A stretch of 59,884 bases of DNA, the filler included, from Barthelona sp. PAP020 (lineage: Eukaryota), in the NCBI GenBank assembly GCA_040182905.1. It is 3 parts of 3 records of this genome, joined end to end, with 100 filler letters (N's around TTAATTAATTAA, not from the genome) between each part and the next. Parts side by side here need not be neighbours in the genome. Positions count along the whole stretch, not along the records: positions 20,015 to 39,901 come from JARQWU010000200.1; 2 more parts are not named here. One strand, written 5' to 3'. Under the pieces are notes generated by a model, which saw only the letters and a program-made list of their open reading frames with translations, had not been told where the DNA came from and did not search any database. Every line of letters begins with the position of its first letter. Position 1 is the first letter of the stretch. Positions 1 to 59,884 of this stretch are shown here, piece by piece. The position numbers and the translations under genes are program-made.

Positions 1-3000
1 GAATACGCCTCACAATAATCAAAAGCAACAACAGAATTATTGTGCACAAACGTTCCATTAAAAATACTATTGACATATACATTGTTGGAAAAAATCGTCC
101 CATTTTCAAAACAACCATGTGAAATTACTGAGTCACAGAAAATATTTCCTGAACTTTTTGAAAAAATTGAAACGCTCCAGGATAGGATGTTTTCAACCAA
201 CAAAGTATCAGTCTCTATCTGACTGGTGATAACATTTATCCCTGTTAAGGACTGTGAAGTGATCTTATTGGCAACAATCAAATAATCGCAATGAAGATTC
301 ATACAATTAATGGAATCTGCCACGAAGCAATCAATTTTATTGAAAATGTCATATGATTGAACAGTTACTAAATCATTTGACAACACAAAATCAATATGAC
401 TGTTTTCAATAAAAAGAATATTACAATCTAATAGACTTCCAACATCACTATTGATCAAACTTAGTTTAGTTGCATTGAGGACATGAGCGTGGGGTTGTTG
501 ACTGGTCAAAACAAATTCATTAACCATCGAAGCATTCACCAACCCAACAAATTCACCACCAAAAAGGGAAAACATTGGGATCACTGAGCTTCCAATAATA
601 ACACATTCTTCACAAATGTCATCTCTTGACACATTAAAAATAATCCGATCTCCACTCATAAGTTTTCCTCTGAACAAATTAATGGACATATTTGTGGCAT
701 AAATGTTATCCACATCTGTCTCATTGATGAACAATAAATTTCCCATGACTAACGCAGAAAATTGATCATTATTGTTCAATTTCAGTATCTTGTCAACAGT
801 GACATGTTTGGATGTGAAATATGCCGTCTTTGAAACAAAGATTTCAGAATATTCACTGCCTGATATAAAAATTTTGTTTAATAATTGTATAATATCAAGT
901 TCTTTGAAAAAAACTTGTCTTATTCCATCATAATATTGTAAATACGTAGCGTTTGAAGTACAAACAGATAATATCAAGGAAGAACTAACATTTACAGAAA
1001 AATTATTCACAGTGGCTCCAAAAGCAGTAAAGTTGGTCTTAATTATGACAGAATTACCATATTCAACAGATATATGTGCAAATGGTCCCAAAATACCCCT
1101 AAAATACCCATTCTTTATGAAACTACTTTGCAGTTCAAATTTACCGCGGATTACACCCAAAAAAATTGAATTATCCATGTCATCCATTTCCAATGAACTC
1201 ATGTCCCATGATTTTGAACCAAAAATCAGAATATGAACGTTTGAATCAGATAAAATTGAAATATCCACTTTACAATCAGGTAAAATAAAAATCGTTCCAT
1301 GGTCAACATCTTCATTAAAAGACAACTGAAGATTTGAAAAATGCCCAAAAATGGATGAATCAGTCAATACTACGGCAGTTTCATCAAAATTAACATGAAC
1401 AATGTTGCCTGACACATCAAATTCTCCATTTTTAACAGTAGAAAAAATGTAATTTACTAAAAGCAAATCAATATCATTCAGTATTACAGAAAGACCAAAC
1501 GGAAGATTCACAAAAAGTGAATGAATGGCCAATGTCAGTTTATTTCCAAATAACTTGTCTGGCTTCAATTCTAAAGAAATAAATCCTTCTACGTACATAG
1601 TATCATTGAAAGCTAGAATTCCTGAACCCTTTAAGATTGATCCAACTCCATATACAGTTGCATTTTTTGAAAAAACATTCAGTAGTCCTGAATCTCCACT
1701 GTATCTCACATATTGAGATACAATCATTCCAAAATTCAATGAATCAGTAATTGAAACATTAAATGATGCCAATCGTAGCTCAGTGAAGCTTGATTCACAG
1801 TTTTCAACTGTAATTCTCCATGGGGAACCACCTATTTTTGATACAATAGTAGTGTCAACAGTTGGGTTTACTTCGGTTGACGCATAACTGGTTCCAAAAA
1901 ATACTGGAGGATAATTCCACTCAAAAATACAAATTCCTGACAAAACACTAACAAAATTATAAAAGATATTGACTAAATGACCATTTGTCAACAGACATTT
2001 TGAATCAAACCTATTTGTAGAAATTTTGAACATTCTCATCATATGAACCGTGCCACCGCCACAACTTATGGAAATAGCATTTGTGAGAAAATTAATTTGT
2101 AAATGTGTCTTCCCTTCAGCAAAAAAACCACCTTGTCCAAAATAATCACCAATAAATTCGGTTTCTATCCAACCAACATCACCACCTGTACTATGAACAT
2201 ATCCTTGAATTGACGAAAACTCAATAACATAACTTTTTGTCACACCAAAAAATGAATCTTCCATTGTTTCAGCCAAAGTCCAAAAATTAATCCCCTTTCT
2301 GACATTTAAATCAAATGAATAGACGATGTGTGTCAAAAAGTCATGTGATAACGACTCAAGCGAAACAATAAAGAAAAGATAATCCACATAAATATGTTTT
2401 GAACAGGTTTGATTCAAATAAAGCTTGATTCCCATATTAAAGTTCCCACTTATGCAATCACAATTATGATCATACTCCTCATTTTCAAAATAAATGCCAT
2501 ACAAAATTAAGTGACAGATTGGATTTTTACAAAATATTTCTTCAACATTAGAAGGAATACTTGAATTAATCAGTAATTTGCTGCTAAAAGTTACATTTTG
2601 AATAACATCTACATGCTGAACAAAAAATCGGTCTTGAATAACTGAGTCAATCAATGTTGCATTGATAATGTTATATTTCGTGGCGGATATATCTAAAATT
2701 GAAGAATCAACCATTGTTAGATTGGAAATAATAAAATGTTGAGTGTTCATGAAAGAAACACTTGAGGCATTAAACAAAGTTAAATTAATGTGTGGCTTAA
2801 AATCATTGTAACCTTCATTATAACCATCGATCACATAAGTTCTTTGATCATTCTCGATAAAAATAGAATCTGAAAGGATAAACAACAAGTTAAAGTTATG
2901 TTGATTATGCGTACTAATAAATAATTCAAGATCATGATCTAAACACAGCTTTGTAAGTGTTAATTTGGTAAAAACATCATTTTTGCTGTCAAAATTGGGA

Positions 3001-6000
3001 TTGAAAATTCTCGCAGAATCACCAACAACGCTCAAGATATCATTGAATATATTAACCTCGTAAAATACATATAGATGGGATAAAACGTTGGTGGTGAAAT
3101 TAATCGTTCCCTCATATAAAAAAGCAACATCAATTCTATTTGATTCAAGATCACACACATCAACCAAACGACCATTAGTGAAGATAATTACATTCAATTT
3201 TTCTTTATTACCAACAATTTTGTCCATGAAAAAACTTTCGGAAACATCTGAACGTATCCACAAGTATTGCAAATTTTCACACAAAATGTTACTAATCATG
3301 GAACTTTCTAAATTCCCAAAGAAATTATCTGTCATGGTAATATTTGATATCTGTTCTCCTTGAATTTTAAAGCCATTTGTAACGATTGTTGAATCATCCA
3401 AACCAACTACAACATTGCAAAATAAATCTTCAACCAAACTGCAATTACCCAAAATAATCTGTTGGTTGTCAACCAAGTTATCAACATCAATATCAATACC
3501 AAAAATTAACCCATTATCTACAACCAACTCAATGAATCTAAAGTCAGAAATTTCATTGGTTGGTAATCTGTTAAGCTGAATATATTTGGAATTTGCAGTA
3601 AATTTATCAAAAATATCACAAGTTACAATAATTGTGTTCAGTAAAATAGTGAAATCATACTCAAAAGATACAACTATATTACCTTCAATCAAAATATCTT
3701 TATTATCAACTGAATAAACAACTGAAATACAATATCCCTCAATGTTTGCATAATTCTTTGTAGGCATGGTAATAACATCAAATATAACAATCTTTAAATA
3801 TCCTTCCGTATTGATATCATACATTTGGTTGGTTGTTTGACTAAAATCATTATTAACAATCAACATACCTTTGAAAACCTCAAAATTCAACGAACTCATC
3901 CCTAAATTTTTAACAAAAAAGTTACCTCTCCAATGATTATCAACTGAAAAATAACTATCAGTGGTGATTAAACAAAACATACAACTTATATAACTGGGAT
4001 TTTCAAAAAAATTACCAGTGATTACGGTCACCTTCTCAAAGGATAAAAGAGAGCTAAGAACTTTAAGTCGTTTTGATCTAATATTTCCAAAAGAATAACT
4101 GATTTGAGAATCAATCTCAATATTTCCAATAGCAAAGAGATCAAAAAGATATTGTGATGAACTGAGAGATCTGTTTAAAAAGCTTCCAATTCCATCTTCA
4201 AAAACAAAATTTATAGTGTGTTCATCATCAATATTCACCTTGGCAAATATTTTTTTTCGTGACAAAAAGAAAACTTCCCTAAATTCACCAAAAGAAAGAT
4301 TTGATCCATCATTTGAAACAAAAATATGTTTGGTATTGTGATTAAAATGATATGAACCATTCCTAATAAAAAACAAATTGTGCCCAGTATCATCTGGTAA
4401 AGGGATCTCTCCCGTATCAACAAAAGATATAAATACATCTATTCCAGCAGACGCAGTCCTGTAATATAATTGAGCCCCAGATACAACACTAACAAACATA
4501 GAACTGTCAACAATATTTGTCACATTATGAATTAACATCCAATTACAAAAAACAATGGAAGACACTAACGTAAAGTTTGCGTCAAAAATATTACCGGCAT
4601 AAATAAGAGAATTCGCCAAAACAACTTGATCAAAAAATTTCATTGTTGCAAAACGATAATTGATGAAAATCTCAAAACCATCATCTGGAGTATAAGAAAA
4701 CAAGTCAACATCACAAGTAAAATGGATACCAACAAAGTTCAAGGTCCCTCTTCCTTTAATCTCAAAACTTTCTTTCAACACAATTTCTCCTCCTATGATA
4801 AAACACTCTTCATTTAAACAATCGATAACTAATACCAATGACGTAAAACTAAACTCTAACATGTAAAATACAGTACCATCAGCAATAGTGATTTCATTCT
4901 CTGAGCAAATTCCTCCGTCATTTAGTGCGATCAAAATCGAATTGCTGAAATGGACATTGTTTCCAAACATCAAATCTGATACTCCTTTAAAATTGAAAAC
5001 TGTGTTTGCCAAAAGATTAAAATCCATTATGTCACCATCCACTCGATTGAGATTATGATCTGTATCGTTGGAAGATATCTTTCGTTCAGCAAAAATGGCG
5101 TGTGTACTAAAATCTTCAGTATCTTCGAAAATAATGGTACAATTTAAGTCAATAAAAGTCAAAAAATTAACATTACTCCCAATAAAAATGGTGCTATTGA
5201 CACAAACTAAGTCAATGTCTGAAGAGTTATCAATTCTTAGTTCTGATCCTTTAATCATGTAAATAAACACATTTTCCATACCAAAAAAAGAATTGTTCTT
5301 AAATGGCTGAATGAAAAGCATTTGTAAAGTTTCATGTTCTTTCATTTGCACAATAGTAGTGTTACCTCCAACGTAAAAGGTGGAAAACCCTTCTAATTTG
5401 ATAAACTCAAACTTTCCATTTGAAATTGAGATAAAATAGGAATTAGCCAACACGCTATTATTAATAAATGCATTATGTATGTGTGAAGGCAGATATAAAT
5501 AAGAATCAGAAGCAAATAAATGTTCAACATCAACAGAAATTAAACCTTTAACAGATCCTACAAAAACGGAATTGTTCAAAGTCAAGTTTTGGGTGGAAGA
5601 TTCAAAGTTGGTTAGAAATATATAACTATCAGTTAAAAAAAGGGAATTGTTTGTATTCTCCACGTGAATTGAACCAACTGATTTGTTAAACCAAAGATTA
5701 CCACAATCTGAAACCAAAGAAGAAGAATTCTGAAAAATCAACGTTAAATTTTCACTTATTGACTCAATAACAACCAAAGCATCAAAAATTAAAAAATTCC
5801 TTTCAAAATCAGCATCTTCAATTTCATTTACGTTCAAATTCGATATGTCAATTCTTGTAGCTTTAATAGGAACTCCTTGTGATATTATAGGTGTTATGGA
5901 CGAAGAGTTTATTATTATATCTTGAACATCAACCAAACCATCTCCATAAAATGTCAAGAGATCAACAATTGACAAAACTATTGAATCATTTGTCAATAAA

Positions 6001-7112
6001 ATAGTTGAAAATAACCAAAGATCACATGAATTAAACTCAATATCATCTAAAAAGGTAATATTACCATTATAAATTTCCAAAGACCCTTGAATATTGGAGT
6101 TTTTCAATGTTTCAACTGAGTTTAATGTCTCAAAAGTAATAGAATTGCTTCCACGTGCTTGTATTTCCAAATTAACAATAAATCCTTCAACTATAGGATT
6201 AATGACAGTTAAATCACAATTGTATAATTCACCGTAAAGAAAAACTTCATCAGTAGTCGTAGAATTAAACTCAAGTATCAATTTGGCTGACTGATCACAA
6301 AAGAAAGAAACTTCATCTGAAATAACAACTAAATGAAGATAGATATCTTTTGTTGTATTGAACGATTGGGAATAAAGAAAACCAAAAGTTACATTACAAT
6401 GAAAGACAATAGTCTCAATTGTGGTCAACACTGGTGAATGCCAAGAACACACATGCAATGGAGTGCCAACTGCCAAACCATTAATAGTTCCTTTTCCCCA
6501 TAAGTCCAAAACAAGATCATTAATATTGTTCAATAACATGTAATCATTATTATAAAAACAATAACTTCCAGTATTTTCAATTAAATAAAACCATGAGACA
6601 ACATATATCACCATATTGGAAACATCTGAGAATTGAAACTCAAAGTTAGAACTTATGATTGAAGAATTCAACAACAAAGGATGAAGCTTCAAAATACTCT
6701 CAATTTCATTGAAATATTGTGCTTCATACAAAAAAAATTGGCCAAATAACAGGGTTTTATCTAATTTGAGGTCAAATACCAAAACATGTCCAACAAATTG
6801 AATATTTGAATCGCTAAAATCAAGATTAAAACCAACAGAAGGAGTGATTGCAAGATTTTCGTAATTGACTCGAATGGTCAAGTTGCTATTCTTCAGATTA
6901 ATGTTTTTAATGTGAAAATTATGAGGTTTTTCATTCAAATAACCTGATGATATATCGACACCAAGTACAGTAATTACATTTACCTCCTTGACAATCGATA
7001 ATTCATTAGACTTTAATATACTCATGAAAATAAGGTTATCATTCAAATAGAATATCTCAAAAGCATTAAACTGCAAAGATATAATATTTTCAGAATTCCA
7101 ATATTCAACATC
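1..7112 (-). CDS. Continuation of the giant surface protein in a second frame (>2,300 aa, runs off the window start)
   Basis: The frame opens after TAA at 7115-7113 and reads DVEYWNSENIISLQFNAFEIFYLND... Stretches translated by hand (about 7110-5900, 4320-4200, 300-1) are stop-free, and the ORF track lists no stop-terminated long ORF in this frame, consistent with it staying open to the edge (...FNGTFVHNNSVVAFDYCEAY). Composition matches the upstream ORF. Confidence 0.75.
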
Positions 7113-10100
7113 TTAAAATTCATAATCCCTTCACCAGATATTGAACAACCAGGTAACTTGAGTATTTGCCCCTCAATTATAGCATTGTTTGTAAGTATCA
7201 AGGAACCAGCACCAACATAAATTGTTGAAGCAAAATAAATCAAATGTCCAATTTGATTGCTTCCTGATATCATGAGAAAATCATAAAAGAACACTTGAGA
7301 TATGTTGGAATTCTCAACAGTACCTACAATATTGCTCAATAACAAGATCGTTGATTGACTGATTGATGTGGTCAAAAGTACGTCTGATTGGTTATGAAAA
7401 ACAAGAGTGTTAATAGTTGAATTGTCGATTAACCAAATTATAGGTTCCTCAACAAAACCTCCAGAACAAAGTCTATGTATCGATGATGATTGAAGAATCA
7501 CACTGAAAAAATAAGCTTTTGCTGGCAATGTTGAATTATAGGCCTGAAGCTCATTCCCCTTGATGATATCAACTAACATAAAAGAATTGTTGAGATATAA
7601 TGTCTCCAGCAAAATGGAAATGTCTGCATCATATAACTCAACAATAAAATCGATTGTGGAGTGAATTGCCTTAATATGTCGCCAATTTGCTGACCTATAC
7701 ACAATTACCGAAGTGTAACTAATGAATAAGTTTTCAATAGTTGCTTCATCCACAAATAGACTGCAATTATACAAAGAAGCGTTGAAAATATAGTTATCAA
7801 TACCATTAAAATTAACAGTAGTGTTGTAACTGATCAAATTAGTGATATTTGTCTCACTTACACTAGCATTCAATAAAAATCTTTCAACATTGACTTGACC
7901 ATTAATTATAGTGACAGTAGAAAAATTGCTAGAAACAATGTTCATAAACACTCCCTCAGTTATCAAATCGGAATGATTCTCAGTTATATTTTCAAAGTTT
8001 ATGACTGATTTTGAACAACCAACAACGTTTTGAATGGAAGATATGTTATCGATCAAATTCAAACTGCTATTAACCAAAGAAATGCTGCTTAAGTTTGTTC
8101 TTTCGATGTGAACAACAGCATTTATAACCGTTAAGCTCGTTACATCAAGATTATCAATATGTACAACACCAGGACCTGAGATTATCAAATCAATATCATC
8201 ATTATCATCCTTCCAACTTGTCAAATTATGGATATTTATGTTACCACCAATTTGTAAAATTGAAGAAACATTGATAAAACTGTGAAATGTTTTATTTCCT
8301 GTCAAATATATGTCATTACATAACATTTCGGTGATGAAGGAGTCTCCTGCTATTTTTATTGAACCATCAAAATCAATAAGATAATCAACTTCAATATTGT
8401 GCACAAATACATTAGAACTTTCAATTTGTAGTGTATTTCCAATGATATTGCAAAATGCAACGAGTGTTGAATTCACCAAAGTCAAATTTGATATTGTAAA
8501 TACATCGCTATTCAAAAACATTGTTACATTGACAAATTTTGAATTAAAACCATAACTAGCTTCAATACTGGTTAAATAACCATTGGTTAGCAATGTGTTA
8601 TTTATAAAAAACATATCATTACATCTTAAATATTCTCCTTGCCATTCAACATTATCAAAATACAATTTTGAAACAAAAATATACCCAATAAGCCTGGAAT
8701 TCGTCACGTTAATTAAATAGTTAACCAAATACACATCAAAATAAACATCAAATAACACAAGAGTCCCAGTATCTTGTATCACTTTGGTTTTGGGAAAATC
8801 AAAGGATAAGGCCATGACGTCGATGCCTTCAACTTTAATCTCCCCATCAAGCATCAGCATTTCTTGAGAAATGTATCCGCAGAAATGAGAATCAACAATT
8901 CTAAAATCATCAACTGCTAAAATTTCAAAATATACAGGAAAGGTAATATTTAAAACACTATTGACTTTCATTATCACAATAAAGAATTGAAATTCATTGG
9001 ATTGATAAACAGTCAAAGTATTAACCCCCATAAATCTGACAGGGCGGCCAAATGTCAATGAAGATAAATTTAGAAAAGAATCGACAACAAAATCAACATT
9101 CAACTCACATGAATCAATTTTATTGCATGAAATCACAGTTTCATTGATTAAAGTCGAAGATAAACTTCCAAAAAAATTGACAGTACTATTGTAAATCCTG
9201 GTTATTGAAGGACTATCCAAATTTGATAACATTCCATTTTGGATGGTATTTAGATTAATGATGTGTCCATTACCTTCAACAATAAGATGAAATGCATTAA
9301 TATCAGTTGAAAAAATCAAATCTGTTTGCAAATTGATTGATAAAGTACCAAAAATGGATGATAAATCAACATCTAATGAAGAAAATTCTTGTAGGTCATT
9401 GATAACAATAGACAAAGTAGAATTGCCATCACTAACAAAAACTCCATAAGAAGAATCACATTGGATAGAAACACCCCTTTCAATAGTGACATTGGAACAA
9501 AATTGAACGTCTACTGAACCATATTTGACTGTTGAATTGACCAAAGAAGTCAAAAAGGAGGGCTTTGCAAAACCAACGATGGAATTAGAAATTTCAACAA
9601 AATCATTTGGAATGGGATGAATTGCTTGTACTTTCAAATCATCAATAAATTCAATATTCAATCCACATTGAAAATCACTAGTAAAAATCAATGAACAATT
9701 GGATGTTCCGACTACATGTGCTAATCCTGTATTAGTACATGTATGAATAAATGTTGTGGTATTTGGACCCAAAACTAAAGAGTTATCCCCAATATTTTGT
9801 AAATAATTTAATAATGACCCAAAATACACAGATTCTTCATCAAATTGGATAAAAGAAACGTTATTAATTGACCCTTCAACAAAACTACTCTTCATAATGG
9901 TTGAATTAACCACAAGACTTGATATTTCTTCTTGTGAAACAATACTTTCATTGTAAAACAAAGAAATGATATCAACTGCACAATCTTCAATAAAATTATC
10001 GTTTTTTGCCAAATTCATTCTTGAAATGGCCTCAAAACCGTCTAAATCATATGCTTCCAATAATCTAAGATTAAAAAGATATGTTTCCGCATTAATTTTT

Positions 10101-12535
10101 TCAGAAAATGTTATTGAACAATCATACAGATCGATATCAAAAAGAATATCTTCTAAAATATCTTTAGAAGTAAAGAAATGAATTCCACATTGTGTTTGGG
10201 ACAAAATAATACCACCAAATGAAGAATCTATCCCATTTGTAATAAAAAAAGAACCATTTAGATATAAAACATCAGATGTCTGATAAAATGTTTCAATGTT
10301 AAACATTCCTGTTAAAATTGATACATCTGAATCAATAAACAACTTATTGATGTCAATGAATACAAAAGGAATCGCTTCAAGACAAGAAATCTCCAGTTTG
10401 ACTTCATTAAGTAATATATTATCAAAAACTTGTACAGATGAATTGAAAGAGTGCAATTTATCAATATTTCCTCTAATATTAACAAAAGATGAAGAAATAT
10501 TAAGTTTAGACACAGTATTAACAGTAGCTTTCGAATTATTCAAAGAAATCATACCACTAAACAATGATTCAAAAAAAAATTCACAAAAATCCAGAGAAAG
10601 AACAGTATTCAATAAATTAAAAGGATAAGACACATTGACAATTGACAATTTAATATGTGAAGCTTCTAATATCACATCATTGATCAAAGATAGATTATAA
10701 ATGTAAGTATTTGAAAGAAAAGAAATACTGTTTGTTGCAGCTTTAGTAGAATCGTATGAAAATACTACAAAATTAGTAAATAATCCTCCAACATTACAAG
10801 TATCGCAATAAATTGTCCCTAACATCAAAGGAAAAGAAATGCTTGAAGAAACCATAGTTAATGAATCTATATTGGCATTTCCAACACCTTTTATGACACT
10901 ATCTTTCACAAAACTGCTTGAAAATTTGCCTTTTATATAAATTTCAGAAGACTTAATGAAATTTGAATTTAAAGCCCCATAAATTTGAAAATTAACATTG
11001 ATTAAAGAATAAAAATTATAAAAACCAAATAATTTCGTGGTTGCAGCATAAATAACCTTCAAATTATTATTTGTAAGTCCATATAAGGTATGTAGTTCCA
11101 AATCAACCATAACCAAAGTAAACTCAACACTATTATCATTAATACATATTTTGGGAGAATAAAATTCTCCACTAAATGGTGTAAAAGATAAAGAAATAAT
11201 GTTTAAAACGTCCAAACTCTTTAGACGACAATTTGGAGTAAACTTATCTATTTGCAATGAAGAATTGATAGAAAGTAGATCTCCTTGACATGAGATTAAC
11301 GTTATATAACTGTTTGTTAAAAAAATAGAACTTTCATTTGTTGGCAAAACACTAATTGAATTATCTACTGATATATCCTGAACAATAAGCTGACTAAAAT
11401 TACCATCACTGCTTAAATCAATTAATTCCAATCTGAGGTAAGAAAAAAAAGTCAAATCAATAAAACAATGTGTCCAGTCAGCACTTATCTCGTTATTGTT
11501 TGAAATACAAGACATAACATTTCCTTTGATTGATAATGAATACAAAGAAACGAATGTTGACACATACAAGGTGTCAAATTCAAAATAATAATGAACTATC
11601 AAATGTTTAACAATAACAGAATTCGCTACCAAATTGCCAGCTTCAACAAACCCATTTACAATCAATTTATTTGTGTATAAATCAATAAATACAACATCAG
11701 TGATATTCAAAACCTCAAATATCTCGAGATTAAAAATAGAAAAATCAAATTGAAGAGACGTTTTCTTTGAACAGTTTAAAAAAAAGGAGTTGGTTGAATC
11801 AATAGAAATAGAACTAGACACAACAATGTGTAATGACTTGGTATCATCAAGGGGAACAAATGTCATGTTATTCATTCCAGCTATAATAAACGGATTAGAA
11901 ATGGTCTGGTAAATTAAAACAGAATTAAACAACAGTATTTCAATGTCATCAACAAAGATGTTCTCACATTCAATGACACAATTATAACTTGAGGATAGAA
12001 TGACGCTTTCAACAGCAATAAGACTCAATCCATCCAATGTTGAGGATTTTTTTCCAATAAAATTATTCAAATATAAAGAAATGGAATCTGTAGATGTGAA
12101 TTGAGAAAAAATCGTTATGCTATTAAAACTAATCGAACTTTTATGATTATATATGTGAATATTTGTATCATCAAAAACCAGTAAATCAAGATTTGGAAAA
12201 TCATTTGCAAAAAGAATATTAACAAAAGATACTTGCATCTGGACACCTAAATCTGGATTTTGACTTTCAGAACTAATAATAATATTGGAATAAACGGCAT
12301 TATCTTTGCCAGTAATTGAAAGTACAACTGATGAGGTTAATTCCAAATCAAAAACCAAAATTTGGCAATATTCGTTCTGTAAAATCGTTTTTGAAGATAC
12401 CTTTACTGAATAAGAAACAATTTCTGAAGTTTCAATCACGATTCCATTTTTGCAAGGAATTTCTTTCAATCCATTCACAGAAGTTATTAATTGTAAAACA
12501 AACAAAAATATTATACCAATAAATTCATTTTTCAT
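7043..12535 (-). CDS. Giant secreted/surface protein, N-terminal part (1830 aa ORF); predicted beta-helix/solenoid-rich, function unknown
   Basis: Long ORF with an N-terminal signal-peptide-like segment (MKNEFIGIIFLFVLQLITSVNG). Composition is I/V/N/S/D/F-rich with short repetitive beta-strand-like motifs (e.g. NSTL, NSSL, NVTM). It probably continues into the next frame after a break near 7112-7134. Confidence 0.75.
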   Translation of the reverse strand: MKNEFIGIIFLFVLQLITSVNGLKEIPCKNGIVIETSEIVSYSVKVSSKTILQNEYCQILVFDLELTSSVVLSITGKDNAVYSNIIISSESQNPDLGVQMQVSFVNILFANDFPNLDLLVFDDTNIHIYNHKSSISFNSITIFSQFTSTDSISLYLNNFIGKKSSTLDGLSLIAVESVILSSSYNCVIECENIFVDDIEILLFNSVLIYQTISNPFIIAGMNNMTFVPLDDTKSLHIVVSSSISIDSTNSFFLNCSKKTSLQFDFSIFNLEIFEVLNITDVVFIDLYTNKLIVNGFVEAGNLVANSVIVKHLIVHYYFEFDTLYVSTFVSLYSLSIKGNVMSCISNNNEISADWTHCFIDLTFFSYLRLELIDLSSDGNFSQLIVQDISVDNSISVLPTNESSIFLTNSYITLISCQGDLLSINSSLQIDKFTPNCRLKSLDVLNIISLSFTPFSGEFYSPKICINDNSVEFTLVMVDLELHTLYGLTNNNLKVIYAATTKLFGFYNFYSLINVNFQIYGALNSNFIKSSEIYIKGKFSSSFVKDSVIKGVGNANIDSLTMVSSSISFPLMLGTIYCDTCNVGGLFTNFVVFSYDSTKAATNSISFLSNTYIYNLSLINDVILEASHIKLSIVNVSYPFNLLNTVLSLDFCEFFFESLFSGMISLNNSKATVNTVSKLNISSSFVNIRGNIDKLHSFNSSVQVFDNILLNEVKLEISCLEAIPFVFIDINKLFIDSDVSILTGMFNIETFYQTSDVLYLNGSFFITNGIDSSFGGIILSQTQCGIHFFTSKDILEDILFDIDLYDCSITFSEKINAETYLFNLRLLEAYDLDGFEAISRMNLAKNDNFIEDCAVDIISLFYNESIVSQEEISSLVVNSTIMKSSFVEGSINNVSFIQFDEESVYFGSLLNYLQNIGDNSLVLGPNTTTFIHTCTNTGLAHVVGTSNCSLIFTSDFQCGLNIEFIDDLKVQAIHPIPNDFVEISNSIVGFAKPSFLTSLVNSTVKYGSVDVQFCSNVTIERGVSIQCDSSYGVFVSDGNSTLSIVINDLQEFSSLDVDLSSIFGTLSINLQTDLIFSTDINAFHLIVEGNGHIINLNTIQNGMLSNLDSPSITRIYNSTVNFFGSLSSTLINETVISCNKIDSCELNVDFVVDSFLNLSSLTFGRPVRFMGVNTLTVYQSNEFQFFIVIMKVNSVLNITFPVYFEILAVDDFRIVDSHFCGYISQEMLMLDGEIKVEGIDVMALSFDFPKTKVIQDTGTLVLFDVYFDVYLVNYLINVTNSRLIGYIFVSKLYFDNVEWQGEYLRCNDMFFINNTLLTNGYLTSIEASYGFNSKFVNVTMFLNSDVFTISNLTLVNSTLVAFCNIIGNTLQIESSNVFVHNIEVDYLIDFDGSIKIAGDSFITEMLCNDIYLTGNKTFHSFINVSSILQIGGNINIHNLTSWKDDNDDIDLIISGPGVVHIDNLDVTSLTVINAVVHIERTNLSSISLVNSSLNLIDNISSIQNVVGCSKSVINFENITENHSDLITEGVFMNIVSSNFSTVTIINGQVNVERFLLNASVSETNITNLISYNTTVNFNGIDNYIFNASLYNCSLFVDEATIENLFISYTSVIVYRSANWRHIKAIHSTIDFIVELYDADISILLETLYLNNSFMLVDIIKGNELQAYNSTLPAKAYFFSVILQSSSIHRLCSGGFVEEPIIWLIDNSTINTLVFHNQSDVLLTTSISQSTILLLSNIVGTVENSNISQVFFYDFLMISGSNQIGHLIYFASTIYVGAGSLILTNNAIIEGQILKLPGCSISGEGIMNFKMLNIGILKILYLCSLMLLRYSI

Positions 12536-12919
12536 AAGAAATATTTCATTGTTCCCTTGACAAAAAAATTAGGGATTGGCATCATTTTTTTTAAAAAAAC
12601 AAAAACGTAAATAAAATCAAATAATATTATTTATACAAATTTAAAGTACAAAAAGAGGATAATCTTTCTTTGGGAAAAAATCAAGGAATTTTCCTCTTTT
12701 TTTTAAGAAATGGATGTGTTAATTTATTGATAAATAAATAAATGATCAATATAAAGATTGATATTCAATTAACAAAGTCAACAACAAGTACTTTAGAAAA
12801 TTATTTTTACTTTTGCCTTTAAAAATGTAGTTTCAACAGAAATGGAAAACTAACTACAATAAAATGACCAAAAATCAAAAGAAAAAAAAAATGTTGTTTT
12901 TATTCCAAAAACTTTTTTA

Positions 12920-15900
12920 ATGAAACCGTTGTTGACTTTGTTCAAACAGATTGATTTTGAACAAATAGAAGAAACTCCTCCGGATGTATTACAAGAGTTT
13001 AAGGATGCTTTGTTAGTAGGTTTGGAATCTGATAATATTTCTACCATCATCTCAAGAGCATTACCAGATTATCCTATACCTGAGAATTCTTTCAATGCCA
13101 TTGCTAATTTATGCGATACTTTGAGAGAAAAAATTTTGTTGGCAATAAGTTTTACAAATTGCGCTTATAATCCTTTGGTTAATATGGGAAGAATGAAATT
13201 GATACAATATGTACGTCAATTAAGCACTCAAACATTATCTGAATTTTATCCTGAAGAATTAGTTGAGTTAACTTTTCGTCTACAAATGAGAGACGTTGAT
13301 GAACACTTTCCTGATTATAACATGTATTTAGGGGAAGTTATTAAATCTGCTTTTACAGTAAATATAACAGAAATGCCACTATTATCAGATTATGGTACAT
13401 TGGCTTCATTAATATCATCATTTAATTTTCAAAATCAAAAATTGGCGTTTGATGAGTTCCCTGATATGAATTTGGATTTGAGTTCTTTTGCTGAATGTAT
13501 TGATGTTGGTTGTTTGGCTGAAGATTGTGGATCTGAAACGCCTAATGCGTTAAAGATATTATCTGAGTTCAAGAGGTTTGATGCTTTCGATTTTGCATCG
13601 ATTTTAGCAAAGAAGAATAATTTTGCAGAACCAGAACCCTACACTATCTTTTCTTCATCTTCAAATGTTAATGCCATTGCAAAGATGAACAAAGAAAATA
13701 TTGTAAATGGTTGGATTGACAGTTTATCAATTATGAAACCAACTGACATTCATGATGAGGATTTAGCGAGAGAATTAACCAGGTTGTATAATAACACAAT
13801 TGAGCATTTGATGTTTATATGTGAACTGTGGCCTGCTTTAACAAATGGCAGAACATTTCCTTTGAGATTATTTTTAGAAGGAGATTTCCCTGATGTTGTT
13901 AGATTATTACGCTTATTTAAGAGTATTCTAGCACCTGTAATGAATGATACCATACAAAATGAACGTTTAGTTAGATTTTTCAGCAATCAGTTTGGGATGT
14001 CCTATTCCACCCTTGAAAATATTACTCCAAAAGATCGGTTAGCGTACTTTCCTTTTGTTGGAAAAATGTATTTGCAATTATTCAAATCAAACAATATTTC
14101 TAGCATAATTCGAGAGAGTATTGAGAAAATCTTTCCTTTTTCCTTTACTGGAACCTTTATTATGATAGCTAAAGGATTTACAACCTTAAAAAGAATGGTG
14201 TCGTTCTTACCCCGACATCAATTATTTGCAGTTATTTCTAATCTTGCTGAAGAGACGAAAGATTATTATATTTTGATGCAATTAAGAAGTGAATCACCTG
14301 TTTTGTTTGATATGATCCTAAACTACGTGTATCGAAACAACCCCAGAAAATATGCACCTATTATCCTCGATATGTTAAGAGTTACTGATCAAGAAACTAC
14401 AAAATTCAAAGGAGTCACTTCGAGTCCTTTGATGGAATTATTAACAAAAATGCAACACAAACATTTGAGGGCAATGATTTTGGATGTTTTGATGTATGCA
14501 GTAAATAGAGGCTATGTCAACATAAAAACATGGGCAAATAAAGTGTTTGGTAGTCTTGACACCTGTGAGGAAGTTGATGATATAACCCTGTTTATATGTC
14601 ATTTCTTACAAAGAAGAAAAATGGAAAACAGTGTAAATTACTTCCCTATCATTGTTAGTACATTAATCAAAGAGATGATTGTTTACAAATCAAAGATGAA
14701 TTCATATGTGGTTAATTATTTCGAATTGTTTGAGCGATTGATTATTAAGGCAGAGAAGAAGCCAAGCAAAGAATCTTCTGCAATTGTACAATGGTGTATT
14801 GTGCTGTTAAATCGTTTTTGGGAAGACGATATTTTTTCGAAGCCTAATAGAAGAATGAAAACTTTCAGACAATTCTATGAAACAATTTCTCAATCAAAAG
14901 AAGAGGAAGCTATAGTGTTTATTGAGTTTTGTCGTCAATTATTACATCAAAAATTGAAAAGTTTCATTGAAAAACCATATCAATTGAGAGTCATTGGTAT
15001 GACAATTGGGTTGTTATTAGGAAAATTTCCATTTGATGAAGCTATTTACGCTAAGTTAGTAGATACCTACAAAAATATTCTTGAACATGAATATTATTAT
15101 GAATTGGAATTGATTCTCATGTTAAATATGACATTTATTGGAAAAAAAGAACTTAAAAACAGTGAATTTTTGAAATTTTTCTTTCAAACTCTTCAGAAGA
15201 GCAATGAAACAACAATTAAAACTTTTCATGATAGAATGAGGTTTTTCTATGATCTTCAAGTAAAAAATCTCGATTATGCTTTAATAATGGTATTTGATCC
15301 CTTTATGGTTTATACTCTTGAGCATTATTTCAAACTGAATCCTCAATTCAAAGAGATATTCCCTTATTTACATCCAAGTGATGAACTATTAATTGCTGTT
15401 GAAAAGTTACGAGCAAACAGCGATAGGAATCATTTGATTAAAGTCTTGTTTAACCCAAAAATAGGTTTAACATTGAAAATCGATGATATTATTCCTAAAA
15501 ACGTTTTGGGAGATATCACTTTAATATTGAATCAGTTCACCATTGAAAATGCCCAAGAATTGGCTGTGAGAGTCCAAAATTTCCTTGAAATTAAATTTTT
15601 CGTTCATTTATCAAAATGTATTTTGGAGAGAGCTAGTAGGCTGGGATTTAATTCCTTGATGGATGGAGCTGTGAGATTCATTATGAACATGGGAACATAT
15701 TTCTATCATGTGATTGTAAGAGAATTGTGTTTAAGTGTTCGAATTTCCAGTTTTTATAAGAAAGAAAGAACTACCACAAGATTGTTGTTCACTCTGTTGG
15801 GCAAGTTAACTTTACATATTAATCGTCCAATCCCAATTGAATATTTGAATTTACGTCGTTTTATTCTTGACTCAGTTGCGAATGGAACATTGGATAACGT

Positions 15901-18900
15901 TATAATGGCCATCAAACCAGTATTCCCTGAAGCTAAAGCTAATGTATTTTACAGTAACTTTAATGGTGTTTATCGACCAAATCATGGATGGATCTTACAG
16001 ATATTGAACACATTGGAAAATATCAAGATTCAAATAGATAGTGGTTATATTGTAATGAAAACTGGTACAGATTCTGATTTAGCTGATCGTTTGGAGTTTA
16101 TTTACCATGATCTTAAGCAAACTGCTTATGAAGTATTAGAATTAGGAGATGGAATGTTTGATACGTCTACAATTCCCAATATTACTTCAAATAATATATC
16201 GCTTTCGAACAGAAAGGCAAAAATGCCATATTATCCTAAAGCTATTGTGTCCAGTGCGAAAATCAGTATTACACCAACAATTAAGACCCCACCTAGGGTT
16301 AGTAATAATTATAGTGTTGTTGAAGCTGGTGGAAAAGCTAGTTTACCTCCTGGATTATCTTCTGCTTCACGATTTGATGGAAATTTCAATGCAGAATACA
16401 GTCCTTCTTCTGGTGGTATTAAGACTCCAACAAGATTTACCAAAAGTTTAAATGTTGTGTCAAATGTTAACCCCAATGTGAGTATTGGTGCTACTGGACC
16501 TAAACTTACCGTCAATCAAGTGTTAAATTTAGGAGATGTCAAGAACATGCCTGTTATTGCTTCGGCACCACCAAATAATGTTAATAACAACCAATTAGAG
16601 TTTAATCGTATTTGTATTGAAGTTTTTAATTCAATATCAAACAGCATTTATCAAAAGGTTGAAGCCATGTTGTCTGGTATAATGGAAACTCTCTTTTATC
16701 ATGAATTGGGATCGGATATTAGAGAATCCACGGAAATCATAATGAAAACTTCACAATCTTACATTCACAGAATTGCTTATTATTATTCTACGAAAGATTT
16801 CTATTCTGAATTAAAAAGAAAGGTTAATGTCAATGCTAGTTCCTTTACTGGTAGCGTTGATAAATTATTAAGAGAGTACAGTCAAAGCAAGATCAATTCT
16901 TGTGCCAGTAACATTACAAAAATTGTTATGAAATCAGAAACATTCAGGAAATACTTGGATATTAATCTTTCACAAATAAAGAAAGAAGCTTTATATAATT
17001 CTGGTGTAAACAAGGGTGTTGTTTTTGAGACTGACTATTATTCAAAGATTGTTGAAGATTGGGCTTTACTTGAAATACCTATGATGAATAGAAGTGCCTC
17101 TTCTAATATGGCTCAACAGATCACTAGTGTAAAAGGATTTATTGAAGCTATTGATGAGGAGATTAAAAGAATCGAAGATGTTTCTACTGTTAACAATTTT
17201 GAATCTTCGAATGTTGAGTTAGCTGAATTATTTGTTCTCTTAAATCAGTTTGTTTCATTCTTAAGATTTCATCTTTTAAGAAGTGTGAGTGTACCAAATG
17301 CAGTTGAAGCTTTATTCACCTATCTGTTAAGTGAAAATGCTTTGTGGTTGAAGAGTTGTATATATATATTGAAGTCTTTACGAGATTTTTACCGTCATTT
17401 TGCTGAAAAATTAACAGATTTGTTCATAAATTCGGCAAATCCCAAGAGTTTGAATGAATCGATCATCATTGTTTTGATTGAACAGAAGTTGATAAACTTT
17501 ACCAAATATTCTAATTATTTATCTCAAAGATTAAAAACTAGTGGAGATTCATATTTTGCTAATTTCTGTTTTAGATTGACAAGAACAGTGTTAATTTCTA
17601 ATCTTGTTACGATCAACTCTATTAGTATGTTATTTAGAGATTTACACACAATTATGATGGCTGTTGTCAGATCTGACGATATTGAGAAGAAAAATTGGCC
17701 TTCTGCTGTCATTGAATATGTTGAAAACAATGTCAAATTGCTAAATTCAGAGATCTTTAAGCCAATTTTTCAAGAATTAATCAATAACACAATTATTTTG
17801 GAAACAAAGATGGATTCTTTATTTAGTGCATATTACCAACGTTATATGTTAAGTGTTAGCAAAAACCAGAGTTTAAAAGTTGAAAAGGGTTTACCTTTAG
17901 AGTTTTATAGACAAAGAGGTGTTGAATTACCATTCAGAGAGCCTGATGAACGATTATTTAAGATTTTTGAAAATGATTTGGGATATATCGCATCTTTATA
18001 TTCAAATGAGGCTAAATTTGCTGAGATTTTCAAGATTCTTTTGAATTTCATCTTCAAAACTACTAATCTTTCAACTGAAAATGTTGGACATTTGGCGGAT
18101 TGTTTTGTTCACTTCTGTTATATCTTAGTTGGTGGATCTATTGAAAAGGTTCAATTCGGAATGTTTGCATCCATATTTGAACAATTACGTGTGTTTAGTT
18201 GTGAGACTCAAACGTTCAATACCAAATTATTTTATCGTATGCATTATTCTTTCATACATTTAATTATCAATCCTACCAATGTTATTTTCCCCATGAGAGA
18301 TCGTTTGATCAAATTGTTTTTGAGACATTTGATTGAATTGAATCCCGAGAATTGTCCTCATTTTGCTTTGAATTGGACTGCTTTGGTCGCTTTAAGAGAA
18401 TTGGTAATGCTTGTATTTTCACCTTCAAAACCTTCCAATCTTTCCTTGAGTTCTAGTGAAGCATACAAGAATTACATCAGATCGAATGAAGATGATTTTG
18501 CCATTTTATTGAGAAAATATGTGAATCTCATCATATCAATATTGGTTGCTAGAAACTCTTTATCTTCTGCTGAGACTATTATTTATGAAAGATTTAGGAA
18601 TTTATTACTTTTGTTGTGTAAAACCACACCCAATTTTATTGACCGCCATCATTTGACTTTGATTCAATCAATTCCAGCAATGGCCTTGCATTTAAAGAAT
18701 ATTATTTTGAGCACAATTCCAAATGATCCTGTTGTAAATGAATCATCCGTTGATGAAGTTTGGAATTCCATTCCAAAATGTGATACTTCTTTAATTGATC
18801 ATGTATTGAGTCTTAATGCAGATTTAGTTGCTTTTATTGAAGCTGTTTCTGAAAACAGTGCCAAACTGCAGAACTTTGATTTTCAGAAGATCCAATCTAC

Positions 18901-19384
18901 TTTGGTTAGAGATATTATCCATAACAGTTTGTTTACTAAGCTCTTATTTATTTTTGCTGAACATAAACGTTGTTCTATTGCAGATGCAAAACCCATTTCA
19001 TCATGTGTGCCTCAAGTTATTGTTGCTTTGATTCAACAATTAAATCTGGAAGGAAAATATTATGCTCTTACAGCCATTGTAAATCAGTTGAGATACAGAT
19101 CTTTGCATACAGCATGTGCAAATGTCATTATCAATAAAATATATACTGATGGTGATAGTAAAACAAAAGAGCAAGTGTTAAGAGTGTTGTTTGCCAGAGT
19201 TGTCACATCAGAACCTCATCCTTGGGGTATTATCTTTTGTTTGAATCAATTATTGAGCAATCACTTGGCTGATATGAAGAAATTTGACTTTTATTCGAAA
19301 AACAAGGAATTGTTTGACATGGTTATTATGGTTGTTGAGATGGATGCAAAGAAATTTAACAAAGTCAATTTGAAACAAAAGTAA
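12920..19384 (+). CDS. CNOT1: CCR4-NOT scaffold subunit Not1
   Basis: 2154 aa helical protein. C-terminal Not1 motifs AIVNQLRYRSLHT and EQVLRVLFARVVTSEPHPWGIIF (cf. NQLRYPNSHT, EQITRVLLERL..PHPWGL), plus LGKLTLHINRPI and YRPNHGWI in the CAF1-binding region. Confidence 0.92.
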   Translation: MKPLLTLFKQIDFEQIEETPPDVLQEFKDALLVGLESDNISTIISRALPDYPIPENSFNAIANLCDTLREKILLAISFTNCAYNPLVNMGRMKLIQYVRQLSTQTLSEFYPEELVELTFRLQMRDVDEHFPDYNMYLGEVIKSAFTVNITEMPLLSDYGTLASLISSFNFQNQKLAFDEFPDMNLDLSSFAECIDVGCLAEDCGSETPNALKILSEFKRFDAFDFASILAKKNNFAEPEPYTIFSSSSNVNAIAKMNKENIVNGWIDSLSIMKPTDIHDEDLARELTRLYNNTIEHLMFICELWPALTNGRTFPLRLFLEGDFPDVVRLLRLFKSILAPVMNDTIQNERLVRFFSNQFGMSYSTLENITPKDRLAYFPFVGKMYLQLFKSNNISSIIRESIEKIFPFSFTGTFIMIAKGFTTLKRMVSFLPRHQLFAVISNLAEETKDYYILMQLRSESPVLFDMILNYVYRNNPRKYAPIILDMLRVTDQETTKFKGVTSSPLMELLTKMQHKHLRAMILDVLMYAVNRGYVNIKTWANKVFGSLDTCEEVDDITLFICHFLQRRKMENSVNYFPIIVSTLIKEMIVYKSKMNSYVVNYFELFERLIIKAEKKPSKESSAIVQWCIVLLNRFWEDDIFSKPNRRMKTFRQFYETISQSKEEEAIVFIEFCRQLLHQKLKSFIEKPYQLRVIGMTIGLLLGKFPFDEAIYAKLVDTYKNILEHEYYYELELILMLNMTFIGKKELKNSEFLKFFFQTLQKSNETTIKTFHDRMRFFYDLQVKNLDYALIMVFDPFMVYTLEHYFKLNPQFKEIFPYLHPSDELLIAVEKLRANSDRNHLIKVLFNPKIGLTLKIDDIIPKNVLGDITLILNQFTIENAQELAVRVQNFLEIKFFVHLSKCILERASRLGFNSLMDGAVRFIMNMGTYFYHVIVRELCLSVRISSFYKKERTTTRLLFTLLGKLTLHINRPIPIEYLNLRRFILDSVANGTLDNVIMAIKPVFPEAKANVFYSNFNGVYRPNHGWILQILNTLENIKIQIDSGYIVMKTGTDSDLADRLEFIYHDLKQTAYEVLELGDGMFDTSTIPNITSNNISLSNRKAKMPYYPKAIVSSAKISITPTIKTPPRVSNNYSVVEAGGKASLPPGLSSASRFDGNFNAEYSPSSGGIKTPTRFTKSLNVVSNVNPNVSIGATGPKLTVNQVLNLGDVKNMPVIASAPPNNVNNNQLEFNRICIEVFNSISNSIYQKVEAMLSGIMETLFYHELGSDIRESTEIIMKTSQSYIHRIAYYYSTKDFYSELKRKVNVNASSFTGSVDKLLREYSQSKINSCASNITKIVMKSETFRKYLDINLSQIKKEALYNSGVNKGVVFETDYYSKIVEDWALLEIPMMNRSASSNMAQQITSVKGFIEAIDEEIKRIEDVSTVNNFESSNVELAELFVLLNQFVSFLRFHLLRSVSVPNAVEALFTYLLSENALWLKSCIYILKSLRDFYRHFAEKLTDLFINSANPKSLNESIIIVLIEQKLINFTKYSNYLSQRLKTSGDSYFANFCFRLTRTVLISNLVTINSISMLFRDLHTIMMAVVRSDDIEKKNWPSAVIEYVENNVKLLNSEIFKPIFQELINNTIILETKMDSLFSAYYQRYMLSVSKNQSLKVEKGLPLEFYRQRGVELPFREPDERLFKIFENDLGYIASLYSNEAKFAEIFKILLNFIFKTTNLSTENVGHLADCFVHFCYILVGGSIEKVQFGMFASIFEQLRVFSCETQTFNTKLFYRMHYSFIHLIINPTNVIFPMRDRLIKLFLRHLIELNPENCPHFALNWTALVALRELVMLVFSPSKPSNLSLSSSEAYKNYIRSNEDDFAILLRKYVNLIISILVARNSLSSAETIIYERFRNLLLLLCKTTPNFIDRHHLTLIQSIPAMALHLKNIILSTIPNDPVVNESSVDEVWNSIPKCDTSLIDHVLSLNADLVAFIEAVSENSAKLQNFDFQKIQSTLVRDIIHNSLFTKLLFIFAEHKRCSIADAKPISSCVPQVIVALIQQLNLEGKYYALTAIVNQLRYRSLHTACANVIINKIYTDGDSKTKEQVLRVLFARVVTSEPHPWGIIFCLNQLLSNHLADMKKFDFYSKNKELFDMVIMVVEMDAKKFNKVNLKQK

Positions 19385-19668
19385 AAGTTCTGTTTTTTTT
19401 TTTTCAAAAAAAAAAGTTAAAATCAATAAAAAAAGCAATGTTTACTACCCAAATTTTTGAATCCTTTTTCTCTTTTGCTTGTTATTCCTATCAAATAGAA
19501 ATTTCATTTAAGACAATGTGAAGTAATATCACATGGCAAAAATAAAATTAACGATGAACTTCATGCATGAACAAATATTTTAAATTATTGTATACAAGAC
19601 GATAAATGCAAATTTGAAAAGTTTTGAAAGTTTTGAAAAGTTTTGTTAAAGAAAAAAAGAAATAAAAA

Positions 19669-19914
19669 TCAAAATAAATTTCCATTCAATTTAGCTTTTA
19701 ACATATCTCTTTCAGCCGTGACAATATTCAACTTACTTTGAACCATCCTCTTTTCTAATTTCATAGTATTCCTCACTTCATTTATTGTGGCCAAATACTT
19801 GTGAGTTTCATTGATTAATTTATCTTGTAAATTTTTGATTTGCAACTGAAATTGATTTTGCATCAAATTCAAGTCCTGTGTAAAAGCATCTTTGTAACTA
19901 TTTGTATTGACTTC
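19669..19914 (-). CDS. 3' end of a coiled-coil protein, truncated by the assembly gap
   Basis: Frame is open from the gap edge (EVNTNSYKDAFTQDLNLMQNQFQLQIKNLQDKL...KAKLNGNLF*), with heptad-like composition. Confidence 0.55.
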   Translation of the reverse strand, partial: EVNTNSYKDAFTQDLNLMQNQFQLQIKNLQDKLINETHKYLATINEVRNTMKLEKRMVQSKLNIVTAERDMLKAKLNGNLF

Positions 19915-20014
19915 NNNNNNNNNNNNNNNNNNNNNNNNNNNNNNNNNNNNNNNNNNNNTTAATTAATTAANNNNNNNNNNNNNNNNNNNNNNNNNNNNNN
20001 NNNNNNNNNNNNNN
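19915..20014. other. Artificial scaffold linker (44 N + TTAATTAATTAA + 44 N)
   Basis: Exactly 100 nt with a six-frame-stop palindromic spacer; identical to the second gap. Confidence 0.95.
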
Positions 20015-20371
20015 TCTCGGCTTGGAAATAATTGGCCCGTGCTTCTGAAAAATTGAAAATCTTTTCTAATACATCGTCTCAAAAGTTTCAACCAAATAAA
20101 AACTATTCCCTCTTTTTTTCTCATTCACAAAGCGACTTTTGGAGGAAAAATAATTGACCAGCGGTTGGCAAATGATAAGATATCAGAAGAAATAACAAGA
20201 TGTCAAAACGTAACAAAAAAGAACTTAATAAATTGTTCTATTATTTTTAGTTCAAGTGAAATATGATAATTAATGAAAAAAAGGGGTTAAAATTTACATC
20301 CAAATTGAAAAACCTGAGAAGTGAGGGAAATATCATCAGGGAAAATTAAAGCAAAAATGCACGACTGAGTT

Positions 20372-22050
20372 TTACAATTCTGAAGCAATGAATTCCTGGA
20401 TTGGAACATTTGTATTTTTGCTTTTCCATCCACTACACAACAAACGAGTTTCATCATGGTTGAGGGCCATAGTATCAATTTTAAAAGATAGACGCATTTT
20501 CAGCAACACTTGACCTGTTTCTCTTCGAATCACATCAAATAATCGGTCACTAGAACCAGAATAAATCAATGAATCATCTTGGGAGAAGACAATTGAGTGT
20601 ATCCACCAATCATTATGAACCTCATACTTTCCCAACAACTCTCTAGATTCAACATCAAATATCCTGACTGTACCTTCTCCATCACCTATTGCCCAATAAA
20701 CACCATCGGGTGAGAAGCTCTCTGAGATGACACTATTTTCATCATAATCCCATGTGTGAAGCTCTTTATACGTCGCCAATGAAAACAACTTTGAATATCG
20801 AACATAGCTGACAGATGCAAAGTATTTCATATTGGGAATGATACGTACAGACCGGATATCACTTCGATGTGGTCGAGATTCATGCAATTTCTGTCCTTCG
20901 ACCATGTATATGGCAATGTAACTACCATCCATACCAAAACAAAGCAATTTACCATCTAGTGAGAACCACAAATGATTTACCTTCCTTCTCATATCAGTAA
21001 TCACTCTTAGTGTTCTTCATGTATCAACCTCAATGATAATAATTGCTGGACATTCACCGCTAACAGCCAAAAGTTTGGAATCTGGACTAAAATTGAGACC
21101 AACAGTGAATACATACCGCCCTTTATACACAATTTCATGTGTTTCAGCGTTGTAGACTCTGAATATTTCACTATAATATCCTGTCACTGCAAAAAAGCGT
21201 TCATCAAAACTGTAAATCCTTGTATTCGGAAACTTCTCACTAAACACAAGATTTACTTAAGATTTTTCGACTGCACCAAGAATTTGCTTTCTATTTGCAC
21301 TTGATCGATCATTATCATTGTTGTTCATTAGGTCATTCAATTGGGTTGTCAAATGGTCGACTTGATTTGCCAATTCTTGGTTTTTATTCATCCAGTTTCT
21401 TTTGTCTTCCATAAAATTGTCTACTTGATTGAATAATTCTTGGTTTTTATTCATCCACTCTTCTTCTTTAGCTTTCATCTCATTAGCCAACTCAGGAGCA
21501 GCATATCTCGCAGCCCCATCATTGAATTGGCCGAACTTCTGCTTGCATCACGAACAAGCCCAAAATCAGCGATTACAGGTGTATATGTCCCATCAGCATC
21601 ACGTTTCAATAAAATATTGTTCAGTTTAAAATCGCTGTGTACACACTTTTCCCATAACTCAAGAGCTGATGAAACTTGCATCATAATAACCAACTTTTCC
21701 TTCAAAGATAATTCTGATATCACTTCCTTAAGATCCGCATTACAATATTCCATCACAATACCTTTCTTCTATCAATCTCAGCAACTCCAAAGACTTGTTG
21801 AATAAATGGGTGATTGAGAACAATGGGAAAACATTCCATGGTAAGTTCATCGTCAGTAATGTTATTAACAAAGAATTTTATAACATCAAGCTAGCTTTTC
21901 ATGTCTCTTTCCAAGATGTAAGAAGCCAAAACCACCCATTTTGTAATTAAATTTAACTATTTCAAACTCACTTCCACGTATGTTGATTTTATTCGATTTC
22001 AAAAAATTATGCATTTCTTAAAAGCATCTTCGTCTAGTTCTTCAACATTT
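20372..22050 (-). pseudogene. Decayed protein kinase + coiled-coil + WD40 gene
   Basis: Kinase motifs are spread over shifted frames: KMGGFG (~21940), HPFIQQVFG, IVMEYC, HSDFKLNNILL, IADFGL, then a shifted ARYAAPEL. These are followed by a coiled coil and WD40 repeats, in one frame broken by TAA (21257-21259) and TGA (21017-21019). Confidence 0.75.
21350..21460. repeat. Two-copy 63-bp-period tandem repeat encoding WMNKNQEL(F/A)NQVD
   Basis: AATTCTTGGTTTTTATTCATCCA occurs twice 63 nt apart. Confidence 0.8.
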
Positions 22051-22201
22051 TTTTGCACTACTTTGCACGTAGTTTTTGAAGCTCTTTTGACTCTTGATTT
22101 TCTTCAAACGCGAACATTATAAAAAAGGAACATCAAATGTTGGTTTGAAGAGAAAAAATTATTATTTGTTTCAACGTTCAAGACCTGTTTATGTGCATAA
22201 T

Positions 22202-25078
22202 ATGGATTATGAGGAGATCGAAGATGTGGTGAATGGGATAGATAAGTTGTGTAAACTGACCGAAGGGGATAGGTTCGAAGTGAGCGAGTTAAATGATTTA
22301 TTGAATGATCTTCTGAGCTGTTTATCGGTTGCTGTTGATTTTTCGCCTGATGTGCATCCCAAGGAGTACAACAGAATGATGGATGCTCTTTTGAAAACAT
22401 ACAGACATCCAAGCTTTTGTATGGTTGATACTTTTCTTTCGTTTGTGAGTATTTTAAACAGTAAACTTGATTTATTGCCTGAAAAGTCGCAGGATTGTTT
22501 GGTTGAGATATGTGAAGATCTGTTGAAGAAGGACGTGAACAAGTATTCATCGTTGTTGCCGTTTACGTTAATGTGGTTGTTAGCCATGTCTCTCGACCAG
22601 TATTCCAAAATAAGTGATATAAGAAGGGTTTCTGTTTTCTTTGAAAGTTTGTATCTGTTTGACTACGAAGATGAAGACACTTCACCGTTTATATCGTTGC
22701 TCAAGCGATGTGTGTACCACCCCACATACTTGAAAACGGACATTGGAAGGAAATGTTTGTCTCTGATATTTCGAACGAGCATTCATCTTCTTCCACATTT
22801 ACACAGCTGCGTAATGGCGACTATTAGGTTTTTGTCGCTATCGCATGCAAAGTTCCTGGGTGAGGTTATTCTACGGGCTTACCGAAAGTCTGATGCGTTG
22901 ATTAAGGTTCAGTTGGATAATTTGATTCAAGATGTGGCCAAGCATGCGCTTTTGTCACTGAAGCACGAGGACTCAAAACGATGCCGTCGGTTTCTGGAGC
23001 CTTTTTCGAGCATTCAAAACTCAAAAGAAATTGAATCGACGACGTTTTCCATCATCAAGCCGTTGGTTTTGTCCGGAATACAAGGAGAAAATATGATTGG
23101 CAAGATGAATGCGTACAAGCTGTTGAATCTATTTTTCCCACTCATTGATCCGTTTTCTGAACTGGCAGATCAGAAGAATTTTATCGAAGTGCAGCTAGAC
23201 TGGCTGCTTAGTGACTGTTCGTCCTCGTTTGCGGAGGTTCGGGCGTGCTGTGTGAACATAGCGGGAGACCTTTTGTGCAATCATTCGATTGTCTTTGATG
23301 GATCGTATATTTCAAAACTGCTTGCCATAGTGCAGAAGCTGATGGCTGATTCTGCGGTTTCGGTGCGAATCAGCGCGATTCAGTCCGTTGACAATGTGAT
23401 TAAGTCGCCTACTCTTAACATACTTGGTGATGTTGGTGTGTTTATTCCGCTTTTGCACGAAAGGCTGTTTGATAGTTCGATGAGCGTGCGAACCAATGTG
23501 CTGAAAGTATACGAAACGTGTCTCAATTACGAGCTGGACGATTTTGAATTGAAAGTTGAAGAACTGTTGTACCTGGCAATCAAGTCATCACACATGATTC
23601 AAATCAAGATTGCCCGTTTGTTGTTTCCAATGATTGTCGAAAAACCAGATAGTGTGGAGGAGAAGTGCAACCGCATGTACCACCTGATTGATTTGTCGCC
23701 TTTGGCGATGATGAATATTTCGAAATATTTCTTTTCGATATGTGCCTTAAACGAGGGGCTTAACTTCCTTTCCAACTTTGTGGAGTTTGCGCTTCAGGTT
23801 TTCGCCTCGCACGATGATGGTGTCCAAAATCTGCTGGCCGTTTGTAGATGCGTCACGATCATTTGCAGCAACATGGGTAAGGTTCGAAACTTGAAGGATG
23901 TATCGATACATGTTCAGCAGAATGTTATTGATCCGCTGGCTGCAGTTCTTATCGAGCTTGACAATGAGTTGAATGTTGAGTTGGAAAACGACAATGTGGA
24001 GAACTTGAAGACCATACTACTGGATATTCTTGAGTATGCATCTTCTGCCGTCAGAAACAAATACGTCAAAGACCCCTCAAACAGGGCCCAGCTCACGCCC
24101 TTCTATCAAATGAAGTTGAGCGGGCTGAAGGATGGAGGAGTCGACAAGCTTGTTAGCAGTATAATGAATGATCTAAATGACAAAGAAAACGGATCTGAAA
24201 CAGCCATAGACATGATTCAGTCGTTGAAGTTGGCGTTGGATGAGCCTCAGAGTCAGATGGTTGTTGTCAATCACTCTTCAGCTATCGATCTCTTTGAGCT
24301 CCTCTTGTCAAATGAGGATGTTGTCGAACAGGAAAGTGAATTTGTCTTTTTGCTGGGAGTCAATCTGTGTTGCAGCAAACCAGAGAATTCGAAGTATGTT
24401 TTCAATAGGCTGATGCATATGTATAGCCATGACTCTGTGATAATGTACCAGTACTTCATTGATTTGTTGTGTTGCTTCGACTTTTCGCAACTGATTTCTG
24501 TACACGAGTTGTTTGAGTTCTTGTTTTTATCCGTGACGGTCGAAGACATAAAAGCATGGCAAATTGGCCTTTTGAAAATTTTGAACGAATGCCTGAAGAT
24601 GGGTCTTTTGAGGCTCTTTGAACTTCTTGAACTCGTGAACGAAATCGAAGCACACTACTCGCTTTCAACAAATGTGTATGTGACAAACATTGCACGAACG
24701 CTTTCGAAGTCGTTTCGGGAAATTGACCAGCTAAGCTTTTTGAATTCATTACTGGAAGCAGCATATTGCAACGAGCAACATTCATTAAAAATCCAGATCC
24801 TCAACCAAGTTTTGAGATTCAATAGCAAACTGGGAATACAATTGCTTTACGACATCTTGGACACCTGCTTCAGCGAAGGAGCCTCTCGCTTGCATGAAGT
24901 TGAGCCATTCGTCGAAAACATTCTCAATCTCGCCACAATGAAGAAGAACCAACCATTCATGATGCAACAAATTGCTCAAAAGTGGGCAGAACTCCTCCAA
25001 ATTAAAAACAACAACACACCTTCACACACCCTCACAGATCTCTCTTTCGATGAACAATCGTCTCCAATGTTTCAGTAA
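22202..25078 (+). CDS. NCAPG2: Condensin II HEAT subunit CAP-G2
   Basis: LFDYEDEDTSPFISLLKRCVYHPTYLKTDIGRKCLSLIF, LGEVILRAYRK, LLNLFFPLIDP and DSAVSVR match the CAP-G2 N-terminal/HEAT pattern. First ATG at 22202. Confidence 0.85.
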   Translation: MDYEEIEDVVNGIDKLCKLTEGDRFEVSELNDLLNDLLSCLSVAVDFSPDVHPKEYNRMMDALLKTYRHPSFCMVDTFLSFVSILNSKLDLLPEKSQDCLVEICEDLLKKDVNKYSSLLPFTLMWLLAMSLDQYSKISDIRRVSVFFESLYLFDYEDEDTSPFISLLKRCVYHPTYLKTDIGRKCLSLIFRTSIHLLPHLHSCVMATIRFLSLSHAKFLGEVILRAYRKSDALIKVQLDNLIQDVAKHALLSLKHEDSKRCRRFLEPFSSIQNSKEIESTTFSIIKPLVLSGIQGENMIGKMNAYKLLNLFFPLIDPFSELADQKNFIEVQLDWLLSDCSSSFAEVRACCVNIAGDLLCNHSIVFDGSYISKLLAIVQKLMADSAVSVRISAIQSVDNVIKSPTLNILGDVGVFIPLLHERLFDSSMSVRTNVLKVYETCLNYELDDFELKVEELLYLAIKSSHMIQIKIARLLFPMIVEKPDSVEEKCNRMYHLIDLSPLAMMNISKYFFSICALNEGLNFLSNFVEFALQVFASHDDGVQNLLAVCRCVTIICSNMGKVRNLKDVSIHVQQNVIDPLAAVLIELDNELNVELENDNVENLKTILLDILEYASSAVRNKYVKDPSNRAQLTPFYQMKLSGLKDGGVDKLVSSIMNDLNDKENGSETAIDMIQSLKLALDEPQSQMVVVNHSSAIDLFELLLSNEDVVEQESEFVFLLGVNLCCSKPENSKYVFNRLMHMYSHDSVIMYQYFIDLLCCFDFSQLISVHELFEFLFLSVTVEDIKAWQIGLLKILNECLKMGLLRLFELLELVNEIEAHYSLSTNVYVTNIARTLSKSFREIDQLSFLNSLLEAAYCNEQHSLKIQILNQVLRFNSKLGIQLLYDILDTCFSEGASRLHEVEPFVENILNLATMKKNQPFMMQQIAQKWAELLQIKNNNTPSHTLTDLSFDEQSSPMFQ

Positions 25079-25314
25079 ATTAGTCTTTTTTTTTTTTGGT
25101 TGCATTAGCTGTTAAAATAAGAGTTATAAAAATCAAATGAGCATCTCTCTTTAACAATTTGTTTCACTTATCTTTTTTATGCTTTCTTTTGCTCAATAAA
25201 TATTTATAGTTGGTTCTTAGAAGTGAACCAAAATCCCCCATTTGGTTGGAATGAAGAAAGTTTGATTGAAAATAAAAAATTAAAAAATAAATAAAAATAC
25301 ATCTCTTGTTTCTT

Positions 25315-27924
25315 TTATTTTGGAAAGGGACGAATTTGTTGAGGAAGTTGATTTGCAAAAAATTCATTGTCTGAAAATATGAGATGAGAAAAGTTTGGAT
25401 GATTTTTTCCAAATTTTTCCAAAATCTTCAAACATTTTTGAATTGAGAAAGGATCAAAATATTGAAAATTCCACACAAAAACATTGATTTGCAAGATTTT
25501 TGCCTTAAAAATACATAATTTCATCCAAAGTTTATAAGTTTTATAGTCATGCAAAAAGTTTGGAACATTTTGAATGTTGATTTTATTTTTCAAACTAAAC
25601 ATATGCAAAACAACATCATAAATATAAGTTTCATGAATATTGAGGAATTTTTGAATGTTTTCAATATCAGAAATATCAAACTTTTGTAAAATTGACGAAT
25701 CACAAAAGAGAATTGATTTGCTTGAAACGTTCAACAAATTCTTTGGATATATATTCCAAAAAAACAAAGTTTCCTTATTATTAAACACATTGGTAATTTC
25801 ACTGTTTTCCAATAATACAGCACAATTGAATGGACAGGTTAGCAAATAATTCCGATTTGCATAATCAAATGAAAAATATTGATGATCTTCATGATACAAA
25901 CATTCATATTTGTTTACAACATGTTTTACTGAAGATTTCTTCAATAAGTCTTTAATTTCGTGAACATCAAGAAAATTATTGGAATATACATCTTTATTGT
26001 CAAAATAAAATTCTTGTTCTTCCTTTGTTTGTTCAATAATTTCTTTATCTTCATATTTTTCGTTTTCTTCCTTGTTGGCAGTAATTGAAAATCCAAAAAA
26101 ATCTAACAATAGGAAAAAAAGTATTAAATAAACACTTTCATCCTTGTGAAGTTCAGTTTGATCACAATAAATCAACAAAAAAGTAAAAATTACACAGCGA
26201 AAACCATTTTTCAGTTCAAGAAACTTCTTCAAAATCATCAGACTTTTTTCCAATACTTTCTTCTCGGGAATTAATAAATATTTGCTGATAAACAGTTTAA
26301 AACTGTATATTTGATACACTAAACTCAAAAATTCTTTACGAAAATAAATTAATAAAAAGATTAAAAAGATTGAATATACAACATTACATTCAATCACAAA
26401 GGGGAAAATGGGGAATACAAACATAAAAATAGTGTTAACATAAAAAGTCTCTTCGAAAACAAAAAGCAAAAAAAATAATATCATTAACAATAATATTTGA
26501 TACCAAACACCAACAGAAATGATGAACAATCCAAAAACTAAAATAATATTCAACGCAAAAAGTTCAAAAAAGTTTGATAATTTTGAATTCTCTGAATTTT
26601 TCAAAACAGAAACTTTTCCAAAGTTTTCAAAAGTTTTCATATATTTTTCCTTTGTTTTGAAACTTTCATCAAAATATTTATCTTGATAAAAATTTCCTTT
26701 GAGATTAATTTTTTGAAGTTCAAAATTTCCTCTCTTTTGAAGTACTTTGTGTCTTTTGCAATTGAATAAACATTTATAACTTGCCATCTGAACATCTAAA
26801 ACATCACTTAAAGGGTAACTCAAAAAACATACAAAAGATATCTTACACTTTTCAAAATATTTTAACAGTTTGAAAGGTGGGATAATATTGAGGGAGAAAA
26901 TAACTAAATCTTCTTTCTTTTTAGTTGTAAATATCTTCCATAATAACTTAGATATAATAACACCATAACTACTTGATCCAAAAATCACATGCCAACCAAG
27001 AGAATTACAAAAAGATAAAAATCCAGCAGAAAGGAACTTTTCTGAATTCACAAAATTATTCATCCCTTTATAAATAAAAAAGCTGTCATTTTCAAAATTA
27101 ATTGAGGTCACGTCTGGAATTCTATTGACTTCCAGGGTTGCTAATGATTTTTTCAAGGAAAAAAACGTTTCTTTGATTGAATCATTCGACAATATTGTCG
27201 TTAAATCATGTTTTTTACAAGAATACGAACAAAATTTCAATAAAATAAGATCTTCATTTTTAAAACTAAGTATATCCTCAAATCTATTTGTTTGTAGGCG
27301 TACATAGTTCAAAAGATCAAAATGTTTTTTCAATTTCACAAAAGTTTGTAACAAAAAGAAACTTTGAAAAAGTTTTAAAATTTTCAAATGTTTATCACAA
27401 TTAAATGGATGTAAGAAATATATTTGGTCCATCAGAGTGATTTGTGTGAAAACAAAAATATAACTGTAAAAAATATGATATTTGGAATGTAAGAAAGAAA
27501 AAACTAAAACAACGGTAAGAAACCCAATGAAAAAGACAAGAGAAGATATGTAAGAGGAAAAAAATATTAGATTAACAAATAATTCTGTAAAAAGAAAAGG
27601 AAGATGAACACTTTCAATGACATAAAGATAATTCATGTCTTTAAACGGAATAAAAATATCCTTCTCCATAAATTTTTTAAGTATATTGTAATTTATCGAA
27701 TTAATGCAAGAAAAATTTAAAAAAGTAAAAATTGTAAAAAAAAACAATATAATATAACGATATTTAAACATCAAACTATGAAACAACTGTGAATATGGAA
27801 AATATCCTCTAAAAATAAAATTATTAGGCAAAAATATACAAATTAAAAATATGTGAAAAAAAAAATTATACAATAAAATGAATGTTCTCTTGTTATATTC
27901 GTTTAATTTGATTAAATATTTCAT
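25315..27924 (-). CDS. Multi-pass membrane protein, possibly a highly degenerate ABCA-like transporter
   Basis: 869 aa with two hydrophobic TM clusters, each followed by a soluble domain. VIFGSSSYG resembles a decayed Walker A; FDPFSIQKCLKIL...SHLIFSDNEFFANQL resembles the ABCA D-loop/H-loop region. Confidence 0.5.
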   Translation of the reverse strand: MKYLIKLNEYNKRTFILLYNFFFHIFLICIFLPNNFIFRGYFPYSQLFHSLMFKYRYIILFFFTIFTFLNFSCINSINYNILKKFMEKDIFIPFKDMNYLYVIESVHLPFLFTELFVNLIFFSSYISSLVFFIGFLTVVLVFSFLHSKYHIFYSYIFVFTQITLMDQIYFLHPFNCDKHLKILKLFQSFFLLQTFVKLKKHFDLLNYVRLQTNRFEDILSFKNEDLILLKFCSYSCKKHDLTTILSNDSIKETFFSLKKSLATLEVNRIPDVTSINFENDSFFIYKGMNNFVNSEKFLSAGFLSFCNSLGWHVIFGSSSYGVIISKLLWKIFTTKKKEDLVIFSLNIIPPFKLLKYFEKCKISFVCFLSYPLSDVLDVQMASYKCLFNCKRHKVLQKRGNFELQKINLKGNFYQDKYFDESFKTKEKYMKTFENFGKVSVLKNSENSKLSNFFELFALNIILVFGLFIISVGVWYQILLLMILFFLLFVFEETFYVNTIFMFVFPIFPFVIECNVVYSIFLIFLLIYFRKEFLSLVYQIYSFKLFISKYLLIPEKKVLEKSLMILKKFLELKNGFRCVIFTFLLIYCDQTELHKDESVYLILFFLLLDFFGFSITANKEENEKYEDKEIIEQTKEEQEFYFDNKDVYSNNFLDVHEIKDLLKKSSVKHVVNKYECLYHEDHQYFSFDYANRNYLLTCPFNCAVLLENSEITNVFNNKETLFFWNIYPKNLLNVSSKSILFCDSSILQKFDISDIENIQKFLNIHETYIYDVVLHMFSLKNKINIQNVPNFLHDYKTYKLWMKLCIFKAKILQINVFVWNFQYFDPFSIQKCLKILEKFGKNHPNFSHLIFSDNEFFANQLPQQIRPFPK

Positions 27925-28108
27925 AACTCATAATCTCATTAAATTCATAAAAATTGTTGCAAAAAAGAATTATAGACAACAAGATTTTTGACAGAAACAA
28001 TTCTTATTTTGTTCTGTTTTTTTAATTTATTTTTATTATTAAATAATTCAATCGTTTTATACAATAATTATCCGATAATTTTGTAATTCAAGAAAAAAAA
28101 AAGCTAGA

Positions 28109-29380
28109 ATGACAAGTCATCAATTATTTTTAAGACAACTATTTATTGGGAAGTGTGAAACTTCGGATTTAAATACAAATGAAATCATTCAAATTGGAAT
28201 TAATCGAGTTTTTGATGATTTACATTTTTCAAATCGTGAAGAAATTTGGATAAATCAATTAAATCAATTATTGAATGATTTTGAAAGCAACAACCCTGAT
28301 TTCTTCCATAATAGGTTTATATCATTAGAAGAAGAAATTATAGTATTTCCTTTTGTCTTTTCAAGTAAATTTTTATTAAACTTGAAAGAATTACACAACA
28401 ACTTGTACAAATTACTGCGACAACCTCTAAAAAAAAAAAAAAAATTTGTTAATTTGAATTCAAGCAATATAAGGAAAACTGTACCAAGAGTTTTGGCAAG
28501 TCTTCCATTCAAGAAAAGTAATTCAACACAAAATAAAAATAATTACAATTTGTTGGGTGAGATACTTTCGAAAAGGAAGATGGATTCTTCCACTGAAATT
28601 GAAGCTAACCCTGTAAAAGCTGAGAAAACACAAACTGGCTTGATTTTAAGAAAGGAAAAAAGAGCAATGAAGAAAAGAGAAAGGAAAAAAAAAATCACTG
28701 ATTTTAACAACGTTGTTAAATTGCCCAACAGCAAGTGTAAATTACCTGTTGCGATTTCTGCCCTTTTGAGGGGAATGTCTGAGAAAGTTGCAAATAAAAA
28801 GAATACAATGTATGTAATTGGGATGAGAAAATGTCGTATCAAACTGTCTGCTTCACGTTTGAACAAAGTAAAGCATAACTTGATTCCACAATACTTATTT
28901 GCCGCATATGGTGCTACGGGGGAAATGGGTGAAAAAATATCCGAATTAGTTGGAATTGCCAAAGAGTTATCCATTCCTGTTTGGAGATATCACATAGACC
29001 TGAGTCCTAAATTGTTTCGTGCATTGAAGGTTAAAGGTCAAAAAATGATCTGTATGTTGGTTCTTTCCACAAATGGTGTTGAAGCACAAAAAGAGGTTGT
29101 TGATCATTTTTTGCGAACACTACATGCTCAAGGCTATGATGATATCGATTTTGAAAATTTCATGATTTTGGATCAAATGGAAGAAGATGATGATGATGAT
29201 AATTATAGTGATGATCATGATGAAAAAGAAGAAAAAGAAGAGAATAATGATGAGGCAGATCAAAAAAATAATGAATCAATAGATGATGAGTCAAAGGAAA
29301 ATGCTGAAATTTTTTGGGACAAACACATTTTTGATATTGAAAATTTGGATGATGATACAAGTTGGGCTATCGACATTTGA
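28109..29380 (+). CDS. L7Ae-domain RNA-binding protein, SECIS-binding protein 2 (SBP2)-like
   Basis: K-rich segment (GLILRKEKRAMKKRERKKK), then an L7Ae-like domain YVIGMRKC...ISELVGIAKELSIPV...KLFRALKV...CMLVLSTNGVE (cf. SBP2 LVLGLREV...IIDYACEQNIPF...ALGRSLNK...VGIFSYDGAQ), then an acidic tail. Confidence 0.55.
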   Translation: MTSHQLFLRQLFIGKCETSDLNTNEIIQIGINRVFDDLHFSNREEIWINQLNQLLNDFESNNPDFFHNRFISLEEEIIVFPFVFSSKFLLNLKELHNNLYKLLRQPLKKKKKFVNLNSSNIRKTVPRVLASLPFKKSNSTQNKNNYNLLGEILSKRKMDSSTEIEANPVKAEKTQTGLILRKEKRAMKKRERKKKITDFNNVVKLPNSKCKLPVAISALLRGMSEKVANKKNTMYVIGMRKCRIKLSASRLNKVKHNLIPQYLFAAYGATGEMGEKISELVGIAKELSIPVWRYHIDLSPKLFRALKVKGQKMICMLVLSTNGVEAQKEVVDHFLRTLHAQGYDDIDFENFMILDQMEEDDDDDNYSDDHDEKEEKEENNDEADQKNNESIDDESKENAEIFWDKHIFDIENLDDDTSWAIDI

Positions 29381-29384
29381 CTTG

Positions 29385-30360
29385 ATATTTTTATCAAATT
29401 ATTTGACTTGTTCTCAACCCTAAAACAGTGCATCAGCAAACTACACTTCACTCGCTTGCCTCCCCATAGCACCTTGCTCTTGCATTAACATTATTTATAC
29501 TTGTTGTTTGTTCATGTGATGTAGTGTTGGTATTTTAAACGCATAAATGAACGAACTTTTTTTTAAAAAAAATTGGTTTTCACAATTTGAAAATCTATGA
29601 TAAAAAAAAAAAAAAAAATTAAAAAAAATTAAAAAAAAAATGAGGATAGTTCTTAGGCCATTGAATAACTAGAAGACGACAATGATCGCCACGTCCTACT
29701 ATTTTTATCAAATCGAAATTCTTTCAAATATCCCTTTGTTTTCAAGTCAGGAAGCACTAAGTGTACAGGTGAATAAAAAAGAATCATAAGATATTTATGA
29801 GGTCAGAGTTGTTCAGTGAACAACGAAACGAGTTAGCTTAAGGTTTAGGAAAAACTGACGTGGATTCAGATGCCCAAGTAACTTAAAAAATTGGACATAA
29901 AGATGGTCAAGAAACAACAAATAAAGGAAGTGATATTTGATGACCTCTTTATATCTCCAATAAATTCCGTTCATTGAGCATGAACTTCCACAATAATGTT
30001 TATTTTGGTCAAGTTGTGAAATAACTATATTTATTTACAAAGAAAGTAAACTCAGAAAACTTATTCTGGCAAATTTCAGTCAAAATTCCAAAGTTTTTCA
30101 ACAGATCAATCGGTTCTCGAAAGCCTTTAACCAAATACACACCATTCTTTATTCACTCACACTCAGTGCTTCTTGGCTTGGAAATAATCACATCATACAT
30201 ATAGCTTAGAGCTTGGCTCTCTTATGACAGCATAGGAAAAGATACGCCTCAAAAATGAGAGGTTCTTTTGAGTAAATTTGGACCACCTTGAAAGAAGCAT
30301 AAAGGTTACGGTATATTGTTTGTTATTCAACTGAGATCTCCATCCTTTAATTTGATAAAA
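29385..30360 (+). ncRNA. Large structured RNA, candidate telomerase RNA (~970 nt)
   Basis: Nested long-range helices: 29389-29401/30348-30360; 29642-29684/30314-30347; 29719-29727/30288-30296; 29736-29784/30144-30187; 29789-29805/29941-29956. Template-like AACCCTAAAAC at 29416-29426, pseudoknot at 29432-29556, and P6.1-like AGAGCTTGGCTCT at 30208-30220. Confidence 0.65.
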
Positions 30361-30447
30361 TTCTGAAAAGTTCTCTGTACAAAAAAAAAAAATAAACAAA
30401 CAATTTTTTGGTTAAATTTACGCTAATCCGAAAATTTGGAAATGTTT

Positions 30448-31653
30448 TCACAATTGATCCAAATCTAAAATTCCATCATCTGACTCATCACCTGAATCTT
30501 CATCGCTATCTTCTTTTGTATTTCTTTTATCGTCAATACTCTTCACATTAGAAATTGCTTCGGACAACGAATTTTCGGATGGATTCCACATCTGATTGAT
30601 TTCAATTCCCTTTTCATTTTGAGCAGCAAGGATTTCTTGATTTAATTCATCATCATTTTCAGGTAAAACAAGGTAATGAACAACATCAGCAATAACACCT
30701 TTATTTTCTTGATCTTCTTCAATTTCGTTGAATTCATTTAAAAATTTGTAAAGAATTGAGTTTTTTAAGAAAATTCTGGTTTTTTTATTTCTTAATAACA
30801 ACAACAAAACCTCTAAAGACATTCTTCGAATGTGAATGTCTTCTTCAAATTTAGTGTCTGGGTCATTGATTCTACGTTTTAAGAAATCAGGAATTTCAAC
30901 ATTTTCAAGTTTTAAATTTAAACGATGATCAGCCAAAAAGAATAAAACATGTTCATGAATGTCTAAATCCACCAATTTTTCATGTGATTTATCGTTAAAT
31001 GCTAGATTTTTAAACAATCCAAGGACGCATCCTCGAATTCGAGGATTAGAATTGGTTAAATAGGGAATAGAATACTTTAAAATTGAACTATTCAATAAAT
31101 AATCACAGCCTTCAGCATTTTGAGCACAATTCATCAAAATACTAAACATATAGTTAAAAGGATTCATTTTGACCTTTTTTTCCAAATTTCTAGAGATAAC
31201 AAACAATTTTAAAATCATAAATCCCAACTTTTTATCTTTAGCTGAATAATTTATCAGTATTTCAGTAGCTTCTGAACTAAGGGTAATGTTGGATAAAAAC
31301 ATTAATGCTTTAATGTTCAATTCACTCAAAGAATTTCTAATAATCCAATCTAACACATTCTCAACAATATTATTCTTGATAATTTGTATTCTAATAGGTT
31401 CAGTCTCACTCAAATTGATCAAACAATCAAACGCAGGATTCATTCCAAGAACATGATATTCTCCATTTTCAATAATGGATGGTTTATGTGCAATATATTG
31501 ACTTAACAATGATAAAAAATTGCATCTCAATATTAATTCAACAGCATCATTATCATCAACATATTGTGATATGGTTTGTAAAGCTATTGATCTTGCTTCA
31601 ACATTGCTTCCAAATACAAATGGAACAATCTTCGCTAAATCACTCAATGACAT
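30448..31653 (-). CDS. HGH1: Hgh1/FAM203 ARM-repeat eEF2 chaperone
   Basis: N-terminal ...SNVEARSIALQTI, AFDCLINLS, RIRGCVLGLFKNLAFNDKSHEKL, and the C-terminal EEDIHIRRMSLEVLLLLL...RIFLK...LYKFLNEF pattern of the DUF383/DUF384 domains. Confidence 0.8.
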   Translation of the reverse strand: MSLSDLAKIVPFVFGSNVEARSIALQTISQYVDDNDAVELILRCNFLSLLSQYIAHKPSIIENGEYHVLGMNPAFDCLINLSETEPIRIQIIKNNIVENVLDWIIRNSLSELNIKALMFLSNITLSSEATEILINYSAKDKKLGFMILKLFVISRNLEKKVKMNPFNYMFSILMNCAQNAEGCDYLLNSSILKYSIPYLTNSNPRIRGCVLGLFKNLAFNDKSHEKLVDLDIHEHVLFFLADHRLNLKLENVEIPDFLKRRINDPDTKFEEDIHIRRMSLEVLLLLLRNKKTRIFLKNSILYKFLNEFNEIEEDQENKGVIADVVHYLVLPENDDELNQEILAAQNEKGIEINQMWNPSENSLSEAISNVKSIDDKRNTKEDSDEDSGDESDDGILDLDQL

Positions 31654-31772
31654 AAAAAGTTATTCTTTGAGAAAAGTAAGATACATTTTCAATAATTTAC
31701 TTTGATCATTTCTTTAATTATCCTTTAAAAAAACCTAAATTTAAAGAAACAGAATAAAGAATTCAATTGGCA

Positions 31773-32693
31773 ATGTTGAATCCCTTTCTTCAAAATCTTT
31801 TTTATTTCATGAATCAACATCCTTATTCCGTTGAATATTCAAAATATTTCGATGAACAATACAATATAGTATCGAATGGAATTACTTTAAGTTGTTATTC
31901 AAAAAATCATACATCTGATGATCTTTTCGGACAAATCGTTTATATTCATGAATTATGCGATACTGGATTAACTGCAGCATGTCTTTGCGATGTGTTTTCT
32001 ATCAATTACGATATTTTTTCTTTCGATCTTCGTTCTCATGGTTTTTCTCAAAAAACTGATGATATGTCATTAGACTCAATGACCAATGATCTTATTGCAT
32101 TCATTAAAGAATTGCATTTGGCTGATAATATTCCCTTCATTGTAATTTCTCATGGTTTTGGCACATCATTTATTTTGAATGCTTTTGATTGTTTAGAACG
32201 TAGACCTGATTTGTTATGTTGTGTTGACTCTGTACAAGAAATTCTAGCACAACAAATTACCTTTTTACCTCAAATAAAAGAATATCTTAACGAAATCAGC
32301 ATTGAAGAAGAACATTGTTTGGACATGCTTCAACGGTTTTTAAACAGTAAAAACCCTGTGTTGAAAGCTATTGCCAGTGGGAGATTTGAAAAAGTTGCTG
32401 GTGGTTTCAAACATGTTTATTGTTTTGATACTGATGTGGAAGTCATCGAATCTTATGTTCATAATTTGGATCTGAAGTTAATTGAAACCCTTGATCTTTG
32501 TAATATTGTTATTTTTGCAGCTTCAATTCAATCTATAAATATACCTTTGCCAATTTTTACAAGAAGTGAGTATGGACAAATTGAAATTATTGACTGCGAT
32601 TCTAAATCTCATTTCTGTCATTTGCATGATGTCAATCCAATTTTTATTTATGTTCAAAGTTATGTATCTCGCTTTAGACAATTGAACTGTTGA
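31773..32693 (+). CDS. Alpha/beta hydrolase, protein phosphatase methylesterase-1 (PME-1)-like, with a degenerate nucleophile elbow
   Basis: SFDLRSHGFS (cf. DLRGHG), ISHGFG (cf. VGHSMG), CVDSVQE (cf. VIDVVEG), SHFCHLHD (cf. GHxVHED). Confidence 0.6.
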   Translation: MLNPFLQNLFYFMNQHPYSVEYSKYFDEQYNIVSNGITLSCYSKNHTSDDLFGQIVYIHELCDTGLTAACLCDVFSINYDIFSFDLRSHGFSQKTDDMSLDSMTNDLIAFIKELHLADNIPFIVISHGFGTSFILNAFDCLERRPDLLCCVDSVQEILAQQITFLPQIKEYLNEISIEEEHCLDMLQRFLNSKNPVLKAIASGRFEKVAGGFKHVYCFDTDVEVIESYVHNLDLKLIETLDLCNIVIFAASIQSINIPLPIFTRSEYGQIEIIDCDSKSHFCHLHDVNPIFIYVQSYVSRFRQLNC

Positions 32694-33030
32694 ATAAATG
32701 TTCCTGATTTTTTTTTTTTTTTTCTCAGATTCTACGGTGACAAAAGTTGAGAATTTTGTAAAATTTGCTTCAAACACACAGAATCTCTCAGATTCAAAAG
32801 AACAAAACTTTGTCTTTCTTTGACAATATTTTTTAAATAATTTTTTTTTCGAATTATGTTTACTATAGTGTTAATTTAGCTATTTATCCAAAAATGTGAA
32901 TATTTTAAATTGAAAAAAAAAAGTGGAATTTTTATGGAAAAACAAGAAAGAAATTGACCAATGATGAAAAGTTTGCACGACCGAAATATTTCATAATAAC
33001 CTTTTTTTGGCTTCAAAAAAACTTACCAAA

Positions 33031-34257
33031 ATGAACTTTCCTATCAAAGTTGAAAATCCCCTTGTTGAACTTGACGGTGATGAAATGACCCGTATCGTTT
33101 GGAAAATGATCAAGGATGAATTAATTTTACCTTATCTTGACATTGATCTCAAGTATTATGATCTTGGTATCATGAAACGTGATGAAACTGATGATGCTAT
33201 CACTGTTGAAGCTGCTAACGCTATTGTTAAGTATGGTGTTGGTGTTAAGTGTGCCACTATCACCCCCAATTTAAAGCGTGTTGAAGAATTCGGTTTGAAA
33301 AAATCTTACAAATCTCCCAATGGTACTATTCGTAACATTGTTGGTGGTGCTATTTTCCGTGCTCCTATTGTTATGAAGAATGTTCCTCGTTTGGTTCGTA
33401 ATTGGAAGAAGCCTATTACTGTCTCTCGTCACGCTTTTGGTGACCAATACAAGGCTTCTGAAATTTATTGTGATCGTCCCGGTGATCTCACCCTTTCATT
33501 TGTATCTGATGATGGTGAAAAGACTATCACCAAGAAAGTTTATCATTTCGAAGGTCCTGGTGTTGCTATGGCTATGTATAACACTGAAGCTTCAATTCGT
33601 GAATGGGCTCACATTTGCATGAAGTTCGCCATTGATAAGAAACAAGATCTTTTCCTTTCTCACAAGAACACTATCTTAAAAATTTACGATAACAAATTTA
33701 AAGATATTTTCTTTGAAGTTTATCAAGAATATAAGGATCAATTCGAAGCTTTAGACATTGTTTTCCAAGATCGTTTAATTGATGATATTGTTGCTTATGC
33801 TTTGAAGGTTGAAGGAGACTTTGTTTGGGCTTGTAAGAATTATGATGGTGATGTTCAATCTGATCAAGTTGCTCAAGGTTTTGGTTCTCTTGGTTTGATG
33901 ACTTCTGTTTTGGTCAATCAAGATGGTGTTTATGAATATGAAGCCGCCCACGGTACAGTTCAAAGACATTATTATGCCTACAGAGATGGAAAAGAAACTT
34001 CTACCAATCCCATTGCTTCTATTTTTGCCTGGACTGGTGCTTTGGCCAAGCGTGGTGAATTGGATGGAACTGAAGACCTTATTAAATTTGCAAAGACTCT
34101 TGAAAAAGCCATCATCTACACTGTTGAAGAAAAGAACATCATGACCAAGGATCTTGCTTTGGTTATTAATGGAAGCAACATGACTCGTTCTGACTACGTT
34201 CTTACTGAAGAATTTATGCATGCCATCAAGGAAACCTTGGAAGAAATGCTCAACTAA
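33031..34257 (+). CDS. idh: NADP-dependent isocitrate dehydrogenase
   Basis: VELDGDEMTR, KCATITP, SPNGTIRN, RHAFGDQY, KNTILK, CKNYDGDVQSD, GSLGLMTS, EAAHGTV, TNPIASIFAW. Strong codon bias; no targeting presequence. Confidence 0.97.
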   Translation: MNFPIKVENPLVELDGDEMTRIVWKMIKDELILPYLDIDLKYYDLGIMKRDETDDAITVEAANAIVKYGVGVKCATITPNLKRVEEFGLKKSYKSPNGTIRNIVGGAIFRAPIVMKNVPRLVRNWKKPITVSRHAFGDQYKASEIYCDRPGDLTLSFVSDDGEKTITKKVYHFEGPGVAMAMYNTEASIREWAHICMKFAIDKKQDLFLSHKNTILKIYDNKFKDIFFEVYQEYKDQFEALDIVFQDRLIDDIVAYALKVEGDFVWACKNYDGDVQSDQVAQGFGSLGLMTSVLVNQDGVYEYEAAHGTVQRHYYAYRDGKETSTNPIASIFAWTGALAKRGELDGTEDLIKFAKTLEKAIIYTVEEKNIMTKDLALVINGSNMTRSDYVLTEEFMHAIKETLEEMLN

Positions 34258-34765
34258 GAATCCCAATACATATATATTTTGAAGACTAAAAATGGTTACT
34301 TTTTTGTAAAACTGTGTCAATTTTTTTTGATTTTTCCAAGTTTGTGAAGAAACAAAGAGATATTGCATTGAAATGATTATAAATGATGAAATCATACATT
34401 TCACATTGTCAATTCATGTAAAATGCCCAAGCTTTAAAGATTAATGCATTATTAAAAAAAATATCTGCTGAACAAAATTGAAACTGATAATTTTGTTGAA
34501 CAAGATGAAATACAATTAATTTAAGGATCTTCTCATCGACAATATTCAAAGATGAGTCTTAAAATGAGCTGCACAATTGTAAAGGTTGTCATATAAAGGT
34601 TGTTTGAAGAAATCTTGAATCTAAAACCTTTCTTATTCTTTTTTTATTGGTTGGAATATGAACAAAATGATTGGGTTAGAATAAAATTTGAAGGTGTGTC
34701 ATTGAAGAATTGAAAACAAGACAAATATTTTTTTTTTGAACAATCTCTCACCCAAATTTGAATGA

Positions 34766-36760
34766 ATGAATGATGAAAATTGTAGTATTCACCCCCATGA
34801 ACCATTGATAATAAGTAAGCATGGGAAGTATTTGAGATTTTTGAATTTTTTAAATGAAGAACAGTTTTTATATTCAAATGAAAACGAAGTTGTTTTTTGT
34901 GATTTTATAAATGATGAAAAGATATATATATTAGAAAAATTAAAGAATATTTGCAAATATAACATCATTGAAATGAATATTAAAGACAACACCAATTATA
35001 AAGTGATTGAATTTGAAAGTTCTTCAAAAATAGTTCAATTTATGCATGAAACAATGGATTATTATTTCCTTACATCAAATAAACAACTGGGTTTCATTAA
35101 ACACCCCAATATCTTGATTCTTGTGAACATATTTCATTTTTTTCAACAAACACCATCCTTACAGAACAATTTTGAGAACAATATAAAGACAAAAATTTTT
35201 CAAGAGAATGAAACTGTTTGCAAATTTTTATTTTTCACCAAACTTGAATTGGTTGTATGTGAATTAACTAAAGCTACACATGTGATAAAAATTATTTGGA
35301 GAATAACATGTAAACAGAATAATCATATTGTTGATGTGCATTGCAAGAATAATTTGATATTTGTTTGTAATCAATTGACTGTAACAACATATCAAAATTT
35401 TAATGAAAGTTTTGGGATGTTATTCTTCAAAAATTTTGAAAACAATACAGATAATTTTATCTGTAGTTCAATTATGTGTGATAATGAGTGTAAAATTTTA
35501 TTTGTTGGTTTAAATAATGGTAAGATGTTGCAATATAACATTCCATTTGGTACCTTTATGAATGAAATATTTTTAACAAATCAAAAACGGTTAGATAAAT
35601 GTATAAACTTAAAATTGGAAAAGATATCATTGCAAAAGGAAAGTTTAGGTAAAGTTTTGAGAATGAAAAGTTCAAAAACATATTATATGATTGAATACAT
35701 GCATTCAATCTATTTTATTGATATTCAAACATTTAAAGTTGAGAATTTAATATTATATCCACGATTTATTGAGACTTTTTCATTTCAAGGGGAACATAGC
35801 AAACCCCTAATTCTTGCTAAAGATATGTGTTTGTATACAATGTGTAACTATCATAAATATGAGACTTTTATTGATATTTTACATATAATTAAACCGAAAT
35901 TAAATCATTTAATGTTTCATTCACAATTAAATTATGGGCTTAATCCTTTATTATTATTAAAAAAATTATATATTTTAAATGTTAAGAATGATGATATTAT
36001 AATATGTTATGAGAATTATTTATACTATATTTCAGCAAATAATAAAAATTTTGCCAGGGAAAAGAAATATTTTGATTTAAAAATAATCAAAATAATTTCA
36101 AATATTGCAAACAATAAATTTTTATTGATAAGTTCAAATTGTATTCTATTGTTAGATCAATCATTCAATGTTTTAGATACTTTTAACTCTAATTATACAA
36201 TTATTGATGCATGTATTTATAATCAAGATCAAATATTCTTATTAGCAAACGAATATGTTATTGCTTGTTCTATATTCATGTCTACAATTCAATATCTACA
36301 TTCAACAAATGTTAAGACTTTATCAAACATTCAAAAAGTTCAATCTTCAAATTTCCTAAACAATTTAATCATTCAAAACAATTTTCAGTTGTTTTCTTTT
36401 AATTTTATAAACAATGAATTGATTGAATTAATTGATCATACAACTAAAAAACATTTGACTTGTGAAAATTTTCAATTACATGATACTGGTTTATTTATTT
36501 CTTTAAAAGTTAAAAACAAATTTGAAATTCGTCGTTCCTTAGATTCTTTGCTATTACATGAGATCTACTTTGCTGATGATGATGAAAATACACAAAGTAT
36601 TATTACCTCATTTACTTTTCAACAATTTCAGTTTTACTATGTCAAACATAATAAATTATTTATTGAAACCCTTCCAAATAGTTTGATCAATTCAATCAAC
36701 TTTATTTATAGTCAAAATAAGAAAGAAAACAAAAGAATTTTCAACATATTGGATTTTTAA
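34766..36760 (+). CDS. Divergent beta-propeller (WD40-like) protein
   Basis: 664 aa ORF with propeller-type strands (SIHPHEPLII, ILFVGLNNGKMLQYNI). Very AT-rich codons. Confidence 0.5.
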   Translation: MNDENCSIHPHEPLIISKHGKYLRFLNFLNEEQFLYSNENEVVFCDFINDEKIYILEKLKNICKYNIIEMNIKDNTNYKVIEFESSSKIVQFMHETMDYYFLTSNKQLGFIKHPNILILVNIFHFFQQTPSLQNNFENNIKTKIFQENETVCKFLFFTKLELVVCELTKATHVIKIIWRITCKQNNHIVDVHCKNNLIFVCNQLTVTTYQNFNESFGMLFFKNFENNTDNFICSSIMCDNECKILFVGLNNGKMLQYNIPFGTFMNEIFLTNQKRLDKCINLKLEKISLQKESLGKVLRMKSSKTYYMIEYMHSIYFIDIQTFKVENLILYPRFIETFSFQGEHSKPLILAKDMCLYTMCNYHKYETFIDILHIIKPKLNHLMFHSQLNYGLNPLLLLKKLYILNVKNDDIIICYENYLYYISANNKNFAREKKYFDLKIIKIISNIANNKFLLISSNCILLLDQSFNVLDTFNSNYTIIDACIYNQDQIFLLANEYVIACSIFMSTIQYLHSTNVKTLSNIQKVQSSNFLNNLIIQNNFQLFSFNFINNELIELIDHTTKKHLTCENFQLHDTGLFISLKVKNKFEIRRSLDSLLLHEIYFADDDENTQSIITSFTFQQFQFYYVKHNKLFIETLPNSLINSINFIYSQNKKENKRIFNILDF

Positions 36761-37369
36761 CATCATTTGACACATAAAGAAATTACTCATTATCTGTTTA
36801 TTATTGTCTTATTTAGTTTTGATACTGGTAATACACAAAAAGATTTATACACTCTTTCCTTTGTACGTTCACTAAATAAAAGTTTCAAAAATTAGATTGT
36901 AACCAATCTAACACTTTGGCTCCAAATAAAGAAAAAATTTAAATCGAAGATTTTTTGGTAAATAATCAGTCAATACTAATATCATATCTGAAACTGTTGA
37001 ACAACTCTCCTGCAGATGATAATCCAAAAGAAAAGTGGGGGAAAAATTGTTTTTTGCTGCATCAAAAGCTTTTTCTTTTGCTGATCACAAAAATTACATT
37101 TTTAGCTCCAAATCTTTGTTCTTAGAATGAATTGAAATAAAATTTACTCCCTTTGATTAAATAACTGATTGTTTTCTTGCAAATAAATCCCCAAATATCT
37201 AATGAAATTTCTTTGATAGCAAAAAATATCATGTTGTGAAAGATTAGATCACATAAGCTGTATAAGTTAAATAATGTGATGTGTAATTGTCAACAACATA
37301 ACAGAAATTCACATTCTTTCAAGAAATTGAAAGAAGAAATTTCTGTTGACTTATTTTTTTTACATTTCA

Positions 37370-38536
37370 ATGAATTTGAACACATTATTTCCCAAGAAAT
37401 TACAAAAATCAGACATATTTTCTGAGGTGATGTGCAAAGATTATGGTGTTATTAAATCTGTTTCATGTTCTTTGGATGGACATTATTTTGCTCTAGGATC
37501 AGAAGATAGAAAATGTGGATTATATATATTTGAAATGGCCAGTAGAAAATTGATAAAAAATATTACTGATGAAAAATATTCCACAACTCAAGTCCAATTT
37601 TCTCCAGATTGTTCTTTACTTGTCACATGTGGCATTGGAGGGGATATTATTTTCTATAAAGTGAATGATTTTTCAAAAATCTTCTGTATTTCCCTTGGAA
37701 ATGAAACACCTGTTGAATGTCTTTGTTTTACTTCAGATTCCAAATATTTATACTATGGTACTCGTGATGGAGTCATTGGAAAGATTGATGTTAAAGAGCA
37801 AAGAATTGTAATTGAAAATAATGTGCATGAAAGAAGAGTTTTATCTATTGATGTTACTGAAAATAGGGTATTTAGTGGTTGTATCCTTGGACATCTCAAG
37901 ATTTCTAATTTAGATTTGCTTTTGATAGAAGATATTTTTCAACATGAGCACGGTGTTATTTGTACAAAAATAAGCAAGAATGCTGAATACATGGTTACTG
38001 TTGGTTGGGAAAATATAATGTATATTTGGGATTTTGCTTCATTATCTATCAAGCATGAGATCAAAGTTGATTCATTCAACAGTTATGTGGATGTTTGTTT
38101 TTTAGATGATGATCAATATATAGTCATGAAATCAAAAAGAGATACAATCTGCATTTGGTGTTTGAAAACAGGGAAAAAAGTTTCAAGTTTAAATGTTCCT
38201 AAAAGTTTAGGATTTCAATTTGACGTACACCCAGATCAAAATACATTAATTTGCTTTAATCATTTTTTGAGTGTTGGTGATAATGGTCGTGGAGAATGTA
38301 TGCGATCACGCCTCCATTTTTTCCCTTTAGTTCGAGAATTCAAGGACAATATTAAGTCTCGAATGCAACTAATTGAGTATTCAGAAGAGATGAATGGTGG
38401 TGTTGTTTCATATTTGAAAAAGAATATTAATTCATACAGTGATTTATTAAATTGGTTGTTATTGAATGGGTTACATGTGTCTGATGATGAAAGAGCATTA
38501 ATGAGTGATGAAGAAAAAGAATTTATCATAAATTGA
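37370..38536 (+). CDS. WD40-repeat protein
   Basis: SLDGHYFALGSED, QFSPDCSLLVTCG, FTSDSKYLYYGTRDG, VGWENIMYIWD, TICIWCLKTG. Confidence 0.85.
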   Translation: MNLNTLFPKKLQKSDIFSEVMCKDYGVIKSVSCSLDGHYFALGSEDRKCGLYIFEMASRKLIKNITDEKYSTTQVQFSPDCSLLVTCGIGGDIIFYKVNDFSKIFCISLGNETPVECLCFTSDSKYLYYGTRDGVIGKIDVKEQRIVIENNVHERRVLSIDVTENRVFSGCILGHLKISNLDLLLIEDIFQHEHGVICTKISKNAEYMVTVGWENIMYIWDFASLSIKHEIKVDSFNSYVDVCFLDDDQYIVMKSKRDTICIWCLKTGKKVSSLNVPKSLGFQFDVHPDQNTLICFNHFLSVGDNGRGECMRSRLHFFPLVREFKDNIKSRMQLIEYSEEMNGGVVSYLKKNINSYSDLLNWLLLNGLHVSDDERALMSDEEKEFIIN

Positions 38537-39053
38537 GTTTTATTCACAAATATATATTTTTTTTAAATTTTGAAAAGGCCAACATTAAGAACTTCTGTGA
38601 TTTTATATTTGTCAAAAGCTTTCTATAACATGAATACATCTTTTTGGTTTAAAAACTGAAAAAGTTTTTCATGTAATGAAATATGTGAAAACCATTCAAA
38701 AAGTTCTCAAATATGAGAGGCTTGTTAAATTGAATAAAGAAAAACATTACCATAAAATTGTGGATGTGTGTTCTTTGAGGGATTTTATTTTTTGTTTCAT
38801 ATTTTGATTGCAACCATGAACACCTGAGAGGGACATATTTTTGTCATTTTGACAGACTCTCTAAGGTATGCCCAAATAACCTTGATATGGGGAACCATCA
38901 AAAGATGTTCCGTATGATCAAACAGTAAAAGATAGCAAACACTTGAAATATGCAATTAAAAAAAAATATTTTTATCAATTACTCAACTTAAAAGCTGGTG
39001 GCAACCGTAAAATAACATTTTTCGTGAAAAGAAAATACCAGATCGAAACAAAC

Positions 39054-39740
39054 TCATGCATTTTTTGAAGAATTGAACAAACTTTTTTTTTTATTTTTAG
39101 GTTTAATTTTTATTTGCTGATTTTCCATTACAAAGCTTGAATGTGGTGCTTCAGAAACATTTTTCAAAGCATTTTCTTGGTTAGAAATTTGTTCTTTCTC
39201 ACTTTGTTCTTCTTTTGTTACTTCATTTACTTCTTCAAGTTCAATAATATCCACAGTTCCATTACTGTTTCCTATCAACAAATGATTATCACTTTGATCA
39301 GTTACTCTGGTGGAATCAACACCTAATTCATTCAATATTGAATTGAATTTATTATCTAAAGGTTCAACAATCAATTTGGGTTGAGATTCTTCTTTGACAT
39401 GATTTTCCAAAACATCAGATTCAGAATATAATTCGGCAATATATGCATTGTTTCCGACATTATCTTCAATATTATTTGATGAAAATTTGTTCAAAGATTC
39501 ACATAAAATATCTTTTCTTCTCTGTAACATGTCAACTGTTTGAGTATTTGTTTTTTCGCAAAAGTAATTTTCTCCAAGGGATACTATAAACTTATTTGTA
39601 TTTGTGATTAATCCAGGAATAAATGCCATTTTGGTAATTGGAACCAAAATTTGATCTTCGGTTTTTTTTTCCAGAAGTTTCAAATATTTAATCGTACTTT
39701 CACAATCATGAATCCTTTGTGAGACATTAAATGGCTCCAT
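39054..39740 (-). CDS. URI1: Unconventional prefoldin RPB5 interactor (URI/Bud27)-like
   Basis: Alpha-prefoldin core ILVPITKMAFIPGLITNTNKFIVSLGENYFCEK, an acidic extension, and a C-terminal KKKSLF motif. Confidence 0.75.
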   Translation of the reverse strand: MEPFNVSQRIHDCESTIKYLKLLEKKTEDQILVPITKMAFIPGLITNTNKFIVSLGENYFCEKTNTQTVDMLQRRKDILCESLNKFSSNNIEDNVGNNAYIAELYSESDVLENHVKEESQPKLIVEPLDNKFNSILNELGVDSTRVTDQSDNHLLIGNSNGTVDIIELEEVNEVTKEEQSEKEQISNQENALKNVSEAPHSSFVMENQQIKIKPKNKKKSLFNSSKNA

Positions 39741-39901
39741 ATCTGAAATATCTACAAAAAAAAACTTTCTTCTGAAAAAACAATTTACAATTCATAAAAA
39801 CTAGTTTACACATATTAACTCTTCAAACAAGGAATATTGTCGTAAAGATAATGAACAATTTGTTCTTTATACTGTAAATCAATATTATTATTCATACACC
39901 A

Positions 39902-40001
39902 NNNNNNNNNNNNNNNNNNNNNNNNNNNNNNNNNNNNNNNNNNNNTTAATTAATTAANNNNNNNNNNNNNNNNNNNNNNNNNNNNNNNNNNNNNNNNNNN
40001 N
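39902..40001. other. Artificial scaffold linker (44 N + TTAATTAATTAA + 44 N)
   Basis: Same 100-nt structure as 19915-20014. Confidence 0.95.
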
Positions 40002-42554
40002 GATTTGTTTATTGATTTACAATTGAAACAGATGGACACATTAAGAACTTCTGTTGAAGACACAAAATATCGTTTGAAAGGCGTTTTAGTACATTCGGGA
40101 ACCATTGGTCATGGCCATTATTACACTTACATATCTACAGATAGTGGATGGTATTTATTCAATGATAATGATGTCACAATAAGCAGTTTAACAGAAGCAA
40201 CTGAACAATGTTTTGGAGAAATGAGAAGAACAAGACGTTTTGCAGGAAGTGCCTATTTTTTGATTTATGAAAAACTAAATTTGTCATTAAAAACTCACCC
40301 CAGAGTGGAGTTTCAAAGATATATTTTGCACAAAGAATTAGAAAATACTTTATTTGCATCTTCAACTCTTAGATCTATGGGTTCTGGTAAATCACTACGG
40401 GTTGAAGTTATTTTTGATGAAAATTTGATGGATAATGATGTTGAAGGATCCTTTTTAATGCATGAAAAAAGCAAAAATTTTCAGATTAATGGAGATGAAA
40501 AAGTTGAAGATGTTTTGAATTTTTTCAAACTAAATTATTATAAATTGCTTAATTTAAAATCATCGGTCATAATTAGAGTAGAGAATTATCAAAATCAATT
40601 AGATTTTCACCATAATAAAAGAAGGACAAAAAAATTAACGGAAGAGGATACAAAATGGTTGTCAGACGTGGAACAAGGTGAAATTTATTTTGAAAATTCA
40701 AATTTTGCATTAAAAAATTTGAAATTGTTGTTGGGTTTTGAAGATGCACAAAAATTATCAGATATTGTGAAAGAGGAAGAATTTTGTGAAAAAACTGAAA
40801 ATGATTCCAATGTTGATAAAGAATCTTCTGAATTTGGTGATGAAATAATGCCAAAAATTGAGTTCTGGACAATAACAGAAAGGGACCACAATTTCTATCT
40901 TTCAAATACAACTCATAATAGTAAAAAGAGTGAATATACAGGAAAAGAAAGTCAAGTTGCTGGAGATATATCTTTTAATTCTTTCATTGCTTGTAATAAT
41001 ACAAAGACTTCATTAAATCAAACGTTTTTACAAAAATTGTCGTTTATTGGTTGTGAATATTCTGACCTTTCTTCTAAAAAATTTATTCAGTTTATTGAAG
41101 AAGAAGTCAAAACAAAGAAAACAGTTGATATTGGAATTCCTCGTATTTTTGTACGTATCCATTCAAACAATAAGATTGTACAAGAACCAGCTCTTATTTT
41201 TATCAAAAAATTATCAGATAGAATGATTTATAAACGTTCTATCATAGTTGGAAAAAACTTACCTTTAAAGTATTTTATTAACGCATACTTTGCTCTAAAT
41301 AATCGTAAGAAAAGCAAAAGTAAGATTAATTACTTTTGGATGAATCAATTACTTGATGCAGATGGTAAAAGTAGATTTGTTCCAGTTAATATTTCATTGT
41401 CATTGACTGAAAATGGACTATATTCAGGTTGTATGCTGGTCTTTGCTTCAAAGGAAGAAGTTTTTCAAAGTTATTTGAATAGGGTTATTGATAAAGCCAT
41501 GGTTCAATTAATTTATATTGATAAGAATGGAAAACAGCATCCTTTTGAAGTAAAACAGTTTGATTTAAGCCAGAATTATATCACATTAGCGAAGACTGCT
41601 GCCATAATGTTGAAAAAATCTCATTTAAATGAAGAAATCTCTTTGGTAAAATGGGGGTTTGAAAATCTTCGATTTTACCGATGGTTAGTATCAATGGATG
41701 AGCCATTTTTAGGAGATTATATCAGACCCATTATTTCCATTGAAAAACGATTTTTATATTTCTTTTCATCAAAAGAAGAAATTTATCAACAACTGTTCAC
41801 CATTTTAAAGAAAAATCAATTTAAAAACCGATTATTTCACAAATTATATTTTAAACTTTCAAAACTTTCAATATTTGAAGAAAAATTATACAAAAAAGTG
41901 ATGATTTATTATTGTGATTATAGAGAAAATTCTTTAGAAGCTGAAGTTAAACCAAAAATGATTTCTGAACTGATAAACCCAGAAATTACTATTGAAAATC
42001 TGTTTTCTGTAATGATTGAGAATGGACATATCATTTTTGCAAATGAGAAAAAAGAATATTTGGTTGCAAGAACTACTCTATCTTTTGGGCACATTGTTTT
42101 GGACGAAATAGACCCTAGAATTCAAGTTAATTCCATTATATCAAAAAATAGAGCGTCTATTCGCATTGAACATCGGAAAATTGAAGATGTGGAATTCTCA
42201 AACCAAATATTGTATCTTCATATAGGTACAAGAATTCAATCAAGAAATTTTAGAGCTTCAAATTCTTTCAAATTGAATCATTATCCTGTGCCCTTTATTT
42301 TTGACAAGAAAACTACTATTGATGAAGTCAAAGAAATTGTCAAAACCAATTTTTCTTTTGTTCAAGAGTTTACTCTTAAATTGTTGATCCTTAATGGTAA
42401 ACGTTTTAGTTTAAACCCAATGAAATCCAACTTTTTTTTCCAAAATTCTTCAAGAAAAACTTTCGTTTATGTTGTTGAATTAATGGATTCACTTGTTGAT
42501 TTATCAGAGAATAATACAAATATTGATGAACTGATGATTGGTTGTGATGATTGA
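40002..42554 (+). CDS. Ubiquitin-specific protease (USP7-like), 5'-truncated by the gap
   Basis: His box YRLKGVLVHSGTIGHGHYYTYI...WYLFNDNDV...SAYFLIYEK at the gap edge, followed by a long region resembling USP7 UBL repeats. The Cys box is missing (upstream of the gap). Confidence 0.75.
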   Translation, partial: DLFIDLQLKQMDTLRTSVEDTKYRLKGVLVHSGTIGHGHYYTYISTDSGWYLFNDNDVTISSLTEATEQCFGEMRRTRRFAGSAYFLIYEKLNLSLKTHPRVEFQRYILHKELENTLFASSTLRSMGSGKSLRVEVIFDENLMDNDVEGSFLMHEKSKNFQINGDEKVEDVLNFFKLNYYKLLNLKSSVIIRVENYQNQLDFHHNKRRTKKLTEEDTKWLSDVEQGEIYFENSNFALKNLKLLLGFEDAQKLSDIVKEEEFCEKTENDSNVDKESSEFGDEIMPKIEFWTITERDHNFYLSNTTHNSKKSEYTGKESQVAGDISFNSFIACNNTKTSLNQTFLQKLSFIGCEYSDLSSKKFIQFIEEEVKTKKTVDIGIPRIFVRIHSNNKIVQEPALIFIKKLSDRMIYKRSIIVGKNLPLKYFINAYFALNNRKKSKSKINYFWMNQLLDADGKSRFVPVNISLSLTENGLYSGCMLVFASKEEVFQSYLNRVIDKAMVQLIYIDKNGKQHPFEVKQFDLSQNYITLAKTAAIMLKKSHLNEEISLVKWGFENLRFYRWLVSMDEPFLGDYIRPIISIEKRFLYFFSSKEEIYQQLFTILKKNQFKNRLFHKLYFKLSKLSIFEEKLYKKVMIYYCDYRENSLEAEVKPKMISELINPEITIENLFSVMIENGHIIFANEKKEYLVARTTLSFGHIVLDEIDPRIQVNSIISKNRASIRIEHRKIEDVEFSNQILYLHIGTRIQSRNFRASNSFKLNHYPVPFIFDKKTTIDEVKEIVKTNFSFVQEFTLKLLILNGKRFSLNPMKSNFFFQNSSRKTFVYVVELMDSLVDLSENNTNIDELMIGCDD

Positions 42555-42816
42555 TTGTTTTTGTTGTTATTTTCTCTTTTTTATTGTAAACATTTTTGTA
42601 TATGTCCATATATTCATGTATTATATGGTGTGCTATTTTTTATTATTGTCTTCTTGTTGGGATTTTTGGATTTTCTAAGAAAGCCTTTTTGTTTTTTGAA
42701 AGATTTATGTAATCCATGTTTTTCTGCTCATAATTGATGAGCAAAATGCATTTTTATTTGAAAAGGAAGATGATTTATAATTCAATAAATTTGTAGTTTT
42801 TTTTAATATTGATACA

Positions 42817-43623
42817 ATGGGTAATCGAAGAAAAAAACGCATTAATTCAGCAATATATGTTTCAAATTTACCTTTAAATGTAACGGAAGAAGAGTTAATT
42901 GAACTATTTTCGATAGCTGGTGTTATTTTACCCGATATAAAGACACACAAGCCAAAAGTTAAATTATATAGAGATGATCAAAACAATTTCAAAGGTGATG
43001 CTTTGATTATTTATGTTATGCCTGATAGTGTTGAAATAGCAAAATTAAGATTTGACCAAACATATTTTCCAAACAGTTCAAATAAAATAGATGTTGATAT
43101 TGCCAGTTTTGATCATAAAAAGGATAAAAGAAGTGAAGATAGCTCTGATAAAAAAATCACTCAGCAAGAAAGAAGATTACACAAAAAAATTTTGGATAAT
43201 TTGTTTTCTTATGATAATCATACATATAACCCTTTGGAAACTACCTTAGTTATTGAAGGATTGATCAAAGAAGAAGATGTTTTGAATAATTTGAGTTTTG
43301 AAGAGGAACTTCAAACGGAATTATTTGACAAGTATTCATTGTTTGGTGATTTAAGAAAAATAAAGTTACATATTAATCATCCAAAGAAAATGGTTACTTG
43401 TGAATATTCAAACCCAGACAGTGCAAAAGCATTAATGACAGCTTTGTTGAAGGAAAATAAAGATTTAAAGGTTGAATTTTGGGATGGTACGGAATTTGAA
43501 CAAGAAATGGAAGAAGAGGTTGGTTTATTAGATGCTGAAAAGGAAGAAGAAGATCGTTTAAAAAGATATGCCGAACAAATAGAACAATATGGTGATGAAT
43601 CTCTCAAGAAGACTCCTTTATAA
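42817..43623 (+). CDS. HTATSF1: Tat-SF1/Cus2 U2 snRNP-associated splicing factor (RRM + UHM)
   Basis: AIYVSNLPLNVT...GVILPD...KVKLYRDDQNNFKGDALIIY...SVEIA; a second UHM-type domain ending VEFWDG; EEEDRLKRY. Confidence 0.9.
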   Translation: MGNRRKKRINSAIYVSNLPLNVTEEELIELFSIAGVILPDIKTHKPKVKLYRDDQNNFKGDALIIYVMPDSVEIAKLRFDQTYFPNSSNKIDVDIASFDHKKDKRSEDSSDKKITQQERRLHKKILDNLFSYDNHTYNPLETTLVIEGLIKEEDVLNNLSFEEELQTELFDKYSLFGDLRKIKLHINHPKKMVTCEYSNPDSAKALMTALLKENKDLKVEFWDGTEFEQEMEEEVGLLDAEKEEEDRLKRYAEQIEQYGDESLKKTPL

Positions 43624-43874
43624 ATTTGTTGTTTTTTCATTTTCACAGTTTTCATTAAAATCATAACTAATATTATGTTTGATTTATCTAAAGAATGAGG
43701 AAGAAGTTTCCTCTTGGAAAGAATGAAAAATGAAAATTTGTTGAATAATTGTTCAAAAATCCGTTGTTTTAATTGATTTCATTTCCCTTTACATTAGAGA
43801 AATTTATTTTATTCCAATAAAAAATTAATTTTCAACTTCAGAAATTCAAACACAGATTTTTCTTTTGTTGCAAA

Positions 43875-46493
43875 ATGAGTTCAGAAAATATTCCTGAGTG
43901 GAAAAAGAAATTAATGGAGAAACGGGCAGCCAATGCAACTGCTCAAAGAGGTATTGCAACTGGTATGTCACCTTCAACTATGGTTTCCAAGCCTAAGGAA
44001 AAAGTTGAAAACACAATGATGAATGCTTCAAATAATGTAGCGAAAACAACCGTTGATGAACCTATTATTCAAAACGTTTCTGATCAATCAAATTTTTCTA
44101 CCATTACTGGAACCACCAGACCAATTATGGGTACTTTAATGGGAGGAACATCATTACGTGAGACTCATTCTTCAAACGATGCGATCAATTCTTTAAGTAA
44201 CAGCGAAAACATTGGAAATGGCATGGAAGGCTTGATCACTATGGTGAATAAATTACAGGATGCATTTGCAACCATTGGATTGACCTCGGTGGATTTACCC
44301 CAAATTGCTGTTATTGGTTGCCAATCTGCAGGTAAATCTTCGGTTTTAGAGAATATTGTTGGTCGTGATTTCTTGCCTCGTGGTGCAGGTATTTGTACTC
44401 GTAGACCCTTGATTTTACAATTGATTAGAGATACTACTGCTTTGCAGGAGTATGGTATTTTTTTACACACTGATCAAAAGTTCTATGATTTTGAAGCTAT
44501 CAAACAAGAAATTGTTCGAGAAACAGATAGAGTGACTGGAAATTCAAAAAATGTATCTCCCATCCCCATTAACTTAAAAATCTACTCTCCTCATGTATTG
44601 AATCTTACTTTGGTCGATCTTCCTGGTCTTACTAAGGTTCCTGTTGCCGGTCAATCCAAAGAGGCTGTAACTCAAATTAAGGACATGGTTATGAATATTG
44701 CTCGTCGTGCCAATACCATTCTTTTGGCTGTAACTCCTGCAACTGGTGATTTAGCCAATTCAGATTCTCTTGAAGCTGCACGTGATGTTGATCCTCAGTC
44801 TAAACGTACAATTTCAGTTATGACCAAGTTAGATTTGATGGATGATGGCACTGATGCACTTGATATTCTTGAAGGAAGAGTTTACAAGAATATGACATTT
44901 GTTGGTGTTGTTAATAGATCACAAAGAGACATTGAAAGCAATCGTGACATTCGTTCTGCCCTTTCAGCCGAAAAGGATTATTTTGATACTCATCCTGTTT
45001 ATCATCGTGTTGCTCATCGTATGGGTACACAATTTTTGGCACAAAAGCTTAACATTATGTTAATCAACCACATTAAAAATACATTGCCTGAAATCAGACG
45101 TACCGTTGCTACTCGTCTTACTGAAGCTGAACGAGAATTAGGTGCCTTGGGAACAGATGATTCTGAAATGGGCAGAAGACAATTGGCTTTTGGTATGTTG
45201 CAAAACTTTTCAAAACTCTATATTTCCATTTTAGATGGTGCAGACGCTGATGAGTTGGACAGAGTTGCAGATGGACCTCATAAATTTGAAGATAATATCC
45301 TCGCTGGTGCTATTATTAAAAAGCTTCTCACAAAAACATTAACTCAAGAAATTCAATTGGCTGATATCACAATGCAATTGAGTGATGAAGCAATTTTAAG
45401 ATACATTCAGAACGCATCAGGTGCTCAGGACCGATTCTCTGTTCCCCAAGAGGCTTTTACCGCGCCAATTAAGGTTGGTATCAGTCAGTTAATTAATCCA
45501 TGTCTCGATATTGTTGATTCAGTGGCAAAAGAATTGCTTAAACTTGTAAAGAATACATCTTCTCGTATTAAAGAATTGGAAATCTTCCCACAACTTGAAA
45601 CAAGACTTTCATCTGTCGCAACCATGATGATTGAAGATCATATTGCTCCTACAAGGAAATTTGTCAAGGATTTGGTTGAAATGGAATTGGCTTACATTCA
45701 ATTAGGAACTTTGCGCAAGCAAAAGAACAACGTTGAAGTAAGCAAAGGATTATTGCTTGAAGGATTTATCCTTAAGAAATCTGGTGGCAAATGGGGGTTG
45801 CGTTTTGGTAAGAAAACCTCCAGTTATGAGCGTAGATGGTTTGTTTTAAAGTCTCAAACCCTGTTCTATTTTGATAATCCAGAATCAACCACTCCTTTAG
45901 GAGTTTTACCCTTGGAGGGTTTGAATTTGAGAACAGCTGCAGAAGTTGCCACCCAAGATATGGTTATTCCAGACACAAATAATTGGGATGAAATGAGACT
46001 TGCCGCTTACAAAGCTGAGAGAGAAAAACTTCAAAGTGAAGCTGTTGAAACTTTTGGTGAACACTACATTCATTTGAGCCATCCCAATGGAAGAACCATT
46101 TTGCATGACAGAGAATTTTTGGAAATTCGTTGTGAAACCCCTGAAGATTATGTCATTTGGTTAGAAGCATTGAAAACAGCGACCAGAGGTGAAGATAAAC
46201 AGGAAGAAAATGATATTGAATTGGTTAGACGTGTTGTTACACAGTATATTCATAATTGTATGGCTTCTTTGGTAACACAAATTCCCAAAGCCGTCATGTT
46301 AAATTTGGTCAATCCTGTGAAGCAATTGATGGAAAGAAATTTAATGGCTCAAATATATGACGAAAAATTAATCAGTGAAATTTTGGCTGAAGACCCTGCT
46401 GTAAAAGAAAGACGTCAACAAATTAGGTTGTCTGTAAAATTATTAAAAGAAGTAAATGAAACATTGAAAGAGTTTCAAAAAGAATCAAATTGA
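43875..46493 (+). CDS. Dynamin with GTPase, middle, PH and GED domains
   Basis: LPQIAVIGCQSAGKSSVLE, FLPRGAGICTRRP, DLPG, TKLD; PH domain LEGFILKKSG...RRWFVLKSQTLFYF...PLGVLPL...WLEALK; GED IPKAVMLNLV...EDPAVKERR. Confidence 0.95.
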   Translation: MSSENIPEWKKKLMEKRAANATAQRGIATGMSPSTMVSKPKEKVENTMMNASNNVAKTTVDEPIIQNVSDQSNFSTITGTTRPIMGTLMGGTSLRETHSSNDAINSLSNSENIGNGMEGLITMVNKLQDAFATIGLTSVDLPQIAVIGCQSAGKSSVLENIVGRDFLPRGAGICTRRPLILQLIRDTTALQEYGIFLHTDQKFYDFEAIKQEIVRETDRVTGNSKNVSPIPINLKIYSPHVLNLTLVDLPGLTKVPVAGQSKEAVTQIKDMVMNIARRANTILLAVTPATGDLANSDSLEAARDVDPQSKRTISVMTKLDLMDDGTDALDILEGRVYKNMTFVGVVNRSQRDIESNRDIRSALSAEKDYFDTHPVYHRVAHRMGTQFLAQKLNIMLINHIKNTLPEIRRTVATRLTEAERELGALGTDDSEMGRRQLAFGMLQNFSKLYISILDGADADELDRVADGPHKFEDNILAGAIIKKLLTKTLTQEIQLADITMQLSDEAILRYIQNASGAQDRFSVPQEAFTAPIKVGISQLINPCLDIVDSVAKELLKLVKNTSSRIKELEIFPQLETRLSSVATMMIEDHIAPTRKFVKDLVEMELAYIQLGTLRKQKNNVEVSKGLLLEGFILKKSGGKWGLRFGKKTSSYERRWFVLKSQTLFYFDNPESTTPLGVLPLEGLNLRTAAEVATQDMVIPDTNNWDEMRLAAYKAEREKLQSEAVETFGEHYIHLSHPNGRTILHDREFLEIRCETPEDYVIWLEALKTATRGEDKQEENDIELVRRVVTQYIHNCMASLVTQIPKAVMLNLVNPVKQLMERNLMAQIYDEKLISEILAEDPAVKERRQQIRLSVKLLKEVNETLKEFQKESN

Positions 46494-46847
46494 TTCTTTT
46501 ATTTAAGTAAATAGTTTAAATCATAATTTTTTTTTTCACAACTTTTTTTTTCTTTCCCCACACGACCCACTAAAATGAATGAGTTTCCATGGGTCAAGAC
46601 ATAAAAATTGAACTCGAAGTGTTTTGAAAACTAGGCAGGAATATCTTCATCCAAATACAATATTCCTTTCAATAGTGCAATTCAATATTTTAATCACAAA
46701 TCTACATCTAAAAGAATATTAAGGACATGTGGGAATCCACATGTTTTTCAAAGAAGTTAAGAGTGGACATTTTACATCTGTCTTATTAACAAAAGATCAA
46801 AAAAAAAATGAAGAAATGAGTAAAATTTTATAATTCACCAAAAAGAA

Positions 46848-47273
46848 TTACTTTTTTTTATTTAAACTTTCTAAAACACGTTTTTCAAATCCATTGGAAC
46901 GATCAACACCATCCCAGCGACGTCCAGGTCGAATGTTAAATCTATTCATTGGAAAAGCTTTCAAATAAAGTGGTATTTGAATATTAGGTCTAAAAGGATG
47001 TGTGATTGTGGTTGATTGAACAACATCAGAATTATCTTTCGAATTTCCGTTTGAAAAATGAACATTATTATTATCTTCACGACTCTTCTGCCTCTCAATT
47101 ATTTTTGAATGATCAACCAAAGGATCATCCCACAAAATTTTTTCTTTCAACACATCTTGATTTGGATTAATTAATGCTTGTGAGTCTTTTTGGTCTGGAA
47201 AAGATTCATCATCAATAATTGGCTCTCTTTTGCGATGAGAATTATTCAAAAGAGAAGTACTATTTGAATTCAT
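46848..47273 (-). CDS. BUD13: Bud13/Cwc26 RES-complex splicing factor (short form)
   Basis: WDDPL and [23 protein letters not shown]-terminal signature. Confidence 0.9.
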
Positions 47274-47427
47274 TTCATCTTATCAACAAAAATGTTTTCT
47301 GAAATTGTGCACATTTTCTTTTTCAAACACCCTTTTTTTATTTATAGTAGTGTTAAATGAAAGCTAAAAACAAACTAATAAGCAAAAAAAAAAAATAAAC
47401 AATATCCATTTACAAATTAAAAGTGCA

Positions 47428-48444
47428 TCAATCGAAATCAGTTCCAGTTTTTTGAATAATATAGGAGGCAGCTTGATGACCTAATTGTACACACTCTTCC
47501 AAAGAACCATTTTCAATCAATTTTGACAAGAATCCACCTGTAAAAGAATCACCGGCCCCATTAGTGTCAACAATTTTTTCAATATCAATAGCATTTACAG
47601 GAAATTCAAAAACATCCAATCCTCTGCATACAATTGTGTCTTTCACTCCTTGCGTAACAATTACAAATCTATCACCTTGAAAAGCCTTTGGTAAATTTGA
47701 AATTCTTTGAGAAATTTGCTTTATGGAAGTTATTTTCCAATTTTGTGCTTTGGCAAAAGCCAACACCTCAGATTCATTTCCAAAAAGATATTGAGTGTAA
47801 GGCAATAAATTCATTAAAGCTTGCAAATATTGGGGAACTTCAAGAATATATTCTGCAGCAAGATTTAAAGAAAAGATTGATTCATATTGTAGAGTTGAAC
47901 GAGCAATGTTCAATAAAGAATCTGCTGAATGAACTAAAACATATCCTGTTGTGTAAATGATTTTTGCATTTGTAAAAAGGTTAGTTCTTTGTAAATGTTG
48001 CAAATAATTTGCCGATAGATGTTCTGAAGCACCCAAAAAAGCAACAAGACTTCTTTCATTTTCATTTATTAAAGCGGCACATTGTCCAGTAGAGAAATCA
48101 TTCAAAATTTCATAAAAACATTTTGTTCCATTTTTTGAAACTACAGAAGTTAAAGTCTGTCCACTAAAATCTGAACCAACAGCCCCAACAATAGCTGTCG
48201 CACTTGGAATTTTTAGTAACCATTGAGCACATCTCATTGTATTTTGAGCAGAACCTCCTCCAACAAAAATTGGATCATAACTCAAAATCTCATTAAACAA
48301 TGGTAAATGCTTAACTTCAGCCAAAATTGCCTTCGATTTGGTGAGGGAATATTTTTCCAAAAGTTCAAGATTTTCAAGATTGACAGAAATATCAAGAAGT
48401 GGATTTCCAATCGCTACAATCATTGAACTGTTTTTTCCAGTCAT
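47428..48444 (-). CDS. ADK: Adenosine kinase (PfkB family)
   Basis: GNPLLDIS, GGSAQNTMRCAQW, TGQCAALI..ERSLVA, FGNESE, VTQG, DTNGAGDSFTGGF. Confidence 0.95.
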   Translation of the reverse strand: MTGKNSSMIVAIGNPLLDISVNLENLELLEKYSLTKSKAILAEVKHLPLFNEILSYDPIFVGGGSAQNTMRCAQWLLKIPSATAIVGAVGSDFSGQTLTSVVSKNGTKCFYEILNDFSTGQCAALINENERSLVAFLGASEHLSANYLQHLQRTNLFTNAKIIYTTGYVLVHSADSLLNIARSTLQYESIFSLNLAAEYILEVPQYLQALMNLLPYTQYLFGNESEVLAFAKAQNWKITSIKQISQRISNLPKAFQGDRFVIVTQGVKDTIVCRGLDVFEFPVNAIDIEKIVDTNGAGDSFTGGFLSKLIENGSLEECVQLGHQAASYIIQKTGTDFD

Positions 48445-48679
48445 TATTTCAATCAAATTGTTTGTTTTGATGTAAAATCTATTTTTTTAAAATTATTTGT
48501 TGAAGATGTTGATCTCCTTGCATTAAATGTATCTCCACAAAAAAATCGAGTTAATTTGTCAATTCTATTAACATTATACAATAGAAAGATCATTTTTCTT
48601 TGATTGCTTTCAATGAAAATAAAAAATTACAGTTTTTTAAAACTTGTGTGTGATAAAAATATTTACATTTTAGTATGGG

Positions 48680-51049
48680 TCAAAAGCTATCTTTTAACTG
48701 ATAAAACAAAACATACGCTGCTTCTGTGACAATATCATTTGTTGAAGAGACTAGACTATCATTAAATTCATACCATTGATTATCAATTGAATTCTTTGCA
48801 ATGCCAATATAATGACCATCAGATAAGGTGCCACCATGTTGAATGACTCCAAACAAATCATATTTAAAGTTATTATTCAATTTAGTGGCAATATCAGCAA
48901 CAAAAGGCTCCATATCTAATTCTTTAATAGGAAAGTCAACAAGCAAAGTATTTTTAGAAATCAATTTTGTAAATCGCTTCAAATGTATTATCAATACCTT
49001 AGGCAATCTGAAAATATAAGTTGAAATGAAAGCTGGCACAAGCTTTGAACATTTTGGACAAAGCCAAAGGTTATTTTCATCCAATTGAATTCTTTGAGAG
49101 TTAAAAAGCAAACATTCATGCAAAGAAATGGAAGGGCTAAAGTTTTCTTGAATATTTCCATTGACTGCTTCAAAAATGGATTGATCTTTCTCCAAAACAT
49201 CAAAATATTCTCCAATTTCATCAAAATCAGAGCTCTGCCAAATAACCTTAATAACCCTGTTATTGTCAGAAAATTTATCAAAATTGACCATGTTAGAAGG
49301 AATAGCTTTCTTAAACATGCCAGATTCATTCAATATTTCTAAATTTGTTTTGTTTGTTGCCTTTAAAATCATTATAGGTTTTCCAACAGGTTTGGTGGAT
49401 ACTTGATATCTAAATCTTCTGTCTTTTACAAAGTTAACAAAAAAGGAAATTTGAGAAACATCCACGTTTTCTTCAACCTCAAATATCAAAAGATGGTCTT
49501 TCCTGTCAAACATATCTTTTTTATTGACGATTATTGGAATTGAAGAATTGTGTCTTTTGGTAACCATCAAACCGTTCTGAAAACCAATTTTTTCTTTCAA
49601 TGTATTAAATATTTCACCAAAAGACATCTCATCATTCAATAAAACACCATGACGTTCCATAGGCTTTGCTCGATTGGAGGAAACAAAATAAATATCACGC
49701 CTGGTGCTTTTTGGAGGGATAGGAATCGTGAGAAATCTCAACATTGAATACATTTTGGAAATATAACCACATTTAGGACATTCAAATTTTTGCTGCTGTT
49801 GAAATTCAAAAACATCTTGAACTATTGAGTTTTCTCTTTGTCGAGATTTTTCAAATTCGAAGGTGGACCTCTCTAAATCATCCAATATATTTTCATTAAT
49901 CTGATTTAATGAAGGTTTAGGATAAATTCGAGTCAAATCTTCATTTAATTTGTCCAATATATATGCCAATAATTCATGACTATCTTCTTGACGATTCCCA
50001 ACGAAATGTTCACCGTTAGCTAAGGCATCTTTAAGATACTTTGGAACCACAACTGCTTTTCCTTTAATCCAAATTTCATCATAGAATTTCGCCATTGCTT
50101 TAGCAATACAACAATCTTTTGATGCTAAAGTATTCTGAGGAGTTAAATCCTGTTGATATTGTGCTCCCAAAAAATAGTTTCGCAACAATATGGTGTTGGA
50201 CAAGCATTGCAAAGCAGCATTCATGTAACAAGAGTTTCCAAGATTTCTTAATCCTGAAACGCCTTTAAGAACAGACTTTTGGCTCCCGTTGAATTTAGTT
50301 AGATATCTCCCATAATTTTCAAACGATGATGAAAAATGTGTATGATGATTCAAAGATACCCTGTTTTGATGTGAACTTAGAAGCACTTTATCTTGATCAT
50401 TTTTAGTCAAAGAGAGCTTATTTCGTTGAATAGATTTGACAATCGTCACTACAGTATCATTACCAAACGAACCCAAATCTATCAATTGCTTTCGCTTTAA
50501 TTCTGGACTCAACGTCTTGGATACTGCATTAGGAAATGTTATTATTACCTTATAATCATCCTTACATTTATTATCAATGTCGAATAAATCCATTACACTC
50601 AAACGAAAATTTTCAACAAGGGAATATCTTGAAGTGACAAAGTTTTTAAACTTTGCATCATTATTTTCTGTAATGTCAAGCTTTACCAGTAACTTCAGTG
50701 GATTAACTTCAACAATTGGATTCTTTCTGTATGTAACACATTTTCTGCATAATAAATCATTTTCTTTACATTTAAATATATTATATAATACATTCCAAGT
50801 ATCTTTAGACAGAAAATAGAAATCAACATATTGTTGACCAAATATTCTCCCTTCTACATCTCTTTTAATGGAAGAATTATCGATTTTTCCAGGAAGTTCT
50901 AAACATTTACCCCCAATATATTCATCAAACTTCCGAAACCATGACAATGACAACAAATAATAATCTTCATCTTTTTGTAACATCATTTCATCAATATCTC
51001 GTTGAATTTTCGCATGAATACTCTTTAAATCCTCTTGAGTTGTATCCAT
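48680..51049 (-). CDS. DUSP-domain ubiquitin-specific protease (USP4/11/15-like)
   Basis: DUSP domain (YYLLSLSWF, PGKIDNS), Cys box GLRNLGNSCYMNAALQCL, QEDSHELL, two CxxC motifs, LPKVLIIHLKRF, His box HGGTLSDGHY, AYVLFY. Confidence 0.93.
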   Translation of the reverse strand: MDTTQEDLKSIHAKIQRDIDEMMLQKDEDYYLLSLSWFRKFDEYIGGKCLELPGKIDNSSIKRDVEGRIFGQQYVDFYFLSKDTWNVLYNIFKCKENDLLCRKCVTYRKNPIVEVNPLKLLVKLDITENNDAKFKNFVTSRYSLVENFRLSVMDLFDIDNKCKDDYKVIITFPNAVSKTLSPELKRKQLIDLGSFGNDTVVTIVKSIQRNKLSLTKNDQDKVLLSSHQNRVSLNHHTHFSSSFENYGRYLTKFNGSQKSVLKGVSGLRNLGNSCYMNAALQCLSNTILLRNYFLGAQYQQDLTPQNTLASKDCCIAKAMAKFYDEIWIKGKAVVVPKYLKDALANGEHFVGNRQEDSHELLAYILDKLNEDLTRIYPKPSLNQINENILDDLERSTFEFEKSRQRENSIVQDVFEFQQQQKFECPKCGYISKMYSMLRFLTIPIPPKSTRRDIYFVSSNRAKPMERHGVLLNDEMSFGEIFNTLKEKIGFQNGLMVTKRHNSSIPIIVNKKDMFDRKDHLLIFEVEENVDVSQISFFVNFVKDRRFRYQVSTKPVGKPIMILKATNKTNLEILNESGMFKKAIPSNMVNFDKFSDNNRVIKVIWQSSDFDEIGEYFDVLEKDQSIFEAVNGNIQENFSPSISLHECLLFNSQRIQLDENNLWLCPKCSKLVPAFISTYIFRLPKVLIIHLKRFTKLISKNTLLVDFPIKELDMEPFVADIATKLNNNFKYDLFGVIQHGGTLSDGHYIGIAKNSIDNQWYEFNDSLVSSTNDIVTEAAYVLFYQLKDSF

Positions 51050-51707
51050 AATTCTGATGAATCAAAAAAAAAAGAGAACATTTCTTTGTCAGATGTTTTT
51101 TCAAAATAAACATTCAATTTTTAATATAAAATGTAATCTTCATATTATTTGAATCAATTGGATTATTTAACAATGAATTAGACATGTTCCTTCATTCGTT
51201 TTAATGGAATAATTCTTCAAAAAGGGATCAATTTTTTAATTGACATTAATTCCGAACAAAAACAGTCAAAAAGATCAAACGTTTCATGTTTGCTGAAACA
51301 AAAGAGAATACATTTTGAAACCAAAATTTGAACAGTTATACACAGTGAATTAAGTTGCTTGTTTCCTATTAGAATGGATTGGGACCAAATATTGACCGAA
51401 AATCTTTTCAAATTTAACACATTTTCAGCAAGTTATTGCCTTTATCCCAATATGAGATCTCTAACTGTTTTGACACCCTGTTTTACAAATTCATTTCTGT
51501 GTTTATGGACACTTAAAGAAAGTGATATGTGCCTTTTACACGAAAAGAACCTCAAAATTAATTCTAATATATTTTTTGAGTTTCATTCAAAGAAAACTGC
51601 ATTCTTGTCAAGTGACCTCCTTTTACTTCAAAATATTATGTTTTTGACGAATTTTTTTTTTTTGGAACTCCACAACGAAAAAAAAAAAAGTTGAAAAAGA
51701 AATTGAT

Positions 51708-52955
51708 TTATTTTGAACATTCAACCAAGACAACTAAAGCTTGAATAGCTTCTATCATCCGAGTAACAGAAATAAATTCCAATTTACTATGAATCTGACT
51801 TGAACCAGTCCAAATATTGAGACAACAAAATCTATCATCACGTTGAGAAAGGACAGACCCATCACAACCACCACGGACTTGACTTTCTACTGCAACAATT
51901 CCTTCATCAAGAAGACATTTGATATATTTATTTACAAATTCATTGTCAGAAGCAGTATAATTTTTGTACATGTTTGGATACGAATGAGTAGCCTTAACTT
52001 CGATTTGACATCCAGGAAATTGTTTCATTAGCAAAGCAGAATTCTTTTCAAGTTTTAAGATTTTGTTGGGACCATATGAGGAGTCAAATGATCTGCTGAT
52101 AAAACTGCCATGAGCTTCAACAAAGTTCCCTTTAACACTATAAATCGTAAAATACGGATCAGAATCTTTAGTTGTAGAGGGCATCTCAGCTGGGTCAATG
52201 AGATCAATCAATTTGTGCAAAATATATGTGGCGTTAACCATTTTGTCATAAGCAAAACCCGGATGAATACCTACACCCTTAATGGAAACATCAATCTTAT
52301 AGGCGTCAAAGGTATTCGTTTCAATAAAATGTTCAAAAGTTCCATCAACAATAACACAACGTCTTGGAAGACGATCAATTTCAAGATATTCTGATCCTCG
52401 GGCACCTTCTTCATCGGGCGTGAAACATATAGTTATGGCGGGATGAGAAATACTGTTGTCTTGTAATAGATGTAAAAATTCCATAATAATAGCAATACCA
52501 CTCTTATCATCACCACCTAACAAAGTTTTTCCTGAAGCAACTACAACATTTTCATCATAGTTTATTTCTTTCAATTCAGGAGCAACATTTTCATCAAGAA
52601 AAATTGAATCATCATCAGGATAAGTTATAGGTTCATGCTTGTATTTAATCAAACGAGGCTTAACATTTTTTCCTTCAACTGAAGAATCAGTGTCACAGTG
52701 AGCAAGTAAAGCAAAACCTTCAACTGCTAACATATCTTGAGTGGGGGGTAAAAATCCAAATACAGTTCCATTTTGTTGTTGATATGTCTCAATATGCATA
52801 TCTTCCAATGAAACTTTTAAAAGATTCAAAAGTTCCAATTGACGTAGAGTACTTGGTTGAGTTTCAGAACATCCTTTTTCAGGGTCACTGGTAGTGTGAA
52901 TTTTAACATATTGGAACAGTAAATCCAACAATCGATCTTGATTCACTTCAATCAT
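51708..52955 (-). CDS. pepT: Peptidase T (M20B tripeptide aminopeptidase)
   Basis: YVKIHTTSD, PSTLRQ, AHCDT, TLLGGDDKSGIA, FTPDEE, GIHPGFAYDKMVNA, VRGGCDGS, HSKLEFIS. Confidence 0.92.
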   Translation of the reverse strand: MIEVNQDRLLDLLFQYVKIHTTSDPEKGCSETQPSTLRQLELLNLLKVSLEDMHIETYQQQNGTVFGFLPPTQDMLAVEGFALLAHCDTDSSVEGKNVKPRLIKYKHEPITYPDDDSIFLDENVAPELKEINYDENVVVASGKTLLGGDDKSGIAIIMEFLHLLQDNSISHPAITICFTPDEEGARGSEYLEIDRLPRRCVIVDGTFEHFIETNTFDAYKIDVSIKGVGIHPGFAYDKMVNATYILHKLIDLIDPAEMPSTTKDSDPYFTIYSVKGNFVEAHGSFISRSFDSSYGPNKILKLEKNSALLMKQFPGCQIEVKATHSYPNMYKNYTASDNEFVNKYIKCLLDEGIVAVESQVRGGCDGSVLSQRDDRFCCLNIWTGSSQIHSKLEFISVTRMIEAIQALVVLVECSK

Positions 52956-53234
52956 AACAGAACGAGAAAAATTGAAATTTCAGTTTTTCTAATTCAATCT
53001 TTTTATTGATCTTGAGAGATCAGATGTCATTTAATATTTATAAAAAAAAAGAAATGTTATCTGAATGTGCAATCAAAGCAAACAGTTGTGTTAAAAAATC
53101 AAAGCAGATGGTCTGTTCAAAGTAAATTATGTTCTTTAGTTTAACAGTGTTTCTATTTACCAAAAAATCAATAACTTTACAAGTGACATATTCCAAAAGA
53201 GAAAAAAGCCCTTAAAATTTTTTTTGCATCAACA

Positions 53235-53927
53235 ATGTCTCAGAATACTCAATTTTACGAATTTTTATTTGATGAAAACCATGATTTGATTTCAAAAGAA
53301 TATAATGATCGGTGGAATCATTATCTTGAACAAATTGAATTGAATAACTCCACCTCAGATTGTATTTTTATCGATACAAACTTTGAAAAAAGACTAAATT
53401 CTGCATTAGATGTTGATTTAGCTGTTTTTTATGCTGCTTATTGGTATAATAAAGCCGTTCAAAAATCTATCAATTTGTTAAAGAGATTTGTTAGTTTATA
53501 CAATGATTCTTTTATTGCTTGGAGATTTTTAGGATTAATTCTATATAATGAAGGTTCTTTTGATGAGGCAAGACATTGTTTTGAAATGGCTTTATGCATG
53601 ATGTCTGAAGATTCAAATTTATTAGTGGAATTAAGTGCATGTCTTTACCAAATTGGCAGTCCGCTCAGTATTAATCAGGCGTGTCAACACATGGCAAGAT
53701 GTTTGACAATTGATAATTCCAAAGACAACTTAATGTGTCTATTTTACCTTTATAAATTAGGTATGGTATCAAATGAAACAGCTAAACGTGGCTATGATGT
53801 GATTTTGAAACTTTTAGAAAAACAGTTCAATGATAATTCACAGCAAGTTTCTGAACTTGTCAATTCTCAAACAATTGATGATTTCTTTCCAAAAAAGTTT
53901 GTGGTTCCCTTGGTGATTAAAAGATAA
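53235..53927 (+). CDS. TPR protein, possibly EMC2-like
   Basis: TPR helices AWRFLGLILYNEGSFDEARHCFEMAL; LKRFVSLYNDSFIAW resembles EMC2 (YLEQFVGDQEAW...AAFCLEE). Confidence 0.55.
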   Translation: MSQNTQFYEFLFDENHDLISKEYNDRWNHYLEQIELNNSTSDCIFIDTNFEKRLNSALDVDLAVFYAAYWYNKAVQKSINLLKRFVSLYNDSFIAWRFLGLILYNEGSFDEARHCFEMALCMMSEDSNLLVELSACLYQIGSPLSINQACQHMARCLTIDNSKDNLMCLFYLYKLGMVSNETAKRGYDVILKLLEKQFNDNSQQVSELVNSQTIDDFFPKKFVVPLVIKR

Positions 53928-53952
53928 ATTTGAGTTGTCGGAAAAAAAAAAT

Positions 53953-54522
53953 TTATTCGTCTTTCTGTTTACTTTTTTCGTTTTTGTTGATAAATTGTTG
54001 ACTTGGCCTTTCATTTTGTTTTTGTTTTTTTAAGTGCATTTCATTTTGCTTTGACCGAATAATCAACAGGCCACCATCAATAACTATTCCAAATGCACCA
54101 AAAATAATCATCAAAATGAACTTGAAATTAGAATTTGACGAAAATCGATTTCCCACATAATAACCAAAAATTCCAAGCGTTATTGCTGTGACAAAAACAT
54201 TTATTCCACCCAAGGCACTTGCTGGTATTTTATTGAAATACTTCTTATCAAACTGTTCTTTTCTGTTTAAACCATTAGATAGTTTTTGATAAAAAGCAAT
54301 TTTTTCTTCATCAACATCTTCAAAGATTTCATCGGGTTCATAAAAGGGTTTACATGTTTCTAATATGGGAAAAATTAATTTTCTTTCATGATTATCTAAT
54401 AAAAATTCACACATTTTCTTGAATTCATCATATTCAACAATATCATTTTCTTTTAGCCCTTCATGAGAGTTTTCTTTTAAATATGGCAGTATTTCATTCG
54501 AAATCACAAAACGAACGGGCAT
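53953..54522 (-). CDS. Vma12/TMEM199-like V-ATPase assembly factor
   Basis: Soluble N-terminal half, two C-terminal TM helices (GINVFVTAITLGIFGYYVG; ILMIIFGAFGIVIDGGLLIIR) and a basic ER-type tail (KQKDE). Confidence 0.6.
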   Translation of the reverse strand: MPVRFVISNEILPYLKENSHEGLKENDIVEYDEFKKMCEFLLDNHERKLIFPILETCKPFYEPDEIFEDVDEEKIAFYQKLSNGLNRKEQFDKKYFNKIPASALGGINVFVTAITLGIFGYYVGNRFSSNSNFKFILMIIFGAFGIVIDGGLLIIRSKQNEMHLKKQKQNERPSQQFINKNEKSKQKDE

Positions 54523-54706
54523 AATTAATCCAAATTCATATAAATGAAAGAATAAAGCAAAAAATATTGTTGACAACTTTACTCTTTGAATTGACCATTG
54601 GCTAAAATAAATAGAAATTGTCTTTCATAATTATCATTAATCAGGAAGAAGGAAATTTTGATTGTTCAACAGCTGAAATAAATTTATTCAAACAAGAAAA
54701 AGGAAT

Positions 54707-55960
54707 CTATTTTATCACATCAACAACAGCCAATTTATTATTGTAACCTAAAAATAATCGTTGAGTTAAAACATCAATATTTACTGAAGAAAATGATAAA
54801 TAATGTGTTTGAATCCATTCAAAACAAATATTTTGATTAAAATTATCAAATAAATCAAAAATTACCACAAAATAATGAAAAGAATCATCTATAATTGAAT
54901 AATCAATCGTCAATAATTGTGTTTCATTATTGATCAAAATAGTACGTTTGAAAATATCCTCCAATTTATCTGTCGAAGCAATATACTTATATTTGCTTAA
55001 AATTTTGCCTTGCAAATCAATCTGATAAACACAATTGTCAATAAATATTATGATAGTCTCTGTTGTTTCACTAAATAAAAAAAACTGAGCCTTTTTCAGT
55101 AATAAATTGTCTATCATCTTACATTGACCTGTATATATGTTTAACACAATAAAGTTATAATTTTCAGGACGAAATAGACAAAAATTACCCACAATATCAA
55201 GTAAACTAATCGGCAATAAATGCTTTCCATTGACATAATGTTGATATTTCTTTATTCCATTAAAACGATACAAGATGAACTCCATTTTGATCCCCTCTTG
55301 ACAATGTAAACTGCCAGTAATCAATAATTTAGTTTTTACAACCAGAATTCCAATGGACATAATCTTTATGTCCAAAACATCAGTAGAATCAATGCTAAAC
55401 AGATATTCATAATTATCAAAGGAATAAATCCGATAGGCTTTATGAATAGGTGAATAAGTAACAATATGTTGGGTCTTCCAATCGACATCAACAAAACCTG
55501 GAAATGTAAAATTCTCTTGTTGAAATAAATGATGTTTGATGTTGATATTTAAGAAGTAACGTTGAAATACATTAAAAGAAAAACTCGTTAATCTTGTTTC
55601 TTCCGAAAATTCAACATCACTTGCATTATTCCCATTGTTTTCAAGGTTAGCATTAACATTTGTGGAACAGAGACAGATTAGTTGATTTGACACATTATTG
55701 TAATAACATGACCTACAACACATATCAATTCCATCACAAATTTCTTCTTTAAAGGCAAGAGTATCATTTTCACATGCAATTAACTTTCCATTGGCAAACA
55801 GTATCACAACTACCCATGGGGTAATAATAAAAGACTCAATTGGTTCATTAATTCCCAAAGAAATCTCTTTCAATTGATTATTAAGAATTTGTAATATAAT
55901 TGGTTGATTTATCCAATCAATACAGAGTTTTTTGGACAAAAATGGCAAACAATTGACCAT
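54707..55960 (-). CDS. WD40/YVTN-like beta-propeller protein of an uncharacterised plant/protist family
   Basis: RSCYYNNVSNQLI, LFQQENFTFPGFVDVD, IVTYSPIHKAYRIYSFDNYEYLFSI, VLDIKIMSIGILV (cf. LKWPGFVEFDDVNGKVLTYS). Confidence 0.65.
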   Translation of the reverse strand: MVNCLPFLSKKLCIDWINQPIILQILNNQLKEISLGINEPIESFIITPWVVVILFANGKLIACENDTLAFKEEICDGIDMCCRSCYYNNVSNQLICLCSTNVNANLENNGNNASDVEFSEETRLTSFSFNVFQRYFLNINIKHHLFQQENFTFPGFVDVDWKTQHIVTYSPIHKAYRIYSFDNYEYLFSIDSTDVLDIKIMSIGILVVKTKLLITGSLHCQEGIKMEFILYRFNGIKKYQHYVNGKHLLPISLLDIVGNFCLFRPENYNFIVLNIYTGQCKMIDNLLLKKAQFFLFSETTETIIIFIDNCVYQIDLQGKILSKYKYIASTDKLEDIFKRTILINNETQLLTIDYSIIDDSFHYFVVIFDLFDNFNQNICFEWIQTHYLSFSSVNIDVLTQRLFLGYNNKLAVVDVIK

Positions 55961-56860
55961 TCATTTGACCTCATAAAGTGCAGGCAAAGTTACAATTCCG
56001 ATTTTCCAACTTTTAAATCAACAGAAGAAGCAACAAATAGATCACATAAAATATATTAATAAAAGGTAGAACAAATGAAACGATACCTTTGCATGTTAAA
56101 AGAACAATTTTAATTTTCTTTTTGTTTTGGATTGTCAAGAGAACGTTAAATTTTTTAGGGCAAAATCTAAAAAAACTGCATAAAAAATAATTGTTTGGCA
56201 TTTACTCAAATGAAATGTAATTTGGGTTGAGAACACCCAAAACTATGCTGAAATTTTTGTTTCAATTCATTGTATTTTTCTTCCATATATAATACATATA
56301 ACCTGGAATTTTCACACTTTCTTGTCGATATTAAGTAGGTTGTGCGTTTTCATAGTGTTGACGGATGTTAAAAAATGACTTTCTCGGTTTTATTGCTCAA
56401 AGTTCAGTTTTTGTTGTCTCAAAATTGAACCAAAGGAATTGTTTGGGCTTTTAAACTGTCAGAAAACAACAATTTTTTGGAAATATTATCATCCAACCAC
56501 AAAGTGTTTCTTTGTTTTCCCAATTTTTGTGGAATTTAATAAATTAGCTGTTCAATTTGGCACAAAATTGTGAAAAGTTGTTGGGTTGCAACTTATAAAG
56601 TGTTTATTTGTGAATCTTTTTCTCTTTTTTTATTTTTTTTTGCTGCTCATATTTGAAAATCTTCTGTTTTTCTTTTAAATAAAAGCTGCTTTTGACTTCC
56701 AAATTTATTCATGAATCATTTAGTATTTATAATGCTTGAATTTGTTGGGATTAAAGAATTTACATACAAAATTGACAACAACTTATAAATTTTCGACAAA
56801 ATTGATACAATAATCATTCGAACAAAAAAGAGAAATATTTTACATCAAAGAAAAAATAGA

Positions 56861-57220
56861 CTAAAGAGGCAATCCTGGTGGTGGCTTCATTGACGGATTG
56901 GGATCTGTTAATTGATCAATAGAAGAAATGGTCATTAAATTGGAAGAAGTTCTCAAACGAGAATCATCAGATTTGTGCACTCTTTTCCTGGAAATAGTAG
57001 GAGGAGGAGCCAAAACAGCAATATGTTGAATATTTTCACCTCTAATTATGATTAACCCTAAATATCTTTCTTTTGATGTGCCATTTCGATAAGTTCTGGT
57101 TTCTGCAGCTTCGTTTAGAATAGTATTCATGTACTTTGAATCAACACTTAATAATCTGCCAATTATAAATCCATCGGCTATGTGTACCTTAACGAGAGAC
57201 TTCAAAGGAATCTTTGACAT
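56861..57220 (-). CDS. SNRPB: Sm core protein B-like
   Basis: Sm1 IGRLLSVDSKYMNTIL, Sm2 RYLGLIIIRGENI, followed by APPP and a Pro-rich tail. Confidence 0.75.
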   Translation of the reverse strand: MSKIPLKSLVKVHIADGFIIGRLLSVDSKYMNTILNEAAETRTYRNGTSKERYLGLIIIRGENIQHIAVLAPPPTISRKRVHKSDDSRLRTSSNLMTISSIDQLTDPNPSMKPPPGLPL

Positions 57221-57287
57221 TTTAACAAGAAAAAAATAATTAAAAAAGCTGTTTCACAATAGTGTTTTTTCTTTATAATTGGTGAAT

Positions 57288-58223
57288 ATGGTTTTAAAAT
57301 TTACAGGCAGTAAGTTAGGATCGAAAAGCAGTTCACTTACAAAGAAATCGAATAATAATTATTTGGAAACAAATCAATCTACATTAATTTCTTTGGATAA
57401 CATTCGAGTTTTGCCACCAGCTGATATTTTGGTTTTATTAAATCAAGCGTTTGGCGGTTCGAAGAAAGATTCAAAACCAGGTGTTTTTAATTCTATTTTT
57501 TATAATCCCAGTTCTGAATCTAAGTCCAGCACTTCAACTTTAAGAAAAACAACAACAAAGAGTAGTTTATTTAGTGAGAAAAAGACTTCCTTATCTTCAT
57601 CAACTACCAAAACAAGTTCATTATCTTCACAAGAAAGTGTTGTTAAAGCTGCAGGTTTATGGGATGATGCTGTAAAGAACAACCCAGACCCTTCTAGATA
57701 TTCACCATATATATTGAACAATGTTGCAGATGTTAAAGTTCGAGGTGAAGCAGTTCAAAAGAAAAATGAAGAACAAATTGAAAAATGTGATTGTTTATTG
57801 CAAGAAATATCAGAATTGACACAGAAATTACAGACGGAAATAAAAGCTCCTTTGAAAGACAATAAACAATCAATAAATAACAGTAGTCATCGATTAAATG
57901 AACTAATAGCTAGAATAGAAACAATAAAATATCAAGGAGTTCCATTGACAACCAGTGAATTATCTTTTAAACATTCTATCAATAAGATGGTTGATTCAAT
58001 AATGGGGTCTAATGGAATTAATGCTCAATTACAGCATTTAAGTAGTTTAATCGATGTAGGGTATGGATCATCAAATGTTGACATATCTTTGGACAATGCA
58101 AGTATTGATGATGAAGAAATTGTCAAAATTTTATCTACTCAGCAGGATGCAATTGAAAAGCTGTCTAAATTGATTAGAGAAGAAACAGTTGTTTGTCAAC
58201 AAATAATTCATGATTTGAATTGA
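57288..58223 (+). CDS. NUP54: Nucleoporin Nup54/Nup57-like
   Basis: FNSIFYN...LWDDAVKNNPDPSRYSP...DVKVR (cf. WEQAKVDNPD..LIPVP..GF.EL..R), GVPLTTSE, and a C-terminal coiled coil LSTQQDAIEKL. Confidence 0.75.
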   Translation: MVLKFTGSKLGSKSSSLTKKSNNNYLETNQSTLISLDNIRVLPPADILVLLNQAFGGSKKDSKPGVFNSIFYNPSSESKSSTSTLRKTTTKSSLFSEKKTSLSSSTTKTSSLSSQESVVKAAGLWDDAVKNNPDPSRYSPYILNNVADVKVRGEAVQKKNEEQIEKCDCLLQEISELTQKLQTEIKAPLKDNKQSINNSSHRLNELIARIETIKYQGVPLTTSELSFKHSINKMVDSIMGSNGINAQLQHLSSLIDVGYGSSNVDISLDNASIDDEEIVKILSTQQDAIEKLSKLIREETVVCQQIIHDLN

Positions 58224-58464
58224 TTGAAAAATTTCATAAATTTCTTGCTTTTTTATTTTCATTGTTGTTTCTATCACAAAAAAGTTATACAGTTAGATAT
58301 AAAAAGGTTAAAATTTAAAGAATGAGATGGCTGAAAGAATTCAATTCTTCCCACACCGAAGACCCTAATTTTTTTGATTTTACACAACTGCAATCGTCTT
58401 TTACTAAACGTATTGTGTTTATATAACATTTTAAAAAAGAAAAATAAACAGAAAAAACAAAAAC

Positions 58465-59667
58465 TTAAATTTCCGAAATATTTACCTTAAATACTTTAGC
58501 TTCTGCACCACCAACATACACTTCGTTATTTTTAGCAACAGTCATGCACAATAAGCGGTCTTTCGAAATCTTTTTCATATGTAAAGGAAACTTGGAGTGA
58601 GTATTCCAAACATTCAATGTACCATCATGACAAATAGAAACAATAGAATCTTTTTTAACAAATTTGACACCCGAACACTTTAAAACATGACTATTTTTAC
58701 GACTAGAACGCATCAATAAATGGTTTTTATCCTTTGTGAAATCATGAACAGAAATAGTACCATCAGCATAACCAACAGTTAAATAATTTTCACACACATC
58801 AATAGATAAAGGAACTGAATGACAATGAATGGTTAATTGACATGTTTGTTCTTCAATATTCCATACCTTAACCGTTTTATCCATACTTGATGTGATAAGT
58901 TGATTATCATCAGCCCAAACACTAGAAATTACTGGTTTAACATGTTCTTCTAAGACTAATAATGGCTGCTTGATTAACTGTTTCTGATTGGAGCCAGATG
59001 GATCTCTTTTCAAATCAGTATCAACATTAATCATACCCTCTTTTAAAGAAACACTAAAAATCCTTACTTTTGAATCCCAACAACATGTAGCAAAAAGAAG
59101 TCCTGTTTTGTTGAATGAAATACTTTCAATTGAACCAGGATGTAAAATAGTTTCAAAGAAAGGACTACCATCCACCTTCCAAGCACGTACAATACCTTGA
59201 TTGCAACCAGAAATAATTGTTTCACGAGAATATGCAAGTCCTGAAATATGAGCAGGATGAGCCAACCAATTCATACCTAAAGAAGGTATCTCAATATGTT
59301 GATTATATAAGCCACTGATATACTCATTATCCAAAGAAGCCAAAGATGCAATCCAATCAGGATGCTCAAAGGTTTCAATGATCTCTGGCTCTTTTAAAGC
59401 TAAAGTAAATTCAATATCAATGGTTCTTTCTTTTGATAAAGAATTTTCCTCAATGAACTGTTCCAATGAATTTCTAAACAGAACACCATTAATAATAAAC
59501 AAAAATTGTAAAGATTGAGGATCAGAATGTAAATTCTCATCATCAATAATACCATATAAAATTTGTTGTAAGTCTTCAGATTTTTGATTTGAAGAAATAA
59601 CTAATTCTAAATCAATTTCTTCAAATAGTTCTACCTTGGAAAATAAATGGATTGTGACATCAGTCAT
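58465..59667 (-). CDS. WDR12: Ribosome biogenesis WD40 protein Ytm1/WDR12
   Basis: N-terminal NLE/UBL domain (FLFIINGVLFRNSLEQFIEENSLSKERTIDIEF), HPDWIASL, and WD40 repeats. Confidence 0.88.
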   Translation of the reverse strand: MTDVTIHLFSKVELFEEIDLELVISSNQKSEDLQQILYGIIDDENLHSDPQSLQFLFIINGVLFRNSLEQFIEENSLSKERTIDIEFTLALKEPEIIETFEHPDWIASLASLDNEYISGLYNQHIEIPSLGMNWLAHPAHISGLAYSRETIISGCNQGIVRAWKVDGSPFFETILHPGSIESISFNKTGLLFATCCWDSKVRIFSVSLKEGMINVDTDLKRDPSGSNQKQLIKQPLLVLEEHVKPVISSVWADDNQLITSSMDKTVKVWNIEEQTCQLTIHCHSVPLSIDVCENYLTVGYADGTISVHDFTKDKNHLLMRSSRKNSHVLKCSGVKFVKKDSIVSICHDGTLNVWNTHSKFPLHMKKISKDRLLCMTVAKNNEVYVGGAEAKVFKVNISEI

Positions 59668-59761
59668 TTTTGATATTCTAAAAAAAAGACTTTGACAATA
59701 AAAAAGTGTTACAGTTTTGTATCTCTTTTTTTTTGTCCTTATTCTTCATTGTTTTATCAAT

Positions 59762-59884
59762 ATGACTGAAGAAGAAGTTGTTGATATTGAAGAATTAATA
59801 AGTAGTTTTGATGATATTAAGACAAATATTTCCAATTCGGATAAGATTACAAAATTCTTAAAATTGATATATCCTCATTATAAT
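59762..59884 (+). CDS. 5' end of a gene running off the window; possibly proteasome subunit Rpn1/PSMD2-like
   Basis: MTEEEVVDIEELISSFDDIKTNISNSDKITKFLKLIYPHYN; KFLKLIYPHY resembles Rpn1 KPLKFLRPHY. Confidence 0.45.
   Translation, partial: MTEEEVVDIEELISSFDDIKTNISNSDKITKFLKLIYPHYN

Follow-up and report, generated by a model that had tools for sequence, protein, structure and literature searches.

A candidate telomerase RNA with a P6.1-like hairpin in the protist Barthelona sp. PAP020

We have analyzed a stretch of DNA of 59,884 nucleotides from Barthelona sp. PAP020 (assembly GCA_040182905.1), here called the window. It is gene-dense, with ORFs that are mostly uninterrupted and a GC content of 30%. 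Between a plus-strand gene encoding a 423-aa protein and a minus-strand HGH1 gene there is a gap of 1067 nt that has no ATG-initiated ORF of at least 100 aa, and among the stop-to-stop frames that overlap it the longest has 74 aa. A Pfam scan of 13 of the 15 gap frames of at least 35 aa gave no match at the curated cut-off (best E 0.01), and the gap does not look like a decayed protein gene. The GC content of the gap is 0.31; that of 23 of the 24 other gaps in the window lies between 0.15 and 0.28, and that of the remaining one (20993-22201) is 0.34. The latter contains, on the minus strand and upstream of a WD40 ORF, a broken protein-kinase-like frame with stops and frame changes, and folding revealed no structured RNA there.

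The preliminary description of this DNA reported an ORF-poor gap of about 1 kb, the ends of which pair perfectly, containing a telomere-template-like motif, an H-type pseudoknot and an A/T spacer. All of these are present where they were reported, the pseudoknot as a prediction. The features of the locus are:

28109-29380, plus strand: upstream gene, 423 aa, an L7Ae/L30e-family lead and possible host mRNA
29381-30447: the gap between the two protein genes
29389-30360, plus strand: candidate telomerase RNA, ~970 nt, its ends placed by the terminal helix
29389-29401, plus strand: 5′ strand of the P1-like helix, 13 bp, a predicted template boundary element starting 8 nt past the upstream stop codon
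29416-29426, plus strand: template-like motif AACCCUAAAAC, 14 nt after the P1 strand and predicted to be mostly unpaired in the whole fold
29432-29451, plus strand: 5′ strand of pseudoknot stem 1, 16 bp with two 2-nt bulges, pair probability ~0.8 for 15 of the 16 pairs when the stem 2 strands are held out
29482-29494, plus strand: 5′ strand of an alternative stem 1, 12 bp, with which the loop ahead of stem 2 would be U-rich and 11 nt long
29506-29515, plus strand: 5′ strand of stem 2 (P3-like), pair probability 0.97, contiguous with the 3′ strand of stem 1
29516-29531, plus strand: 3′ strand of stem 1, pairing with 29432-29451
29547-29556, plus strand: 3′ strand of stem 2, pairing with 29506-29515
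29557-29641, no strand assigned: linker, or junction of two transcription units, with a T8 run, a small hairpin and A17 and A10 runs
29642-29697, plus strand: 5′ strand of the arm base, pairing with 30303-30347, pair probability 0.8-0.98 in the outer four helices and ~0.5 in the inner two
29700-29713, plus strand: exact repeat of the 14-mer at 29386-29399, which could compete for the 3′ strand of P1
29736-29777, plus strand: 5′ strand of a 38-bp helix, pair probability 0.88-0.99, a possible P6 equivalent with a 370-nt branched extension
30148-30187, plus strand: 3′ strand of the 38-bp helix, pairing with 29736-29777
30208-30220, plus strand: P6.1-like hairpin AGAG-CUUGG-CUCU, with a 4-bp stem and NUNGN loop, predicted to form with probability ~0.76
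30303-30347, plus strand: 3′ strand of the arm base, continuous with the 3′ strand of P1
30348-30360, plus strand: 3′ strand of the P1-like helix, the exact complement of 29389-29401
30402-30411, plus strand: Sm-site-like run, 41 nt past the helix, a weak lead for 3′ end protection
30448-31653, minus strand: HGH1 gene, downstream and convergent, Pfam DUF383 E 8.9e-14, with an HGH1-named match

The two ends of the candidate pair exactly over 13 bp, with a pair probability of 0.95. There are eight perfect inverted repeats of at least 13 bp with arms within 2 kb in the window, so that such a helix is common in itself; this one stands out by its position, bracketing the gap and forming a direct stack on the arm helix that ends at 30347. 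Both copies of the 14-mer are able to pair with 30350-30360, and their 11-base core is found nowhere else in the window. A tandem duplication as the origin of the two copies was rejected, since nothing aligns beyond the 14-mers themselves. Just outside P1 the sequence CUGA at 30363 faces UGAU at 29383; this likeness is weak, and no consensus box C is present. Further out, the U-rich 3′ tract of the HGH1 gene (30381-30392) ends just outside the candidate RNA. Patterns of the Sm type occur on the two strands of the window 9 times in a narrow form and 95 times in a broad form.

The template-like motif fits TTTTAGGG over 11 nt, the sole site in the window to do so, and fits TTTAGGG over 9 and TTAGGG over 8. 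As a template its best fit would thus be to telomeres of TTTTAGGG, with the two other repeats also compatible. Of 20,000 shuffles of the gap, 109 had a template-like motif of the TnAGGG set within their first 100 nt, and 769 had one from a broader set of repeats. The template is predicted to be single-stranded, with a helix as its 5′ boundary: P1 (p 0.95) ends 14 nt before it, and its first two bases are contacted only by a weak 4-bp hairpin (p 0.37). Published metamonad telomere repeats vary, including TTAGGG and an unrelated 10-mer (PMC11316075), and that of Giardia is TAGGG (PMC10999387).

The pseudoknot lies immediately downstream, where stem 1 is crossed by stem 2 and abuts it directly, without any unpaired base between them. 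Two contiguous pseudoknot stems have been described for vertebrate and non-yeast telomerase RNAs (TRs) (PMC3592445). We scored the pseudoknot with a duplex-based descriptor, as a prediction from complementarity within one sequence. Its summed duplex energy is −27.4 kcal/mol, against a shuffle mean of −16.3 (s.d. 2.4), and none of 300 shuffles was as good. Counting both strands, the window has 18,594 qualifying junctions, of which this is the fifth best, and among 23 template-like sites in the window it is the best downstream pseudoknot (−26.4, with the next at −23.2). Folded alone, stem 1 is no better than its shuffles (z 0.0), and the structure computed as the energy minimum is a nested one lacking the pseudoknot, since knots of this kind are beyond the folding program. 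The alternative stem 1 has an energy of −6.8 kcal/mol compared with −11.5 kcal/mol for the favored one, weaker by 4.7, and a probability of at most 0.02. The upstream loop of the favored fold is 54 nt long, and at the stem it has no run of 4-5 U such as forms the vertebrate triple helix. When the template-pseudoknot pattern was sought in metagenomic DNA, 18 loci were found, none with both stems as strong; we rejected these as relatives and attribute them to chance, the best BLASTN match to the gap having E 1.8 and P6.1 not being found.

The spacer that follows has its T8 run at 29557, A17 at 29602 and A10 at 29631. Genes in the window end in T-rich tracts, and several of their 3′ flanks show a T run and then an A run, as does the spacer. 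No clear intron signal was seen in it. Beyond the spacer rises a long multibranched arm with unpaired inserts of 50-120 nt. The complete stretch of 976 nt has a folding energy of −218.1 kcal/mol, whereas its 20 shuffles averaged −182.1 and none equalled it (z −4.42); this stability comes from the arm. Folding of 29700-30199 gave z −5.5 on the plus and −4.5 on the minus strand; 21 control windows outside the gap supplied 42 folds with z between −2.1 and +2.6, and the signal was lost (z −0.7 to +1.5) in three windows of 500 nt whose borders cut through the arm, all with 8 shuffles each. With 60 shuffles each, the arm has z −4.5 on the plus strand, where 0 of 60 shuffles were as good, and −5.2 on the minus strand. 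Its single non-Watson-Crick positions comprise 11 G·U that favor the plus strand, 7 that favor the minus strand and 7 others. Since the arm lacks a strand preference, the plus-strand reading rests on the template, pseudoknot and P6.1-like hairpin and not on the energy of the arm.

Within the arm, the hairpin at 30208-30220 is identical at 11 of 13 bases to human P6.1, for which the hairpin printed in PMC2965242 was the reference, and this is the sole such match on both strands of the window. A match of this quality arose in 6 of 20,000 shuffles, and the GAG/CUC core in 14 of 20,000. P6.1 is described as a 4-bp stem with a 5-nt NUNGN loop (PMC3592445), and any hairpin of that general form is common, with 64 in the window and an occurrence in 5,548 of 20,000 shuffles. 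The two mismatches to the human hairpin are at loop positions 1 and 3. Position 1 still pairs with position 5, as human U306 does with G310, and position 3 corresponds to G308, which is called non-conserved in human TR (PMC2965242). The equivalents of U307 and G309, called essential in human TR (PMC3950677), are both kept.

The surroundings of the hairpin are less familiar. The conserved A linking P6 to P6.1 is absent, with U at 30207; in human TR the A301U change had only a minor effect (PMC3950677). A P5/P6/P6.1 three-way junction is not formed, and the hairpin lies in a larger multiloop, with 20 unpaired bases between the long helix and P6.1 and a different hairpin directly 3′ of it. The only stems that would give a tight junction (5′ strands 29784-29791 and 29806-29812) cross the 38-bp helix. 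By its sequence the hairpin appears P6.1-like, yet it lacks two features of membership of CR4/5. Thus of the arm with a P6.1-like hairpin that was originally described, both arm and hairpin hold, but the CR4/5 three-way junction does not.

Searches for other kinds of RNA gave little. Rfam returned no match at the gathering score for the whole window. For sub-regions of the gap the best E was 0.96, with none to telomerase, RNase P/MRP, SRP, U3 or snRNA, although divergent members of these families can escape such a search. No strong match to RNase P/MRP, SRP or U3, the families named at the outset as competing identities, was therefore seen. Core motifs of RNase P/MRP (GAAAGUY, CR-V), SRP helix 8, box C, U1, U2 and snR30 are absent from both strands; the same scan matched nothing beyond box D, a single ACAGAG on the minus strand and loose patterns for CR-I/CR-IV. 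A tRNA/tmRNA search found none, and a phage collection matched the candidate in A runs only.

That the motifs are present, in this order, complementary and rare among shuffles is a matter of direct observation or calculation. These results lead us to the view, with a probability of about 0.68, that the gap encodes a telomerase RNA as one plus-strand RNA of ~970 bases; with a form split into two RNAs included, a telomerase RNA of some kind is more probable still. The identification offered in the preliminary description thus remains the best explanation, with elements in the known order on one strand, each better than its shuffles, but it is weakened by the lack of a canonical P6.1 junction and of a strand preference in the arm. 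In none of 20,000 shuffles were the template and the strict P6.1 found together. Multiplying rates as if independent gives a joint rate of less than 1 in 10^8 on strict definitions and ~4 in 10^5 on lenient ones, leaving out the stability of the arm; the descriptors were all selected with the sequence already in view, so that we discount these rates heavily, and the identification rests on this one sequence. The description had also proposed a new class of TR, and this is not shown; the recognizable parts belong to the animal/fungal class. The best-supported reading is that the candidate would be a variant of the animal/fungal design, with a P6.1 that lacks the canonical junction, lies inside an end-to-end helix and belongs to an RNA abutting a stop codon.

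Alternatively, the gap might be a composite. Positions 29381-29564 would be a structured 3′ UTR belonging to the L7Ae-like gene, and 29641-30347 an unrelated structured noncoding RNA on either strand; the likenesses to template, P1 and P6.1 would have come about by chance. This reading requires that three matches arose by accident, correctly ordered and all on one strand (109/20,000, 0/300 and 6/20,000), and that there is a second RNA that matches no Rfam family and has none of the RNase P/MRP, SRP, box C, U1, U2 and snR30 core motifs. It does account for the 3′ UTR that the upstream gene needs, the first long T run of which is at 29557, and for an arm without strand preference; moreover, inverted repeats of the size of P1 are found eight times in the window, and four junctions elsewhere outscore the pseudoknot. 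We consider it unlikely.

Less likely again is a telomerase RNA in two pieces, in which a short template-pseudoknot RNA extending to T8 (~29564) would be joined by the 13-bp helix to a second plus-strand RNA carrying the P6.1 arm (~29641-30360), or in which the short 5′ RNA alone would be the TR. The spacer at 29557-29641 resembles the intergenic DNA of this genome, with its T and A runs, and T8 adjoins the pseudoknot directly. In vitro, separate fragments carrying the two TR domains are reported to function for Neurospora, S. pombe and T. brucei (PMC3592445; PMC5175330), but no natural two-piece TR was met in the portions of the literature available. Against a split also, P1 and the arm base share one continuous 3′ strand, which is more simply a single molecule, and the 60 nt before 29389 are coding, with no TATA box seen by eye. 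Least likely of all is a fold-back DNA element in decay, or a non-autonomous transposon, that has no RNA function and is bounded by short terminal inverted repeats (29389 or 29703 with 30360). This would suit the terminal inverted 11-13-mers, the left one of them present twice, and a roughly symmetrical arm that folds equally on both strands. Against it, the 60-kb window offers no second copy beyond A/T runs and matches of at most 24 nt and no target-site duplication by eye, the arm is multibranched with unpaired inserts of 50-120 nt, and pseudoknot, template and P6.1 are left unexplained.

Taking the candidate as a single telomerase RNA, we can compare it with those already known. The vertebrate layout is a core-enclosing helix, a short U-rich linker and then the template, and the candidate shares this at about twice the vertebrate length. 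No H/ACA hairpin pair like that of vertebrate TR was seen by eye at its 3′ end. Its hairpin is like P6.1 of the vertebrate CR4/5 (human, medaka; PMC2965242, PMC3950677) at 11 of 13 bases, including the U307 and G309 equivalents; it differs from vertebrate TR in having no equivalent of A301 or of G315/G213, and no loop of 4-5 U in the favored pseudoknot.

The fungal TRs, Neurospora crassa TER and S. pombe TER1 (PMC3592445), are alike in being long RNAs with a template followed by two contiguous pseudoknot helices, a helix enclosing the core, and a distal 4-bp P6.1 with a NUNGN loop. From what is described of them, the candidate differs in lacking a short P6 joined to P6.1 by one A, in lacking a strong boundary hairpin adjacent to the template (4 bp, p 0.37), and in having its distal element inside the end-to-end helix. 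Ustilago maydis TER (PMC9564094) likewise lies just downstream of a protein gene on the same strand, is of a similar size class (1,291 nt) and combines T/PK with a P6.1 on an extended P6. It is cut from the 3′ UTR of emi1 mRNA (PMC9564094). Here the host gene would be the L7Ae-like lead and not Emi1, and processing of the candidate is suggested by its 8-base spacing only. The Trypanosoma brucei TR (PMC5175330) is also a protist RNA of ~1,000 nt with two separated domains; in the available part of that paper it has neither pseudoknot nor P6.1, whereas the candidate is predicted to have both. At ~970 nt the candidate falls within the sizes given for flagellate (781-993 nt) and fungal (900-2,400 nt) TRs (PMC9564094).

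How the RNA would work can be outlined from what is established for TRs (PMC4993307). TERT would have two separate binding sites, the template-pseudoknot core and the P6.1 region, and would be activated by P6.1. The 13-bp P1 helix would set the template boundary, and the pseudoknot would position the template. The 3′ end of the telomere would pair with AAC, an alignment of 3 bases, and 8 bases would be copied per cycle to give TTTTAGGG; for TTAGGG and TTTAGGG the alignment would be of 2 bases. The single transcript, the binding of TERT and the repeat made are all things that we infer.

A T8 run would stop RNA polymerase III. With this run internal to it, and with P1 starting 8 bases past the stop codon, the candidate RNA is probably a product of polymerase II. 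That same spacing leaves the upstream gene with either almost no 3′ UTR or one that overlaps the candidate, and it suggests release from the 3′ UTR of the mRNA. The RNA might be cut from that UTR as in Ustilago, or alternatively a promoter might lie inside the acidic tail of the gene.

The preliminary description had called the upstream gene SBP2-like, a name that we could not substantiate. The 423-aa protein gave no Pfam, PDB-sequence or fold match, and its single-sequence model had a mean pLDDT of 48 and matched no fold; an Atlas score of 0.85 to the L7Ae family is a lead. RNase P Pop3/Rpp38 is another possibility within that family. In the collections searched its only homologue was itself. 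The best non-self match of adenosine kinase had 43% identity. HGH1 had 127 non-self matches of about 22-34% identity, and scans of metagenome and GTDB contigs with it found no relative. Its top matches that carry an organism name (five of ten clusters) are four amoebozoans and one collodictyonid, at 25-30%. At 43875-46493 on the plus strand there is a dynamin with GTPase, middle, PH and GED domains, without a proline-rich tail and with an N-terminal extension of 110 aa. A 2016 survey found PH-bearing dynamins in holozoans only (PMC4824007). The lineage signals point different ways, the PH-domain dynamin toward holozoans and the HGH1 matches toward amoebozoans and a collodictyonid; they do not confirm a metamonad origin, and the collections searched contained no close relative.

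Several other genes of the window deserve mention. An NADP isocitrate dehydrogenase is encoded at 33031-34257 (plus strand); its named best matches are mostly Bacteroidota-type bacteria at 62-65%, with the top match, P0001, at 68%. An M20 peptidase at 51708-52955 (minus strand) resembles bacterial peptidase T. Both are likely to be gene transfers. Two adjacent minus-strand ORFs, at 3-7112 (>2,370 aa, open at the end of the window) and 7043-12535 (1,830 aa, without a Pfam match), overlap by ~70 bases in different frames and are possibly one frameshifted giant gene. Runs of N occupy 19915-20014 and begin again at 39902; the first has a short TTAA-repeat linker between two N runs, which is an assembly artefact, and the second probably cuts the peptidase gene at 40032. 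At 53927-53953 two convergent genes have stop codons 25 bases apart, so that their 3′ UTRs must overlap the opposite genes.

TRs have been described for animals, fungi, trypanosomes, plants, algae and TSAR groups (PMC9841428), and in 2024 that of Giardia was still unknown (PMC10999387). In the portions of the literature examined P6.1 is confined to animals and fungi (PMC4993307, PMC5175330), and among mostly non-subscription papers none was found on a choanoflagellate telomerase RNA with P6.1. That we have here the TR of a protist outside animals and fungi, with a vertebrate-type P6.1 and pseudoknot and released from the mRNA 3′ UTR of an RNA-binding protein, is a tentative proposal that we would hold at well below even odds. 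If it is true, P6.1 would predate the animal-fungal ancestor and its absence from trypanosomes would be a loss, and the derivation of TR from an mRNA would have arisen at least twice. Should the organism be a divergent holozoan, the value of the finding would fall to that of a first TR for that group. The candidate provides a seed for finding TRs in relatives, and makes the sharp prediction of a TTTTAGGG or another TnAGGG telomere. A TR with both P6.1 and a pseudoknot in so divergent a eukaryote would test where the two-domain, P6.1-dependent design began.
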